From NCBI RefSeq assembly GCF_030013595.1, contig NZ_CP122769.1: a stretch of DNA of 64,000 nt; one strand, 5' to 3'. The notes beneath the pieces were generated by a model. That model saw only the letters and a program-made list of their open reading frames with translations, searched no databases and was not told the origin of the DNA. A program made the translations under genes and the position numbers. Each line of letters starts with the position of its first letter. The first letter of the stretch is position 1. The stretch is from Escherichia coli (GTDB lineage: Bacteria; Pseudomonadota; Gammaproteobacteria; Enterobacterales; Enterobacteriaceae). Of this stretch, positions 1 through 64,000 are shown in pieces.

Positions 1-1107
1 CAGGCCATCTACTCCTTCAGATCCTCAGGAGGAGTCAAAATATTTCAACAGTTTGAAAAACACTTCAGACCTAACATATTTTACTTAAACACATGCTTTA
101 GGTGTGAACCTGAAATTTTAGAGGTGGCCGGAGCACTGATAGGAAAGAATGTTTACCGTTATGCCAAAGAGTTACGCTCGGCAAAAAAGGGAGGAGGAAA
201 GGTCACTTTTCGTTCATATGTAGATATGGAGGAACAGATACAGGGTATTTTAAGCCTTATAAATCAGGATCCACATGGATGGGCAATTCTAAGCCGCAAT
301 AATGCTCACTTGGATGAGCTAGAAAGTTTGATCGAACAGCCAGTAATTCGTTACGGAGGTAAATCATTCTGGGATGAAAAAGAAACAAGCGATGTGTTAA
401 GCCTTATGGCCTTTTTCCGACAATCAAATGATCCTCGCTTAATGAAGAGAGTATTGGCATTGTTTGGAGAACAGGAATCAGTTTTGGATGATGTGGCATT
501 GAGTATGAGAGGAAGAAAAGTTACTTTTGGCGACCTTGCCATCCCGGAGGACAGTTCTCTCGAAACAAAAACATTACATTCAAACTTCGTGCGCTTTACC
601 CAGGAAAGTACTGATAAAGTTGAGATAGCAAAACGTTTCGCCAACCTTACGAAATGGATGGAATCGTCGTCAATCAAGATGAGGAGTAATAAAGGTACAG
701 CAACCTTAACAAAAATTGCTTTAGACACTTGTAAACAGTGGGCAGAAAAGACTGGTTGGATGAATATGATCAATCGTGCTGCTGCAATGTCATTAGGCCC
801 TAGGAAGAAGGACGAGGAATACAGCCCAGAGAAAGTAGTCCTATCAACCTTGCATGGTTCAAAGGGTCTTGAGTGGAATAAAGTAATAATAATGAGTTGT
901 AATGCGGATCAGATACCAAGTAAAAGATCAGTTGGGGAGGAGGCAATAGAAGAAGAAAGACGTTTGCTTTATGTTGGATTTACGCGTGCAGAAAAGCAAC
1001 TTTTTGTAATGTGGTATGGTGACCCTTCTTTCTTTTTAAGAGAATGCAGTGAAGAAAAGATAAAAGAAGCAGCTAATATTCGAATTTCTCCAGTTTATAC
1101 AGAATAA
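1..1107 (+). CDS. UvrD/Rep-family SF1 DNA helicase, C-terminal part (5' end lies outside the window)
   Basis: Reading frame is open from nt 1 with no stop. Helicase motifs in translation: IYSFR (motif III-like), LNTCFRCEPEIL (motif IV-like), VLSTLHGSKGLEW (motif V), LLYVGFTRAEKQL (motif VI). Confidence 0.8.
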   Translation, partial: QAIYSFRSSGGVKIFQQFEKHFRPNIFYLNTCFRCEPEILEVAGALIGKNVYRYAKELRSAKKGGGKVTFRSYVDMEEQIQGILSLINQDPHGWAILSRNNAHLDELESLIEQPVIRYGGKSFWDEKETSDVLSLMAFFRQSNDPRLMKRVLALFGEQESVLDDVALSMRGRKVTFGDLAIPEDSSLETKTLHSNFVRFTQESTDKVEIAKRFANLTKWMESSSIKMRSNKGTATLTKIALDTCKQWAEKTGWMNMINRAAAMSLGPRKKDEEYSPEKVVLSTLHGSKGLEWNKVIIMSCNADQIPSKRSVGEEAIEEERRLLYVGFTRAEKQLFVMWYGDPSFFLRECSEEKIKEAANIRISPVYTE

Positions 1108-1501
1108 TTCGATATGGGCATTTACTTATGCTTAAAGCTATAGTATAAAAACAATGAGCTTAAATATCAGCTCCCAAATTTGAGTAACTTTGCTTAAAGT
1201 TACTTTCGCGTTAAGCGTTGATTTAGCCGTGAAAAGCGGCCAGCTTAAACAAGCTGTAAGACACCACCGGCAAAATGTCACCTTTGTCGCTGGTGCACTT
1301 CCCATGCCTGAAAAAGGCAATCTGAATTTACCAAACCGTAACTAATTTAGCTCCTCCTGGAGCTATTTTTGTTGCGTACTTCTAATGCCAGATAGTATAA
1401 ATCAGGCGGTTCATAGCTTACGGGAGATGAATGACAGGCTTTGCCTTCGTGTTGAAACAAAAAATTGTTTCTTCCTTCTTACTATATATAGGTGACCCCA
1501 A

Positions 1502-2374
1502 ATGTCTAAAAATAAAGCTCGCAGTAAAGCCCTTCATCAAACCTTTAGTGAAATTATTCCAGAGATGGATAAGGCGCTAAACAAACAGCTCTTAGAAGTT
1601 CTGATGAAATATACAGAACGTGATAATGAACTGATTGTTATTTTGAATGAGGACGGCCCAAATATCATTGAACTTAAGTCTCTTAAGCCTGTGTCTTTGT
1701 TGGCCGAAAAGCTTTCTGCTTATTCAAGCTATTATCATGTGGATGTTGTGGAGCTCGTGGTCAAGAAAATTGATTTCGAAGGAGCTTATAAGCTTCTTAA
1801 AGCTTCCCCAGATGTACCACTTTTTAAAAGCTTAACTGAACTGGATAAATATCTTGTTGAGGAGTTTGAAAAATACGGATTAAATTCATTTCTTGACGTG
1901 GATAATCTGGATTACTCACTTGAAAAAGCCAGTGAACTCAAAAATGAGCAGTTAATAAATTGGGTTTCGGACATCATTTGCAAACGTGAAAAATTAACTT
2001 TACGTAAGCGTTTTGATGTCGCAGTAAAGGCCCACTACGAAAATGTAGAAAAAATGTATGATACCATTCGTCCGTTAATGAAAAAACTGGGTTTCCCAGA
2101 AGATCTCATGACGCACACCTTTAGTGAGTTAAGCGTTTTTGAAACTAAAGGATGGGACCATGCAATAAAATCGAAAATTGAGACTCTCGCTAAGCGTGAA
2201 ACTCAATATTTAGATGATGCGGCTAAAGCAGAGAATCGACGTCTTGTAACAGAGAAGTTGGAGAACTCTTTAGCGATTGCACCAACTAAACCAACAAGAA
2301 ATTGGTTACATATTGCCGGAATTGCCTGTTTGGTAGTCTGCACGTTCATGTATGTAACTAATAAATTTATTTAA
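1502..2374 (+). CDS. hypothetical protein with C-terminal transmembrane anchor
   Basis: 290-aa ORF, ATG preceded by purine-rich stretch; hydrophobic C-terminus (WLHIAGIACLVVCTFMYV). No recognisable family. Confidence 0.5.
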   Translation: MSKNKARSKALHQTFSEIIPEMDKALNKQLLEVLMKYTERDNELIVILNEDGPNIIELKSLKPVSLLAEKLSAYSSYYHVDVVELVVKKIDFEGAYKLLKASPDVPLFKSLTELDKYLVEEFEKYGLNSFLDVDNLDYSLEKASELKNEQLINWVSDIICKREKLTLRKRFDVAVKAHYENVEKMYDTIRPLMKKLGFPEDLMTHTFSELSVFETKGWDHAIKSKIETLAKRETQYLDDAAKAENRRLVTEKLENSLAIAPTKPTRNWLHIAGIACLVVCTFMYVTNKFI

Positions 2375-2431
2375 TCCTGTTAAGGGGGAACCCTAACGGG
2401 GCTTCTCTTTGAACAAATCGAGGAGCGGAAA

Positions 2432-2809
2432 ATGTCATATCTTGAATATATCAATGAAGTAAAAGTGTCCGGGATAGTTATCAGTGCTGTGGAGAAAAAA
2501 ATGACTGACCAGAGTATAGGTTTGTTAATAAAGCTCAAAAATAGGATGAAGACAGAAGTTGATGGTGAAATCACTGAGAGAGAATTTTCAGTTCAAATCA
2601 AGGTGTCGCCTGAAATGTATTCAACCTGTTTCACTGGTATAAATCAGGGTGATGAGTTGATGGTCTCCGGTTATATTGTTGTCGATACTATTATGATTGA
2701 AGGGAGAGAACATCCTCTTGACTACATGAGAGTGGTAGCAACAAGTAAGTTGGCTCACATACCTAAACCTCTAAAAGGTTTTGGACAAAGTAGCTTTAAT
2801 CAGATCTGA
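2432..2809 (+). CDS. hypothetical protein, possible OB-fold ssDNA-binding-like
   Basis: 125-aa ORF with RBS GAGGAGCGG upstream. Alternating beta-strand pattern (NEVKVSGIVIS ... EFSVQIKV ... ELMVSGYIVV) loosely resembles SSB OB-fold; assignment is weak. Confidence 0.4.
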   Translation: MSYLEYINEVKVSGIVISAVEKKMTDQSIGLLIKLKNRMKTEVDGEITEREFSVQIKVSPEMYSTCFTGINQGDELMVSGYIVVDTIMIEGREHPLDYMRVVATSKLAHIPKPLKGFGQSSFNQI

Positions 2810-2829
2810 CATTAAACCCACCCTAAAGG

Positions 2830-2860
2830 GGAGAAATCCCTTCATGGGATTTCTCCTTTT
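2830..2860 (+). terminator. intergenic stem-loop (11-bp perfect stem GGAGAAATCCC/GGGATTTCTCC, loop TTCAT) followed by TTTT
   Basis: Perfect inverted repeat read directly from sequence, T-run downstream, sits between stop of upstream ORF and RBS of next ORF. Confidence 0.5.
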
Positions 2861-2869
2861 GGAGTCCCC

Positions 2870-3847
2870 ATGAAACAAAAATTTAGGGCTACTGCAATAA
2901 GTAGTAATCAACTTAGTTTTTTTTCTATACTCGATATAGATGAAGATGAAATAACGCAAATAGTTGATTCACCCAAAGAGCATTTAAATGATGCTTACAC
3001 GTCCGGATTAAACTTTAAATCAGAAGAAAGTAACATTTCTGAGATAAATTATGATTCTGAAAGGCGTGAAAATCACCTTTATGAAAAATCCAAATTACTT
3101 AAAAATCAGATTTTGCATACAATTAATTTTGCAGCAGAAACAGATTATCTATATACGGTTGAAGAATATAACCCAGATTTGGGTGGTCTGGTAATAGAAT
3201 GGACCCCTGAGGATGTGTATGTTGTTTTTCTATCCGCTATGGAAGAGTCTTTGGAAATCATTAAAGAACTAGTGTTGAGGAGAAAGTTATTCTTCAAAGA
3301 TGACAATGGTAATATCACAGTGAATCCACTTTTAGAAGCTGAAACACGGTGGTATATGTCAAAATCATTTGAATACACTTGTTTATCTCATGGACTTGAT
3401 GCATGTGAATTTAGAGCGGAATTAAAATCATGGCTCTATTATCATTCGCATCGTTCGATTAGTGAAAACACGAAATTAGCTGAATGCAGGAATGATGATG
3501 AAATCATTTTGCATGATTGCAATGACGATATGGGCTGGGACATCTTCTTTGATCAGGATTATTTAATGTCAGAAAAAAAACTGGCTGTTAAATGGACTGA
3601 CAGGGAAATTATGGATGTTTACATAAAAGCTTTTAAATCCACATTAGAGTTGTTTGACGAGCTTGTTTCATGTGATCTGTTAACTAAACGAAACGCTTTT
3701 GGCAAGTTAGAAATCAATCCAATATTCGAAAATCATTTTGAATGGATCATGTCTGAAGCTTTTGAAATAGTGGGAAATCATCTTGGTTATAATGTGCCTC
3801 AAATCAGGAAACTGATGGCAACTATTTGCCAAATGAATCTCAAATAA
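2870..3847 (+). CDS. hypothetical protein
   Basis: 325-aa ORF, co-directional with neighbours, preceded by stem-loop and GGAG-like RBS. No recognisable motifs. Confidence 0.5.
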   Translation: MKQKFRATAISSNQLSFFSILDIDEDEITQIVDSPKEHLNDAYTSGLNFKSEESNISEINYDSERRENHLYEKSKLLKNQILHTINFAAETDYLYTVEEYNPDLGGLVIEWTPEDVYVVFLSAMEESLEIIKELVLRRKLFFKDDNGNITVNPLLEAETRWYMSKSFEYTCLSHGLDACEFRAELKSWLYYHSHRSISENTKLAECRNDDEIILHDCNDDMGWDIFFDQDYLMSEKKLAVKWTDREIMDVYIKAFKSTLELFDELVSCDLLTKRNAFGKLEINPIFENHFEWIMSEAFEIVGNHLGYNVPQIRKLMATICQMNLK

Positions 3848-3904
3848 AATGCCACTGGCAAACATCTGCCAGAGGGCGGTGTTTGCATTTTACCGGAGTT
3901 AAAA

Positions 3905-4963
3905 ATGTCTAATGCCGCTATGAAGTTAAATGAAACATCTTCTGATGCTTATGAAAAATTAGAAGCTCTTCTTTCCCCGGATGTTATAAAGTTAAAACAT
4001 TATGTGGATAAAGGTGAGTATCTTTTAGTTCTAGCAAAGGACCTTTTTGGTATTCCAGAAATGGATCCAAAGATGGCTGTGCCTGTTTTCAAAACTAAAA
4101 CCTCGTATCGAGCTCCGCTGAACAAAGACTACATACCAAATCCCCGAATACTTGAACAAGTGGTTAAACTGCTTATCAGTCCGGATATAGATTTAAGTGT
4201 GTGTCTTAAAGGTGAGTCCGGTTCTGGCAAGACTGAAATGGTAATGTACATTAGCCACATGATGAATTGGCCGCTGACAATTAAGCAGATCAACAGCAAT
4301 ATTCGAGTTGATGAGCTTGAAGGTGAGCGCAGTCTTAATGGTGGTAATACAGGTTTTGTACACAGCGATTTGGTAACGGGATTTCGTAATGGTCACCTCA
4401 TTCTTCTGGATGAAGTGGACAAAATCGATCCTGATACGGCAGCAAAACTTCACATGCCCATTGAACGTAAGCCCTGGTCACTCAGTGCTAATGGTGGTGA
4501 GGTTATAACTGCTAATGGCTACACGCGATTTATTGGTACTGCAAACACAAACATGAGTGGAGGCGCTCGCCGGTTCGTTTCTTCTCAACGTCAAGATGCA
4601 GCTTTTATAAAGCGGTTCTTGATAGTTGAAATGGAGAAGCCCGACAAAGTTGCTTTAACCAATGTGCTTACTAAACGATATAGCTCTTTGCCTTTTCAGG
4701 TCATTGAGAAGTTCGTAAGAGTAGCGATTGCAGTAAATGACTCTGGTACAGAAGACAGTGTGATGGATATTCGTCAATTAGTAGCTTGGGTTGGCACGTC
4801 GATGACGTTAAAAACCTTTAGTCTTCTTGACACTTTCAAAATAGCTTTTGCTTCTGCTTTACCTTTACATGTGGTCGATCTTGTTCTTCAAGCTATAGAT
4901 CTTTCTCTTGGCGAAGACAAGGATAAATCGCTGGAGTATTTCACAGCAAAAAAGTCGAGTTAG
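3905..4963 (+). CDS. AAA+ ATPase, MoxR/CobS-like
   Basis: Walker A GESGSGKT, Walker B HLILLDEVDK, downstream sensor-like FIGTANT; size and motif spacing typical of MoxR/CbbQ/CobS-type AAA+ proteins. Confidence 0.8.
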   Translation: MSNAAMKLNETSSDAYEKLEALLSPDVIKLKHYVDKGEYLLVLAKDLFGIPEMDPKMAVPVFKTKTSYRAPLNKDYIPNPRILEQVVKLLISPDIDLSVCLKGESGSGKTEMVMYISHMMNWPLTIKQINSNIRVDELEGERSLNGGNTGFVHSDLVTGFRNGHLILLDEVDKIDPDTAAKLHMPIERKPWSLSANGGEVITANGYTRFIGTANTNMSGGARRFVSSQRQDAAFIKRFLIVEMEKPDKVALTNVLTKRYSSLPFQVIEKFVRVAIAVNDSGTEDSVMDIRQLVAWVGTSMTLKTFSLLDTFKIAFASALPLHVVDLVLQAIDLSLGEDKDKSLEYFTAKKSS

Positions 4964-5094
4964 ATGGGATTTGTTATGAAACCTCTGATATTTGTATCTC
5001 AGAGTTATCCCATCTTGAATTTAGTGCGTTTTTAAGTACGGATGGTGCTGCTACCATTGCTATAGCAAAAAACGGAACTAATTTTACTGGACTT

Positions 5095-5268
5095 ATGCAA
5101 CTGAATAACGACTATTCTTTATTGTTTTATCATGATGGTAAAATAAATATGGAAGGTCTGATTAAACAAATGGAATTAAAAGGTTATATGTATCAGGGAG
5201 CAATGGGCAATGATGATGTTGTTGCTGAGTTTCCCGGTATTCTTTTAATTTCACCAGAGAAGCTTTAA
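5095..5268 (+). CDS. possible small ORF (57 aa) in otherwise unexplained 355-bp gap
   Basis: ATG..TAA ORF (MQLNNDYSLLFYHDGKIN...) ending immediately before a stem-loop cassette like those that follow other genes in the array. No RBS checked; speculative. Confidence 0.2.
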   Translation: MQLNNDYSLLFYHDGKINMEGLIKQMELKGYMYQGAMGNDDVVAEFPGILLISPEKL

Positions 5269-5280
5269 TATCAACCCTAT

Positions 5281-5320
5281 CGGGAAATCTTTCCCGTTGG
5301 GGAGGGTTTCCCCTTTTTTT
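5281..5320 (+). terminator. double stem-loop cassette (CGGGAAA-TCT-TTCCCG and GGGGAGGGTTTCCCC) followed by T7
   Basis: Two adjacent palindromes and a T-run read from sequence, immediately upstream of RBS GGAGAAACCC and ATG at 5319. Confidence 0.5.
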
Positions 5321-6458
5321 GGAGAAACCCATGACTTTAAATACTTCAATGCTTAACAAAGTATCTGCAAAACAAATCTCTGAGAATTTTGCAAAATCAT
5401 ATCCAGATTTACTGGAAGGTGCAGTTATAACAAAAATTGAAATAAGTGGCTGTCAAGGATCGCGTCGAACCGATAAAATCGATTTGTCTTATGATGGAGA
5501 TGATATTACGGATCAAAAAAGCGTATCTAAAAGCGAAGTACGCTGGATTGACATAAAAGCCCTTAGCTTCAAAAGTACGATTACCAGCAGAATATCAACT
5601 CTTTGCTCACGCTTGTGCATCCGCTATAGCAATATGTGGATTTTACCAGTATCCAGTATGGAAGAGTTTCTGGAAGGGGCCCAAGAGATTGAACGAGAGT
5701 TTCAGGCAGGTATTCAAAACGTTGTAGACAATTATGAGATGCATATTGAGGCTGAAAAAAATAGAAGCCCAAGAATGTCTTCTTTGATTGATCAGTTGAA
5801 ATTAACTAAAGATGATTTCATAAAATCCTTTAGATTTAATATTGCTCACTTTATTCCTTTTACGCCTATTAGCGTTGAAGGTGATGAAACCCAGGACTAC
5901 TATCAGGAACAATTGATAACAGATCTGGCAGAAGAAGCAATGAAGGTTTATGAAAAAATTAGCAAAAATAACAATTTGCGCTCAAGTACTATTGACCGAC
6001 TGAAGCAAATGCAAAATAAGATCATTAGCTTCATGTTTATACATAAAGAGGCGGCAGTACTTGCAGAAGCTATAAAACACATAATGAATAATTTACCTAA
6101 AGGTGCCATTTCTGAACCTCGCGACGTTGCGGTGTTACAGCAGTGGTTTTATTTCATGAGTGATGCTTCAATGTTAAAGCGTATTATTTCAGGAGAGCAA
6201 AAGGTTACTGACTGGTTGGAATCTATTACCAGATCATTTAATCAAAGCTCACAAACAGAACCGAACGCGCTACAGAACACAGGTATTGAAGCTATTTTAG
6301 ATTCAACAAATGTGTTCCAGGTTGAACCTGTCGTAGAGAACGATATAAATAACAGCACGTTTTCAAACACTGATCCTGTAGCTGAACCTGAGAAATCAGT
6401 TTCGCAACAGGAAGACAATGTTGAAAATTGTTTTGATATCGAGCTCAAAGGCTGGTAA
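5319..6458 (+). CDS. hypothetical protein
   Basis: 379-aa ORF between the AAA+ ATPase and vWA genes; no recognisable motifs. Position suggests it belongs to the same module. Confidence 0.5.
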   Translation: MEKPMTLNTSMLNKVSAKQISENFAKSYPDLLEGAVITKIEISGCQGSRRTDKIDLSYDGDDITDQKSVSKSEVRWIDIKALSFKSTITSRISTLCSRLCIRYSNMWILPVSSMEEFLEGAQEIEREFQAGIQNVVDNYEMHIEAEKNRSPRMSSLIDQLKLTKDDFIKSFRFNIAHFIPFTPISVEGDETQDYYQEQLITDLAEEAMKVYEKISKNNNLRSSTIDRLKQMQNKIISFMFIHKEAAVLAEAIKHIMNNLPKGAISEPRDVAVLQQWFYFMSDASMLKRIISGEQKVTDWLESITRSFNQSSQTEPNALQNTGIEAILDSTNVFQVEPVVENDINNSTFSNTDPVAEPEKSVSQQEDNVENCFDIELKGW

Positions 6459-6477
6459 CTGTTTGCTTTATTAAAAA

Positions 6478-6520
6478 CCCCAGATGGGTACTTCACCATC
6501 TGGGTGAGTACCCCTTTTTT
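6478..6520 (+). terminator. intergenic stem-loop with two mutually exclusive pairings followed by T6
   Basis: CCAGATGG/CCATCTGG and GGGTACTTCACC/GGTGAGTACCC alternative stems, then CTTTTTT; lies between stop at 6458 and ATG at 6536. Confidence 0.5.
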
Positions 6521-6535
6521 ATAAAGAGGTATTCT

Positions 6536-8554
6536 ATGAAATTAGATCTTAAATCATCACCGCGCCATATTAAGCGTTTACAGAATATAGCAAAAGTCAT
6601 TAGCGGCTTAGGCGATGTAAGAGTTGTAATAGACGACAATACCAAAGGACCGTATTTTGATCCTGTAAATAAAGTTTGTGTTTTACCAAACGGCGATTAT
6701 AGCGATGATGACTTTGTCAGTCTGATTGAAGGTTTTACCTGTCATGAAGCTGGTCATGGTCGCTATACCGACAGCGAGGTTTACAGTGACGCCTTTAATA
6801 GTGTTCTCAAGTCATCTGAAGGGTTTACACGCTTCGATGACGGAATGAATGCAGAGTTTGAGAGCCTCGCTGAGAAACGTAAAGCTTATAGCAGGGCAAA
6901 ACGTCTTACCGGGCTTATAAATCTGTTCGATGATGTACAGATGGAAGAGAAGGTTGGTAACGATTATCCGGATGCAAAGCGGCGGCTTGCAGCCACTTAC
7001 GCACTGATGGTTAAAGCCGGAAGGATGACTCCTGATATATCTTCTCGTCCGGAAAATCCTGTCCTATTTATTGAGTGGTATCTGCTTAACTCATTGCGAG
7101 TAAAAGTCCTTCAGCAGGCAGGTCACAAAGAAACACTCGATCCGTTTTTTGACTATGCCCAAAAGATACTTTCTCCAGTAATTTCTGATGTTGAGGAAAT
7201 TTTTCATGATGCTCTTGGTTGTGAAAATACTCAGGGCTGTGAATCCCTTGCTCGTAAGACCCTGGCTCTTTTAGAGAGACTGCGGGATGAGGCAAGGGAA
7301 CAACAGCAGCAGACAGAGCAGGAGGAGCAGGAGGCATATGATGAATCCGAGACCGAGACCGATACCGATACCGATACCGAATCAGAAGATAAATCGCTTG
7401 AGTCGACTGATAGTCGTGAGGATGATTCTGAGGACGATAGTGAAGGTCAGGCAGATACTTCCGATAACTCTGATCTTGCTCAAGAGGGATGTTCTGAGCC
7501 TTCAGAACTTGCTGAAGATAACGAGGGAAATAATGAACCCACCGGTGGCAATCCCACAGGTGATAACATTATTGAAGACGATACTGATGCGATTAACCCT
7601 TCCGAGAGTGAATCAGATGAAGCCAGTTCGACTAACGTTGAAGATGAAAGTAACTTTTCATCGGCTCAATGGGAGATACTGGCAGATTTGTTGGATGCCT
7701 TTCTTGGCAGTGATGAGGATAGCGAAGATTATCACGATGCTTTGGCTAAAGAGATTGAAGGTATTGCATCAAAAGTATCCGATGACGTGAAAGCCGAATT
7801 CGGTGCTTCTGAATGGGATATCCCTGATCTCCTTATCGATTTGAATGTTTACAATGAGGCTTTGTCTCTGAGTCATTCAATCGGTAGCGACTTGTCTGTT
7901 TTACAGCAGGTTAAAATGCGTGGCCGAAACAAAACTCATGAGCGTGGAATTACCTTCGATGGAAATCGATTAATTCTGTCACCAATGGGAGTTCGTGATG
8001 TCTTCAGAGCTCAAAGCGAATCTAAAAATAGAGGGCATGTTGGCCTCGTATTAGTTCGTGATATTTCAGCGTCAATGGCTAATGATGAAAGATATATTCA
8101 TGCCATTAAGTCAGATCTTGCTTTATCGATGGCCGCTGAAAGTTTGTCAAAAATGCATGTCTCCAATATAGTCTTTCCCTTCAAGGAAAGTGAATTTGAG
8201 ATTATCAAAACGTTTGATCAAAGCGTTGAGGAATCTCTATCGAAATTCACTCTTGGATGTAAGGGTTATTATACCCCTACGGGATCGGCTTTAATGGCAG
8301 CTGTTGATCTGTTACTTGACAGCCAATTCGATAGGAAAATAATTTTTCTTATAACTGATGGTTATCCGAATAAATCGGAATTTACTATCGGCGAAGTTAT
8401 GGAAAAGGCTAAATGTAATGGAATAGAAATCGTTGGTGTTGGTATTAAGACTGATGAAATAATTGGTTTTGAAACGGACACTTTCGTAACAGTTGATGAT
8501 ACTTCTTTATTGTCTATTGAAGTCAGTAAGCTAGTTCATCAAATACTTTCTTAA
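6536..8554 (+). CDS. von Willebrand factor A (vWA) domain protein, CobT-like, with N-terminal HExxH motif and central acidic low-complexity region
   Basis: C-terminal MIDAS-like motifs LVLVRDISASM and FLITDGYPN; N-terminal CHEAGHGRY (HExxH); central D/E/S/T-rich stretch including ETETDTDTDTESED encoded by hexanucleotide repeats. Confidence 0.75.
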   Translation: MKLDLKSSPRHIKRLQNIAKVISGLGDVRVVIDDNTKGPYFDPVNKVCVLPNGDYSDDDFVSLIEGFTCHEAGHGRYTDSEVYSDAFNSVLKSSEGFTRFDDGMNAEFESLAEKRKAYSRAKRLTGLINLFDDVQMEEKVGNDYPDAKRRLAATYALMVKAGRMTPDISSRPENPVLFIEWYLLNSLRVKVLQQAGHKETLDPFFDYAQKILSPVISDVEEIFHDALGCENTQGCESLARKTLALLERLRDEAREQQQQTEQEEQEAYDESETETDTDTDTESEDKSLESTDSREDDSEDDSEGQADTSDNSDLAQEGCSEPSELAEDNEGNNEPTGGNPTGDNIIEDDTDAINPSESESDEASSTNVEDESNFSSAQWEILADLLDAFLGSDEDSEDYHDALAKEIEGIASKVSDDVKAEFGASEWDIPDLLIDLNVYNEALSLSHSIGSDLSVLQQVKMRGRNKTHERGITFDGNRLILSPMGVRDVFRAQSESKNRGHVGLVLVRDISASMANDERYIHAIKSDLALSMAAESLSKMHVSNIVFPFKESEFEIIKTFDQSVEESLSKFTLGCKGYYTPTGSALMAAVDLLLDSQFDRKIIFLITDGYPNKSEFTIGEVMEKAKCNGIEIVGVGIKTDEIIGFETDTFVTVDDTSLLSIEVSKLVHQILS

Positions 8555-8625
8555 TAAACTCTACCCAATCGGGGCAAAAGGCCCCGGTGGGTCTTTTTGC
8601 TCCATGAAGGAATAAGGAGCAAAAT

Positions 8626-8847
8626 ATGACTCAGATAAAAACTTACCGTGTAGAACATGAAAAAGTCGGTGCGATGCATAAAGTCCGTATTTTCGGACGT
8701 GTTGGTGAAGTTATAAGCAATGATAGCCCTCAGGAAAGAATCTTCCGCGAAGTCACTATAGCGGAGGGTAATAGCCAGCAGGCTGCGTTACTTGTAGATA
8801 ACTACATACAGCGTCTTGAGAATAATGGCTTCACGACTGAAGCATAA
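8626..8847 (+). CDS. hypothetical small protein (73 aa)
   Basis: ORF with strong RBS AAGGAG upstream; no recognisable motifs. Confidence 0.4.
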   Translation: MTQIKTYRVEHEKVGAMHKVRIFGRVGEVISNDSPQERIFREVTIAEGNSQQAALLVDNYIQRLENNGFTTEA

Positions 8848-8852
8848 ATGTT

Positions 8853-8876
8853 GAGGGCCCCCGGGCCCTCTTTCTT
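8853..8876 (+). terminator. palindrome GAGGGCCCCCGGGCCCTC followed by TTTCTT
   Basis: Perfect GC-rich palindrome directly after the stop at 8847, followed by a T-rich run. Confidence 0.45.
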
Positions 8877-8960
8877 AAATTCTGCGTTGTGGGTTTCTCC
8901 CTGTCTTCTGCACCGCAGAAGGCATTGAGAAACTCACAATGCCAGATAAGAGAGATCATC

Positions 8961-10193
8961 ATGACTTATGCATCCCCGGCTCTTCGTCGTAATCCACAGG
9001 AAGTATCTGAACACTTTATTAAACTCGTTCATGCTCGAATTGCTGAAGTGTCTGGCTGGAAGTATATATTCGAAAGAATACCTGCTTTCAAAGACGCTTG
9101 TGCAAAAGCCCCGAGCCAGGTTCCTTGCCCGTTTACTGGCGCAGGGAAATCGAAGTTTCGTTTCCGACAAAAAGACCTTTATACCGGATGTGCGATCCAT
9201 AATGACTTTCCGGTAAATGAGTTTTGCGACGGAATTGATGTTCTGGCGAAATATTATGAATTAAGTAAAACGCAGACTTGCAAAAAGATTCTCTCAGATT
9301 TTTTCGGGATGGATCTGCATGCTCCGTTAACTGACGCCGACATTGAAAATGAACGACGCTATAAATCAGCAGTTCGTGCCACAGAAACTCTTGACCGAGA
9401 GGAAGTGGCAAAGCGAATGCGAAAACTTGATGTGATGTATCACTATACCGGTGAAATCAAGCCTAATACTCCTGTTGCTTTGTACCTCCGTAATCGTGGG
9501 ATCTCCCGCTTACTGAGTCACTTACCAAAGGATTTAGGCTTTAATAACCGGATCTACTATTGGGATAAAGATAAGCAGAAATCGATTATCTATCCGGGAA
9601 TGATTGCGATCTATCGTGACACCCGAGGTCGGCCTCTGACTATTCATAGAACATACGTAGACAAAAATGGTGATAAGGCACCTGTAGAAAATCCAAAGCT
9701 GATGATGAAGCCTCCTGCCGATATGACAGGTGGCTCAATTCAGTTGTTTGACCCTCACTATGATTCAGGTAGTTCGACCTGGACACTGGGAGTGGCTGAA
9801 GGGATCGAGAACGCGCTTTCTGTTGTAGAAGCGACTTCAACACCATGCTGGGCAGCCAGCTCCGCATGGTGCCTTGAAAACGTTACTGTTCCTGATTTTT
9901 TACTGCCTCCGCCGGATGTAAAATCTATAAACTTTTATATCTGGGCGGATAAGGATATTGCTAACTCACAAGGCACTCGTGCCGGTATTGAAGCTGCTCA
10001 GCGACTTCAAAGCCGCATGGTTGAGTTTTTGGCTAAACGATATCCCGCATCAAAGCTGACAATTGAAGTCTTCGAACCAGCACAAGATATTCCTGATGGG
10101 AAAAAGGGTATCGACTGGAACGATGTTCTCCAGTTAACAGGGCAGGATGGATTCCCGATTCACTGGGCTCCTGAATGTCTTAATCAGCTGTAA
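8961..10193 (+). CDS. Toprim-domain protein, putative primase-like
   Basis: Toprim-like motifs LGVAEGIENALSV (acidic E) and IWADKDIANSQG (DxD), Cys/His-rich N-terminus. Start chosen at ATG 8961 (MTYASP...); ORF extends to 8889 upstream. Confidence 0.55.
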   Translation: MTYASPALRRNPQEVSEHFIKLVHARIAEVSGWKYIFERIPAFKDACAKAPSQVPCPFTGAGKSKFRFRQKDLYTGCAIHNDFPVNEFCDGIDVLAKYYELSKTQTCKKILSDFFGMDLHAPLTDADIENERRYKSAVRATETLDREEVAKRMRKLDVMYHYTGEIKPNTPVALYLRNRGISRLLSHLPKDLGFNNRIYYWDKDKQKSIIYPGMIAIYRDTRGRPLTIHRTYVDKNGDKAPVENPKLMMKPPADMTGGSIQLFDPHYDSGSSTWTLGVAEGIENALSVVEATSTPCWAASSAWCLENVTVPDFLLPPPDVKSINFYIWADKDIANSQGTRAGIEAAQRLQSRMVEFLAKRYPASKLTIEVFEPAQDIPDGKKGIDWNDVLQLTGQDGFPIHWAPECLNQL

Positions 10194-10226
10194 CAACGAT
10201 AACTCCCCCGCTTTTTGCGGGGGGGG

Positions 10227-10270
10227 TTATCTTATCAATATTATATTTTAAAATTGTATTGATAAGATAA
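10227..10270 (+). promoter_or_regulatory. 14-bp perfect inverted repeat TTATCTTATCAATA / TATTGATAAGATAA separated by 16-bp AT-rich spacer; candidate operator
   Basis: Read directly from sequence; follows the hairpin CCCCCGCTTTTTGCGGGGG (10205-10227) inside a 270-bp ORF-free gap. Confidence 0.4.
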
Positions 10271-10463
10271 CCGCTTTCCTTCGTGATAATTACCTGCCTT
10301 TAAGGTCTTTTCACGGCTGAGATGCTTGCTCAGTTAAATAAATGTGCGGTACTACTGGCTATGGTCGGTTGTATGACATGGTTATTCCATAAACTATTAA
10401 AACCCATAACGGGAGTATTACCGTTATGGTGATGCTCGTCGTTTTACATCGGAGAGCATTTTA

Positions 10464-10985
10464 ATGAATTTTCAAATTAACGAAGTTTTTAATAAATTTG
10501 CTGCTGTTATAAAATCGCGCATCGTCAATGAACCATCGTCATGCTATTTGCTGCATGATAATGAGATAGATATAACGATTTTGAAACATAGCATATTAGA
10601 AAATGACAGAAACCTGTTGTACGTAGTTCGTCCTTCAGGAACGTGTTTGTTGCGTTGTGACAAATATTTCTATCCGAAATATTATCTTCGTTGCCGTGGA
10701 GATTATAAGTCATTCATATATGTCCATCTTGATCTACATAGTGGTGAAGCTAAAGAAATCACATGGGAGCAAGCAGACGATATGCTGTCTAGTCCAGGAA
10801 AACCCCCATTAAAAGGGAATCTTGGACGATTTGAGTATATAAAAGTTGTGGTTGAGGACCTTCGTATTCGAGGTTACGCTGATTATCTTCCTGCGTATAA
10901 TCTTGATGACCTTCGCCGTTTTGCCTTACAGGACGACCGCCCATCCCTTGTCAGATACATTGACAATGTCATGGCAACGGTCTGA
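10464..10985 (+). CDS. hypothetical protein
   Basis: 173-aa ORF with RBS GGAGAG upstream; no recognisable motifs. Confidence 0.45.
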   Translation: MNFQINEVFNKFAAVIKSRIVNEPSSCYLLHDNEIDITILKHSILENDRNLLYVVRPSGTCLLRCDKYFYPKYYLRCRGDYKSFIYVHLDLHSGEAKEITWEQADDMLSSPGKPPLKGNLGRFEYIKVVVEDLRIRGYADYLPAYNLDDLRRFALQDDRPSLVRYIDNVMATV

Positions 10986-11063
10986 TTGATTGCTAATTGA
11001 TTTACATATTTTCCCTGATGGCCAACCTGCATCAGGGAGGCCTCAATAACGAATGGAGGCTGT

Positions 11064-11942
11064 ATGAAGTTAGCTACGGACCTGGTAAAAGCTATTTTGA
11101 TTAGAAATGGCGTTGAACCAGTAAATATAAGCGAATCATCTAAGTTATCTTTGAAACAACCACTGACAGAACTTAAATTCAGTTTATATTTGCGAACTGA
11201 GCATTTATCTCACTTCCTACCCGGTTATGTTTATTCTATAAAAGAATGTCCACTGTCATATGACATCGGGATCGAAATTCAGAAAATCTTCGAAAGTTTA
11301 CATTTGTTAAACGAAGAATTTGAATCCCTCGGTTTTGTTTCTGTATGGATAGAAATGCATCAAAGCATTTTTGAACAAAGTCGGTTTAAGAAAAGTAACT
11401 TTACTTTTCGGGAGGAAGAGGTCGAGCTTGCTAAAGGGCTTGTTTGTTCTCACAATTCACAAATAAGTAATGCGGCTTATTTCTGGCTTCAGCACTTTGA
11501 GGAGTTTATGATTTATGTTCGTAATAAGCTTATCGACCTCTTTCGAGAGGCCTATGACCTGATCCTTGGAATGCAGCAAGTATTTTTCATTCGGGAAAAG
11601 GAAGAGCTGTTGAAAACTATAAGTTATGGCGATGAGCTGTATGAGGTGAAATTCATGGCGGCTGAGCTTTACTCTATCGAACAGAACTTAAAGTGTTCTG
11701 AATCGATAAGTACAAAATCTCAAGCTTCGGCATATATTAACCGCATCCGTGAGTTTGTGCGTTCGGGGTGGAGGCAGGGCTATATAGTCTGCCATCATAA
11801 GCGAAGTAATCAAATTTCATCATTGTCATTACCGATGTACTTGAAAGATACGTCAGGCCGAAGTGCTCGAAAGCGAGTAAAACGTCTTATATCTTCTACA
11901 GTTTGTGGTAGAAATAAAGATTTAGGTCTTACAGATTTTTAA
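11064..11942 (+). CDS. hypothetical protein
   Basis: 292-aa ORF with RBS GGAGG upstream, preceded by stem-loop CCCTGATG...CATCAGGG; no recognisable motifs. Confidence 0.45.
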   Translation: MKLATDLVKAILIRNGVEPVNISESSKLSLKQPLTELKFSLYLRTEHLSHFLPGYVYSIKECPLSYDIGIEIQKIFESLHLLNEEFESLGFVSVWIEMHQSIFEQSRFKKSNFTFREEEVELAKGLVCSHNSQISNAAYFWLQHFEEFMIYVRNKLIDLFREAYDLILGMQQVFFIREKEELLKTISYGDELYEVKFMAAELYSIEQNLKCSESISTKSQASAYINRIREFVRSGWRQGYIVCHHKRSNQISSLSLPMYLKDTSGRSARKRVKRLISSTVCGRNKDLGLTDF

Positions 11943-11960
11943 TTAAATTATACCCATGTG

Positions 11961-11996
11961 GGGATCACACCCCATATGGGAGTGATCCCTTTTTTT
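11961..11996 (+). terminator. stem-loop GGGATCAC...GTGATCCC with nested palindrome CCCATATGGG, followed by T7
   Basis: Inverted repeats and T-run read from sequence, between stop at 11942 and ATG at 12013. Confidence 0.5.
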
Positions 11997-12012
11997 ATTG
12001 AGAGAGGATCAC

Positions 12013-12948
12013 ATGAAAATTATCGAAAAAATCATTAATGCCTTTTTGGTTGTTCAACATAAAAAAATACAGGTTAAAAACATTACATTTTTAGACAATG
12101 GGCAGGGCATGTTCTCTGGTATGTCTTTTGATGCTGATGTTTCACTGGAGTTTATGTATGAATCAGCAAAAGCATATAGTTCTTGTTTCTTTGATATTCC
12201 CTTTCCAGGTTTTGAAGATGCAAATCTGGAGGAAATTACGAAATTTCAATTAGATGCTTTGAAGCAAAGAAAGAATCATTCTTTCTTTGTTAACCATTTG
12301 AGGTTTCCTATAGTTTTAAGGGAAGGGTGCAAAATCGAAAGAGGAGAAGTCTATTCAATTTCGAATTGCACTTATAATAAAGAAAGATTGCAGTATCTTT
12401 TTTCTCAGGATATTTACGGTAAGTTGTATAATTCCTTAGAGAAAGAATTAAGCTCGTTTTTCTCATTTATCAATGTTGAGGTGCACGAGTTGTTAAAAGA
12501 TGCTGTATGCTTTGCATTAAAAATCCTGAATAAGATATCTTTGGATACACCTGAAAGACTTATTAAAGCTTTTAATTATCGTGACTGGTATTGTAGTTAC
12601 GATGTTGAGCTTTTTAGGAAAGGCTTACCTGGTCATATTCTGGAAGAGCTCATTGCTCCAGATATCTTACTTTCAGACCTTAACGGTTGTAGAAAAATAC
12701 TTAGAAATGCAAAACGATTTCTAAATGGACATACACAAACCAATTGTGTTTATATTAAATATGAATGGTGGTTGGGGCCTGTTGATACCTCACACTCAGC
12801 TAAGTTGATGTCTGACAAAGAAATTAATAACCGAAGTGACTTGAAGAATTTTTCAAAGGTCTTTTTCAAAGAGTGTTTAAGTTCTGGTAAGTCGGAATAT
12901 GAAAACCATCTTAGTGAAAAAGAACATGCGCTTCGCTATAATTATTAA
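12013..12948 (+). CDS. hypothetical protein (~312 aa), first of a tandem array of similarly sized genes
   Basis: ATG at 12013 preceded by RBS GAGAGAGGA (the listed ORF starts at an upstream TTG). No recognisable motifs. Confidence 0.45.
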   Translation: MKIIEKIINAFLVVQHKKIQVKNITFLDNGQGMFSGMSFDADVSLEFMYESAKAYSSCFFDIPFPGFEDANLEEITKFQLDALKQRKNHSFFVNHLRFPIVLREGCKIERGEVYSISNCTYNKERLQYLFSQDIYGKLYNSLEKELSSFFSFINVEVHELLKDAVCFALKILNKISLDTPERLIKAFNYRDWYCSYDVELFRKGLPGHILEELIAPDILLSDLNGCRKILRNAKRFLNGHTQTNCVYIKYEWWLGPVDTSHSAKLMSDKEINNRSDLKNFSKVFFKECLSSGKSEYENHLSEKEHALRYNY

Positions 12949-13016
12949 TTAAAATTATTTTCTCCCATAGGGATTTCTCCCTATGGGAGAAATCCCTCTA
13001 TTAAGAGGGTATTGAA

Positions 13017-13688
13017 ATGAATGCTATACAAAAGTTAGTTGAATCTATTCTTGTTAAAATGGGTTTTGTTGGCGCTGTAGTGGAAAATATATATTTGGAT
13101 TCAAAACCATTTCGGCATATTCGATTTGTGGCTGATATTCCAGTAATATCTTTTCTACCTCATTTGGTGAAATATCTTAAGGGTGCAGACCATCTTTACA
13201 GTGGTAACGATGATTTGCATCCTCTTTTCATTTATTTTTCCGAAGCGGCTACATTAAAAGCAGGTCCTGTAAATCTCGCGAACTTTCGTTTTGAAGTTTC
13301 TATAGCTTCAACTCATTTACGACTGGTCTCAGAGCAGCCTGATTTGCTTTTCAAAGGATTTAACCGGGATAATCTAGAATACGTTTATTACCGCTCAGAT
13401 TTGGCCTCTAGGGATCTTATACTAGGCCTTGTTGAACACGGTTCTCCTTTCATAAAACATCTACATGGACTTATACAAAAGCGAATTTTAAACGAGTTCT
13501 CTCTGATTTTTTCTGTTCTTGAAAAGATTTTAGAAAGCGCGAAGCCACAAATTCTTGCTTGCTTCCATAGTGTTGATTATGAAATGAACGTAAAAATAAT
13601 AGCCGAAGCTATACCTGAAACTGTATCTAATCAGATAGTCACATCTGATTATATAGTTAATGTTAGCGCCAATGATATAAGACTGTAA
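13017..13688 (+). pseudogene. 5' part of a gene interrupted by the IS21-family element
   Basis: Stop codon TAA (13686-13688) lies inside the first bases of the IS end TGTAATTCGCC; the reading frame resumes in the same frame after the element (15787 onward). Confidence 0.5.
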
Positions 13689-13761
13689 TTCGCCATTTGG
13701 GTTGTCCGCTCCACCCAACATGTTGTTTCCTTGAGGTTCTCACACCAGAAAGGACATCGAC

Positions 13762-15731
<1,970 letters not shown>

Positions 15732-15786
15732 TCAAATAGCGGACATTAAAAATGGCGAAAACCGGCCATAAATCTTGGCGTTGACA

Positions 15787-16067
15787 TTAATTCTATATCA
15801 GATGCGGACAAGTTTATAAATCATGTTCGTCGCTATTTAGCAGGCAGGGTAATGAAGAGGCGGATATACGCTGAATTAGATGTTTGTGAAGAAACATCAA
15901 GTATTTCACTAGTGAACTTAGGATGCTTTACGTCTCCTCTGCTCGTTACGGAATATCAAATGTTTAAGCCACACTCTTCAGGGTTATATCGAAAAGCTAT
16001 AAACAACTCCTTAAAACAGTTCAAACCAGAAATGCATGTACCTTCTGAAGAACTCTTTTATAATTAA
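15787..16067 (+). pseudogene. 3' part of the gene interrupted by the IS21-family element
   Basis: Frame is open from the IS end to stop at 16067 and is the same frame (mod 3) as the 5' part; combined length about 316 aa, matching neighbouring genes. Confidence 0.45.
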
Positions 16068-16078
16068 TCTAACCCATC

Positions 16079-16115
16079 CGGGAACCTGCTTCCCGGTGGG
16101 AAGCACTTCCTTTTT
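16079..16115 (+). terminator. stem-loop cassette CCGGGAACCTGCTTCCCGG / GGGAAGCACTTCC followed by T5
   Basis: Inverted repeats and T-run between stop at 16067 and RBS/ATG at 16134. Confidence 0.5.
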
Positions 16116-16133
16116 AGTCATGAGGTAGTGTAA

Positions 16134-17072
16134 ATGTTTAAAGAATCTGACCACGTGGAATTTGTTAGTGCCTTTCTTTATCAAAATTTAGGCCTTAATG
16201 TTTCCGCTGACGATATAACCGTTCAATTATCTGATACTTCGTTCGACAAAGTAACCTTTGATTACGATGTAGATATCGATAATTTAAATTGTATGTTGGA
16301 TCTCTACATATCTGAGCTAATAAAGCACAACGCATCTTACTCCGATTCTATTCTTTTGAAACAAAAAATAATTTATTTTCTTGGAGTATTTAAGAATTTC
16401 GGATTTTTTACGTTTGATATTCGCGGATATAGTAATACTTTAAGCCCAGTTAAAGTTATTGATATTGTTTCAATGATTATTAATGACTGTGAAGAGTTAT
16501 CTAAAGCTAATTCTTCTACTGATGCTATAAGAAATCTTTATCTCGATAAAATGAAGGTGGATGGGAAAGTGTTAGTTGCGAAATTTGCACTTAAACAGTT
16601 TTTTCATTCCGACTTTGGTGACTTTATCTCATTTGTCGAGAAAAGAATTACAGATTGTCTTAATGAAACTTTAAGGATTATCAAAGCTGTTGAACATGGC
16701 TTTGTACGTGTAGGGCAGCATAAGATTAATCGCCGTATTAATGATGACTTAAAGTTATGCATTGATTTCAATACTGATGATTATCCGGCAAATATGCCAG
16801 ATATATATATTAAGTTTAACGATACATTTGATGGGAACGGGGCGTTATATTGTGACAATGATGCCCTCATATCCCTCTATACCGATGTTGCTTCAATTAT
16901 CAATGTGCCGGTGATGATGGAAGTAAGATTGATCAATAAAAGAGGGCGTGTTGTCTGTGATTCTTCGCATTCAACTTACGTATCTCTCGAAAGTAATGAC
17001 CGATACAGAGTAACTGATCGCACATTACTAATAACTGAAGCTTTTGACGATTTTCGTAACGCGTCTCAATGA
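16134..17072 (+). CDS. hypothetical protein, paralogue A of tandem pair
   Basis: 312-aa ORF with RBS GAGGTAGTG. Shares colinear blocks with next gene (KVLVAKFALKQFFHSDFGDFISFVEKRIT vs QVMIARFALQQFWDTHFIGLITFVSESIT; EAFDDFRN vs EVFDNLRN). Confidence 0.5.
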   Translation: MFKESDHVEFVSAFLYQNLGLNVSADDITVQLSDTSFDKVTFDYDVDIDNLNCMLDLYISELIKHNASYSDSILLKQKIIYFLGVFKNFGFFTFDIRGYSNTLSPVKVIDIVSMIINDCEELSKANSSTDAIRNLYLDKMKVDGKVLVAKFALKQFFHSDFGDFISFVEKRITDCLNETLRIIKAVEHGFVRVGQHKINRRINDDLKLCIDFNTDDYPANMPDIYIKFNDTFDGNGALYCDNDALISLYTDVASIINVPVMMEVRLINKRGRVVCDSSHSTYVSLESNDRYRVTDRTLLITEAFDDFRNASQ

Positions 17073-17237
17073 TCCTTTTGCTTCAGTCCAAAAAAGTAAC
17101 TTTGGTTGGCTGAAGACACTTGTCTATGACAATGTAAAATCTGTCGCTGGCATCTTCTTTTAGCTTAACCAAATTTTTATCTAACCCAGTGGGGAAGTCG
17201 CTTCCCTTCTGGGGCACTTCCTCTCAAATTCGAGGTA

Positions 17238-18200
17238 GTGTATATGACACATTCATCTGATGATAAAAACTATGTCCGAGCAGTTCTGAGTTATCTTGGC
17301 ATAGATTTTGATGAGGCGGATATAGTATTAAGTGTTTGCCATTGTCAAAGTGACGAGCTTTCTTTTACCTGTAATATCAAAGCTATTGAACTCAAGAATG
17401 CTGTTGATTTATATGTCGATAGTATCTCTGAGAATGAAATAGAAGCTTTAAACAGAGAATCTTTAAAATCGCGACTCTGTTACTTTCTTGAGGTGTTTGA
17501 CGCAGTCTCTGGTCAGTACCTTGAAATTTCAGGAAAACACTTTGCAACTAGTCGTTTTGAATATGATGATGTTTGTAGTGAAGTTCTTAGCATGTCTAAT
17601 GATGTTTCTCAGTCGAAAGGTTATGACCGGGATGAATATAACAGACTGATGCAGGTTGATGGTCAGGTTATGATTGCCCGTTTTGCTTTGCAACAGTTCT
17701 GGGATACTCATTTTATTGGACTAATAACATTTGTATCTGAGTCTATAACATCGAGCCTCTATAAAGCTTATGAAACTTTTAGTGATATTAGTTTGGCTTG
17801 CTATAAACTGAGTGAATATTCTTATTCACGCTCTATCAACAGTGAATTGACCCTTAATATTTCACTTAAAGAAAATGACTTCTGTGAGGACCTATCTGAT
17901 TGCTATATGGAAGATGAGGCTTTACCTTCTGGTAGGGTAATTTCTCGACGCAACAATGACTCCATAATAAGTATTTATGAGAGCTATGCTGCGGCTTCTT
18001 ATATTCCGATGATTGCATCTTTGGAAGTCGTTGATGAATACGGCGAAGTGGTTACTGACCTCTGCCATACCGTTTATGTTTCAGAGTTAACCGGTGGGCG
18101 GATTAAAATCCACGACCGTAATGACTTAGTATCTGAAGTTTTCGATAACCTAAGAAATTTAAATCTTGCAGTTGGAGATTCAGTTTCACAAGCTGCTTGA
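17238..18200 (+). CDS. hypothetical protein, paralogue B of tandem pair
   Basis: 320-aa ORF with identical RBS context (GAGGTAGTGTATATG); colinear similarity to 16134-17072 product. Confidence 0.5.
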   Translation: MYMTHSSDDKNYVRAVLSYLGIDFDEADIVLSVCHCQSDELSFTCNIKAIELKNAVDLYVDSISENEIEALNRESLKSRLCYFLEVFDAVSGQYLEISGKHFATSRFEYDDVCSEVLSMSNDVSQSKGYDRDEYNRLMQVDGQVMIARFALQQFWDTHFIGLITFVSESITSSLYKAYETFSDISLACYKLSEYSYSRSINSELTLNISLKENDFCEDLSDCYMEDEALPSGRVISRRNNDSIISIYESYAAASYIPMIASLEVVDEYGEVVTDLCHTVYVSELTGGRIKIHDRNDLVSEVFDNLRNLNLAVGDSVSQAA

Positions 18201-18239
18201 TTCTTTCCCTGATTTTGATTTTTTCTCACATACTCTTAT

Positions 18240-18263
18240 GGCACGGTTTCCGTGCCTTTTTTT
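18240..18263 (+). terminator. Rho-independent terminator GGCACGGTTTCCGTGCC + T7
   Basis: Perfect 7-bp stem with 3-nt loop followed by TTTTTTT, 40 bp after stop at 18200. Confidence 0.6.
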
Positions 18264-18462
18264 GCCTCGCTTACAAGCGTCTACTCCTCTTCTACCTATC
18301 CCACCTTACATCACCACTTAAAATCTATCTTTCTAATTCCATTATCCTTTTCGTAGCCTCTAATGCTCTGGTATGAACATACTCTTTAAACTCAAAAAAG
18401 TGCTATTAACGAAAAAAAATCCCTAAAGAGATTTGTATACTGTTCTCAACCAAGGAGAGCTC

Positions 18463-18738
18463 ATGAATGAACTAAAATCCAAAAACGAGAACAGTACCAA
18501 AAGCAACTTTCCCCCGGTTGATAATCAGTTTTGCTTTTACCATGTTGATTTCAGCATAGAACGACTACTTTCTACGGCCGAGGATCTCCAGCTTGAGTAC
18601 ATCTTCCAGAAACCTGGAAGTGAAGTAAGAAAGGATTTGGTTGAGCGATTTGAACGTGGAGAGCGCTTTGTTACAGCTTCACACTGTGACAATTTCTGTG
18701 AAATCCTTGGTTGTCAAGGCCATCAGGAAAATGCATAA
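18463..18738 (+). CDS. hypothetical small protein
   Basis: ATG at 18463 preceded by RBS AAGGAG (listed ORF starts at upstream TTG). No recognisable motifs. Confidence 0.35.
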   Translation: MNELKSKNENSTKSNFPPVDNQFCFYHVDFSIERLLSTAEDLQLEYIFQKPGSEVRKDLVERFERGERFVTASHCDNFCEILGCQGHQENA

Positions 18739-18782
18739 ACCCATAAACCTACATTTCCACTTTTAAGGATGTTCACTAAAGA

Positions 18783-19373
18783 ATGATTGGAGAAAGTATT
18801 TTTGACTGGGTAATTTACGGAATATCCATTTTGATATTTGCCTCAGCACTAATTGAAGGAAAGACAACTCGCTACCCAGCACTTTTTTTCTATGGGAGTT
18901 TAATTTTAATGTTAATCCTGATAGTTGCTGGAGGCCTTAACTGGTGGTTCTACAGGTCAAAATATGGCGCAGTAATCGTTATCTTCACAGTGGTTTCTTT
19001 ACTGATGACTCGATTCCGCCTGGTCATATATAAATTAAGATTAAGAAAGTTAGTTTCAGAGATCAGATTTCGTATAAAAACGGGTTTTCGTATAATTCTT
19101 GTTTTGTCGGATAATGAGGATGAGCGTAATGTTCTGCTGTCTATGCTTAGCAACGTATTGCCAGAGCAAACGCTTATTCACACGCGTGATGCTCTCGGAC
19201 CTCATTCAGGGCCTATCCTAAAAGCTCTTGAGCTACATCATCAACAGGGAACAGGTTACATACTCGTCTGTGAACAACAAATCTCAGCGCGTACGTGGTT
19301 GAGTATCGTAGAAAATGGGAAACCTGATACATCTATAGCTGTTAATTTTCATTCGATCCCAGAAATGGAGTGA
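18783..19373 (+). CDS. hypothetical membrane protein
   Basis: 196-aa ORF with three predicted hydrophobic segments in the N-terminal 75 aa. Confidence 0.45.
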   Translation: MIGESIFDWVIYGISILIFASALIEGKTTRYPALFFYGSLILMLILIVAGGLNWWFYRSKYGAVIVIFTVVSLLMTRFRLVIYKLRLRKLVSEIRFRIKTGFRIILVLSDNEDERNVLLSMLSNVLPEQTLIHTRDALGPHSGPILKALELHHQQGTGYILVCEQQISARTWLSIVENGKPDTSIAVNFHSIPEME

Positions 19374-19380
19374 TTTTTCA

Positions 19381-19638
19381 ATGAGTAGAACCGTTTCACA
19401 AAGTGTCACAGAAGATTGTCTTTTTGATACCCGCACACAAGTCAGATTACAACTAAGTCGAAGCGTTCATAAAACGCTGGCATCTGCTAAAGAAATTTTA
19501 CAGGGAAGGGGGGTTGATTCGGTCTCTATTGAAGATCTTGTGCGAGCCTGTCTTGAAGAGAACCAGCCAATTGATCTCGCCTCACTTTACCTTGAAAATC
19601 TCTTAAAACAGAAAGGTACCAGCATTTGCGATTTTTAG
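19381..19638 (+). CDS. hypothetical small protein
   Basis: 85-aa ORF starting 8 bp after previous stop; no recognisable motifs. Confidence 0.35.
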   Translation: MSRTVSQSVTEDCLFDTRTQVRLQLSRSVHKTLASAKEILQGRGVDSVSIEDLVRACLEENQPIDLASLYLENLLKQKGTSICDF

Positions 19639-19711
19639 TGTTTTCAAACCTATTAGATAAAATGCCGGTTGTGTTTATATAACATCAATAATTTCATGCA
19701 ACAGGTAAAAC

Positions 19712-20248
19712 ATGAGTACTCAAAAGCAACTTTCCAGAACAACCGGCACTGAACGTATGTTTAAGGAAGAGCTGGCGTTATCCTTAATTTGTTGGGTTTT
19801 CACCAGTCCATTTACCAACTGGACCGATAAAGTCTTCAGTGGTATTGAAGTTCCGTCTGAAGGACCGTCAACATTACTGGGTGAGGCTGAAAAATTCTTT
19901 CGTTTTGTCGTTAATGAAGAAGGCTACGACGCAGGAAGGGCTGCTCTTGGTCTTGACCTATGTTGTTTTTCACTTCCGTCGTGTTTGTTCCCGGACGCTG
20001 CCCTGTCTGAGGAAGAGGTTATGAGTAAGTTAACCGGAGAAGTTATCCATGGGATTCTTCTTTCCTTACCTGAATTTATTGATATGCCAGAAGTGCTCGC
20101 TTACCAGGTCAGGGATGAAATTCTTGCTTTTAACACTCGCTGTGGAGACGGGATCTTTCATGGTTGGAACACGGCTTCAGAATTGTGGAAGTTTGAAATC
20201 TTTCCCCGCACCACCATCATGATGCAGCATACTTCGGCAATACATTAA
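19712..20248 (+). CDS. hypothetical protein
   Basis: 178-aa ORF; no recognisable motifs. Confidence 0.4.
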   Translation: MSTQKQLSRTTGTERMFKEELALSLICWVFTSPFTNWTDKVFSGIEVPSEGPSTLLGEAEKFFRFVVNEEGYDAGRAALGLDLCCFSLPSCLFPDAALSEEEVMSKLTGEVIHGILLSLPEFIDMPEVLAYQVRDEILAFNTRCGDGIFHGWNTASELWKFEIFPRTTIMMQHTSAIH

Positions 20249-20264
20249 AATTAGGCGGGGCAGA

Positions 20265-20711
20265 ATGCATAAAAAACTTTTTCTTCTCGAATGGAAACCC
20301 TGTCAGAGCCGCGTATGGGCCGGTTGGATGGCCCTGTGGTTGACTATCAGTTTTCTGATGTTATCTGCCTTGCTTATGACAGATCATCTCCTGAACAAAG
20401 TCATCCTGCCGCCAACATGGTTGTTGATCTGGTTTTCGCCAATGCTGGGGTTTTTGATAAAAGTTCGCGTCGTCGAAACTCAACATTTCCTGGAGCATGA
20501 CCTCTGTGTTGCAGGTTTCTCTTTTTACCGCTGGAAGAGGTTAGTTTCTCCCGGGCTTTGGTCAGTTGACTGTATAAATGGTCGTTTTCGCCTCAATCGG
20601 ATCACCCAGGTGGGTAAGACTATCCACTATCCATGGCGTCTCCATTATCATCCTTTGTTCATGAGCCCTATCGAACATAAATCGCATGCTGTGAAAGCTG
20701 TTTCAAAATGA
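20265..20711 (+). CDS. hypothetical membrane protein
   Basis: 148-aa ORF with hydrophobic N-terminal segments (WMALWLTISFLMLSALLM). Confidence 0.4.
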   Translation: MHKKLFLLEWKPCQSRVWAGWMALWLTISFLMLSALLMTDHLLNKVILPPTWLLIWFSPMLGFLIKVRVVETQHFLEHDLCVAGFSFYRWKRLVSPGLWSVDCINGRFRLNRITQVGKTIHYPWRLHYHPLFMSPIEHKSHAVKAVSK

Positions 20712-20783
20712 CTTCTTTAGAGGTTTACATGACATTTATGTTCTGCAAGGTCAGCCAGGGCAGCAAAATTGATTTGAAATAAC

Positions 20784-21764
20784 ATGAGCCTGGAGAAACG
20801 TATGAGTTATGACGATTTGCCCTATTTTCGTGACCAGATTCTGGAACGTATCGACTCGCTTAAGTGTTTTCTTTCGAACACCCCCCCGCTGATGGCAAAC
20901 CTGATGACTGTCTCCACCGTATCTCGAACAGAAGAGCGACTGAAGCAGGTTAAACCCATCAGGGTTAGTGTTAAAGACGATGCTTCGGTTGAGGAAATTA
21001 TTCAGGCACTTACTGACATCTGTGTGGATGACATAGAGTCATTAAGTCATGATTCCACCAAAGTGACCACTAAATACCCGGGTCTTATCATTGTCCCAGA
21101 AAGAGCAGATCTTCTCGAAAGCTTGATCACATCTATAAATGAAGCAAAAAATGATTTTGCTGCGGCAATGAGGCGTATCGATAATAAAAAGAATGTCCGT
21201 TTTGATAAAGTGCACAAGAAGCTCCCGGGCCTTGTCGCTATGCACTCAACAAGAAATGTCCTTTTCATCAAGTCCCAGCTTAAAAAAGTTACTTTTTCAT
21301 GGCGGCTAAACCGAAACCAGGAAGTTAAAACAGCAGAGCAACTTGTGAGTTTGTTGGAGCGCAGGAGAGCCTCAGAAGTAAAAAATGTAGCAACTACCAA
21401 TTTGAATGTCGTGTCTAATATCGATAAGGCTTTACACCGTCTTGAATTTCACCCACTGAAGCAGGGCGAATCTTATCGCCTTTGTCGAACTAACTCTTTC
21501 CCTGTTCCGATTGCTCACATTTTTGCATTTAGGCCTGAAGGGCAGGAACGAAACGGGAATAAATATGCTGAGACTGATTATTCAGTAGTAAAAGCATCCT
21601 TGCCCATTTTCGCAGCAGGCAACATACCTCAATTAAAAACGCTCTCTGACTGGGCTCCTGAAAACAGCCAGGGCCCGTCCAACCAACGGAAGCTGAGCCT
21701 GAAATATACAGAACTCGTGCCGGGGGCTGAGCTGGGCATTTTCATTGTCAGCCCCGAAAATTAA
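20784..21764 (+). CDS. hypothetical protein
   Basis: 326-aa ORF; alternative start at ATG 20823 has a better RBS (GGAGAAACG). No recognisable motifs. Confidence 0.45.
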   Translation: MSLEKRMSYDDLPYFRDQILERIDSLKCFLSNTPPLMANLMTVSTVSRTEERLKQVKPIRVSVKDDASVEEIIQALTDICVDDIESLSHDSTKVTTKYPGLIIVPERADLLESLITSINEAKNDFAAAMRRIDNKKNVRFDKVHKKLPGLVAMHSTRNVLFIKSQLKKVTFSWRLNRNQEVKTAEQLVSLLERRRASEVKNVATTNLNVVSNIDKALHRLEFHPLKQGESYRLCRTNSFPVPIAHIFAFRPEGQERNGNKYAETDYSVVKASLPIFAAGNIPQLKTLSDWAPENSQGPSNQRKLSLKYTELVPGAELGIFIVSPEN

Positions 21765-21773
21765 GGAACAACA

Positions 21774-22679
21774 ATGCAATGGATTTCCACAGCCAGCCAG
21801 AAAATCGATGAGCGTCTCTATCGTGTCTGCGTCTGGGTAAAAAAATATCACGCTGATGCGATTAACCGCGTTGTGCTTACCGTTGATCTAAGTAAAGCCC
21901 GACATGACCCTGACGAGGACCAGGTAAGAGCAGAGCTGCTGTGCGGCCATTATTTTTTGCTTCGTAAGGAAAACGCTTCGAACTCTGCGCCTGACGATCA
22001 AAAGTTTGCTTTCCTGCCTGACGGGCGCAATCTGTGTTGGCAGACCGCAACCCCGGTGCTTCAGCATCTCCTGCTCAATAAAAACGTTCCTGAGTCGCTG
22101 AGGTTGCTTACGGACTACATACATATGCGTCTGGCCAGGCTGACAATGGTACCAATGTCCGGAACCATCATGAACGAGGCTCTGCTGGACAGCATCAGCT
22201 GGGTTAAGGTGGATTTGACCTACTTCTGGCAGTATGAACAGCTCAGCTCTCATCTGGGACCCATCCAGATAACCCACAAGGCACTAGTACGCTTCGGGCA
22301 TCTGGCAAAGAATGATGAAAACTCCAGTGCCATAAGAATCCTGCGTCAGCGTCTGTCTTCAGAATTCTTACAAGAATTTCAGATGGCTGAGGATGAGCTA
22401 AAGCGCAAACAGTCGTTGATGGGCACCATGGACGTGAAAATGCTGTTTCATGCTCATTACCCCAGCCAGAAGATGCTGGTGGCTCGATATAAAAATGGTT
22501 GGGTAATGGTGGATTGTTTTCTGTTTCATCATACCAAACCTAAGAAAAAAGCAAAAAACAAAACTACTGTGGCTAAGCCTCAACTTAAAGAGACTAAAAG
22601 AGAAGGGAGTGAAAATGGAACTGGGCATTATGGTGTGCATCGTGTTGTTACTCTCCGTGGCGGCGGCGTGGATCAGTAA
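21774..22679 (+). CDS. hypothetical protein
   Basis: 301-aa ORF with RBS AAGGAA upstream; basic C-terminal tail. Confidence 0.45.
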   Translation: MQWISTASQKIDERLYRVCVWVKKYHADAINRVVLTVDLSKARHDPDEDQVRAELLCGHYFLLRKENASNSAPDDQKFAFLPDGRNLCWQTATPVLQHLLLNKNVPESLRLLTDYIHMRLARLTMVPMSGTIMNEALLDSISWVKVDLTYFWQYEQLSSHLGPIQITHKALVRFGHLAKNDENSSAIRILRQRLSSEFLQEFQMAEDELKRKQSLMGTMDVKMLFHAHYPSQKMLVARYKNGWVMVDCFLFHHTKPKKKAKNKTTVAKPQLKETKREGSENGTGHYGVHRVVTLRGGGVDQ

Positions 22680-22959
22680 TAAGACAGTTGATTTGCTCGA
22701 AAGATTCTATTTCAAGCGTCCGCTGAGCATGGAGTACGCGGCATGGCTACGTGTAATGTGTGCAGGCTTGTTATTGGTTTTTATTCAGGTTGCTCCACAA
22801 TTTACACTTCTGTATACCCTTAAACTTGTCACGCTTATTAATCTTGGAATCCAGACAATGAAATTAAATGGCGTGTACAAATATAAAAGAACGGGAATTT
22901 TGCCTCCGGGAGGGGCACTCTCTAATCTCACCAGACTTAACCCGTTCAAGAAAAAATAA
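22615..22959 (+). CDS. hypothetical small membrane protein
   Basis: ATG at 22615 with RBS GGGAGTG; two hydrophobic segments; overlaps 3' end of previous ORF in another frame. Confidence 0.35.
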   Translation: MELGIMVCIVLLLSVAAAWISNKTVDLLERFYFKRPLSMEYAAWLRVMCAGLLLVFIQVAPQFTLLYTLKLVTLINLGIQTMKLNGVYKYKRTGILPPGGALSNLTRLNPFKKK

Positions 22960-22965
22960 AGTTAT

Positions 22966-22981
22966 GCGCCCGTGAGGGCGC
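22966..22981. terminator. palindrome GCGCCCGTGAGGGCGC between convergent genes
   Basis: Perfect 6-bp stem with GTGA loop flanked by A-run upstream and T-rich sequence downstream; positioned between plus-strand stop (22959) and minus-strand stop (22981). Confidence 0.4.
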
Positions 22982-24171
22982 TATTCATCAAAGGCATTTC
23001 GCATAAGCTTGATCATTGCTTTTTTACCAGCTTCAATATTACGAATGTAGCGCATAACCATTTCTTCATTCGACCAGTTCCCCATTTCCATAATCTGTGG
23101 TAGCGAGTAACCTTCAATATTTAGCTGTATCGCTCCGCCTACACGAACGCTGTGCCCTGTCCAGTAACGAGTTTTAGTCTCATTTGGATAAAGCTCATTC
23201 CACATCTCTTTAAATGCTCGTAAAAGGGAATTTTTGCTGAGCATACCGGCATCGTCCACAGTGTCTTCTTCATCTTCATCTTCATCGTTCAGAAGACTTT
23301 GCTTAGCACGATAGGGTAGGTTATGCCTTTTAAGAAGTTCAGATAGCTCATTCCCCTTACTCCGAAGCTTCCAGCCGGGTGGCATATAGCCTGTATCATG
23401 GAAATTTACGGCCTGGAAAAGGAATTCATCCGGATGACTGTGCTGATCCATTTTCACGAGGTTCATCAATCTCAAGAGGCAGTTAGTTAACTGACGTGTC
23501 AGCCGGTAGGTAAGAAGTGTACTAATGTTCGTTTTTGTACGGTATACCGTCAGGTTAAATTCACCGGTCATACTATCCAGAGACAGATCTTTCAGACGTA
23601 TACGTCGAATTTCGGATGAACGGAGCAGTGTTTCAAAGCCTGTCCAGATCAGGCACAGGTCACGAAGTTTACGAACTGAGTTTGTAGTACTGCGTAACTT
23701 TATCAGAGCCTTGAGATCGCCAATAAGAAAGGGAGTTGCCTGTTTAGTCGTCTTTCGCTTCCGGGCTTCCGATTGTTTTAAGGCTTCCAGCATGTACCAT
23801 GCTTCAGACGTAATAATCCCGGGCAGGTTAAGCCCTTTTTTATGGATACTATTTAAGGCCTGAAGACAGCTGTTTATGCTGCTTCGTGACAATTTGCCTT
23901 CAAGATGCCCCATAAACGCAAGCAGAGCGTCCTCAGACACGGGGAGCGAACTTACTGGCCAGTCTGTATGCAACCGGGCATTCGCCAGATACCATTCGTT
24001 CCATACTCGTAGCCAGTGCAGATAGGTTTTAGCAGTGTTGTATCTCAGATGGGAAAAGTAACGGATCAAGCGTGAAAGCTGTTTATCATGGTTGCCGAAC
24101 GTTTCCAGCTGCTGATGCAATTCGCTTTCCGAAAACTGTCTGATCACTGATTGATTCTTCATCCTGCTCAC
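22981..24171 (-). CDS. tyrosine site-specific recombinase (phage-integrase family)
   Basis: C-terminal catalytic signature: LRSSEIRRIRLKDL (Arg), WTGHSVRVGGA (HxxR), MVMRYIRN (Tyr). Confidence 0.75.
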   Translation of the reverse strand: MSRMKNQSVIRQFSESELHQQLETFGNHDKQLSRLIRYFSHLRYNTAKTYLHWLRVWNEWYLANARLHTDWPVSSLPVSEDALLAFMGHLEGKLSRSSINSCLQALNSIHKKGLNLPGIITSEAWYMLEALKQSEARKRKTTKQATPFLIGDLKALIKLRSTTNSVRKLRDLCLIWTGFETLLRSSEIRRIRLKDLSLDSMTGEFNLTVYRTKTNISTLLTYRLTRQLTNCLLRLMNLVKMDQHSHPDEFLFQAVNFHDTGYMPPGWKLRSKGNELSELLKRHNLPYRAKQSLLNDEDEDEEDTVDDAGMLSKNSLLRAFKEMWNELYPNETKTRYWTGHSVRVGGAIQLNIEGYSLPQIMEMGNWSNEEMVMRYIRNIEAGKKAMIKLMRNAFDE

Positions 24172-24326
24172 CGGGATACACTGGTTTTAATTACAGGTCA
24201 TTTTAGCACTCATGTACCTGGTTATGAACAGGGTGGAAACAACGAAAAAGGTTGTGAAATCGTTAGGCTTAAGTGAAAAATGATATTAAGATTATCCTTG
24301 GCCAGTTGAGGCCTGTCTAAAGAAGG

Positions 24327-24545
24327 TTGATTATGTCTGACACAAAGCAGTCTTATTTAATGAAATTCCGTAAGTGTAGTTCGTTCGAAACGCTCGAAAA
24401 AGTATTTGAAAGGTTATGTGAAAAAAACTCGGGTGTCGCCTCTCTTGAAATTTCTGGTGCTTATGATCATCGTAAAGCCGAACTGACAATGAAAAAGTTA
24501 TATGACAAAGTTCCTGCGAGTGTGTGGACCTTTGTTCGCGAGTAA
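24327..24545 (+). CDS. hypothetical small protein
   Basis: 72-aa ORF followed by hairpin GCCCCTTTCGGGGC; no recognisable motifs. Confidence 0.3.
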   Translation: MIMSDTKQSYLMKFRKCSSFETLEKVFERLCEKNSGVASLEISGAYDHRKAELTMKKLYDKVPASVWTFVRE

Positions 24546-24875
24546 TTATTAATATTGGCACAACAAAAAGACTGTGCCTGGATTTGAAAATAGTTTATGC
24601 CCCTTTCGGGGCTAAAGGCATTGTAATAGCCTGTCTTTTAAAGTTGTTTATTAAGTTCGGAGAAAAACTTTAATCATAAGCCAAGCCCACTGCTAAATAC
24701 ATCCGATATTCTCCTTCATTTTATTAGAAGTGATAAAAGTTACTTTACCTAAACTTCTCTCTCAATATTTGTAAGGCTCTCATTTGATTTTTGTCAAACA
24801 TTAATCTGGAAGACGGAAAAATCATTTCTTTTAATACGTTTTACAGAAATCCTCCTCCGTTATTTCGGATATAGT

Positions 24876-25988
24876 TTGAATCATTATCAAAAACGGGGTG
24901 CAGCCATGCGTAAGAGTTATACATTTGGTATTCCATTTGGACTCCAGCGTGAATCAGGACTCTTTTTAGATATTACAGAGGTCAGCCGGGGTATTGACTG
25001 TAACTGCATCTGCCCCGCTTGCAAAACTGATCTGTTAGCAAAGCAGGGGGAGGTCAAGCTTTGGCATTTCTCACACAGTACAGCTGTAGCCGGTGACTGT
25101 GATGGTCTGATGGAAGCCATCCGGGGAAAGATTATTGAAGTCATCAACGAGCACCAGGTTCTTGGTTTCCCAAATCTTCTCGCTGGCGACGATGGTGGGC
25201 CGGTTTCACTGAATGAGGTTAGTGGAAGCGGCAGTATGTTCGGAGGCACAGCTGATCTGTTCGTAAAGGTTAATGATTTATGTGTGGCCGTCTTTCTGGA
25301 CAGGGATCGCAGCATTTCAGAGAAGTTAACCTTTGACCATCTTCATCCTTCCGAAAGAGTTGCCGCATTGCGTATCGATCTTCCTGATATTGAATATGAA
25401 ATCAGTCAGGTGCAGCTCGGGCGACGTAAAACAACATACAGTGAGTGCATTGAAAGCCTGATCATTGATGAGACCAGTTCCCGGGAATGGCTATATCATC
25501 CATTAATGCATGAACTTGAATCTGAACCTCTTCAGGAGTATCGGGGACGGGAGCCTTCAGAGGAAGGGCCTCTTCTTCAGCGCCTTGCTGACTGTAAGAT
25601 GAAATTGCCTGATATCCTTCCGGGCAGTCATAACGCGCTAGTCAGGTTACAGCAGGATACGATTGTATGTCTGTGTCGGTTAACGGTTCGGGCTTATGAC
25701 ATCGCTCAGACCGATGAATTTCCTTTGTTCCTTCGCTATTTCAGGTTGCACTGCCTGGAAAACAGCGAACATGTCAGTTACGAAAGACTGATCTGCTGGC
25801 AGGAAATGATTTCAAAAACCCAGGAAGGCCAGTCCTTGACACAAAACGAACTTGAATATCTTCATGAGATTGTCCGCATCGCCTTTTACAATCACCGGCT
25901 TAACAATGTCAGTATTTCAGATGTTAAAAACCATGACACTGGAAAGAAGAGCGGCAGGGTAGAGTCACAAAACTATTCACTTTTATAA
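24876..25988 (+). CDS. hypothetical protein with N-terminal Cys/His motif, possibly CoiA-like
   Basis: Motif CNCICPACKTDLLAKQGEVKLWHFSH resembles the zinc-finger/HFxH signature recalled for CoiA-family proteins; remainder unassigned. Start may be the internal ATG (MRKSYTFG). Confidence 0.35.
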   Translation: MNHYQKRGAAMRKSYTFGIPFGLQRESGLFLDITEVSRGIDCNCICPACKTDLLAKQGEVKLWHFSHSTAVAGDCDGLMEAIRGKIIEVINEHQVLGFPNLLAGDDGGPVSLNEVSGSGSMFGGTADLFVKVNDLCVAVFLDRDRSISEKLTFDHLHPSERVAALRIDLPDIEYEISQVQLGRRKTTYSECIESLIIDETSSREWLYHPLMHELESEPLQEYRGREPSEEGPLLQRLADCKMKLPDILPGSHNALVRLQQDTIVCLCRLTVRAYDIAQTDEFPLFLRYFRLHCLENSEHVSYERLICWQEMISKTQEGQSLTQNELEYLHEIVRIAFYNHRLNNVSISDVKNHDTGKKSGRVESQNYSLL

Positions 25989-26154
25989 ATAACTTGGGCT
26001 TTGCGCATTAAACCCTTGCCGCAGGCGGTGTACCGCATATCCGGCACAGACAGTCAGTTTTTTCTGGCAGCTTAAATTTGACACTGCTTAATATAGTGAT
26101 TCATTAAACAGGTTCAGTATGCTGCCAGAACGTTTTAGTCGTAATGGGCGTCCG

Positions 26155-27708
26155 TTAGTTTTCAACTAACTGAACGACGACCAGCCTGCCGCCTTCCTCC
26201 TTTGACAGAACAAACTGAGCGTTATTCGTCAGTTCAATTTTTTCCCCAATGGCAATCTGTCGTTTATCCGGTAATGACATAAGCCCATTTATGCCTTCAT
26301 TTACTAACCACCACTGATCGTTATGGAAAACAAAATACCCAACTCGTTTCCTTTGTGCATCGGTTGTGCGCTCATTTGGCGCAATGAGGCGATTCACATG
26401 CCACGCATAGATTGACTGCCCGCTCCACACCATCAACCGGTGGTCGTCAGGACGATAACTGCCTTCCTTTCGGGATGAATATAAATTTAGAACCGGTAAT
26501 TTACCCTTGTATGGCGTACCGCAGTAGGGACAAACCGGCTTTGTCTTACCTGAGAAAACGTACCATTTCTGTTCACACGCCTTGTTCTGGCAGGGCTGTA
26601 TCAGATCGACTGTTTTAACCAGGGCACTTTCCCACTCATCGGCGGTCGGGCGTTTATTGGCATCGTGTAAGCCATCAATAAAGGCGCGTTCAAACAAAGG
26701 CGTCAAATAAGGGCCCATGATGGTGTAAGGAATTTTCTCCGGGTCAGCCCAGGGCAGTGAAAAGGAGGATATCTGACTGACTTTGACTGCATTGCTTTTG
26801 TCTGTCGGATGTTCAATGAAGAGTGCCTTCTCACCCATAGATAAGGTCTCATCACGTACTTCATCCGACATGTCATGTATTTTTCCGCCACGTAGCGGAT
26901 GACGGAAGAACAGATACATGTAGATAAGCACCGACAGCGCATGACGGTCAGTAGAAATGCTTGGCAATACGCGGTTCGGATCCTCTTTGGAAAGATGGCT
27001 GGTTTTCACCACTTCCGGAGCGATAAAATCCGGGGTGCCCACGACGTCGGGAGGATACTTTCCAGGGACAACCAGGCCGTCTACGTCAATGATGCAGGCA
27101 TGTCCCATTTCTGGATCGATAAGCACGTTTTTATAGCTTAGATCGCTGTGACAGAGACCTGCCGCATGCATCCTTCTGACGGCTCTTGTTAGCAGCAGAC
27201 AGACCTTGAGATAGGTAAGCGTATTGCCTCGTTCACGTGGGTCGAGAAATTTATTCTGGTTGCTGGCGCTGGCAAACCATTTGCCTTCCTTTTCACGGCC
27301 TTTTATGCCAAGAAAATCATCGTTTTTAGAGCCGTATTTAAAGAAAAAGTAGCTTTTGTAGGTTGGAACCACGATGCCGATTTTATCCCCATGCTCAACA
27401 ACGTGGGTCGGCCAGCAAAACAGGTCCTTCCAGTATTCACCTCCGGACTGGCCAAAAATGTTTTGCCTGTAGCGTCCGGTGATCATATCAATCCGATCCC
27501 GGGCCTGCTCGTTCTGCGGTTTATGATAAAAAGCGACGACGTATGATTTATCAGGCGAGAAGTAAACATCCTTCATCGAGCCCGAACCAATTACCTCGTC
27601 AACATACTGGACTGTTTCGCCGTCCTTTGTTTTGCACGTAACAATATTTGCCATATTGATCACCGAAGAAGCGTATCCCTTACCACAACACCGCAATAGT
27701 GCGGTCAT
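26155..27708 (-). CDS. Hanks-type serine/threonine protein kinase with C-terminal zinc-ribbon
   Basis: Gly-rich loop VIGSGSMKDVYF, catalytic loop HSDLSYKNVLI, IDVDG (DFG-equivalent), GTPDFIAPEV (APE motif); CQNKACEQ...CPYCG zinc ribbon. Alternative start at 27654 (MANIVTCK). Confidence 0.8.
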   Translation of the reverse strand: MTALLRCCGKGYASSVINMANIVTCKTKDGETVQYVDEVIGSGSMKDVYFSPDKSYVVAFYHKPQNEQARDRIDMITGRYRQNIFGQSGGEYWKDLFCWPTHVVEHGDKIGIVVPTYKSYFFFKYGSKNDDFLGIKGREKEGKWFASASNQNKFLDPRERGNTLTYLKVCLLLTRAVRRMHAAGLCHSDLSYKNVLIDPEMGHACIIDVDGLVVPGKYPPDVVGTPDFIAPEVVKTSHLSKEDPNRVLPSISTDRHALSVLIYMYLFFRHPLRGGKIHDMSDEVRDETLSMGEKALFIEHPTDKSNAVKVSQISSFSLPWADPEKIPYTIMGPYLTPLFERAFIDGLHDANKRPTADEWESALVKTVDLIQPCQNKACEQKWYVFSGKTKPVCPYCGTPYKGKLPVLNLYSSRKEGSYRPDDHRLMVWSGQSIYAWHVNRLIAPNERTTDAQRKRVGYFVFHNDQWWLVNEGINGLMSLPDKRQIAIGEKIELTNNAQFVLSKEEGGRLVVVQLVEN

Positions 27709-29320
27709 CGTGGTTCCCTGTGGAGAAAAAGTTAAGCCAGTCGCCTAACCTCTCAGGCGCAATACTGGCGTCTGTAAGGACAGGGATGAGCTCATCAAGG
27801 AGACGGGTCCATTTTTCGTCACTGCGAAGCCCGTTATCTGTCTCAAACAGAGGGTCTGATACGCCATCTGTCATGAGGATCAAGTGAGATACATCATTCC
27901 ATTTACCCACGCTGATGCGGCCGCTAAACGAGGGGTCTGCGATAATGCTCTGGTCAAGAAAGCGGGTTTGTCCTGCGTATTCTCCGCTATCGGGATTTCC
28001 CAGTATCCTGACTTTACCGGAAGGGCTGTATGCACCTATCGCACCATCACCAAGCCAGAATGCAGCCGCAAACAGCTCGTTATCAGTTCGTAGCGCTACA
28101 GTTGCCAGTAGGGTTGTTGAATAGGATTTCACAGGTTGTTCTGCACAAATGGCTTCGTTCTGGATACTGTTGACCGCGAGCGTAGCTGCCTGTTTAAAAT
28201 GATGAAGCATGGCGTTTATGGTTGCCTGCTGATCGCTCCCTTCCCACGCCGTGATGTGCTGCTTTAGATGGACGCCTTTCAAACCACTGAGCTGATTGAA
28301 AAGGTAATCGCCAGCCGTTTGGACTGCAATCCGGGAGCCTTCCCGGGAATTTACCGCACTACCGGCCCCGTCTGCGACCAGCATGACAGACCATCCTGTT
28401 TCCTGGCAGTGGTTGATATAGAAGTCGTCATCTCTGAAGCTCCCGGCATGCTCATGAGATCGTCCCCGGCGACTGGCGGCAGCAATACGTATGTCACCCC
28501 TGACCAGGCCAGCAGCGTCCAGATGGGACTTAGGGTAGGAAGCGTCTGCTGGTGGCTCTACCACCTTCCACAGGCTTCTCGGATCGGGATTGACTATAAA
28601 AAGCTGTTTTGTTTCGCATTCGTCGTGCGAAGCGCATGACCAGAGTACTGAAAGCTCTATATCGCCGCTTTCGGTGGGTGTACCTGTCAGCAACTTATGC
28701 TCTTTGTCAAAGGTCAGGCCAATGTTCCTGGGAAAGACAACGTCCCTGACAGTAGCCTGCTGGCCCTCATCCAGAACTATAGCAACCGGCGAAGAGAAAC
28801 GTTCGCCTGCGCGGGCGTTGGGAATAACTATTTTAGCTCTCGGGGGAACGGCAGGTGGCACAGCTAATCCGGCCCGCTGCTGGCCTGTCGGTATCTGCCC
28901 GGGTTTTAATACCAGGGAAGACAGGTTTTCGTCTTCCCTCTGTGCTGGTTTATCAAATTCGTAATAAGGCATCAGCTTCCAGAACGGAGGATGAGGTTCA
29001 TTTTCTGGCAGGGGTTGCAGTAATGGTGTATCGGTAGCGTCAATGCCCGGGTTATCAGCATCACTTACGACCGTTTGTTGCTGATCGGAAAGGCTGGATG
29101 CTGACGAGGGGGCGATCTCTGCGTCGTTATAACCTTCGCTAACCCGCGCAGATAAACCCTGTGCAAGGCTCTCAATCCGCTCTTTAAGCCGCATAATCTC
29201 TTCAGTAAGGGAAGGGTCGTGCGATAGAAGAAAAAGCCGCTCACCTTCTACAGGGTGGCCCAGCTCAGACAGCACTAAGCGGATAATCTTCTCTTCAAGT
29301 AAAACATTTTGCGACATCAA
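27680..29320 (-). CDS. PP2C-family serine/threonine phosphatase with N-terminal extension
   Basis: PP2C-like motifs MLVADGAGSAVNS and LILMTDGVSDPL; stop overlaps kinase start region and start overlaps upstream vWA gene stop. Confidence 0.75.
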   Translation of the reverse strand: MMSQNVLLEEKIIRLVLSELGHPVEGERLFLLSHDPSLTEEIMRLKERIESLAQGLSARVSEGYNDAEIAPSSASSLSDQQQTVVSDADNPGIDATDTPLLQPLPENEPHPPFWKLMPYYEFDKPAQREDENLSSLVLKPGQIPTGQQRAGLAVPPAVPPRAKIVIPNARAGERFSSPVAIVLDEGQQATVRDVVFPRNIGLTFDKEHKLLTGTPTESGDIELSVLWSCASHDECETKQLFIVNPDPRSLWKVVEPPADASYPKSHLDAAGLVRGDIRIAAASRRGRSHEHAGSFRDDDFYINHCQETGWSVMLVADGAGSAVNSREGSRIAVQTAGDYLFNQLSGLKGVHLKQHITAWEGSDQQATINAMLHHFKQAATLAVNSIQNEAICAEQPVKSYSTTLLATVALRTDNELFAAAFWLGDGAIGAYSPSGKVRILGNPDSGEYAGQTRFLDQSIIADPSFSGRISVGKWNDVSHLILMTDGVSDPLFETDNGLRSDEKWTRLLDELIPVLTDASIAPERLGDWLNFFSTGNHDDRTIAVLW

Positions 29321-30357
29321 CCTCTCCCTCTGTTTACGTCGAAGTTAGTGTTTCCGCCATCATTGCTGAATGACAGACCTGTTTCACACCACGGGCAGAT
29401 CACGTCATCCGGGCCGTCAATGCACAGCAATTTTCCGCATGAGCACAGGGCAAACGCACTGGCATTACCGCAGTGAGGGCAACCCGGTACGCCATGCAGT
29501 TCGCTGGTGTTTACCTGCAAACCGGTAGCGGTGGCATCTGACCATGCAAAATAGTCCTCATCGATGGGATAGCATCCGGCAATATTAAAGCTGTTCAGGT
29601 TCAGGCTGAAATCGAGCCCGGAAATCCTTGCTGGTGGCCGTTCATACTTCATCAGATACGGACGACGGGTCTTGCTGCAACGGCCGGTAAGCGTAACGCA
29701 GTTTTCGTCGTACGCTTTTACTGGCTCGTCCTTGGCCAGCCGGACTATGTATTCAGTCTGGCTGAGCTCAGGTTGTTTGTCGTCTCCGACGCTGCGGCTG
29801 TGCGCCGTAACCGAGGCTGTGATCCATTTGATGAAGCGGGTAAAGTCCCCTTCCTGAGACTCGGTGAACAGCATGACATTCTCTGTCAGTTGCCGCAGGG
29901 TATTCAGGTCCGCTGACGGCCCCAGGCCAACGGCAATGAGATTCACTTTACTCGCGTAGTGATCCTTCCAGCGCTTCACTTCTGCGGTTGTGTCGTCAGT
30001 CGGACGTCCGTCGGTAAGGAGATACACGACGGGTTTCCAGTCGCCTTTAGCCTCATGAGTGGTTTTTCTGACCTGGGTATCAATTTGTACGGTCAGCTCA
30101 CGCAATGCGGCCCCAAGGCTCGTACCGCCGCCAACGGGAAGGCGGGGAGGGTAGAACGAGGCAATTTCGTGAAGAGGTACAATCGTACGGGCTACACCGG
30201 CAAATGCGATTACCGAAACCCAGGCTGTTTCAAGTGCGTGTGGATCCTTTCTTAAATCTCCGATGATCATTTGCAGACCATCAGTCATTTTTTTCAGGTT
30301 TTCACCAATCATGGACTCTGAACAGTCCAGGACAAAAAACACGGGAAGGCGTCTCAT
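29317..30357 (-). CDS. TerY-like vWA protein with C-terminal zinc ribbon (third TerY paralogue)
   Basis: Start set at MRRLPVFFVLDCSESM (RBS GAGGAAA); MIDAS motifs DCSES and YLLTDGRPTDD; C-terminal CPHCG...CSCG...CPWC. Confidence 0.75.
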   Translation of the reverse strand: MRRLPVFFVLDCSESMIGENLKKMTDGLQMIIGDLRKDPHALETAWVSVIAFAGVARTIVPLHEIASFYPPRLPVGGGTSLGAALRELTVQIDTQVRKTTHEAKGDWKPVVYLLTDGRPTDDTTAEVKRWKDHYASKVNLIAVGLGPSADLNTLRQLTENVMLFTESQEGDFTRFIKWITASVTAHSRSVGDDKQPELSQTEYIVRLAKDEPVKAYDENCVTLTGRCSKTRRPYLMKYERPPARISGLDFSLNLNSFNIAGCYPIDEDYFAWSDATATGLQVNTSELHGVPGCPHCGNASAFALCSCGKLLCIDGPDDVICPWCETGLSFSNDGGNTNFDVNRGRG

Positions 30358-30442
30358 AATTTTCCTCGTACGGCTGGTACGGCCAGCAGAAAACGTTGCT
30401 GTACAGAAAGGTGCTGCCCGGAAAGCAGCACCTTTCTGTCTG

Positions 30443-31084
30443 TCAGAGCACCAGCTGGATTTCTGGTGGAGGAGGGGGAAGGGTATCAGTTCCGTTATTG
30501 ATCCCCGCGCTTGTGCTGCCGGAAGACACGCTGGCCGATACCCATTTAAAGAAACCTGCAAACGCGGTTGAATCTAGCGTCTCCAGAGACACAACCTTAT
30601 CGGTGAGCTGTTTTAAGTGCTCATGGCCTGCTTTAGGACCAACGGCGCAGGCAATGATGGATCCGAATCCCCGGCCGCGAATCGCTTTTACCGCTTCACC
30701 GTACGCCAGGGCATCAGAAGGGGTTCCATCAGTCATCAGGAATACCAGAGGACGCCAGTCTCCTTTTGTATCACCATCTGAGCGACGTACATCCCGTTCA
30801 ACACACTGCATCAGACATTCAAGGGCAGCACCGGTGAACGTCCCGCCTGCGCTTGGCACAACGATGTCAGAAAACTGGAAGTCTTCCAGCGGCGTGAGAG
30901 GAATGAACTCACGCGCCTCATTGTCATAGGTGATAATGGAGATATGAACGCTTTCGAGGGCGTAGGGATCCTGGCGAAGAGCGCTAAGCATCGCCTGAAT
31001 TCCAACGTTAACGGAATGGATGGACTCACCGCGCATCGAGCCGGATGTGTCGATAACAAGGTAAACAGGCAGGCGGCGCATCAC
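30443..31084 (-). CDS. TerY-like vWA protein (second TerY paralogue)
   Basis: MMRRLPVYLVIDTSGSM and FLMTDGTPSD MIDAS motifs; 213 aa; start overlaps terX stop. Confidence 0.8.
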   Translation of the reverse strand: MMRRLPVYLVIDTSGSMRGESIHSVNVGIQAMLSALRQDPYALESVHISIITYDNEAREFIPLTPLEDFQFSDIVVPSAGGTFTGAALECLMQCVERDVRRSDGDTKGDWRPLVFLMTDGTPSDALAYGEAVKAIRGRGFGSIIACAVGPKAGHEHLKQLTDKVVSLETLDSTAFAGFFKWVSASVSSGSTSAGINNGTDTLPPPPPEIQLVL

Positions 31085-31722
31085 ATGTAATTCCTCAGGT
31101 GCGAGACAAACGAATCTGATTCTGAAGGCTCACCAATTGCCCTGAGTTTCCAGCCTGTAGCCTCGCGTATCAGCTCGGCAAAAACCATGGAGCGCTGGCT
31201 GGCGAAGGCGGGTCCGCCAGAAAGATCGAATCGTGCCATTTCAATATTACGGGCATCTACTGCCCGGATGAAGGCATTCTGAACTTTACCAAAGTGCTGC
31301 TGGAGCTTTTCACCATTGTAGATCTGAACGATGAACACAATTTTCTCGTACTGAGCGTCAAGGGAATTCAGGCGCACAATAATTTGCTCATCGTCACCAT
31401 CACCGGCTCCGGTTCGGTTATCGCCCGTCAGCCAGATATTTCCTGACTTATGGCGAAGGCTGTTGAAAAAGATGATATCGCCATTCACAAGCGTTGGTTT
31501 ACCATTTTCCACATTGCCGAGATCGGTCACCTTTCCGGCTGAATTACACAGGAAAGCGATCACATCAAGGTCGTATTCTTCTTCTTTTTTACCAAAGATC
31601 CCGCCGAGGAAACCTTTCTTTTCCTCATTAATATCCCAACCCAGGCCGATAGTAACGGACGAGAGATCGTATTCATTTTTTTTCAGGCTTACGCCCTGGC
31701 CTTTGCTCAGACTGACAGACAT
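31081..31722 (-). CDS. terX: TerD-family protein TerX
   Basis: TerD-domain signature GDNRTGAGDGDDE and N-terminal [13 protein letters not shown] typical of TerD/TerX proteins. Confidence 0.85.
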   Translation of the reverse strand: MSVSLSKGQGVSLKKNEYDLSSVTIGLGWDINEEKKGFLGGIFGKKEEEYDLDVIAFLCNSAGKVTDLGNVENGKPTLVNGDIIFFNSLRHKSGNIWLTGDNRTGAGDGDDEQIIVRLNSLDAQYEKIVFIVQIYNGEKLQQHFGKVQNAFIRAVDARNIEMARFDLSGGPAFASQRSMVFAELIREATGWKLRAIGEPSESDSFVSHLRNYM

Positions 31723-31744
31723 GACATCCCCTTAATTAATAAAA

Positions 31745-32383
31745 TTATAAGACCACGTTTACTTCTGGCGGCGGCGGTGGCAGGTCTTCAAGACCGATCA
31801 CTTCTTTTTTGCTGGACTCCACTTTCTGACTGCCTACCGAAATGCTCGCACTGACCCATTTAAAGAAAGCTTTAATCGTCGAACTGTCAGCTGTATCGAG
31901 CTGAACCACGATTTCAGTGATTTCTTTGAGGACGCTGGTATCGGCATCATGCCCGGCTGCACATGCCACAACAACGCCGGTTCTGGCCGCTTTAAAGTCA
32001 TTCAGGCCTTTACGCCAGTCATCATTCGGACTTCCATCCGTCATCAGGAATACAAGGGGACGCCAGTCACCTTTAGTGTCAGCCGTCGTTTTCTGTACTT
32101 CTTTGGCAATGGAGCTGGCCGTCAGGGTAAGCGCTGCGCCAAGAGAGGTGGTGCCGCTGGCTGTTAGTGCTGGCATCTGGAAACTCAGGAGGTCTGTCAG
32201 GGGGACTGCCTGTCGGGCTGAAGAATCAAAGGTGATCACTGACACGTAAGCCGTTTCGAGTGCATACGGATCCTGTTTCAGCGTGGTAAGCAGCGTCTGA
32301 ACGCCATTCTTAACCGCTTCGATAGGCTCTCCGTGCATAGAGCCGGACGTGTCGAGTAGCAGATATACGGGTAAGCGTCTCAA
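31745..32383 (-). CDS. terY: TerY vWA protein (first TerY paralogue), TTG start
   Basis: LRRLPVYLLLDTSGSM and FLMTDGSPND; no in-frame ATG at the conserved N-terminus, but TTG at 32383 is preceded by AAGGA at proper spacing. Listed ORF extends to 32464. Confidence 0.7.
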   Translation of the reverse strand: MRRLPVYLLLDTSGSMHGEPIEAVKNGVQTLLTTLKQDPYALETAYVSVITFDSSARQAVPLTDLLSFQMPALTASGTTSLGAALTLTASSIAKEVQKTTADTKGDWRPLVFLMTDGSPNDDWRKGLNDFKAARTGVVVACAAGHDADTSVLKEITEIVVQLDTADSSTIKAFFKWVSASISVGSQKVESSKKEVIGLEDLPPPPPEVNVVL

Positions 32384-32846
32384 ATGTAATTCCTTCTTAA
32401 GAGATCGGAAGAGGAGAGTAGTTTCAGGAAGAGGCCAGAGTTTGTAGATTTGATAAAACGGCACGACATCTGTCGGGTGGAGATTAAATACTCAGAAGCG
32501 GCATTAAAGAAATAAGTTAACCACCATTGAATTACCGACATGTGAATGGCCTCTTATCAGAGAAAAAAATTCAGACCGTACTGGAATATAAAATTTCTGA
32601 AAAAAACTCCGGCAAAAATAAACTTTCTTATGTATGAAAATCATCATACATCACAGATCTGCATGAATGGAGTGTAAATCGCCCAAAGATTGATGTGTAG
32701 CACAAGAGGATGTCAAGACACCAGGTTTTGTAGGCAGAAAGGCGCTGCTGACATTGCGGGAGGAGAATAGATCAAAACTCCGTCACGCAGATACAGAGGT
32801 GAAATATGACAAAACCGGGGTTTTCACCCCGGTCTGAGATTTAGCG

Positions 32847-33314
32847 TCAGGACTTTTTAGCGCTGTATTCTTTTATCAGTTCATCAACGGAGTGCAGAGC
32901 CAGCTTCTCTACCGCTTCACTTCGGGTCGAGCCACTCAGCGCAGCCAGACGGTCAATTTTTCTTAAAATCCGCATGCGTAGCGATAATGACACGGCTGTT
33001 TTTTTATCCTTATCGAGTACGACCTTCCCTGTGGACTCACCGGTTTTCAGTTCAGCATTCTGTGCGAGCGCTTCATTCATCCGGCGAAGGGTCTTTTTAT
33101 CCAGCTGGCCCGGATTAACGAGATGGTAGGAATGACCTGCCTTGCTGTATTTGATCTCCGCAGAATATGACTCGCGTAGCTCTTTGAGTGCCCGGGTTAA
33201 TGTCGGCTCTGAGCATTCCAGACTGGTTATAATGTCGGCAGCGGAAACGGGCTTGCCGGTGCCCAGTAAGTTGGCAAGCTTAAAAATCCGGGCCTGTCTG
33301 GTATTTAATTGCAT
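32847..33314 (-). CDS. terW: winged-helix regulator, TerW-like
   Basis: 155-aa product with HTH-like segment ADIITSLECSEPTLTRALKEL; position immediately upstream of terY/terX as in described ter loci; followed by hairpin CCGGGGTTTTCACCCCGG. Confidence 0.55.
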   Translation of the reverse strand: MQLNTRQARIFKLANLLGTGKPVSAADIITSLECSEPTLTRALKELRESYSAEIKYSKAGHSYHLVNPGQLDKKTLRRMNEALAQNAELKTGESTGKVVLDKDKKTAVSLSLRMRILRKIDRLAALSGSTRSEAVEKLALHSVDELIKEYSAKKS

Positions 33315-33331
33315 CGTAAGATTTAGCCTGC

Positions 33332-34540
33332 TTAAAGGGTTAGTGGTTCAATAGGCTGAAAAATGAAGGTACTGCTCATCTTTCGAATAACCGGGTGATC
33401 GCCTAACGCTTCAACCGGATCAATGTGTTCTAAGCCTGCAAAATTTACTGACGACATCTGGCTGCGACTGCATTTGCAGGACAGGATATACTCATCCTCC
33501 AGATAGCCGGTCCGCTTACTGACCCGTTGCGTAAAGCCTGACACAATCACGTTGTCGAACGGTAGCGTATGTAAAACGATACCGACCAGGCGGAACAAGC
33601 AGCCATGGACGTGGCGGGCATAGTTTTCGCGTACGGCTTTTTGCGTCATGGCTTTTTCCGTCAGCTCCGTGCCCCGGGCATTAACGCCGTAAATCTTATC
33701 AGGGAAATCTTCAATCTCAGCTAAATCAACATCCAGCAGGACTGCTGATAGCTCCGGCTTTACTTCAAATGCAACAAGCGTTTCACGCGGCCATTCAGTT
33801 TCTGCCAGCACACCCGCCAGGTATGATTCGAAAAACGCGGCGTCTGTCCGGAACTGCTGCCGGGCATCTGCCTGAGCCGTGGCGAGCCGTTTTTCATGTT
33901 CTTCAGCCTCAAACTTCCAGTTTGCATACTGTTCGGCCCAGGCCGTCCGTTGTTGCTGGTACCGGTGCTGTCGAAGGGTATTCTCACGCTCCACATCAAT
34001 CAGCTCCTGCTGCCACCGGCGAAGATTTTCGGCGTGGCGCTCAGCTTTAGCTGATTCCGATTCAAACCATTTACCCAGAAAACTAATGCCTTCGCTCTCG
34101 GCAGGCTTTTCCGGCAATGCAAGATAGTCTGGCTTTTCTGGACGCACCGGTGCCGGAACCTGAAAAGGCGACGTTCTGTTATGCAGGTATACTGCTTCCA
34201 GCTCTGCCCAGCTGATGCCTGTTTTAGGATCCGGCGTCAGCTCGTGAATATTACGGATTGCGGTCACCGCTGACATGAGATCAGCGGCTTCCTCCTCAAG
34301 CGCCTGTCTGAGCCCCGGGTCGGTAGCCGTCCGGTTCCCACCTCCGGAACGCGCGGCCCGATCAAGCCGGGTACGGTAACTCAGCCCGGTACCGGGCAAG
34401 CCCAGATTGGCATAGGTCCCCCGGCTTCCAAAAGAAACGGAAGCACCTCTCGGCCCGACACTCAGGCTCGGTGCACCGTTACTCAGGTTGAGGCGAACAC
34501 CAGGAATAATGTTGATCGACTTTCTGAATCTGAACCCCAT
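33332..34540 (-). CDS. DUF4236-like N-terminal domain protein, function unknown
   Basis: N-terminal Gly-rich motif MGFRFRKSINIIPGVRLNLSNGAPSLSVGPRGASVSFG; charged helical middle region. Confidence 0.5.
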   Translation of the reverse strand: MGFRFRKSINIIPGVRLNLSNGAPSLSVGPRGASVSFGSRGTYANLGLPGTGLSYRTRLDRAARSGGGNRTATDPGLRQALEEEAADLMSAVTAIRNIHELTPDPKTGISWAELEAVYLHNRTSPFQVPAPVRPEKPDYLALPEKPAESEGISFLGKWFESESAKAERHAENLRRWQQELIDVERENTLRQHRYQQQRTAWAEQYANWKFEAEEHEKRLATAQADARQQFRTDAAFFESYLAGVLAETEWPRETLVAFEVKPELSAVLLDVDLAEIEDFPDKIYGVNARGTELTEKAMTQKAVRENYARHVHGCLFRLVGIVLHTLPFDNVIVSGFTQRVSKRTGYLEDEYILSCKCSRSQMSSVNFAGLEHIDPVEALGDHPVIRKMSSTFIFQPIEPLTL

Positions 34541-34550
34541 TATGATTTCC

Positions 34551-35510
34551 TTAATGATGCTGGGTCACGGTAAGTAATCTGATTCCATCAGCGCTTTGCT
34601 CGTTCTGTAACCCATAAAAACGAGCTCTGTCCAGAATGCCAGCCGCCCAGCGGCGATGTGTGGCGGGTTCACACATTGCTCCCTGCGACTTAAACACGGC
34701 CTGGGTAGAGTTCAGGATCCGCAGAGCGTCAGAATGCTCACCCTGAGTGACCATCAGCGCGTTTTGAATGACCTCTATCTGACCCGGGTGAATGGCCGTT
34801 TTCCCAACAAGCCCATGTGCCATATCAAGAGCCAGCTCTCTGGCCATTACGGCATGATCGTCAATATGCTCACATACGGGCGCGGTCAGGGCAAAATCAC
34901 GCGGGCCGAAGACCGAAACGAGCATTTTGATGACGTAGCCCATCGGGCTGTCATACAGCGTCAGGTCCCGGGGACGGCGAAGCGACACAACGTTCATAAG
35001 ATCGTTGCCGCCGATTCGAAGCGCAATAATGCGGTCGTGGCAGGGATGTTCCACCAGACGGGTGGCCAGCTCCCGCATCTGAACCACGTCAAAGACGTCT
35101 TCTGTTTCCAGCGTTGGCATCATGCACAGGTGAGTCCCGCCCATGATATCCCACCATTCAGCTAACGAACTGAGGGTAAATTTCGGCAACACAAACCCGT
35201 CGACAGCGGAAAGATCATAATGCGCTTTTAACCATCTGCCCATTTCGGCATGCCGGGGGCGAATGAACACCAGAGGCCAGTCATTTTTACCCAGGCTATG
35301 CATGCTGTTACTGAGCTCGTGCAGCAGGTGCTCCAGATTTTTGAGGGCGACGGGGATGTCTGCTTCACTGACAGCATCCTCCAGGCAAATCACCAGAGAG
35401 CGCAAACCCGGGATTTTCCCGTGCAGGACGGCATCAGCAATATCTTCCCGTGTTGCAGGCATGTATAGCGTGGCTCCCAGATTCCAGGGAGAAAGACGAT
35501 TTTTCATCAA
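34551..35510 (-). CDS. HpcH/HpaI aldolase / citrate-lyase beta-subunit-like TIM-barrel enzyme
   Basis: 319-aa product with CitE/HpcH-like features (LVICLEDA, ...RIGGNDL...); start overlaps upstream stop. Family assignment by recollection, not search. Confidence 0.6.
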   Translation of the reverse strand: MMKNRLSPWNLGATLYMPATREDIADAVLHGKIPGLRSLVICLEDAVSEADIPVALKNLEHLLHELSNSMHSLGKNDWPLVFIRPRHAEMGRWLKAHYDLSAVDGFVLPKFTLSSLAEWWDIMGGTHLCMMPTLETEDVFDVVQMRELATRLVEHPCHDRIIALRIGGNDLMNVVSLRRPRDLTLYDSPMGYVIKMLVSVFGPRDFALTAPVCEHIDDHAVMARELALDMAHGLVGKTAIHPGQIEVIQNALMVTQGEHSDALRILNSTQAVFKSQGAMCEPATHRRWAAGILDRARFYGLQNEQSADGIRLLTVTQHH

Positions 35511-36586
35511 AGTACCTTCTTGATAATGGTTACAGCCCGATACTGGCCGAGGGTTCCCCCCATTTCTGTAACAACTATTCCCTTTTCACGAGCAAGCCCT
35601 ACAAGCAAGGCAACGTCCGGGTCGTCAATAGAACGCACAAATACATGGTCCGGTACCCGACGTAATACAGCCCGGGTTGCTTCAGCAATACCGGGTTTTA
35701 TACGATTGACGCTGTCCACTTTAAATTCATCGGCCAGGAACGCGATAACGTCGCGACTTGTCTGCCATAAGATCCGGGCTGACTCCGTATTCCAGCTCAG
35801 GGGAGCGAGGGATGACGGGGTTAACTTCTTACGGAAATGAGCGACGGTATCGACAAGCATCCGGCTGCATTCGAATTCACTGAGATGCTCGCAAACCATG
35901 CACCCGTGTAATCCTTCAGAGGACCACACTGACCGGGAGATCAGGCCTGACACCGGCGCACCCATGATGCCAAAAGGAATGAGCCAGTCATCATCACTGG
36001 CTGCAAGCCAGGAGCAGCCACAGGGATCGGCCAGGACAACCAGTCGCGGCTGCTCAGGATAGCCCGGGCGATCTTTCAGTGCGCGTACAAGCTCTCCGGT
36101 AATTGCGCCTTTACCTGTCCATCCGTCAACAAAGACAATACCGCTGGTACCATGCCGCTCTTCAATGACGTCGAGGGCTGCACCGTCAATTCCACGATCC
36201 CGGATAATGCTGATACCGTAATGCCATGAGGTTTTCCCCATGTCACGCAGGGCCTGGTGCAGCATAACGCCGAGCGGCACGCCAGCCCTGACAAGACTGG
36301 CCAGTACAATGGGCTCATCACCAAAGCGTTTGGCCAGAGCAATAGCGAGCTGTGTGACTTCTTTTGCAAGTCTCTCTGCGCCCCGATCCAGCGCCCGGTG
36401 AAACAAATCAAGATGCCATTGTGTTGGCGCTGGCTCCTGACTGAGCATGTCCGAATAATGTTTCTTCCCTGACTGAATCAGCTCTTCTTTTTGCTCAACC
36501 GGCGTCATCTCAATGACAACCGGCTTTAGCAGAAATTCCACGTCACCGGGCTGGTATGAGCCGGTAAATGTGTCATGTGGCTGCAT
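35507..36586 (-). CDS. conserved ter-associated protein with degenerate phosphoribosyltransferase-like motif
   Basis: Start set at ATG 36586 (MQPHDTFTG), one nt after the HAD gene stop; motif GIVFVDGWTGKGAITGEL resembles a PRTase PRPP loop. Listed ORF extends to 36652. Confidence 0.5.
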   Translation of the reverse strand: MQPHDTFTGSYQPGDVEFLLKPVVIEMTPVEQKEELIQSGKKHYSDMLSQEPAPTQWHLDLFHRALDRGAERLAKEVTQLAIALAKRFGDEPIVLASLVRAGVPLGVMLHQALRDMGKTSWHYGISIIRDRGIDGAALDVIEERHGTSGIVFVDGWTGKGAITGELVRALKDRPGYPEQPRLVVLADPCGCSWLAASDDDWLIPFGIMGAPVSGLISRSVWSSEGLHGCMVCEHLSEFECSRMLVDTVAHFRKKLTPSSLAPLSWNTESARILWQTSRDVIAFLADEFKVDSVNRIKPGIAEATRAVLRRVPDHVFVRSIDDPDVALLVGLAREKGIVVTEMGGTLGQYRAVTIIKKVL

Positions 36587-36587
36587 T

Positions 36588-37361
36588 TTAATTTTCTCCA
36601 AAAATTCGCTGTGAAATGGCATCTGCAAACTGACTCTGACGCGGGATGCCAAACCAGCTGCACAGTTTCATAAAACGATGATCGCTCAGGCTGTCGCCCA
36701 GGCCAATTACGGGGAAGACTCCGCGTTCAGCCCGAAGTTTTTCAAGCAGCCATCTGACTGCCAGCCCTTTCTCAACCGGGGTGGGAAGCCAGGCCACGTT
36801 ATTACTGTTGCGGTGGATGTAGAAGCCCTCGGTCGGAAACACCGTTTCTATCTCATCTGCAATGGCATTGAGCTCGTCAAGGCGGGTGCTGTCGCGGTGC
36901 TTCATCACCATATAAACCGCCGTTTCACAGTATTCGAAGTTCAGCCTTGCCCAGGCATTGATCCCTTTTGCGTCCATCATTTCAGTGATCAGACGCTGCA
37001 TCGATGTCAGCTTTTCCTGGTAGGGAGCCAGCTGGCCAAGCATATGGGCCTTCCACTCCTCGTCGGGTTTGCCTTCAGGCGTGAGAATGACGGCCCCGTG
37101 CGTGGTGATTGCCCAGGAGTGGAAAGGGATCCGGACGCGGCTGATTTCTTCAGTTCCCCGGGCGGTAACAGGTATGAGTTCAGCCTGCTCCAGGAGCCAG
37201 TCCACCAACATGGACTGTTCTTCCGTCATAAAGCTTCGTGGATTCAGGGTGCGATCAACGGCACCGGTACGGAATGGCTCCAGGGCCAGCTCGTCCACCA
37301 TTTTACGACGGGTCTGAAAGAGCGTGTCGTCAAGGTCGCTCAGAACAACGGGTTTATTCAT
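36588..37361 (-). CDS. HAD-superfamily hydrolase
   Basis: Start set at MNKPVVLSDLDDTLFQ (HAD motif I DxDxT) with RBS GGAGA; listed ORF has a 112-codon upstream extension overlapping the PRTase gene. Confidence 0.65.
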   Translation of the reverse strand: MNKPVVLSDLDDTLFQTRRKMVDELALEPFRTGAVDRTLNPRSFMTEEQSMLVDWLLEQAELIPVTARGTEEISRVRIPFHSWAITTHGAVILTPEGKPDEEWKAHMLGQLAPYQEKLTSMQRLITEMMDAKGINAWARLNFEYCETAVYMVMKHRDSTRLDELNAIADEIETVFPTEGFYIHRNSNNVAWLPTPVEKGLAVRWLLEKLRAERGVFPVIGLGDSLSDHRFMKLCSWFGIPRQSQFADAISQRIFGEN

Positions 37362-38502
37362 AGGTAACAATCTCCACGACGGGCGCAACCTCAGCCAGGG
37401 CTTTAAGAAGCTGCGTGTCAATACTTTCTGCGGGTGTCTCAGTACACACAAGAATACGGTCAAACTGCTGGTGGGCGACGTTATAGACAAAATTGGGGAT
37501 GCCCAGCCCGTAGTTATCCGTAAAGGAAATGGCGGACTCAATGGCATAACCAACGGCGATAGGGGAGCGGGTGGTCGAACCATAAAGTGCCTGTGCTCCG
37601 GCAGCTTCGAGCCGTTCAGCAAGCAGGAACGGCTCCCAGACGAATTCCCCGGTCCCGAGAACCAGAATACGTTCCCCCTTGCGGACGGAGACCTCATGGC
37701 CGAGATCGGCCGCAGGTGCGAGCATCCCCAGTCGACCCCAGGACTGTTTTCCCAGGATGTCCCATTCTCCGCGTGAAGTTACGTTGACTTTCGGCATGTC
37801 CGGGACAGGTGCATCAGGTAATGGGGTCCATCCCCACTGACCGCTTACAAGCGAAACCGAAGTGACGGGCAAGGATGTGCGCTCCGACAGGGCGTTGCTA
37901 CTCCAGTCGGTAAGCGTAACGGCGATAACCTGTTCAATATGTTGAAGCTTGCCGGTATTACGCAGGGCAGAAAGCAGGTTAATAAAGGTATTACCGGTGG
38001 TTGCCTCGTCATCAATCAAAACCAGCGTTCGTGCGTTGGTAACACGACGTCTTTTCTCTTCATCATCTGGCAGATAGATCAGATGATCGGTGGCGTGGCT
38101 GTGTTCTTCCTTGAACTCGCAAAGTAACGTGCCATCAACCGGGTGACGGGTAGAGGTCAGATAGACAGATTCACGATGCTGGTGGCGCACTTCATCAAAC
38201 ACACCGGCCCCTAGCCCAACGGCGGTTTCAGCCATACCGATAAAAAGTACGGGCCCTGTCAGCGTTGCGGGGAACTGGCTGGCAAGCTGTCTGTAGGCCT
38301 GCCGCATGACTGAGGGTGGCACGGGAATGTGCCTGCCGAGTACTTTGCTGACAAACAGAAAGGCGCGTTTCGGGTTACGTCTTTCAGCGATATCAAACAG
38401 GTCATCGAGCGAAACATCACCCTGGTCGCGGGTTACCTGTATCGTACCGCATGAGAGGGTACGGCGATAAATCATATCTTCGAGGGTATCAGACATAAAC
38501 AC
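37354..38502 (-). CDS. phosphoribosyltransferase (PRTase) family protein
   Basis: PRPP-binding motif RTLVLIDDEATTGNTF. Confidence 0.7.
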   Translation of the reverse strand: MFMSDTLEDMIYRRTLSCGTIQVTRDQGDVSLDDLFDIAERRNPKRAFLFVSKVLGRHIPVPPSVMRQAYRQLASQFPATLTGPVLFIGMAETAVGLGAGVFDEVRHQHRESVYLTSTRHPVDGTLLCEFKEEHSHATDHLIYLPDDEEKRRRVTNARTLVLIDDEATTGNTFINLLSALRNTGKLQHIEQVIAVTLTDWSSNALSERTSLPVTSVSLVSGQWGWTPLPDAPVPDMPKVNVTSRGEWDILGKQSWGRLGMLAPAADLGHEVSVRKGERILVLGTGEFVWEPFLLAERLEAAGAQALYGSTTRSPIAVGYAIESAISFTDNYGLGIPNFVYNVAHQQFDRILVCTETPAESIDTQLLKALAEVAPVVEIVTYE

Positions 38503-38505
38503 GCC

Positions 38506-39564
38506 TTAATTCAGATGGTTAGAGAGTGATTCCGGGTAAACGATGACATCTGTGATGGATCTCACTGCAACCGGAGAAAAGGTATTTCTGGCGCTCTGGA
38601 TCACCGCATCTTCAGACATCAGACCGAGCTTAAAGGCAGCAAACAACCCGGGAAGGTTCACCCCGCTGTGAAGGGTATAACCCACCCCGCCTGACGGACG
38701 CATGTTGGTTTCAAGCAGCACCGGGTTGCCATTCACATCGTTTCGCGTCTGAACATTCACCAGCCCGTCGGCCTTCATAACCCGGGCGCAGTCACAAGCC
38801 AGTTCCCAGGCGCTTCCTTCGTTTACCAGATACTGGATAGCCCCTTCCTTACGGCGTCCCACGGCTGCGAGTATTTCGCCCTTATCCGCGAGGATATCGA
38901 CGGAAAATTCCGGGCCTGGCAGGTACGGCATCAAAACAAGGGGTTTAAACGACTCAGAAGCCGATGCTGCTGCAATATACTGTTGCGGACTGACCAGACG
39001 ATGTTCGGGATGATTAAAGACGGCCATGGGCGAAGCACTGTCATCAAAGCGCCAGAATCCCATGCCATAGATACCCGTCACCGGCTTCACGCATACCGGG
39101 CTGTCCGAGAACGGCGGGGCCGCGAGGTGCGTCTTTAATTCTGCCAGCGTATTCACCCGCCAGGACGGTACGACCGGGAGCCCGTTTTGCTCCATAAACT
39201 GAGCAAAAGTAACTTTTTCGTCAGCCAGAGTTAACCAGTCGACGCCTGTTGCACCGGTAGTAAGGGTGGCTCCGGTCGATTCAATGGCTGAACGGTGTTC
39301 TTCAAACCACTGGCTGTTACGGCCAGTATGAATATGGTGGATGCCGTAGGTCTGAATGGTTTCCTGAATAAACTGAAGACGTTTTTGAGGATCTTCAGGT
39401 TCAGTCAAAGAATAATCGGCAACGGAAAGAATTTCATGTCTTTCGTTACGGTGGGAGGCAAATACGGTAATAGCAAAATTATTTTTTTGTGCAAATGATT
39501 TTACCCCCTGAATAATATCTCGCTGGGAGGACAAACCTTCCATAAACCAAATTTTCTTGTTCAT
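38506..39564 (-). CDS. ATP-grasp family enzyme
   Basis: 352-aa product with ATP-grasp-like organisation; first gene of the minus-strand operon, divergent from terZ. Family assignment by recollection of ter-linked clusters. Confidence 0.6.
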   Translation of the reverse strand: MNKKIWFMEGLSSQRDIIQGVKSFAQKNNFAITVFASHRNERHEILSVADYSLTEPEDPQKRLQFIQETIQTYGIHHIHTGRNSQWFEEHRSAIESTGATLTTGATGVDWLTLADEKVTFAQFMEQNGLPVVPSWRVNTLAELKTHLAAPPFSDSPVCVKPVTGIYGMGFWRFDDSASPMAVFNHPEHRLVSPQQYIAAASASESFKPLVLMPYLPGPEFSVDILADKGEILAAVGRRKEGAIQYLVNEGSAWELACDCARVMKADGLVNVQTRNDVNGNPVLLETNMRPSGGVGYTLHSGVNLPGLFAAFKLGLMSEDAVIQSARNTFSPVAVRSITDVIVYPESLSNHLN

Positions 39565-39793
39565 TTTTTTTAATTATCCGGAACGCCATGCAAATTTATG
39601 ATTGAGAAGTGAGTCTATGAGTGTCTACGCTACATGTCAATCATAATATGATTAATAACTTCAGTGGTTATGGAGTGCGTCAGTGTTTTTTTAGTACCTT
39701 ATAACGTATTGATATTTAAATTAAAAATAGAAAAATGAACACCATGAAAAGGATTTATTTTTGTGTTTTTGAAGAAAACTACCAAAATTTCCC

Positions 39794-39821
39794 TTGTCAG
39801 AGAACTTCATCATGATATGAT
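39794..39821 (+). promoter_or_regulatory. candidate sigma70 promoter for terZABCDE (TTGTCA - 16 bp - TATGAT)
   Basis: -35 TTGTCA (39794-39799) and -10 TATGAT (39816-39821) in the AT-rich 320-bp divergent intergenic region upstream of terZ. Confidence 0.35.
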
Positions 39822-39886
39822 TTTCTTCGTCAGTTACTAAATATACCTTTGATTGTCTCGGTCATTACCATTTTAAGGAATAAAAC

Positions 39887-40468
39887 ATGGTTTCATTAGT
39901 TAAGAACCAGACGGTATCACTCAGCAAAGAATCAGCTGCATTAAGCCAGCTTCATTTCGGTCTCGGTTGGGATCCGGTTAAGAAAAAAGGTCTTCTTGGA
40001 GGATTGTTTGGAGGCAACGACTCAATCGATCTCGATGCTGGCTGCGTATTAATGGACAGCACCGGTAAAACAATTGACACCATCTGGTTCCGCAAACTGG
40101 AATCCACCTGCGGCGCTGTTGTGCACAGTGGCGATAACCTGACCGGTGAGGGTGACGGTGACGATGAGGTGATTAAGGTCAACCTCTCCCGACTGCCTGC
40201 AAACGTTGAATACCTGGCGTTTACGGTAAACAGCTTCCGTGGTCAGTCGTTCAATGACGTCGAAAACGCGTTCTGCCGCGTTGTCGATCAAACCGGCAAA
40301 GAGCTGGCTCGCTACAAGCTGACTGAGCAGGGCTCACATACCGGGATCGTTATTTCTTCGCTGCGCCGTAATAACGGCAACTGGGACTTTACCGCCCTTG
40401 GCCATGCCTGTCGCGGCCGCACAATTGACGATATGCACTCCGATATCGTTTCAGCGGTTATTCGCTAA
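39887..40468 (+). CDS. terZ: TerD-family protein TerZ
   Basis: TerD signature [13 protein letters not shown]; first gene of terZABCDE. Confidence 0.9.
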   Translation: MVSLVKNQTVSLSKESAALSQLHFGLGWDPVKKKGLLGGLFGGNDSIDLDAGCVLMDSTGKTIDTIWFRKLESTCGAVVHSGDNLTGEGDGDDEVIKVNLSRLPANVEYLAFTVNSFRGQSFNDVENAFCRVVDQTGKELARYKLTEQGSHTGIVISSLRRNNGNWDFTALGHACRGRTIDDMHSDIVSAVIR

Positions 40469-41625
40469 TGAACCTGACGCCGGGGGGCAATGCCCCCGTT
40501 CCAGCCCAGGAGTTGCGGGTCCGGATCACCTCGGGCGGCCAGGTGGATGCTTCGGCGTTTCGCCTGTATGCCGACGGGAAGGTGCAGGGTGATGCGGACA
40601 TGGTGTTTTATGGTCAGCCACGTAACGATGATGGTACCGTCAGCCTGGTCAGTGAAGGCCAGTACTCAACCTTTACTGTCGCGCTCAACCGGCTGAAACC
40701 TGATGTCCAGAAAATTGCGTTCACCGTGACCTGTGACGGTGGGCAGACGGTGTCCGGTCTTCGTAATCTTTCCATCGACGTGGAGCAAGGGGCTACCGGC
40801 CTGGTTAGCGGCAGTGTCGAACTGAGCGGCCGTCAGGAAGCAGCCTTAATTCTGGGTGAATTTTACCGTCGTAATAATGACTGGAAATTCCGCTTCGTTG
40901 CGCAGGGGTTCAACGGTGGACTTAAACCGCTGGCAGAGCATTTCGGCGTAAATATTGCCGACGAACCGGCTCCCGCAGCCCCGACTCCTCCGGTTGTAAC
41001 CCCTCCGCCAGTTGAGACAAAAATCAGCCTGAGCAAGGTATCGCTGACAAAAGAGAAGCCTGCAATCAGCCTGACCAAACGGGATAACTTCGGTGAAATC
41101 CGGATCAACCTGAACTGGCACCGGGGCAGCGGCAAATCAGGCTTTGCAGGCATGTTCGGCTCCAAAGGAATCGACCTGGATCTGGGGGCCTTTGTTGAGC
41201 TTCAGGACGGGTATAAATCGGTCATTCAGGCGCTCGGTAATGCATTCGGTAATTATCGCGATGAACCGTATGTTCAGCTCAAGGGCGATGACCGGACGGG
41301 TGATGTATCAGACGGCGAGTGGCTGCATATCAATGGACGTGAATGGAAGCATATCCGCGAAGTGCTGATTTACGCCTTTATTTATGAAGGTGTTCCCAGC
41401 TGGGACAAGACTGATGGTGTGGTCACCATTCATGTGCCGGATCAACCGCCCATTGAGACCCGCCTGACCGAAGGTGAAAACCGTCGCACATTGTGCGCCA
41501 TTGCCAGACTCGTAAACGAAAACGGCGCAATTAAAGTCGAGCGAATTAACCAGTACTTCAAAGGCCAGGACGAAATGGACCGGGCATTTGGCTGGGGATT
41601 TCGCTGGAGCGCCGGTTCTAAATAA
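40468..41625 (+). CDS. terA: tellurite resistance protein TerA
   Basis: 385-aa TerD-like protein at the TerA position; start overlaps terZ stop (TAATG). Confidence 0.85.
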   Translation: MNLTPGGNAPVPAQELRVRITSGGQVDASAFRLYADGKVQGDADMVFYGQPRNDDGTVSLVSEGQYSTFTVALNRLKPDVQKIAFTVTCDGGQTVSGLRNLSIDVEQGATGLVSGSVELSGRQEAALILGEFYRRNNDWKFRFVAQGFNGGLKPLAEHFGVNIADEPAPAAPTPPVVTPPPVETKISLSKVSLTKEKPAISLTKRDNFGEIRINLNWHRGSGKSGFAGMFGSKGIDLDLGAFVELQDGYKSVIQALGNAFGNYRDEPYVQLKGDDRTGDVSDGEWLHINGREWKHIREVLIYAFIYEGVPSWDKTDGVVTIHVPDQPPIETRLTEGENRRTLCAIARLVNENGAIKVERINQYFKGQDEMDRAFGWGFRWSAGSK

Positions 41626-41647
41626 CACAGCAACAAAGGAAACAGGT

Positions 41648-42103
41648 ATGAGCTTTTTCGACAAGGTAAAAGGTGCCATTAACTCTGGCCGGGACGAACT
41701 GACCCGCCAGGTTGGTCGTTTCAAAAACAAAAAATTTATGCACGGCACCGTTGCTGTATGTGCCCGTATTGCCGTATCGAGTGACGGCGTGAGTTCGGAA
41801 GAAAAGCAGAAAATGATGGGCTTTCTTCGCTCTTCAGAAGAGCTGAAGGTCTTCGATACCAATGAGGTGATCGAGTTCTTCAATAAACTGGTTTCAAGCT
41901 TCGATTTCGATGTTGAAATCGGCAAGGGCGAAACCATGAAATACATCCTGGCGCTGAAAGATCAGCCTGAGGCCGCTCAGCTGGCCTTACGTGTTGGTAT
42001 TGCCGTTGCGAAAAGTGACGGTAACTTCGATCAGGACGAGAAACTGGCCTCCCGCGAGATCGCTATCGCGTTGGGCTTCGACCCGGCTGAATTTGGCCTC
42101 TGA
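41648..42103 (+). CDS. terB: tellurite resistance protein TerB
   Basis: Start set at MSFFDKVKGA with RBS AGGAAACAGG; TerB-like sequence; listed ORF has a 20-codon upstream extension. Confidence 0.85.
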   Translation: MSFFDKVKGAINSGRDELTRQVGRFKNKKFMHGTVAVCARIAVSSDGVSSEEKQKMMGFLRSSEELKVFDTNEVIEFFNKLVSSFDFDVEIGKGETMKYILALKDQPEAAQLALRVGIAVAKSDGNFDQDEKLASREIAIALGFDPAEFGL

Positions 42104-42125
42104 TCCACATCCCTAAGGGTAAAAT

Positions 42126-43166
42126 ATGGTTTCCACACACATCGGCTTCCCGACTGAAACGGTCATTGTTTTCATTGCGCTTTCAGTCGGTGCCATCTTT
42201 ATTGACCTGTTTATGCACCGTGATGACAAGCCCATTTCCCTGAAGAGTGCGGCGCTCTGGTCCGTATTCTGGGTTGTGGTTGCGATGGCATTTGCCGGTT
42301 TCCTCTACATCCACCACGGTGCTGAGGTTGCCAGCCTGTTTGTAACGGGTTATGCGCTGGAGAAAGTGCTGTCGGTCGACAACCTGTTTGTCATGATGGC
42401 CATCTTCTCCTGGTTCGCCGTTCCTGATCGTTACCGCCACCGTGTTCTCTACTGGGGGATCATTGGTGCCATCGTCTTCAGGGGCATCTTTGTCGCCATC
42501 GGTACGAGCCTGCTGAGTCTGGGGCCGTATGTTGAAGTTGTCTTCGCTATCATCGTCGCCTGGACGGCGGTCATGATGCTTAAAAGCGGTGATGACGATG
42601 ATGAAATTGAGGATTATTCCCAGCATCTGGCTTACCGCATGGTTAAACGCTTCTTCCCTATCTGGCCGAAGCTCAGAGGTCATGCTTTCCTGCTTAACCA
42701 GAAGGAAGTGGATGCCGAACTGGCGAAACCAGAAAACAGCGATGTCACCATTGGCCGTGGTAAAAAGGCGGCGCTGTATGCGACCCCTCTGTTCCTGTGT
42801 GTGGCCGTGGTTGAACTCTCGGATGTTATGTTTGCGTTTGACTCGGTACCGGCAATCATTGCCGTCAGTCGTGAACCGCTTATCGTCTATAGTGCCATGA
42901 TGTTTGCTATCCTGGGCCTGCGTACTCTGTACTTTGTCCTTGAAGCACTGAAACAGTACCTGGTTCATCTGGAGAAGGCCGTTATCGTGCTGCTGTTCTT
43001 CATCGCGGCAAAACTGGGCCTGAATGCGACCGATCACATTTGGCATCATGGTTACAGCATCGCGGCGACAACCAGCCTGTATGTTGTACTGGGTGTTTTG
43101 GCGCTGGGCATTCTCGCAAGCGTCATGTTCCCGGGCAAACCTGAATCTGAGGAAAAGGGGAGCTGA
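42126..43166 (+). CDS. terC: integral membrane protein TerC
   Basis: 346 aa, multiple hydrophobic helices, conserved TerC-family sequence. Confidence 0.9.
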   Translation: MVSTHIGFPTETVIVFIALSVGAIFIDLFMHRDDKPISLKSAALWSVFWVVVAMAFAGFLYIHHGAEVASLFVTGYALEKVLSVDNLFVMMAIFSWFAVPDRYRHRVLYWGIIGAIVFRGIFVAIGTSLLSLGPYVEVVFAIIVAWTAVMMLKSGDDDDEIEDYSQHLAYRMVKRFFPIWPKLRGHAFLLNQKEVDAELAKPENSDVTIGRGKKAALYATPLFLCVAVVELSDVMFAFDSVPAIIAVSREPLIVYSAMMFAILGLRTLYFVLEALKQYLVHLEKAVIVLLFFIAAKLGLNATDHIWHHGYSIAATTSLYVVLGVLALGILASVMFPGKPESEEKGS

Positions 43167-43214
43167 TCCCCTGAAGTGTTAACCTGAACAATTACTAATC
43201 GAAGAGGTTATTTT

Positions 43215-43793
43215 ATGAGTGTTTCTCTTTCCAAAGGCGGGAACGTCTCCCTGAGTAAAGCAGCTCCGTCAATGAAAAACGTCCTGGTGGGCCTTGGCTG
43301 GGATGCGCGTTCAACAGACGGTCAGGACTTTGACCTGGATGCTTCAGCATTCCTGCTGGCCGCAAATGGCAAAGTGCGCGGCGATTCAGATTTCATCTTC
43401 TATAACAACCTGACGTCATCTGACGGTTCCGTAACCCATACCGGTGATAACCGTACCGGTGAAGGTGATGGTGATGATGAATCGCTGAAAATTAAACTGG
43501 ACGCCGTCCCGTCTGATGTTGACAAGATCATCTTCGTTGTCACTATCCATGATGCTCAGGCTCGTCGCCAGAGCTTTGGTCAGGTATCCGGTGCGTTTAT
43601 TCGCCTGGTCAATGACGATAACCAGACTGAAGTCGCTCGCTACGATCTGACCGAAGATGCGTCCACTGAGACTGCCATGCTGTTCGGCGAGCTGTATCGC
43701 CACAATGGTGAGTGGAAATTCCGCGCAGTGGGCCAGGGTTATGCTGGTGGTCTGGCATCTGTATGTGCTCAGTACGGCATTAACGCGTCCTGA
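43215..43793 (+). CDS. terD: tellurite resistance protein TerD
   Basis: [14 protein letters not shown]-terminus and [13 protein letters not shown] signature. Confidence 0.9.
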
Positions 43794-43860
43794 TCGAAAA
43801 GTAACTTTTCACCCGGGGCTGTTAATGCAGCCCTCATTCAACTGTTTGCAGGAGCTAAAA

Positions 43861-44436
43861 ATGGCAGTTTCTCTCGTAAAAGGCGGCAACGTATCTCTGA
43901 CCAAAGAAGCACCAACCATGAATATCGCTATGGTTGGCCTCGGCTGGGATGCCCGTGTAACTGACGGTCAGGCTTTTGACCTGGACGCTTCCGTGTTCGC
44001 AGTAGGCGAAGACGGTAAAGTGCTGTCAGATGCGCATTTCATTTTCTTCAATAACAAAACCAGCCCTGATGGCGCGGTAGAGCACCAGGGCGACAACCGT
44101 ACCGGTGAAGGCGACGGTGACGATGAGCAGGTCAAAATCGATCTGACCAAAGTCTCAGCAGATATCAAAAAACTGGTGTTTGCCGTTACCATCTATGATG
44201 CAGAAGCGCGTAAACAAAACTTCGGCATGGTGAGCAACAGCTTCATGCGCGTTTACAACAACGACAACGGCACGGAAATTGCCCGTTTCGATCTGTCTGA
44301 AGATGCCTCAACCGAAACCGCTATGGTCTTCGGTGAACTGTATCGTCATGGCGCTGAGTGGAAGTTTAAAGCTGTCGGTCAGGGCTTTGCCGGTGGCCTG
44401 GCGGCTCTTGCCTCCCAGCACGGCGTTAACATCTAA
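43861..44436 (+). CDS. terE: tellurite resistance protein TerE
   Basis: Start set at [13 protein letters not shown] with RBS CAGGAG; [13 protein letters not shown] signature; listed ORF has a 68-codon upstream extension overlapping terD. Confidence 0.9.
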
Positions 44437-44453
44437 AACAACGCTGAATCATA

Positions 44454-44478
44454 CCCCGGCAATGCCGGGGTTTTTTTT
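44454..44478 (+). terminator. Rho-independent terminator CCCCGGCAATGCCGGGG + T8
   Basis: Perfect 7-bp GC stem, 3-nt loop and TTTTTTTT, 18 bp after terE stop. Confidence 0.65.
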
Positions 44479-44864
44479 GGTTGCGATCCGCTTTCAGGAG
44501 GGAGTAGTAGAAAGGGGACTGGAAATTTCAGAAAGCAGGTCATGTTAATTCAGACCTGAGCCTTTTAAAGGCAGGAAACGGATTTATCTCTGGTTGCTGG
44601 TTAAAGCCGGTATTCCGTGCCTTTTATCAACAGAATGCCCCTCTGATATATGTTACTTTTGCGGTTTATGAAGGAACGGGATCTGGAACATAAGATACCC
44701 GGTCAATCAAAATTCCAGTTCAACAGGTATAGAAACTTCAGCGTGATGAAATATGGTGTCACACCATATATACGCCTCACCAGAAATCCAGCGTCCTGAA
44801 CTAAGCCTGGGGAACATATATAAGCGCTGCGCTTTAAAAATAATCAAAAATCAGGAGAGTTAAT

Positions 44865-46106
44865 GTGAATCTACAATCCGGACAAAACATACCGCTTCAG
44901 CAATCTGCGATCAGGCTGAATCTTCAGTACCCTGCCAAATCCGGCTTTAAAGGCGAACCCGATACCTGCCTCTTCCTGCTTAATGCTCAGGGAAAGGTAA
45001 CCGGCGATTCTGACTTTATCTTTTATAATAATCTGTCTTCTCCTGAAGGGGCAGTAAAGCTCGTTACCGGTTCTCAGCAGTCCAGCATTGAGATAGCACT
45101 GGATCGTGTTCCGGCGAACGTCAGTAAGATTGCGATCACCGTTGTCATTGATGGTGAAGATACTATCAGTGGGCTCAGTTTATTGAGCATTCAGGCTCCT
45201 GGTATCGCTGATTTTCAGGCTGAGACTCAGGGCCGCAGTGAGAAAGCAATCATCCTGGGTGAAGTATATCGGCACAATGGCGCCTGGAAGCTTCGTGCGC
45301 TCGGGCAGGGTTTCAACGGTGGTCTTGAGCCTCTGGCCATTAGCTTTGGCGTTGATGTCGCACAGCCAGCTCCGCAGCCAGCAAAGCCCGCTCGTATCAG
45401 TCTGGAAAAGAAACTTGAAACCAGATCTCCGCGCCTCGTAAGCCTCGCTAAAAAAGCCTCGGTCAGTCTCACTAAAAATAAACTGGACACCCTTGAGGCA
45501 GCGGTTGCATTTGTACTTGACGCATCCGGCTCAATGAGTGGCCAGTTCAGTAAGGGCAACGTTCAGTCTGTGCTGGACCGCATCGCCGTTCTTGCCGCCC
45601 AGTTCGACGACGACGGTGAAATGGATGTCTGGGGATTTGGAGAGAAGCACAAGAAGTATCCAAACGTCACACTGGACAACCTGGACACATATATTCAGTC
45701 CATTCGCGGGTCTGGAAAGCGTTCAGCCTGGGAGAACCTGCCGGGACTTGGTGGGACAAACAATGAGCCCCCTGTGATGGAAGAAATTGTCGACTACTTT
45801 AAGGACTCGAAAATCCCGGTATATGTTGTATTTATTACCGATGGCGGGATCAGCAAGACCCGGGCGATTAAAGATGCAATCCGGCGTTCTGCCAACTACC
45901 CCATCTTCTGGAAGTTTGTCGGCCTGGGTGGTTCAAGCTACGGTATCCTCAAAAATCTGGATGACTTTACTGACCGCCGGGTTGATAACACCCACTTCTT
46001 TGCCATGGATGATTTCGGTTCGATCAGCGATGAAAAGTTATATGATAATTTACTGGAAGAATTCAGACCGTGGATCGATGAAACAAAAAGGTTAGGCATC
46101 CTGTAA
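44865..46106 (+). CDS. terF: TerF: TerD-like N-terminal domain fused to vWA-like C-terminal domain, GTG start
   Basis: GTG start with RBS CAGGAGAG; N-terminal TerD-like region ([14 protein letters not shown]); C-terminal MIDAS-like LDASGSM and FITDGGIS. Confidence 0.8.
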
Positions 46107-46668
46107 TACGCACAGTTTTCGCATGGTTAAAGGAGCTCTACAGCAGCTTAATACTGTAGAGCCTTTGTTCACTGGAAATCGTACAGGGAGGAGCATATGG
46201 ACCGCATCAAGTACCTGAAATGGATAGCTGAAGAATCACCAACTGATGATGAAATCGACAACTACGATAGTATCATTAGTCGGGGCGCAGAAAGGGCCGA
46301 GAAGGTTCAGTTGTCTTTAAGACGTTAATATACGGGAGTTTAAATGTTCGCAGAAATCAAAGATAATTATTCGTTAGGTGGATAAAGAAAGGTTGCCATT
46401 ACCAGCTTTCGACGAGTCGAAAATAAAAACCTTATTTATAGTGACAGGGAGTATGAGCTGACGCTTGCCAATGGAACAATAATTAAAAATGTACTTAGAA
46501 AAGAAGAGTGGGAACTGTTAGAAAGCAATTCAATTAAGGTTATATTATAACGAAAATATATTTACAGTTTTGGATAGGTTTCAAACGAGTCCGGACATTT
46601 GTACCTGAAGTATCTGACATTACAGTTAAGTGACGATTATGTCAGCACGTCTGTTGCTGGCAGCTTAG

Positions 46669-46950
46669 CTATCGGTCTAAAAGCTGATCCATTAATAATT
46701 CTTCGTAAAGCCCAGAGGTATCGGGCTTTATTACAATATCCGTTATTTCGAAGCGTTCAAGTACAAATTGCAGATATTCCGGAGTAACGTAGTAGGGATC
46801 AGGTTCAGCCAGATTAGTATAGAGTGGGTCTTCTGCTGCATTAATGTCATAATCAATGCACATATGAAACCACTGCAAAGGTGGATCCCAGCCTAACATC
46901 ACCTGAACAATTCCCTGATTGCTTTTCACCTCATACCAGTGCTGGCTCAT
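46669..46950 (-). CDS. hypothetical small protein
   Basis: 93-aa ORF; no recognisable motifs. Confidence 0.3.
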   Translation of the reverse strand: MSQHWYEVKSNQGIVQVMLGWDPPLQWFHMCIDYDINAAEDPLYTNLAEPDPYYVTPEYLQFVLERFEITDIVIKPDTSGLYEELLMDQLLDR

Positions 46951-46999
46951 ACTTAGTCCTTAAGAAAATTTGTCATCGGAAAATAACACGAAGCCTGCA

Positions 47000-47191
47000 T
47001 CATCGAGGCGCATAACCTTCTTCCCTTAACGCCTGTTGTAATTTATCAACTGCGCTTTTCATTACCCAGGCTTCTTCGTCACTCACAGCACAACCACGTA
47101 GATCGCTCCAGCTCAGACGTTTAACAAATTGAGCAAGGGCCATAGTTTCGTTCTCATCAAGCCGCAAACTCAGTGTCTCAATACCTTCCAC
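47000..47191 (-). CDS. hypothetical small protein
   Basis: 63-aa ORF upstream of and co-directional with 46669-46950; no recognisable motifs. Confidence 0.3.
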   Translation of the reverse strand: MEGIETLSLRLDENETMALAQFVKRLSWSDLRGCAVSDEEAWVMKSAVDKLQQALREEGYAPR

Positions 47192-47282
47192 TATCTAACC
47201 TCCCTTATAATGAAAAATGGCGCTTTACTTCTGACCAGATGCCGAAGCCTTGAATGCAGCCGGAACTGTCGTTGTTTCTACT

Positions 47283-47654
47283 TTACAGAAATGGAATTAA
47301 AAAGTGGTGATGCTGGGCACGTTTCTTTTCCAGCCGGGGTTTAAGCCAGAGCTGAAACTCATTCAACTTCTCAGCAGCCAAAACCGCTTCAACGGGGAAA
47401 ACTTTATATTTACCCTGTTGCTGAGGTTCACCCAGCCATCGCCTGATGGCTCCGTCAGTCCATAAACGAGTCTCTTTTAGCCTAGTTACAGTGACCCATT
47501 TTCTGGACCATTCATCAAATTGTCGCTGGCGATCCCGATAACGTTGTTCTTCCTGCTGCCGAAGCCACTCGCGATCAACAGCAAATTTTCGGTATCCAAC
47601 AAAGAGCCCTTGTACTTTGGCCATGTCATATTCCGGTTGCTTAGAGTTACTCAT
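47283..47654 (-). CDS. hypothetical protein
   Basis: 123-aa ORF, basic and Arg/Gln-rich; no recognisable motifs. Confidence 0.35.
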   Translation of the reverse strand: MSNSKQPEYDMAKVQGLFVGYRKFAVDREWLRQQEEQRYRDRQRQFDEWSRKWVTVTRLKETRLWTDGAIRRWLGEPQQQGKYKVFPVEAVLAAEKLNEFQLWLKPRLEKKRAQHHHFLIPFL

Positions 47655-47957
47655 TCAACCAAAACCTAAACGTCGATACAAACTCTGTTTCATAACCAGG
47701 GTTTTATCCTTACCGCGACAGTAAGTAACAGGGGCTGCATAAACCGGTCATTTAGTCCGTTATGCAAAAATTATTGAGGATCCGGGCTGTTAAACTGTTC
47801 TTCCTCTTTCGCTTCCGGTGAAAAGGGGAGGTGTCACCCTGCGAGCCCGTGTAGTGAAAGGGATTCGTCGTAATACAGGCCAAAGGCTAACATGACCGCA
47901 AAGGACGCCCGGGCGACCGGATACCTGCCGGGTTGTGCGATGTAAAATCCGGAAGCA

Positions 47958-48389
47958 GTGATAACACAAACAGGCCCCTACAGCGTAAGGATTGTGATGG
48001 ACGATAAAGAGCAGTTTACGAATCTTGTGGCAAAGCATGCCTCCGGACTCACCGAAGAGCAGCTGGCCGGGTACGATGCCTGTTCCCTGGATGGTGAATG
48101 CGTCACGCCTTCATACGAGGTTTTCCGGGGGTATCGTACCCGCCACACACTGGATGAATTTCTGGAGATGGCCATATCGCTGAATGCCATCCACCCGGAT
48201 GAATATTTAACGGATATGCTGCTGAAGCCTCATGAGGTGATCGGCGCTCTGGCCGATGAAGGCGACCAGCTGAACAACGCCACCCCGGTTTATTTCTTTC
48301 CGGATACCGGCGTCTATGCAGCGGCCGTTAGTGAAACCCGGGTGCTCGATGCCTGGCTTTGCTGGCCATGCTACCCGGCGAACTGGTAA
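47958..48389 (+). CDS. hypothetical protein
   Basis: 143-aa ORF; the internal ATG (MDDKEQF) may be the true start. No recognisable motifs. Confidence 0.3.
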   Translation: MITQTGPYSVRIVMDDKEQFTNLVAKHASGLTEEQLAGYDACSLDGECVTPSYEVFRGYRTRHTLDEFLEMAISLNAIHPDEYLTDMLLKPHEVIGALADEGDQLNNATPVYFFPDTGVYAAAVSETRVLDAWLCWPCYPANW

Positions 48390-48457
48390 CGCGGCCGTTG
48401 GAATTGCACCGGCCGGATACGAATTTAACCGACCCCGTGGCGGGAAGGCTATCAGAG

Positions 48458-48710
48458 TTGCATGTCCTCATCCCTCAAGCCCCCTGCCAGGCCCCAACGT
48501 GCTGTCAGGCTTCGCCTGATTCCCGATCTGCGCCGATACTTCAGCCGATAACTTTTTGTTTTCTTTTTATTTTCTTCCCATCTCCTCAAAAATCGCGGGC
48601 GGCGTGGACAGGGCACCATTGCCGCATGTGGGGTCTTAATAAGGGCAGGGTGGTCAGTTTTGCTCGATGCCAGGGGTAGGCCCTCCCCTTCATGGGATGA
48701 GGACATGCAA
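48458..48710. repeat. 253-bp segment bounded by a perfect 17-bp inverted repeat (TTGCATGTCCTCATCCC / GGGATGAGGACATGCAA)
   Basis: Inverted repeat read directly from sequence at 48458-48474 and 48694-48710; interior is non-coding. Confidence 0.35.
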
Positions 48711-48862
48711 GTAAGCTAACTATCTGAAATGACGAAGGTTCATTTGGTGAATGTCGCTTCATATTAATGTTGTGTCACTTATGATCGTATGTAGCTGGTT
48801 GCAAAGAGGAGCGATGAGACAATAAAGTTGTATCGCTAACAAGATTTATGCTGCCACATAGT

Positions 48863-48960
48863 AACAGCCTAAAAGTTGTACGCCCTATTTAACAGCTTTT
48901 AGGCTGTTAATTTGATATTACAGCTTTTAGGGTGTATGTTTAGGAAACAGCCTGCAAGGT
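48863..48960 (+). promoter_or_regulatory. hipBA promoter/operator region with repeated ACAGCYTW-type palindromes
   Basis: Palindromes AACAGCCTAAAAG..., AACAGCTTTTAGGCTGTT, ACAGCTTTTAGGGTGT, AACAGCCTGCAAGGTGT; embedded TTGATA - 17 bp - TATGTT (48912-48940) promoter-like hexamers. Confidence 0.45.
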
Positions 48961-48989
48961 GTATCAGAGGAAACTACTGAGGCCAGCTT

Positions 48990-49286
48990 ATGATCAATAA
49001 TGATTACCCGTTAAACACGCTCAACCAGCTGCGTCCCTTGCTCATTGGTTTTCGCAAGGCGAATGGCCTGACGCAAAAAGACCTGTCCGAAAGGTTAGGC
49101 GTCACTCAACAGACATACTCACGTCTGGAAGCCAACCCTGCCAGTGCGAGCATTGAACGGCTATTCAAGGTGTTTTCCATCCTGGGCGTAAAAATCAGCT
49201 TCTCCTCGGCAACCACCTCTTCAGAGAGGAAGCAGACGGAAGAAATGCTTAAATCAAACTCACCTGCACGACAGGAGGATTGGTAA
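48990..49286 (+). CDS. hipB: HipB antitoxin (Cro/C1-type HTH)
   Basis: HTH segment GLTQKDLSERLGVTQQTYSRLE; immediately upstream of hipA with 4-bp gap. Confidence 0.85.
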   Translation: MINNDYPLNTLNQLRPLLIGFRKANGLTQKDLSERLGVTQQTYSRLEANPASASIERLFKVFSILGVKISFSSATTSSERKQTEEMLKSNSPARQEDW

Positions 49287-49290
49287 CGAT

Positions 49291-50616
49291 ATGAGCCGGA
49301 AACAGCAACGTCTGGTAATTTGGATGAACGGCATCAAAGTCGGGTACTGGGAAAAAAGCAAAGGGGTAGACAGCTTAGAATACCTTCCTGAATGGGTTGC
49401 TGACGAACAGGGAAGGCCGCTGTCATTGTCCCTTCCTTTTACTCCCGGGAACCAGGTCTGGCGTGGAAATGTGGTACGTGACTATTTTGATAATTTACTG
49501 CCGGACAGCGAAGGCATACGCAGACGTCTGGCAATGCGTTACAAGGCCGATAGCCTGGAGCCTTTTGATCTGCTGACGGAGCTGGGAAAAGACTGCGTGG
49601 GCGCGATACAGCTGCTTCATGACGGAGATGAACCCACTGATTTATATTCCGTGAAGTATCACCCGCTTACTGAATCAGAAATTGCGGCAACTTTGCGTAA
49701 TACCACGGAGACATTGCTACCGGGCAGGCCAGAAGATAACGACGACTTACGTTTATCTATTGCCGGTGCTCAGGAGAAAACAGCCCTACTGTGGCATGAA
49801 GATCGGTGGTGTATGCCGGAGGGTAATACACCAACGACGCATATATTCAAGCTACCGCTCGGACTTGTGGGGAACATGAAAGCCGACATGAGCTCGTCGG
49901 TTGAAAATGAATGGCTCTGCTCGGTACTTCTCGGCCAGTACGGGCTCCCCGTGGCAAGAACGCAGATTGCTCACTTTGAAGATCAGAAAGCGCTGGTGGT
50001 AGAACGTTTTGACCGAAAATGGTCAGGAGACGGACAATGGATCATTCGTTTACCCCAGGAGGATATGTGTCAGGCCCTGGGCGTTTCGCCATTACGAAAA
50101 TATCAGGCGGACGGCGGGCCAGGTATATCGGAAATTATGGAGGTTCTGAGTAATTCAGACCGTGCTGAGCGTGACAAAGCGCAGTTTTTTATGACGCAGA
50201 TAATTTTCTGGATGATGGCCGCAACAGATGGCCACGCTAAAAATTTCAGTATTTCTATTGGGCCACAGGGACGTTATCACCTTACACCAAACTATGATGT
50301 GTTGTCGGCATGGCCGGTGATCGGTCATGGGAACAATCAGATATCCTGGCAGAAGTGCAAACTGGCGATGGCCGTACGTGGCAGTAGCAACTATTACCAG
50401 ATATATCGAATACAACGACGCCACTGGATCAGGCATGGTGAGATAACCGGCCTGAGTAAACAGCAGACAGAGGCGATGATAGAGGAAATCATCGCCAGAA
50501 CCCCGGGTGTCATTGAACGTGTTAGCGGGCTTCTTCCGGACCAGTTCCCCCAGCAGCTTGCGGAAAGTATTTTTGATGGAATGAGGCAGCAATGCAGGCG
50601 CCTGGCTGAGAAATGA
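49291..50616 (+). CDS. hipA: HipA serine/threonine kinase toxin
   Basis: Colinear with E. coli HipA including SIAGAQEKTALL, VERFDR, RLPQEDMCQ and ATDGHAKNFS motifs. Confidence 0.9.
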   Translation: MSRKQQRLVIWMNGIKVGYWEKSKGVDSLEYLPEWVADEQGRPLSLSLPFTPGNQVWRGNVVRDYFDNLLPDSEGIRRRLAMRYKADSLEPFDLLTELGKDCVGAIQLLHDGDEPTDLYSVKYHPLTESEIAATLRNTTETLLPGRPEDNDDLRLSIAGAQEKTALLWHEDRWCMPEGNTPTTHIFKLPLGLVGNMKADMSSSVENEWLCSVLLGQYGLPVARTQIAHFEDQKALVVERFDRKWSGDGQWIIRLPQEDMCQALGVSPLRKYQADGGPGISEIMEVLSNSDRAERDKAQFFMTQIIFWMMAATDGHAKNFSISIGPQGRYHLTPNYDVLSAWPVIGHGNNQISWQKCKLAMAVRGSSNYYQIYRIQRRHWIRHGEITGLSKQQTEAMIEEIIARTPGVIERVSGLLPDQFPQQLAESIFDGMRQQCRRLAEK

Positions 50617-50676
50617 CAGCCGCAATTTATAGTGTGCATGTTTTCAGAATAGCTGATGTAAGCGTGAGGATTCAGT

Positions 50677-50883
50677 ATGACTGAAGAACAAAAAAGAATA
50701 GAGCGGGCTATTGAGTTGGCTTGTCGTTACGGCGGAACCGATGAAATGCATCATCTGCAATGGGTCGTGGATCAGATGGTAAGAGAACTTGCTGGAGAAC
50801 GTTATGCACAGATTGTAGCTGATGCCACCAGCGGAGAAGATGGGCCTGATACTTACAAATGGAGTGTTGGGATCGCGCCTTAA
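50677..50883 (+). CDS. hypothetical small protein
   Basis: 68-aa ORF with RBS GAGGA upstream; no recognisable motifs. Confidence 0.35.
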   Translation: MTEEQKRIERAIELACRYGGTDEMHHLQWVVDQMVRELAGERYAQIVADATSGEDGPDTYKWSVGIAP

Positions 50884-50984
50884 CAGCTGTCGGTCTGGGG
50901 GTGAAAACGTATTCTTCATTCAGCGAATTCCCAGGCTTCACATTAAGACTAAAGCGGCGGCCGCAGTAACGTAAGAGAAAATAA

Positions 50985-51395
50985 ATGGCTATTTTAGCAA
51001 TCATTGCAGTTATCGCCCTGGGTGGGTACGCCTACGGATTTATTAAAACCCGTGAGCTGAGCGCTTTGCGTAAAGAAATGAAACTATACGTGGATCGCAT
51101 GGAAGCGGCGGAGCTGGACTTACACGCAATCAGAAGTGTAGCGGAGCACCGGTTGCACGGTGCAGGTAAACAGTTTGCCGACCTTTACAGCCGTATCGAC
51201 GGTGCAACTGTGACGCTGACACCCGAAGATCAGCTGTTACTGGCAACGATGCCATTTAATATTCAGGATGTAGAAGACATCGTAAACGAGCGCGGTCCAA
51301 AGACAATTAGCGGCCGTCCATTCTGGGAAGTTGAGCCAGGCCTGCATGATTATGAATATGGCCCGCAATATCCGTATTTCCCAGACCAGCGCTAG
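50985..51395 (+). CDS. hypothetical protein with N-terminal transmembrane helix
   Basis: 136-aa ORF; N-terminus MAILAIIAVIALGGYAYGFI; 12 bp upstream of HNH gene. Confidence 0.4.
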   Translation: MAILAIIAVIALGGYAYGFIKTRELSALRKEMKLYVDRMEAAELDLHAIRSVAEHRLHGAGKQFADLYSRIDGATVTLTPEDQLLLATMPFNIQDVEDIVNERGPKTISGRPFWEVEPGLHDYEYGPQYPYFPDQR

Positions 51396-51407
51396 GAAGA
51401 GATCAAG

Positions 51408-52223
51408 ATGAGAGAGCCAAGACCACGCCATACCTTGCAGGTCATTCGTGTACCTTCTCTGGAGGTTCAGGACCTGGGGCTGACCAGCTTTGATAGCTGG
51501 CTTGACGAGCACGGGTATGACAAAACGAATGCCAGAAATAACCGTACCATCTGGGCGAGAGAAGGCGGATGGCATCTGAAACGTTGCAGAAATCTTGAAA
51601 CTGGCACGGACGATTTCTGGTTTATCGCTTTCGATGGTAAAGGCGGGAAGATTTACCCGCTGAAAACCCAAAGAGACTACCGGGCTGCATATCGTAAGCT
51701 GGAAGCAGAAGGTTATGCGCCTGCGGTCATCGAGCAAATGACCACAGGCGCAGCATATAACCTGGCCTATCCACGTTCCACCCTAAAACAAGCTGAGACG
51801 GCCACCAGCGAGCCAATTCGGAAACCTGACGTAGATATCCAGGGTGAGCACTGCGAGCGCGTAGTGACGCAACGTAGTGGCGTGGCACAGGGTAAATTCA
51901 AAGCTCTGCTCATCGAGAATTTCGCAGGCCGTTGTGCGGTAACCGGTTGGGTTAATGGAGGTGTCCTGGATGCGGCACACATTGAACATGGAACCCGGTA
52001 CAATCCGTCTAATGGCATCCTGATGACTCCAACAATGCATGCGCTGTTTGATGCCGATCTTATGGGCATAGATCCGGCCACCCTGACCGTTCATTTTAAG
52101 CCAGGCATTGAGGTGGGCGAGCTGTTTGAAGGCCGTAAAATCACACCGCTGGTGTACGATCTGGACTTAGAGCGGCTGGCCGTACGCTGGGCAGAATACC
52201 AGGGCCTTGCTCAGGACCAATGA
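51408..52223 (+). CDS. HNH-family endonuclease
   Basis: C-terminal HNH signature CAVTGW...DAAHIEHGTRYNPSNGILMTPTMHALFD. Confidence 0.65.
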   Translation: MREPRPRHTLQVIRVPSLEVQDLGLTSFDSWLDEHGYDKTNARNNRTIWAREGGWHLKRCRNLETGTDDFWFIAFDGKGGKIYPLKTQRDYRAAYRKLEAEGYAPAVIEQMTTGAAYNLAYPRSTLKQAETATSEPIRKPDVDIQGEHCERVVTQRSGVAQGKFKALLIENFAGRCAVTGWVNGGVLDAAHIEHGTRYNPSNGILMTPTMHALFDADLMGIDPATLTVHFKPGIEVGELFEGRKITPLVYDLDLERLAVRWAEYQGLAQDQ

Positions 52224-52476
52224 AGGGTGACAGCCAGGTTGTGCCTAAACCTGGCAGTAAAACCTGCATGCCACAAACCTTTAAATTCTGACTCAAGAGC
52301 CTGGCACAAGATAAAAGCGAAATGAAAAGGTTAAAACCGGTGCACCAGACCTCTTAGGTTTAATACCTGAGCCAGTATACTGGCAGTCTCAGGTAAGTGG
52401 GTATCATACACTTCAGAAATATCCACACCGAGATAACCGCAACAGTTAAAGAGCTAAAAAGGACGGTTTTAATTTT

Positions 52477-52598
52477 ATGAATAAAACAGCTTTAATTATG
52501 ATTCTGGGAATCCTCGGATGTGGTAAAGCATTTGCAGCCACTGAATTACAGCTCCAGCAAAAACGCGTTATGCATTTCTGTGCCAATGCCAGCCTTCC
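52477..52598 (+). pseudogene. 5' end of a small lipoprotein gene truncated by IS1
   Basis: ATG with RBS AAAAAGGA; signal peptide with lipobox ILGC; coding frame runs into the IS1 left end. Confidence 0.3.
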
Positions 52599-52654
52599 GG
52601 GTGATGATGCCAACTTACTGATTTAGTGTATGATGGTGTTTTTGAGGTGCTCCA

Positions 52655-52930
52655 GTGGCTTCTGTTTCTATCAGCTGTCCCTCCTGTTCAGCTACTGACG
52701 GGGTGGTGCGTAACGGCAAAAGCACCGCCGGACATCAGCGCTATCTCTGCTCTCACTGCCGTAAAACATGGCAACTGCAGTTCACTTACACCGCTTCTCA
52801 ACCCGGTACGCACCAGAAAATCATTGATATGGCCATGAATGGCGTTGGATGCCGGGCAACCGCCCGCATTATGGGCGTTGGCCTCAACACGATTTTCCGC
52901 CATTTAAAAAACTCAGGCCGCAGTCGGTAA
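52655..52930 (+). CDS. insA: IS1 InsA
   Basis: 91-aa product with zinc-finger [10 protein letters not shown]...CSHCRK and HTH, matching IS1 InsA. Confidence 0.9.
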
Positions 52931-53352
52931 CCTCGCGCATACAGCCGGGCAGTGACGTCATCGTCTGCGCGGAAATGGACGAACAGTGGGGATACGTCGG
53001 GGCTAAATCGCGCCAGCGCTGGCTGTTTTACGCGTATGACAGGCTCCGGAAGACGGTTGTTGCGCACGTATTCGGTGAACGCACTATGGCGACGCTGGGG
53101 CGTCTTATGAGCCTGCTGTCACCCTTTGACGTGGTGATATGGATGACGGATGGCTGGCCGCTGTATGAATCCCGCCTGAAGGGAAAGCTGCACGTAATCA
53201 GCAAGCGATATACGCAGCGAATTGAGCGGCATAACCTGAATCTGAGGCAGCACCTGGCACGGCTGGGACGGAAGTCGCTGTCGTTCTCAAAATCGGTGGA
53301 GCTGCATGACAAAGTCATCGGGCATTATCTGAACATAAAACACTATCAATAA
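52849..53352 (+). CDS. insB: IS1 InsB (expressed as InsAB' by -1 frameshift)
   Basis: 167-aa frame overlapping insA 3' end; sequence matches IS1 InsB. Confidence 0.85.
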
Positions 53353-53510
53353 GTTGGAGTCATTACCGGCAGCATCAACTACATCGCAAGCAGTAAGAGT
53401 AAGTGACGATGCCACAGCAAGACACAATAAAGAAAATCTGTTTTTGAACATATTTGAGACCTTTTATAAAAATAAAATAACAGGAGAATTGTATCATTAA
53501 CAGTCTAGTT

Positions 53511-54176
53511 CTAACGACTACCACTTTTAAGTATGTATTGAGCCAGTTTTATATTCAGGCACACCATATTGCACTCTAGCTCTTTCATCATTCTTGAAGA
53601 ACTCTTAATTAAGTATTCTTCAAGTGGGCCAGCATATGCCCCTGATGTCACGATCGTTAGTTGCGTAAGAGGATGAGTCAAACTCTCAATGCCCTTCAGG
53701 ATGTCATTCTGGACAGCAGCAATATAAACAGGCGAAGCCGCAATCAAATATTCATCATTCGGGCTGGACTGCATTAACTGGCTTATAGTTGCGCAACGGT
53801 TATGCTTACCTAGTGATTTTGTGATGGCTTTCCACCAGAGATCATGCCTGAATGGTACTTGATGAAATGTCGCCTCGTAAGAGGGCACCCGATCTCGACT
53901 ATTTAAAAACCCCATCCCGGCAGAGATTATCCACAACTCCAGATTTCTGGTTGAGTTTAAAATTTCCTTTGCCGTAGACCAGTGATTACCTGAATACAAG
54001 GACAATGCCGGTACCGCCTGATTACTTCTGGCGTCGTCTACAATGTTACTCCAGGCATATGCTGCGTCGTCCGGGGTTTGTTTTGGATCTATGTCCAATG
54101 TCGGCCAGACGTGGCCCTGATGATTCTTGCCCTTTGTACAGGAAGTGATTAAGTGTACTGAGCGTTCAGAGAACAT
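53511..54176 (-). CDS. hypothetical protein
   Basis: 221-aa ORF downstream of and co-directional with 54234-54614; no recognisable motifs. Confidence 0.45.
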   Translation of the reverse strand: MFSERSVHLITSCTKGKNHQGHVWPTLDIDPKQTPDDAAYAWSNIVDDARSNQAVPALSLYSGNHWSTAKEILNSTRNLELWIISAGMGFLNSRDRVPSYEATFHQVPFRHDLWWKAITKSLGKHNRCATISQLMQSSPNDEYLIAASPVYIAAVQNDILKGIESLTHPLTQLTIVTSGAYAGPLEEYLIKSSSRMMKELECNMVCLNIKLAQYILKSGSR

Positions 54177-54233
54177 TATCTTCCTTACATACCCATAGAA
54201 CAGCTTTCTAAGAACGGTGGGCTCGCCTGAAAA

Positions 54234-54614
54234 TTACAAATCAGCCCCTTTCACGGCATCATTTTGATTCTTCGCGTCTGCCCCCAGTAAGATGACCGGT
54301 TTTCTGCATGACAGTGTTATTCCTAACAAACGCAACACAAAACCACGCCAGCCAGAGCAAATTTTTTCATTTGCTGCGTAAAGCCTATTGTTTTCTCTTT
54401 TAAGCTTCGCCCACTCGTTACAGAGGGTAACATCATCAAGCGCTGTTATATGCTTCGCCTCACCTTCGACGATAACGGTATGGATACCGTATGCTGTAAA
54501 TCTCATACTATTTTCCAGAACCCAGTTGCGGTATTCGTCGAGTCCACCTTCGGAACCGGTAGCTCTGCGCCACATTTCAATTTGCTTGTGTGATGGGTCA
54601 AGTGTACTTGTCAT
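54234..54614 (-). CDS. hypothetical protein
   Basis: 126-aa ORF; no recognisable motifs. Confidence 0.45.
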   Translation of the reverse strand: MTSTLDPSHKQIEMWRRATGSEGGLDEYRNWVLENSMRFTAYGIHTVIVEGEAKHITALDDVTLCNEWAKLKRENNRLYAANEKICSGWRGFVLRLLGITLSCRKPVILLGADAKNQNDAVKGADL

Positions 54615-55207
54615 TGAAGCCTCGTCTCAGCGATAACGCTTGAAATAGCCCGCTTTGGTCATCATGAAATTAGCCATCTGACTGGCGATTTGATTGTATC
54701 TTACTCATAGTGCCCTACCTATAGGTTAAAAAGGGGCATTTTCGCTTTATAGCGTGTTCAGCAGCATCAATCCTCCCAAGAAAGGCTGGCTTATTAAGCC
54801 GGTCCATCATTTTCTGTATATCTCTCATCAATTTTTATATCCGCCCTGGAGTGCACCGTTCAAGCACACCGATTAGGCAGATAGTCACTAGTTAACTCTT
54901 TACTAGTGACTAAATTCCATTGATATACGTGACAACGTCACGTCATGAAAGCTTTTAAATGCCTATTTTTCATACAATGGGATTTAATTAGGAGTAAATC
55001 CCATAGGCTTACATAAGGATGACAATTAAAAGCGTTAAATATCAACCAGATAGAATGATTACCCCCAATTAATGGGCTCATCACATTATTTCACTGGCTG
55101 GGGTTATTGCTGGCATATCTGAAAGTGCTAATATGTTAGTCATTAGTAATTAGTAAAGCCTTTACTAAACGCGTTTCTACGTAAATTCTATAGGTTTTAT
55201 AGGGTCC

Positions 55208-55290
55208 TGTCCGAGGACAATAAAGTTGTACACAAAGCACTAAAGTTGTAACCATTCTCAAAAAACGACGCTAATGTTGTATACTTACTG
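55208..55290 (+). repeat. Tn7-like end with three TnsB-binding-type repeats (AAAGTTGTA core)
   Basis: GACAATAAAGTTGTACAC, CACTAAAGTTGTAACC, CGCTAATGTTGTATAC in direct orientation within 80 bp of the TGT terminus. Confidence 0.6.
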
Positions 55291-55365
55291 AATGTGTGGT
55301 TATAGGGTTGGAGACTATAAAATGCACATATAGGTACGTATCAATGTCGTTTTTAGGGTACGATC

Positions 55366-56208
55366 ATGGCTAGGGGTAGGCGTCTCAAATCCTATTTGGA
55401 TTATGAAAATGCGCTAGGTGACGGCATAGGAGTGGGCTATGGCCAAAGTTATCAGCCCTGGCTTAGAGCTCAGGACGTTAAATCCCGTGGAAACCGTTCG
55501 ATAGTCTTTGGCCTTAAGACGTTTCGAAACCATCATCTCCTTTCTTCTGTCGAAAGTAACTTTTTCTATCTGGCTGAGTTTAATGACTCGGTGATTGATA
55601 TCCGGGAACAATTCCCACTCTTTCCTCTCCGGCTTACCCAACAAATAGCAAATCATCTACATTTTCAACATCCTATGGTGAGGGGAGTAAGAGGAGTACC
55701 TGTCGAAGTTCTGAATGTTATGACAACCGATTTTTTACTGACCTTGAGAACTCCTGAAGGCGGACTTCGATACAAAGCTATAGCAGTAAAACATAACGAG
55801 AGCATACCTGAACGCGAAGCCCAAAAACTTGAAATAGAGAGGATGTTTTGGCAGTTGATTGATGTTGAGTTTCAAATTTATGTTGGCTCGGAACTCAATA
55901 ACGTCGTCGGTAAAAACATTTGCTGGGCTACTTCTGTATTAAGAGATGGTTCTGAATTTTATGATAAATATCCTCTTGATAAAATCCTATGGAAGCTTAA
56001 ACCAGATGTTTATCCCATAGTAGGACTACGTGCAATGATTTCATCAATCTTTGGGGTAGATGCACAAGAAGCGATGATGTTATTGCAGGCAATGATTGGA
56101 TTAAAAATGATAAATGTTGATTTATCATATCCAATACTCGAAACCGGTCTGATAAAGATAATTTCCAATGACCACTATATAGGACTGAACGCAAATGGAT
56201 ATTATTAG
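55366..56208 (+). CDS. tnsA: TnsA-like endonuclease
   Basis: Colinear with Tn7 TnsA (YQPWLRAQDV..., HLLSS, IDIREQFPLFPL, LEIERMFWQ). Confidence 0.85.
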   Translation: MARGRRLKSYLDYENALGDGIGVGYGQSYQPWLRAQDVKSRGNRSIVFGLKTFRNHHLLSSVESNFFYLAEFNDSVIDIREQFPLFPLRLTQQIANHLHFQHPMVRGVRGVPVEVLNVMTTDFLLTLRTPEGGLRYKAIAVKHNESIPEREAQKLEIERMFWQLIDVEFQIYVGSELNNVVGKNICWATSVLRDGSEFYDKYPLDKILWKLKPDVYPIVGLRAMISSIFGVDAQEAMMLLQAMIGLKMINVDLSYPILETGLIKIISNDHYIGLNANGYY

Positions 56209-58318
56209 GAATTCAGTCTGGCTCTCTCAAGGCACTGATTTGCTTGCAGAGGGACTTTACCGTGTTTTGGATTTTGACAGAAAGGTCGATTTGTTAATTT
56301 TGTTTAAAATAAAATCAGAAAGAACGGGTAAGCCAATCCCTTTCTCATTTTCAATGTTTAAATATTATATTGAATCAAATAGCATAACTTGTAAAGATTA
56401 TATATATCCTTCATATATGTTAGTAGATGAGAAAGAATTAACAGATAAAGACAGAGGAAGGCGAGATGAAAATTACAATATCATTAAAGATCTTGTAGAT
56501 GACAGAATGTTTCTGTTCGACTATGCATTACATAAAAAGTCGCACCTTTTAATGGATTACTCAAGAAATAAAAAAATATCACAATATACTATCAGAACGC
56601 TTCTGGCGTTGTATTGGCGACATGGGCAGGATATTTATGCATTGCTACCCGCATTCTCGAACTGTGGCGCCGCTGGGAAAAGTAGAATCAAACATGAAAT
56701 TAAACTTGGGAATTCCAAAAAAAACAGAGCATTACCTAATGAACGATCACGTGTTTTCATTCTTAATGAAAGAGATATAAATAATATTAGAAAATCTCTC
56801 ATTACGTATCATTATAAAGTTAACGGAGATACGATAAAGAAAACATTAGAGAGACATATTGATTTGTATTTTAGGGATGAAATTAAAACAGCAAACCTAG
56901 AAAATAGAGCTCCATATGTTCCTTCTTTAAAACAATTTTCATACTGGAATAAAAAACTCTTCACTAAAGATTTCTCGATAAATAAGAAGAACACGAAAAA
57001 AGAAATAGACCTCAAAATGCGGGCGCTTTTAGGTAGTGTGGCTAATACAACTGTTTTGCCGGGTGATGTTTTCGAAATAGACTCAACTGTCGCTGATGTA
57101 CATCTTATTTCGAGTTTAAACAGACGAAAAGTCATTGGGCGTCCTACTATTTATACAGTGGTGGATCGTGCAACAAGAATGATTGTTGGCCTTCATGTTT
57201 CTTTATACCATGCTTCATGGCGAGCCGCCCGACAAGCGTTAGCAAATTGCTTTATGCCAAAAAAAGAATATTGTAGATTATTTGGAATCTCTATTACTGA
57301 TGATGATTGGCCTTGTTCTCACATTCCATTAACATTGATGTGTGACAACGGGGAGATGATTGGTCTTAAACCTCAGGAAGAGATGACCCCCCTGACAAAA
57401 CTTGAGTTTGCGCCAGTCGGTAGAGGCGACAGAAAAAGCATTGTTGAACGCTGTTTCGGCATTCTGAATGATGAGGTTATTCATAGGCTTATTGGAACAA
57501 CACGAAGGGGAAAGATTGTTAAAGGAGAGCCAACACCGCAATCCAGGGCTTGTTTAACGATTCAGGAGGTCACGTCTTTACTGATTCGGGAGATACTTGC
57601 ACATAATCAGAGAACGTATGAGGAACTGGCTTATATCAATCCCTTACTGATTGAAAATGATCTCGTAATATCACCAAAAAATAGTTGGATGATAAGCTTA
57701 AAGCACGGGAGATTCAGCGCAAGAGCCGTTGGGGCCGACGAAGTGATCGCACGATTGTTAATCCCTGTGAACGCTAACATTACCGCCGGTGGGATTCAGT
57801 ACAATAATCTTTTTTATGAATGTGATCCTGAAATTGCATCAGGTGTCAGAGTATTTGGAAGAACCACTTGTGAAGCAAGAATAGATGACAATTGCGTAGA
57901 TTATATATATGTAAGATTTGACAAAAATAGCATTTTCAAAAAACATTACCTACTTAAGAAAAGAGATGTATTTAAAGGGAAAGCTCATCTTGATACAGAT
58001 GTAATGGCTGATTGGGTAGATACTCAAAAAGAAATTAATTTATTTACTCTGGATTCGCTCAGCAATATCAATAATAAAGATGAATTTAACAGGAAAGGTA
58101 ACGAAAGATTAAATGAAATATACGAATCTCGCCGGGTACATGGTAAAGATATTAAAAAGAACAGAAAAAATGAACTTGATTCATTAGGGCGAACTCATGT
58201 TGCTAATGGAAGATCTGAACCCCTACTTCCTTCATCCAGTAATGTTCTGCTTTTGCCTGGCCGGGAGGAGAAACAAAGATGGTTAAAAGGTAAGAAGAAG
58301 ACTGAGGACGCAGAATAA
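56195..58318 (+). CDS. tnsB: TnsB-like DDE transposase
   Basis: 707-aa product in TnsB position, overlapping tnsA stop; Mu/Tn7-type transposase organisation. Confidence 0.8.
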   Translation: MDIIRNSVWLSQGTDLLAEGLYRVLDFDRKVDLLILFKIKSERTGKPIPFSFSMFKYYIESNSITCKDYIYPSYMLVDEKELTDKDRGRRDENYNIIKDLVDDRMFLFDYALHKKSHLLMDYSRNKKISQYTIRTLLALYWRHGQDIYALLPAFSNCGAAGKSRIKHEIKLGNSKKNRALPNERSRVFILNERDINNIRKSLITYHYKVNGDTIKKTLERHIDLYFRDEIKTANLENRAPYVPSLKQFSYWNKKLFTKDFSINKKNTKKEIDLKMRALLGSVANTTVLPGDVFEIDSTVADVHLISSLNRRKVIGRPTIYTVVDRATRMIVGLHVSLYHASWRAARQALANCFMPKKEYCRLFGISITDDDWPCSHIPLTLMCDNGEMIGLKPQEEMTPLTKLEFAPVGRGDRKSIVERCFGILNDEVIHRLIGTTRRGKIVKGEPTPQSRACLTIQEVTSLLIREILAHNQRTYEELAYINPLLIENDLVISPKNSWMISLKHGRFSARAVGADEVIARLLIPVNANITAGGIQYNNLFYECDPEIASGVRVFGRTTCEARIDDNCVDYIYVRFDKNSIFKKHYLLKKRDVFKGKAHLDTDVMADWVDTQKEINLFTLDSLSNINNKDEFNRKGNERLNEIYESRRVHGKDIKKNRKNELDSLGRTHVANGRSEPLLPSSSNVLLLPGREEKQRWLKGKKKTEDAE

Positions 58319-59766
58319 TGAATCTTATACGGCGCGTTTCAGCGATATATAAAGAACAGGAGTTACCTGAGTATCGTGGCAATCCCTTAATTGAAGCACT
58401 TCCTGAAGCGCTTACGGAAGATGAAGTACTTCTGGAAATGAGTTATTTCCCCGAAATTGACGAAAAAATCCGCTGGACTGCCCCGGCGAATGTTAGAGAG
58501 CAGTATGTCGAACGTATAAAGAAATTCCGTTGCCCTCAAACCAATCTTATCCAGGCTTATAAGATGATCTTACGGGCACTTAGGGAAAGCTATGCAGCTC
58601 GTAATCCTTTAAAAAGCGGAACAATTCAATATCTTCATTACTATGGAAATGAGCGTCCTGATATTGAGCCAGAAAGTGGATATTTTAAATCCCAGGCTGA
58701 AACTATTACGATAGTTGGAATGAGTGGTTCTGGAAAAACTACCATGATTGAGCAAGTCATGGAACATTTCCCTCAGATTATAGAACACAGCAGCTATAAA
58801 GGAGTTTTTCCCGGCTTCAGTAAGCAAATTGTATGGGTAAAGATTAATTGTCCATACAATTCAAGTGTGAGAGACCTTTGTGAAGAGATTTTACAAAAAT
58901 TAGATGATGCAATTGGTATTGAACGAACTACACCTGAGATTAGAAATGGTGCTCTGGCTCGCCAGATTGCACAAAGAATTAAATCATCATTTTTGGGTAT
59001 CCTTGTTATTGATGAAATGCAGAGGCTTAAATTTTCAAGAACCGGGGGTGAGAGTAAGTTGATTGATTTTTTACATGAAATTGTAGATTCCATGGGGGTA
59101 TCTATGGTTTTTTGTGGAAATCATCCTTTTGACGAGACGCTGACAAAGAAAATGAGAATTGCCAGGCGGGCAGAGTCTGGTGGTTACATGAAAATTAAGA
59201 ATGTTAGATACGATTCACAAGACTGGCAATCGTTTATTCATTATTTATGGCCATTACAATGGACAAATGTTGAAACTCCATTAAATGATGAGTTAAACGA
59301 AAAATTATTCATTTTATCTAAAGGCAATATTGGATTGGCTCAGATGATTTATCGGGGGGCACAATTAAAGGTTATCGGTAGCGGCAATGAAATCATCACT
59401 GGCGCAGTCTTGTCGGCCTCTGTACCGGTACTCGTGAGTCATACGGAGGAATATAAGGATACTCCACTCCCGGGGGCCGCGACTGAAGATGAGGAAGCTA
59501 AATGGCTCTCTGCATCTAATGAGGGTGATGCTTCGGCTAAAATCATGGCAGAGAAGTCCCTAAAGTCTTTGATCCCTGGGGATATAGACAGGCCACAGCA
59601 CAAGGAATTCGTAGGAAAAATAGACGAGGTTTTGCGCAATTTCGACGAGAAAATACTGTCTCTTGACCACGATCTTGTTATCAACAGAACAGCTGAAAAG
59701 AAAAATACCTACGATGCTCTTCAGCGTTGCGGGCTTATAAATATAGATCCACTTAATAAATTGTAA
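58318..59766 (+). CDS. tnsC: TnsC-like AAA+ ATPase
   Basis: Walker A GMSGSGKTT, Walker B LVIDEMQRL; start overlaps tnsB stop. Confidence 0.85.
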   Translation: MNLIRRVSAIYKEQELPEYRGNPLIEALPEALTEDEVLLEMSYFPEIDEKIRWTAPANVREQYVERIKKFRCPQTNLIQAYKMILRALRESYAARNPLKSGTIQYLHYYGNERPDIEPESGYFKSQAETITIVGMSGSGKTTMIEQVMEHFPQIIEHSSYKGVFPGFSKQIVWVKINCPYNSSVRDLCEEILQKLDDAIGIERTTPEIRNGALARQIAQRIKSSFLGILVIDEMQRLKFSRTGGESKLIDFLHEIVDSMGVSMVFCGNHPFDETLTKKMRIARRAESGGYMKIKNVRYDSQDWQSFIHYLWPLQWTNVETPLNDELNEKLFILSKGNIGLAQMIYRGAQLKVIGSGNEIITGAVLSASVPVLVSHTEEYKDTPLPGAATEDEEAKWLSASNEGDASAKIMAEKSLKSLIPGDIDRPQHKEFVGKIDEVLRNFDEKILSLDHDLVINRTAEKKNTYDALQRCGLINIDPLNKL

Positions 59767-59797
59767 TGAGGTAACAGTTCGTAACGGTCAAAGAGAG

Positions 59798-61363
59798 GTG
59801 TGGGAAATGAGAATGTTGCCTGTTTTGCCTGATGAATCCTTGTTCAGCCGGTTTTGTCGGACAACTACCGTGTACGGTATGTCCCCATCTTCTCTGTTAA
59901 CGATCATTTTCAACAAACCTGATATGAACGTCCATCCAATTCTCAATTCAGGATTAAAGGCTATTTCTCTTCATACATCCGAAAGTGCAGATCAGCTCTG
60001 GCATGAACAGACTTTACTCCCTCTTTTTGCCTGGGCACTACCAATCAGTCGTAATGAAATTATGGATTTCAACACGACCCCTGCCAGGCTTAATCGATTG
60101 TGCCGCCTTAGTAATTTTTCACTAGGGCAGCGCACACTATTGAAGTTTTGCCCGGTTTGCGCTCGTGAAGATACTTTTCATTATGGTGTTACTTATTGGC
60201 ATCTGGCGCATCAGCTTCATGGGGTTACAACCTGCCATCGGCATCCGGTAGCGCTTGAAAGCATCCATGTCCCTTCTTCACCGCACATACGTATTGGACT
60301 GATGCCTCCTGTTTCGTATACAGAACAACTTAGCAATGAGATAGACTTCGATTTTGCTAAGTTTTGTTATGAGTCCCTAAATATAATCAGAAGAAAAGAT
60401 ATTACACACCCCAATTACATGGATGTACTTAAAAAGTTGAATTTATTATCATTGGATGGAAATTTAAAGAAAAATGTATTCTACGCACATGTTTATGCTA
60501 AGTGCCAGTTATTTGGGGAGGGTTCATCGGGACTTATACCAACATCCCTAACTGATTATCATTACTGGGAGCCTATACTCAAAGACAAATGTTGTCAGCA
60601 TCCCACAAAGCATCTTTTGCTTTGTTATTGTTTGTTAAATACTTGCTGGCCAACGTATGCAGGAAGTCGTACTAATAAAAAGAAAGAAATCTTTAAAAGT
60701 CATAAGAAATACAGTTTTCATATAGTTGAAAATAATACTAGTGTTAGCAACCTTGGGAAGGAATTTAGTCGCAGCAGATGTTACATTAAAACACTTATTT
60801 ATAAAAAATACCTGAGGGCGTTTAAGCGAAACACAAAAATTAATATATTCACTGAATTGCTTATCAAGTCTATGGCTGTAAGGGGGTTTAGTCTGGCATC
60901 CATAGCTGAGAAAAACTCATTATCGGAAGGAGCTGTATCCTCTGTAATTTCATCTTGTTACGGTTTATGCTCATGGCGTAAAAAATGTAAAAAAGATTCT
61001 TTAAGACGGCGTCATAAGCAGAAAATATTAAGATTTATACATAATCAATCCGTTTCTATAACACGAAAGTTAGTCAAAGAAAGTTGTTATGCAAGTTTCT
61101 ATTGGCTAAATAAACATGAATGTGACTGGCTTAATTCCTGTCTTCCTAAAACAATACGATGCTATAAAAATAAAAGAGTAGACTGGAGCGAGAGAGATAT
61201 TATCTCATCATCATTAATAAATGATGTTTTATCTCAGGGGCAGTACTCGATGTCACTTACAAGTCTAGATGCTTTACTGGGAGGGCATGGCTGGCTTTTG
61301 AAATACAGAGATAAACTACCAATGACAATGATACTTCTCAGAAAAATGGAACTAATTAAATAA
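59798..61363 (+). CDS. tnsD: TnsD/TniQ-family target-selection protein
   Basis: N-terminal zinc-finger pattern CPVCAREDTFHYGVTYWHLAHQLHGVTTCHRHP characteristic of TniQ/TnsD. Confidence 0.7.
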   Translation: MWEMRMLPVLPDESLFSRFCRTTTVYGMSPSSLLTIIFNKPDMNVHPILNSGLKAISLHTSESADQLWHEQTLLPLFAWALPISRNEIMDFNTTPARLNRLCRLSNFSLGQRTLLKFCPVCAREDTFHYGVTYWHLAHQLHGVTTCHRHPVALESIHVPSSPHIRIGLMPPVSYTEQLSNEIDFDFAKFCYESLNIIRRKDITHPNYMDVLKKLNLLSLDGNLKKNVFYAHVYAKCQLFGEGSSGLIPTSLTDYHYWEPILKDKCCQHPTKHLLLCYCLLNTCWPTYAGSRTNKKKEIFKSHKKYSFHIVENNTSVSNLGKEFSRSRCYIKTLIYKKYLRAFKRNTKINIFTELLIKSMAVRGFSLASIAEKNSLSEGAVSSVISSCYGLCSWRKKCKKDSLRRRHKQKILRFIHNQSVSITRKLVKESCYASFYWLNKHECDWLNSCLPKTIRCYKNKRVDWSERDIISSSLINDVLSQGQYSMSLTSLDALLGGHGWLLKYRDKLPMTMILLRKMELIK

Positions 61364-61374
61364 GAGGGAGTTAT

Positions 61375-62301
61375 ATGGTTTACGAAAATGAATTGTGGCA
61401 CAGTTTTCTTCTGCGTTCACAGATAATGTATAACTTATCCAATTGCAGGAACATAATATCAAAGCATGGCGCACTAAGGTACGATGCCTTTCCTCGTTTC
61501 GAACTGATTGATATGTACAAATTGCATAGCTTGCAGGATATATATGACATTCTTGCCACTAGAAATGGTTATATACTAACTTCCAATATAGTGTCGTTAT
61601 CTTCTGGTGTTTACGGGTATTTTAACGCTGTTGAAGATGCCTGTCGGAAAAATTTTCACATAACTAATTCATATCCATTGGTAAACATCTCAAACATTCG
61701 TTACTGTCACAAATGTATTGTTGAAGATATACACTCTAAAGGCATTGGTTATCTGCGTCATAGATGGTTGTTTGAATCTAAATGTGCAGTTCATAGTACC
61801 AGTTTATATGAGGTTTGTTTTGATAACTATTTGAATGCAGTGAAAGGACTTAGTGACTTAATTATAAGTGGAATAAATCCTCATGGTTATTGTTCCCTTG
61901 TGGTTGACGTTTCAAACCCTTTCAAAAATCCAGTGTATATATTACCATGTGCACGTAATAAAATTTTAAAATGGATTTCGGACAATAAAAATATGCTGAT
62001 TTACTTTCTCTTTGATCTCTTCAAATGTAAGTCGCATTCAAGTTTATCTAAGGTTATCGAAGTCAAGATAATGCATGATAGATATATTTCTGCGGTGTTC
62101 AAGATGTTAAGTGAAGTTAATTTTTGTAATTTCAACTCATTTATTTCTGATATTTTTGAGGACGTAAGTTATGCCTCTATCGGACTTGATGATTATTCTG
62201 TTAATGTGCATTTTCTCAGGCTAAGGGCTGCAGATTGTAAATTTTGCCAGTTGAATGGTAAATATTTTTGCTCACTTTACAATGTAAAATTTCTTCGCTA
62301 A
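61375..62301 (+). CDS. second TniQ-like protein (308 aa) in the position normally held by TnsE
   Basis: Repeats the TniQ-type pattern CHKCIVEDIHSKGIGYLRHRWLFESKCAVHS; too short and dissimilar to be Tn7 TnsE. Confidence 0.45.
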   Translation: MVYENELWHSFLLRSQIMYNLSNCRNIISKHGALRYDAFPRFELIDMYKLHSLQDIYDILATRNGYILTSNIVSLSSGVYGYFNAVEDACRKNFHITNSYPLVNISNIRYCHKCIVEDIHSKGIGYLRHRWLFESKCAVHSTSLYEVCFDNYLNAVKGLSDLIISGINPHGYCSLVVDVSNPFKNPVYILPCARNKILKWISDNKNMLIYFLFDLFKCKSHSSLSKVIEVKIMHDRYISAVFKMLSEVNFCNFNSFISDIFEDVSYASIGLDDYSVNVHFLRLRAADCKFCQLNGKYFCSLYNVKFLR

Positions 62302-62653
62302 TTTCACTTCATTTATAAAATACTAAGAAAGCTAGTTAGATAAGGTTTTATATTTTGACTGGGGCAGGAATAAATTATCACTCATAGAGTTTCCCTGGGG
62401 GTTACCACCTGTGTATGATGCCGGTTAGCAACAACGTCTAAAAGACCTGCGATCACGTGGGTCCCTCTCCAGCAAAGGGGCAAGGGGTGCTATATAACGG
62501 TGTACTGCTTACCCAATACGGCCTTGTATTTGAAAGATGCCGCATCTTGGCAGGATTCGTATTACAGCCTATAGTCTGTTAATGAGCATTACAGCCTATA
62601 TGCTGTAAATCCCTGCGTTATGCTTGTTAACTCGTCGATACGGAAGGTCACTT

Positions 62654-62953
62654 ATGAACACTCAATACGCTTTGAAGACTTTGAATCAGTTACGTCCTGT
62701 TTTAATCGGCTTTCGCAAAGCCAATGGACTGACGCAAAAAGATGTTTCTGAACGTTTGGGTATAACACAGCAAACTTATGCCCGACTAGAGGCCAACCCT
62801 GCAAGTGCGGGTTTTGAGCGTTTGTTTAGGGTGTTCAGCGTCCTTGGAGTGGAGATCGTACTTTCATCCAGGGAACCATTGTCAGATGCAAAGCCCGAAT
62901 ACGGAGCTATGCACAATTATTCTTCACTTCCAGCCAGGCGGGAGAAATGGTGA
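62654..62953 (+). CDS. hipB: orphan HipB-like HTH protein inside the Tn7-like element
   Basis: About 80-85% identical by eye to the HipB at 48990-49286 (LNQLRPVLIGFRKANGLTQKDVSERLGITQQTYARLEANPAS); upstream palindromes ACAGCCTATAGTCTGT / ACAGCCTATATGCTGT; no hipA follows. Confidence 0.7.
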   Translation: MNTQYALKTLNQLRPVLIGFRKANGLTQKDVSERLGITQQTYARLEANPASAGFERLFRVFSVLGVEIVLSSREPLSDAKPEYGAMHNYSSLPARREKW

Positions 62954-63516
62954 CGCCTGGCGCTTCCCGGTCTAATTTTTCTTCAACAAGATTAACCCCT
63001 TAGCGGCCTGAAGTATCAGGTTGCGATAGAGCCTTTCATTTCTTCTGTTATGTTAAATACACCATTTTGAGCTATTTCGCTCGGCCTTAAATTATCTCTT
63101 CATTCTTCAGTGAAAATTTTATGTCGATCACATTATCGATGAATTTAGGAAATAATCCGTAAATGAAAATCTATCTTCTTTTAAATTCATCAGTGTCAGT
63201 AGCAAATATTACGCATAAAAGAATGGTTATTATTATCATTTAAATTATAAAGCTCATGAGTCAATTCCAAAAAATATAATAAGCATTGAAATCATTACCC
63301 GTGATTCTGGAGTTTTAACTTTGCCATGTAACCAACCACAAGTTAGTTTCCGGTGTTTTGAGGGGCAGTAAAGTTCTGAAAGCGCGACCAGATCATAATC
63401 CCGAAATGTCGTTAAGATATTCTGAATAACGGTTATCCCTGCTTGTTGGCAGGCATTTGAAAATATATTTTGTATTCAGGTTGCAGCAAAACGCTTTCTT
63501 ACACACAGGACTTCAT

Positions 63517-64000
63517 ATGCGGCTCAGAAAATTAAAACTGAAAAACTTCAGAGGCTACAGAAACTCTACTGAAATCATTATTGATGAAAGCATGACGGGT
63601 ATTGTCGGTCGTAATGACTTTGGGAAATCAACGCTTCTGGAAGCGCTGGCTATTTTTTTTGAAACAGAAGGAATGAAGGCTGACAAGAATGACATGAACT
63701 GTTTCAGCCTAAGAGAAGGGGACGGCCGTTTTGAAATAGCCTGTGAATTTGATGACCTGCCCGATTTTATCATGATCGACGACAGGGTGCAGACCACGCT
63801 CGCCTCAGAACATCTGCTGAATGAGGACGGCAATTTTGAAATCGTCAAAACGTTTAAAGCAACGACCTCAGGAAAACCGGAGCAGACCTGCATCCGCTGC
63901 ATCCACCCGGATGAGGAGCCCCTGAGAAATTTACTGGGCATGAAAATTTCTGAGCTCAAGGCGGTGGGAAAAGAAGTTGAAAAAAATGTGGCGGATAAAC
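63517..64000 (+). CDS. OLD/ABC-type (AAA_15/21-like) ATPase, N-terminal 161 codons; 3' end outside window
   Basis: ATG with RBS CAGGA; N-terminus MRLRKLKLKNFRGYRN...GIVGRNDFGKSTLLEAL (Walker A) typical of OLD-family/defence-associated ATPases; no stop before window end. Confidence 0.65.
   Translation, partial: MRLRKLKLKNFRGYRNSTEIIIDESMTGIVGRNDFGKSTLLEALAIFFETEGMKADKNDMNCFSLREGDGRFEIACEFDDLPDFIMIDDRVQTTLASEHLLNEDGNFEIVKTFKATTSGKPEQTCIRCIHPDEEPLRNLLGMKISELKAVGKEVEKNVADK

Follow-up and report, generated by a model that had tools for sequence, protein, structure and literature searches.

Why does a metal-resistance transposon that ranks among the most widespread in Enterobacterales carry, beside its own transposition genes, a HipB-type antitoxin gene with no toxin and a predicted nuclease gene that stands alone? 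The window analyzed here, a stretch of 64 kb, is IncHI2 plasmid DNA, and the region at issue, 62302-64000, lies 7-9 kb interior to the known Tn7/sil/pco copper/silver-resistance transposon, which has its right end at 55208 (see the table). This element is present in 684 of 5426 complete E. coli genomes (~13%), chromosomal in most cases, and its insertion into yhiN-yhiM by transposition has been reported (PMC8417528). No mention of either gene, hipB2 or old, was found in the literature on sil/pco and CHASRI. We find that the two are cargo genes independent of each other, located on the tns-proximal side of the transposon, and that each is a new member of a kind already known. The reading we favor, with somewhat better than even confidence, is that old encodes a Class 1-type OLD protein, likely directed against phages or other mobile elements, and that hipB2 encodes an orphan HipB that would repress its own synthesis.

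Do both genes truly belong to the transposon? Three independent insertion sites (the window, a chromosomal copy in yhiN, L001, and a third site, L009) have common sequence from window position 55207/55208, beginning TGTCCGAGGACA; in L009 the homology begins at 55208. The earlier note was therefore right to place both genes inside the element. The genes tnsA, tnsB, tnsC and tnsD/tniQ adjoin a TGT-terminated end, and the cargo lies distal to them, as expected of a Tn7-like element; the left end falls beyond the window. L001 is 100% identical to the window over 62300-64000, while L009 represents a second transposon lineage with 95% identity. No Rfam match at E<=1 was obtained across 61500-64000, and a terminator search of 62200-64000 found none. 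One conserved stretch, 62385-62500, occurs only together with the transposon (672 genomes); its predicted folding is no better than that of shuffled sequences (z=0.86).

Table. Features of the window, with coordinates, strand and remarks
Feature	Coordinates	Strand	Remarks
Resident hipBA (comparison)	48864..50616	+	operators at 48864, 48892, 48920, 48947
Resident hipB	48990-49286	+	
Resident hipA	49291-50616	+	product matches E. coli HipA structures, E=1e-100
Transposon right (tnsA-proximal) end	55208..55365	+	starts TGTCCGAGGACA; repeated AAGTTGTA motifs
tnsA	55366-56208	+	RefSeq name; Pfam Tn7_TnsA-like_N
tnsB	56195-58318	+	RefSeq name; Pfam HTH_TnsB
tnsC	58318-59766	+	RefSeq name; Pfam TniB/AAA_22
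tnsD/TniQ	59798-61363	+	RefSeq name; Pfam TniQ+TnsD
308-aa ORF in tnsE position	61375-62301	+	without Pfam match
hipB2 promoter-like site	62547..62575	+	TTGGCA-17 nt-TATAGT; 10/12 matches
hip-type operator 1	62564..62579	.	ACAGCCTATAGTCTGT; identical in L009
hip-type operator 2	62591..62606	.	ACAGCCTATATGCTGT; 27 nt after operator 1
hipB2, orphan HipB-family HTH repressor/antitoxin	62654..62953	+	99 aa; same coordinates as RefSeq CDS
hipB2-old spacer	62954..63517	.	564 bp; GC 0.356 vs window 0.449
old (first 161 codons, cut at window end)	63518..64000	+	begins MRLRKLKLKNFRGYRN...GRNDFGKST

What does old encode? Extension of the sequence, as the earlier note proposed, recovered the full ORF of 1827 nt (608 aa) from identical E. 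coli copies (L001). The gene does run off the window, as that note observed, but the partner genes that it supposed to lie beyond the edge are absent, since the ORF closes at 608 aa and the next genes, copM and silE, are convergent with it. On this basis we classify Old as a predicted single-gene, Class 1-type OLD nuclease (class definitions in PMC10568477 and PMC12392090) and not as a Gabija, PARIS, Septu or RecF protein; no UvrD-like helicase, reverse transcriptase/ncRNA or separate Toprim protein is adjacent. The NCBI cluster name is likewise "OLD family endonuclease".

Family membership is upheld by domains, fold and motifs. Pfam assigns residues 1-375 to the AAA_15 ABC ATPase (E=3.9e-66) and residues 423-494, at a modest E=3.7e-6, to OLD-like_TOPRIM. 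With the AF2 model (pLDDT 88.4; Toprim region >88) the best Foldseek match in the PDB is 6p74, the Class 1 Ts OLD (8.7e-19, probability 1.00), followed by GajA, retron Eco8 and PtuA; TM-scores against 6p74 are low (0.33/0.38), probably from domain arrangement. Motif conservation was scored on 63 representatives at 30-71% identity. In the ATPase, G36/K37 (Walker A), G305-S306-G307 (signature), E337-E338-P339-E340 (Walker B) and H371 (H-loop) are invariant among these relatives and present in Old, as are E430, G431, D434 and D492 of the Toprim domain. Y530 is invariant as well, and D494 and E528/N529 are kept in >=90% of the relatives. Moreover, old is under purifying selection: the two transposon lineages differ by 57 synonymous and 17 non-synonymous changes, a dN/dS of 0.08.

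The Gabija, Septu or PARIS-like affiliation suggested earlier gives way to the single-gene class, no partner genes being found. Gabija GajA (Class 2 OLD) has the same two-domain architecture as Old, many PADLOC GajA models match it, down to 9e-24, and in the fold search GajA structures rank second. No GajB/UvrD-type helicase adjoins old in L001, L008, L009 or L010; near old homologs, helicases occur at two loci only, non-adjacent, and none is conserved. PARIS AriA/AriB (Class 4 OLD) also combine ABC ATPase and Toprim, and the top PADLOC match to Old is the "AriA" model (4.5e-56, with the "Old" model at 9.5e-23), a match coextensive with that of Pfam AAA_15 (1-372/373 vs 1-373/374). The solved AriA matches Old at E=3e-3 only and does not appear among the 50 best fold matches, and AriB matches the C-terminal half at 2.3e-3, weaker than the GajA matches there. 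Nor is Old a member of PARIS in its two-gene or fused (AriAB) form by domain content: it has no Pfam DUF4435, its C-terminal domain being OLD-like_TOPRIM. As to Septu, Old has a Toprim domain, which the Septu ATPase lacks, and no HNH (PtuB) neighbor, and its likeness to PtuA is limited to the P-loop and Walker B segments. The RecF/SbcC-like repair operon, an alternative that the earlier note raised against its own proposal, has no counterpart here: RecF/SbcC/Rad50/SMC models match only the N-terminal P-loop (residues 1-80) at 16-30 bits, far below NCBIfam cut-offs of 172-1087, and the context is transposon cargo.

How does Old compare with the Class 1 enzymes that have been characterized? Studies so far are confined to P2 Old, Ts OLD and Vc OLD (PMC12392090), whose activities differ: P2 Old senses RecBCD inhibition and cleaves tRNA (PMC12445682), Vc OLD of Vibrio cholerae is a RecBCD-independent DNA nickase (PMC12392090) and Ts OLD is an exonuclease. 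Among full OLD structures Ts OLD is the best sequence match to Old (6.4e-7), at ~19% identity and with a chain of 528 aa. Relative to Ts OLD and P2 Old, the transposon protein belongs to a separate and unusually conserved subfamily, with ~70% identity across Gamma-, Beta- and Alphaproteobacteria. Vc OLD, to which we liken it by description, is a bacterial single-gene OLD with demonstrated anti-phage activity (PMC12392090) and the sole cellular member of Class 1 for which solo action has an experimental precedent; the searchable literature yielded no experiment on the present protein. By analogy with these three enzymes, old is probably an anti-phage defense gene. Its ATPase would sense or license, and its two-metal Toprim site would cut either DNA (by nicking or degradation) or tRNA, without a partner gene. 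OLD nucleases are the second commonest defense cargo of Tn7-like elements (PMC8649781).

Homologs of old lie in defense contexts, which speaks for a defense role. Those with ~70% identity lie directly after an hsdR-hsdM-hsdS type I restriction operon at 12 of 25 loci, an arrangement that does not fit the review account of Class 1 genes, which places them away from other candidate defense genes (PMC10568477). Seven of the hsd-linked loci have a second AAA_15 gene in common, and in Aeromonas the homologs adjoin CBASS, nSTAND and NERD-helicase genes. No downstream partner is conserved across about 30 old loci. Since hsd operons house about half of the close homologs, the solo gene here may lack a functional context that it needs. 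Alternatively, this OLD subfamily could guard type I restriction-modification, the Tn7/sil/pco copy being a portable solo version, with HipB2 blunting the IncHI2 hipBA; we regard this combined proposal as unlikely. Gene order is in its favor, old being last in an hsdR-(rmuC)-hsdM-hsdS-old operon in about half of the close relatives. By analogy with PrrC, which accompanies EcoprrI, and with PARIS and its trigger Ocr, Old may fire once the restriction enzyme is put out of action by anti-restriction proteins of a phage. Standalone old genes, found in six Enterobacterales species and at roughly half of the other loci, lie outside such operons.

What, then, is the gene upstream? HipB2 is, as judged by its sequence, a toxin-less member of the HipB family whose kinase toxin has probably been lost. 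Its gene has an ATG start and a GGAAGG ribosome-binding site, and its product falls in PF01381 (precomputed; Xre/HTH_3), with E. coli HipB chains as best PDB match (2e-4). NCBIfam scores are below cut-off (HipB, 33 bits against 79; couple_hipB, 40 bits against 71.65), and the genuine HipB of the resident hipBA likewise falls below the HipB cut-offs. The HipB-family identification made earlier thus holds, but the 80-85% identity claimed to the HipB at 48990 was too high: we obtain 64/99 residues (65%) overall by BLASTP and 55/71 (77%) across the N-terminal HTH core, with 70.6% DNA identity across 170 nt. Residues 72-92, the linker and tail, diverge strongly from the resident protein. The recognition helix TQQTYARLE and a C-terminal PAR-x-E-x-W are invariant in the family, the latter in hipA-paired and orphan members alike, and the recognition helix of HipB2 itself is one residue different from that of the resident HipB.

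The claimed absence of a toxin gene is also confirmed. Whereas resident hipB lies directly upstream of hipA, and hipA directly follows the genes for 72%-identical HipB2 relatives, no hipA or remnant of it was detected 3' of hipB2 (best tblastn E=21 for resident HipA against 62901-63560), and blastn of the spacer gave nothing significant. The spacer, rightly estimated before at about 560 bp of AT-rich DNA, yielded no hipA remnant, Rfam match or hip operator. With no trace of hipA left, its loss must be ancient. Neither is hipA found next to the orphan hipB genes of L005, L008-L010 and L015-L017.

Could both genes simply be debris, hipB2 a neutral remnant of a decayed hipBA and old a non-functional hitch-hiker cut from a type I restriction-modification operon? 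The missing hipA, the AT-rich spacer, the hsdRMS operons that hold about half of the close old homologs and an Idiomarina locus at which only an hsdS fragment remains are all compatible with this, and so is the dN/dS of hipB2, 0.45, a value that is uninformative with only 10 substitutions. Decay is harder to reconcile with the purifying selection on old, its full set of catalytic residues and the standalone genes elsewhere. Between the two transposon lineages, moreover, hipB2 is 96.7% identical while its flanks reach 88.0% and 89.5%, the operator half-sites are likewise better conserved than the flanks, and hipB2 persists although hipA was lost long ago. We consider debris quite improbable.

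The upstream region of hipB2 points to regulation rather than decay. Two palindromes of the form ACAGC-N6-GCTGT precede the gene, as the earlier note had seen, and they match in type the four that precede the resident hipB (within 48864-48962). The window contains eight matches to this motif against 1.33 expected, a count reached in 0 of 100 shuffles, and six of the eight fall in the two hipB upstream regions. The -10 of the hipB2 promoter sits within the spacer of operator 1. In the second transposon lineage operator 2 reads ACAGCTTATCTGCTGT, with the half-sites kept and the spacer bases alone different. An Enterobacter orphan hipB in a different genomic context (L005) has the same two-operator promoter arrangement, which again argues against debris; a second orphan hipB (L015-L017) has one site that passes the scan and a weaker second candidate seen by eye. 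HipB2 most likely represses its own promoter through the two predicted operators: a dimeric Xre-type protein would bind both, one of them covering the -10. The hip operator of E. coli K-12, TATCC-N8-GGATA, is of another kind, and the hipB2 sites are of the resident IncHI2 type instead.

Might HipB2 instead be dedicated to Old, as its transcriptional regulator or antitoxin, in the manner of the HTH regulators that lie upstream of other defense systems? The genes are adjacent on the same strand, the pair is kept in both transposon lineages, and HipB2 gives weak PADLOC matches to capH (1.2e-3) and HTH_VI (1.6e-4). However, a search of the transposon, covering the regions before old, tns, sil and pco as well as the spacer and the old start, found no hip operator other than the two at hipB2; one-mismatch matches elsewhere in the element look like chance. 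A hipB2-like gene is missing from all of about 31 other old loci, and orphan hipB relatives occur elsewhere without old. We infer from these absences at related loci and near old that HipB2 is not a partner of Old, and a two-gene system seems highly improbable. The last 64 nt of the spacer (63454-63517) are identical in the two lineages, but the upstream region of old has nothing in common with those of other old loci beyond about 11-29 nt before the start codon, and no convincing sigma-70 promoter candidate for old was recognized.

A target for HipB2 outside the transposon deserves consideration. The resident HipB, like HipB2, has an Xre-type HTH, the same operator half-sites and a C-terminal Trp, differing in having four operators to the two of hipB2. 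Because the half-sites are common to both loci, the recognition helices nearly identical and the PAR-x-E-x-W tail conserved, cross-regulation of the resident hipBA is plausible; on an IncHI2 plasmid HipB2 could also bind the resident operators and possibly HipA. Chromosomal ccd acting against the ccd of F is an example of an anti-addiction module. Orphan antitoxins, such as orphan HipA-type antitoxins in Klebsiella (PMC7192599), resemble HipB2 in being antitoxin homologs without a toxin and in residing on a replicon or element other than that of the related complete module; for hipB2, neutralization or cross-repression is a prediction.

Is hipB2, then, kept as an anti-addiction or escape factor that neutralizes the HipA of IncHI2-type hipBA, represses those modules, or both? 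A cell with a chromosomal transposon could then lose the plasmid without HipA growth arrest, or its persistence could be retuned. Operators of one type with 27-28-nt spacing at both loci, the single-residue difference in the recognition helix, the tail invariant in paired and orphan members and the conservation of hipB2 above its flanks would all suit such a role, which has been proposed for orphan antitoxins (PMC7192599, PMC2654758). Anecdotally, a stock of pMG101-B was found with its transposon relocated to the chromosome and without the IncHI2 portion (PMC8417528). Against this, hipB2 occurs in 684 E. coli genomes and IncHI2-type hipBA in 284, so at least 400 carry hipB2 without that hipBA; this number and the chromosomal majority count against a dedicated role toward the IncHI2 module. 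Furthermore, the Enterobacter orphan relatives lie in unrelated, non-transposon contexts, residues 72-92 diverge as described, and IncHI2 hipBA as a post-segregational killer is an assumption. A dedicated escape factor is therefore rather unlikely.

What would a probably autorepressing orphan HipB and a predicted solo OLD nuclease mean for the biology of this transposon and its hosts? A toxin-less HipB clade whose operators and tail are conserved lends itself to a simple test of cross-talk between orphan antitoxins and plasmid toxin-antitoxin modules. Class 1 OLD enzymes are poorly understood so far, and Old would be a convenient model for them, being highly conserved, very common in E. coli and with relatives inside type I restriction-modification operons. 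If this subfamily does guard those operons, copper and silver use would have spread its solo form to ~13% of complete E. coli genomes. If Old is an active anti-phage nuclease, selection by copper and silver on farms and in clinics would co-select phage defense, which would bear on phage therapy and on the spread of defense genes.

Plasmids of the IncHI2 group match the window at 100% identity (e.g. S. enterica NZ_CP117034, 232 kb), and the 1.7 kb region bearing hipB2 and the beginning of old has 100% identical copies in hundreds of E. coli genomes, being present in 684 of 5426 complete ones (663 places on chromosomes and 49 on plasmids). The block recurs in E. coli CP53 directly after yhiN and runs on into copM, silE, silSR, silCFBA, silP, and pcoABCD. 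It is the Tn7/sil/pco element of the literature, for which transposition into yhiN-yhiM is on record (PMC8417528; also PMC6211086). The sequence common to three independent insertion sites begins at 55207/55208 (TGTCCGAGGACA...); therefore, the hipB2-old region is cargo, located 7-9 kb inside the right end. The 308-aa ORF in the tnsE position has no Pfam match, is the fastest-diverging gene of the tns region between transposon lineages (92.7% DNA identity), and is split by IS5 in CP53. Just outside the right end, toward the resident hipBA, are an IS1 copy and two further ORFs. Three E. coli genomes (NZ_CP183123, NZ_CP183117, and NZ_CP183138) have the hipB2-old region interrupted by a copy of ISVsa5 (IS4-like).

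Coordinates of features in the window and in comparison loci
Feature	Sequence	Position	Remark
Operators of resident hipB	window	48864-48962	four, HipA-paired
Resident hipB	window	48990-49286	
Resident hipA	window	49291-50616	
IS1 copy and two ORFs outside right end	window	52655-53352 and 53511-54614	ORFs 221 aa and 126 aa, minus strand
tnsA, tnsB, tnsC, TnsD/TniQ protein, 308-aa ORF	window	55366-62301	
308-aa ORF	window	61375-62301	
Operators of hipB2	window	62564-62606	two, toxin-less
hipB2	window	62654-62953	
Spacer between hipB2 and old	window	62954-63517	
Conserved 64 nt	window	63454-63517	directly upstream of old
old	window	63518 onward	cut by window end
Operators of HipA-paired hipB	L006	4873-4970	four
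Operators of orphan hipB	L005 (Enterobacter)	5909-5951	two
Operators of orphan hipB	L015 (Enterobacter)	4909	one clear, one degenerate
308-aa ORF split by IS5	L001 (CP53)	17877-20002	
old residue 318	L001 (CP53)	22169-22171	
old in hsd-linked loci	L003, L023, L025, L028, L031, L032, L034, L037, L038, L041, L042, L002	about 8001 in each	
Region of second AAA_15/AAA_21 ATPase	L003	9982-12641	equivalent positions in L028, L034, L037, L038, L041, L042

Is hipB2, without a toxin, still a repressor? The gene has an ATG start and a GGAAGG ribosome-binding site, in agreement with the RefSeq annotation, and the closest solved structures to its product are E. coli HipB chains. An earlier note put its identity to the resident HipB (48990) at 80-85%, which is too high: 64 of 99 residues are identical overall (65%), and 55 of 71 over the HTH core (77%). 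Two elements do not vary across the 18 family members compared, whether paired or orphan: the recognition helix TQQTY(A/S)RLE and the C-terminal PAR-x-E-x-W. In 72%-identical relatives, hipA starts 4 nt later and encodes a 442-aa HipA, 80% identical to the resident HipA, which matches E. coli HipA structures at E=1e-100. Downstream of hipB2 neither hipA nor a recognisable remnant was found, as the note had stated. Two unrelated Enterobacter contexts also harbour orphan relatives lacking hipA (78% and 72% identity).

The palindromes ascribed to hipB2 are present, and of the type found at the resident hipB. ACAGC-N6-GCTGT, with at most one mismatch, occurs eight times in the window versus 1.33 expected (0 of 100 shuffles reached eight); four of the sites precede the resident hipB and two precede hipB2, spaced 27-28 nt in both regions. 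At hipB2, the -10 of a promoter-like TTGGCA-17-TATAGT falls inside operator 1. Compared with a second transposon lineage at a third insertion site (L009; 95.3% identical overall), hipB2 is 96.7% identical and its flanking spacers 88.0% and 89.5%; operator 1 is unchanged, while differences in operator 2 are confined to spacer bases. The hipB2 dN/dS of 0.45, with only 10 substitutions, decides nothing. The L005 orphan has the same two-operator promoter, and at the L015-L017 orphan one site passed the scan and a weaker second candidate was seen by eye; both HipA-paired loci examined carry four operators each, spaced 27-28 nt. Relative to the ATG, the operators of the toxin-less genes lie near -90 and -63. 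In our reading, hipB2 encodes a functional repressor of the HipB family that has no toxin and would repress its own promoter. HipB2 could also recognise the resident hip operators, a cross-talk that we infer; its binding to IncHI2 hip operators or HipA is speculative.

The AT-rich gap preceding old, previously estimated at ~560 bp, is 564 bp with a GC content of 0.356. It contains no Rfam match, terminator, or hip operator that we could find, and other old loci share only about 11-29 nt of it, immediately ahead of the start codon. The two lineages agree in all 64 nt directly preceding old, with the rest of the spacer differing by ~10%, and this stretch may constitute the promoter or leader of old; no consensus promoter was detected in it.

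Read from identical E. coli copies, old encodes 608 aa, with Pfam matches to AAA_15 (residues 1-375; 3.9e-66) and OLD-like_TOPRIM (423-494; 3.7e-6); NCBI names its cluster 'OLD family endonuclease'. The best PDB match of its AlphaFold2 model (pLDDT 88.4) is the Class 1 Thermus scotoductus OLD (6p74; 8.7e-19), followed by GajA, retron Eco8, and PtuA. The strongest PADLOC match is labelled AriA (4.5e-56), and that profile is coextensive with AAA_15; the solved PARIS AriA structure matches only at 3e-3, and for the C-terminal half AriB is a poorer fit than the GajA and Old models. NCBIfam matches to RecF, Rad50, and SMC are confined to the P-loop and far under cut-offs, which argues against a RecF/SbcC-like repair ATPase. 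In the transposon copies examined, the convergent copM and silE come next and no helicase, reverse transcriptase, or separate Toprim gene lies beside old; the partners expected beyond the window are absent. The OLD-family assignment of the earlier note stands, but none of the related classes that it named (Gabija, Septu, PARIS-like) fits: by the published scheme, old is of Class 1 architecture (PMC10568477, PMC12392090).

A cluster-representative search returned 448 relatives at E<=1e-30, mostly 595-640 aa. Alignment of 63 of these shows little or no variation at the Walker A, signature, Walker B, H-loop, and Toprim acidic residues, every one of which old has. The two lineages differ in old by 57 synonymous and 17 non-synonymous changes (dN/dS 0.08), showing purifying selection. 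At residue 318, which lies beyond the window end, the window lineage has Trp, whereas Arg is found in the L009 lineage and in the family consensus (LLNFFRAEAE).

Conservation within the subfamily is unusually high, with ~70% identity in Pseudomonas, Marinomonas, Aeromonas, Idiomarina, Roseateles, and rhizobia and ~80% in several Enterobacterales. Among the 25 loci of the ~70% clade with usable upstream sequence, 12 carry hsdR-(rmuC or DUF1016)-hsdM-hsdS directly upstream of old, a module found in Pseudomonas, Stutzerimonas, Perlucidibaca, and Marinomonas, and one further locus retains an hsdS fragment. In most of the 12, no more than about 30 nt separate the end of the hsdS match from old (110 nt in L003), and a DUF6602 gene intervenes in Marinomonas L002. 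In Pseudomonas-type loci HsdR and HsdM are 87-98% identical, but HsdS only about 30%. In Aeromonas, old is flanked by CBASS genes on one side and nSTAND/NERD-helicase genes on the other; it stands alone at other loci and at 6/6 loci of the ~80% Enterobacterales clade. Such neighbourhoods speak for a defence role. No common downstream partner was found, and no hipB2-like or tns gene lies near old at any related locus examined; hipB2 and old are linked only in the Tn7/sil/pco transposon. Seven hsd-linked loci carry a second ATPase (~577 aa) downstream of old, followed in six by a roughly 300-aa protein without a Pfam match, an arrangement suggestive of a further two-gene defence pair.

The transposon itself is familiar, and public records carry a correct annotation of its OLD gene. 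Among the defence cargo of Tn7-like elements, OLD nucleases rank second in frequency (PMC8649781), and orphan antitoxins have been described (PMC7192599). In the literature searched, we found no paper discussing hipB2 or old of the sil/pco element. New here are the placing in Class 1 of an OLD that is very common in E. coli, the finding that its close relatives often share an operon with type I restriction-modification genes, and the recognition of a toxin-less HipB clade with a two-operator promoter in most members. This old gene is present in 12.6% of complete E. coli genomes, against 0.45% for Class 1 OLD in a different genome set, a figure quoted for DefenseFinder (PMC12392090); standard tools may leave this subfamily uncounted. 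We propose that old would combine an ATP-dependent sensor with a Toprim nuclease and be directed against phages or other invaders. Its predicted substrate is DNA, as cut by Ts OLD (exonuclease) and Vc OLD (nickase) (PMC12392090), or tRNA, as cut by P2 Old (PMC12445682), between which the sequence does not discriminate. More speculatively, the subfamily may guard type I restriction against anti-restriction proteins.
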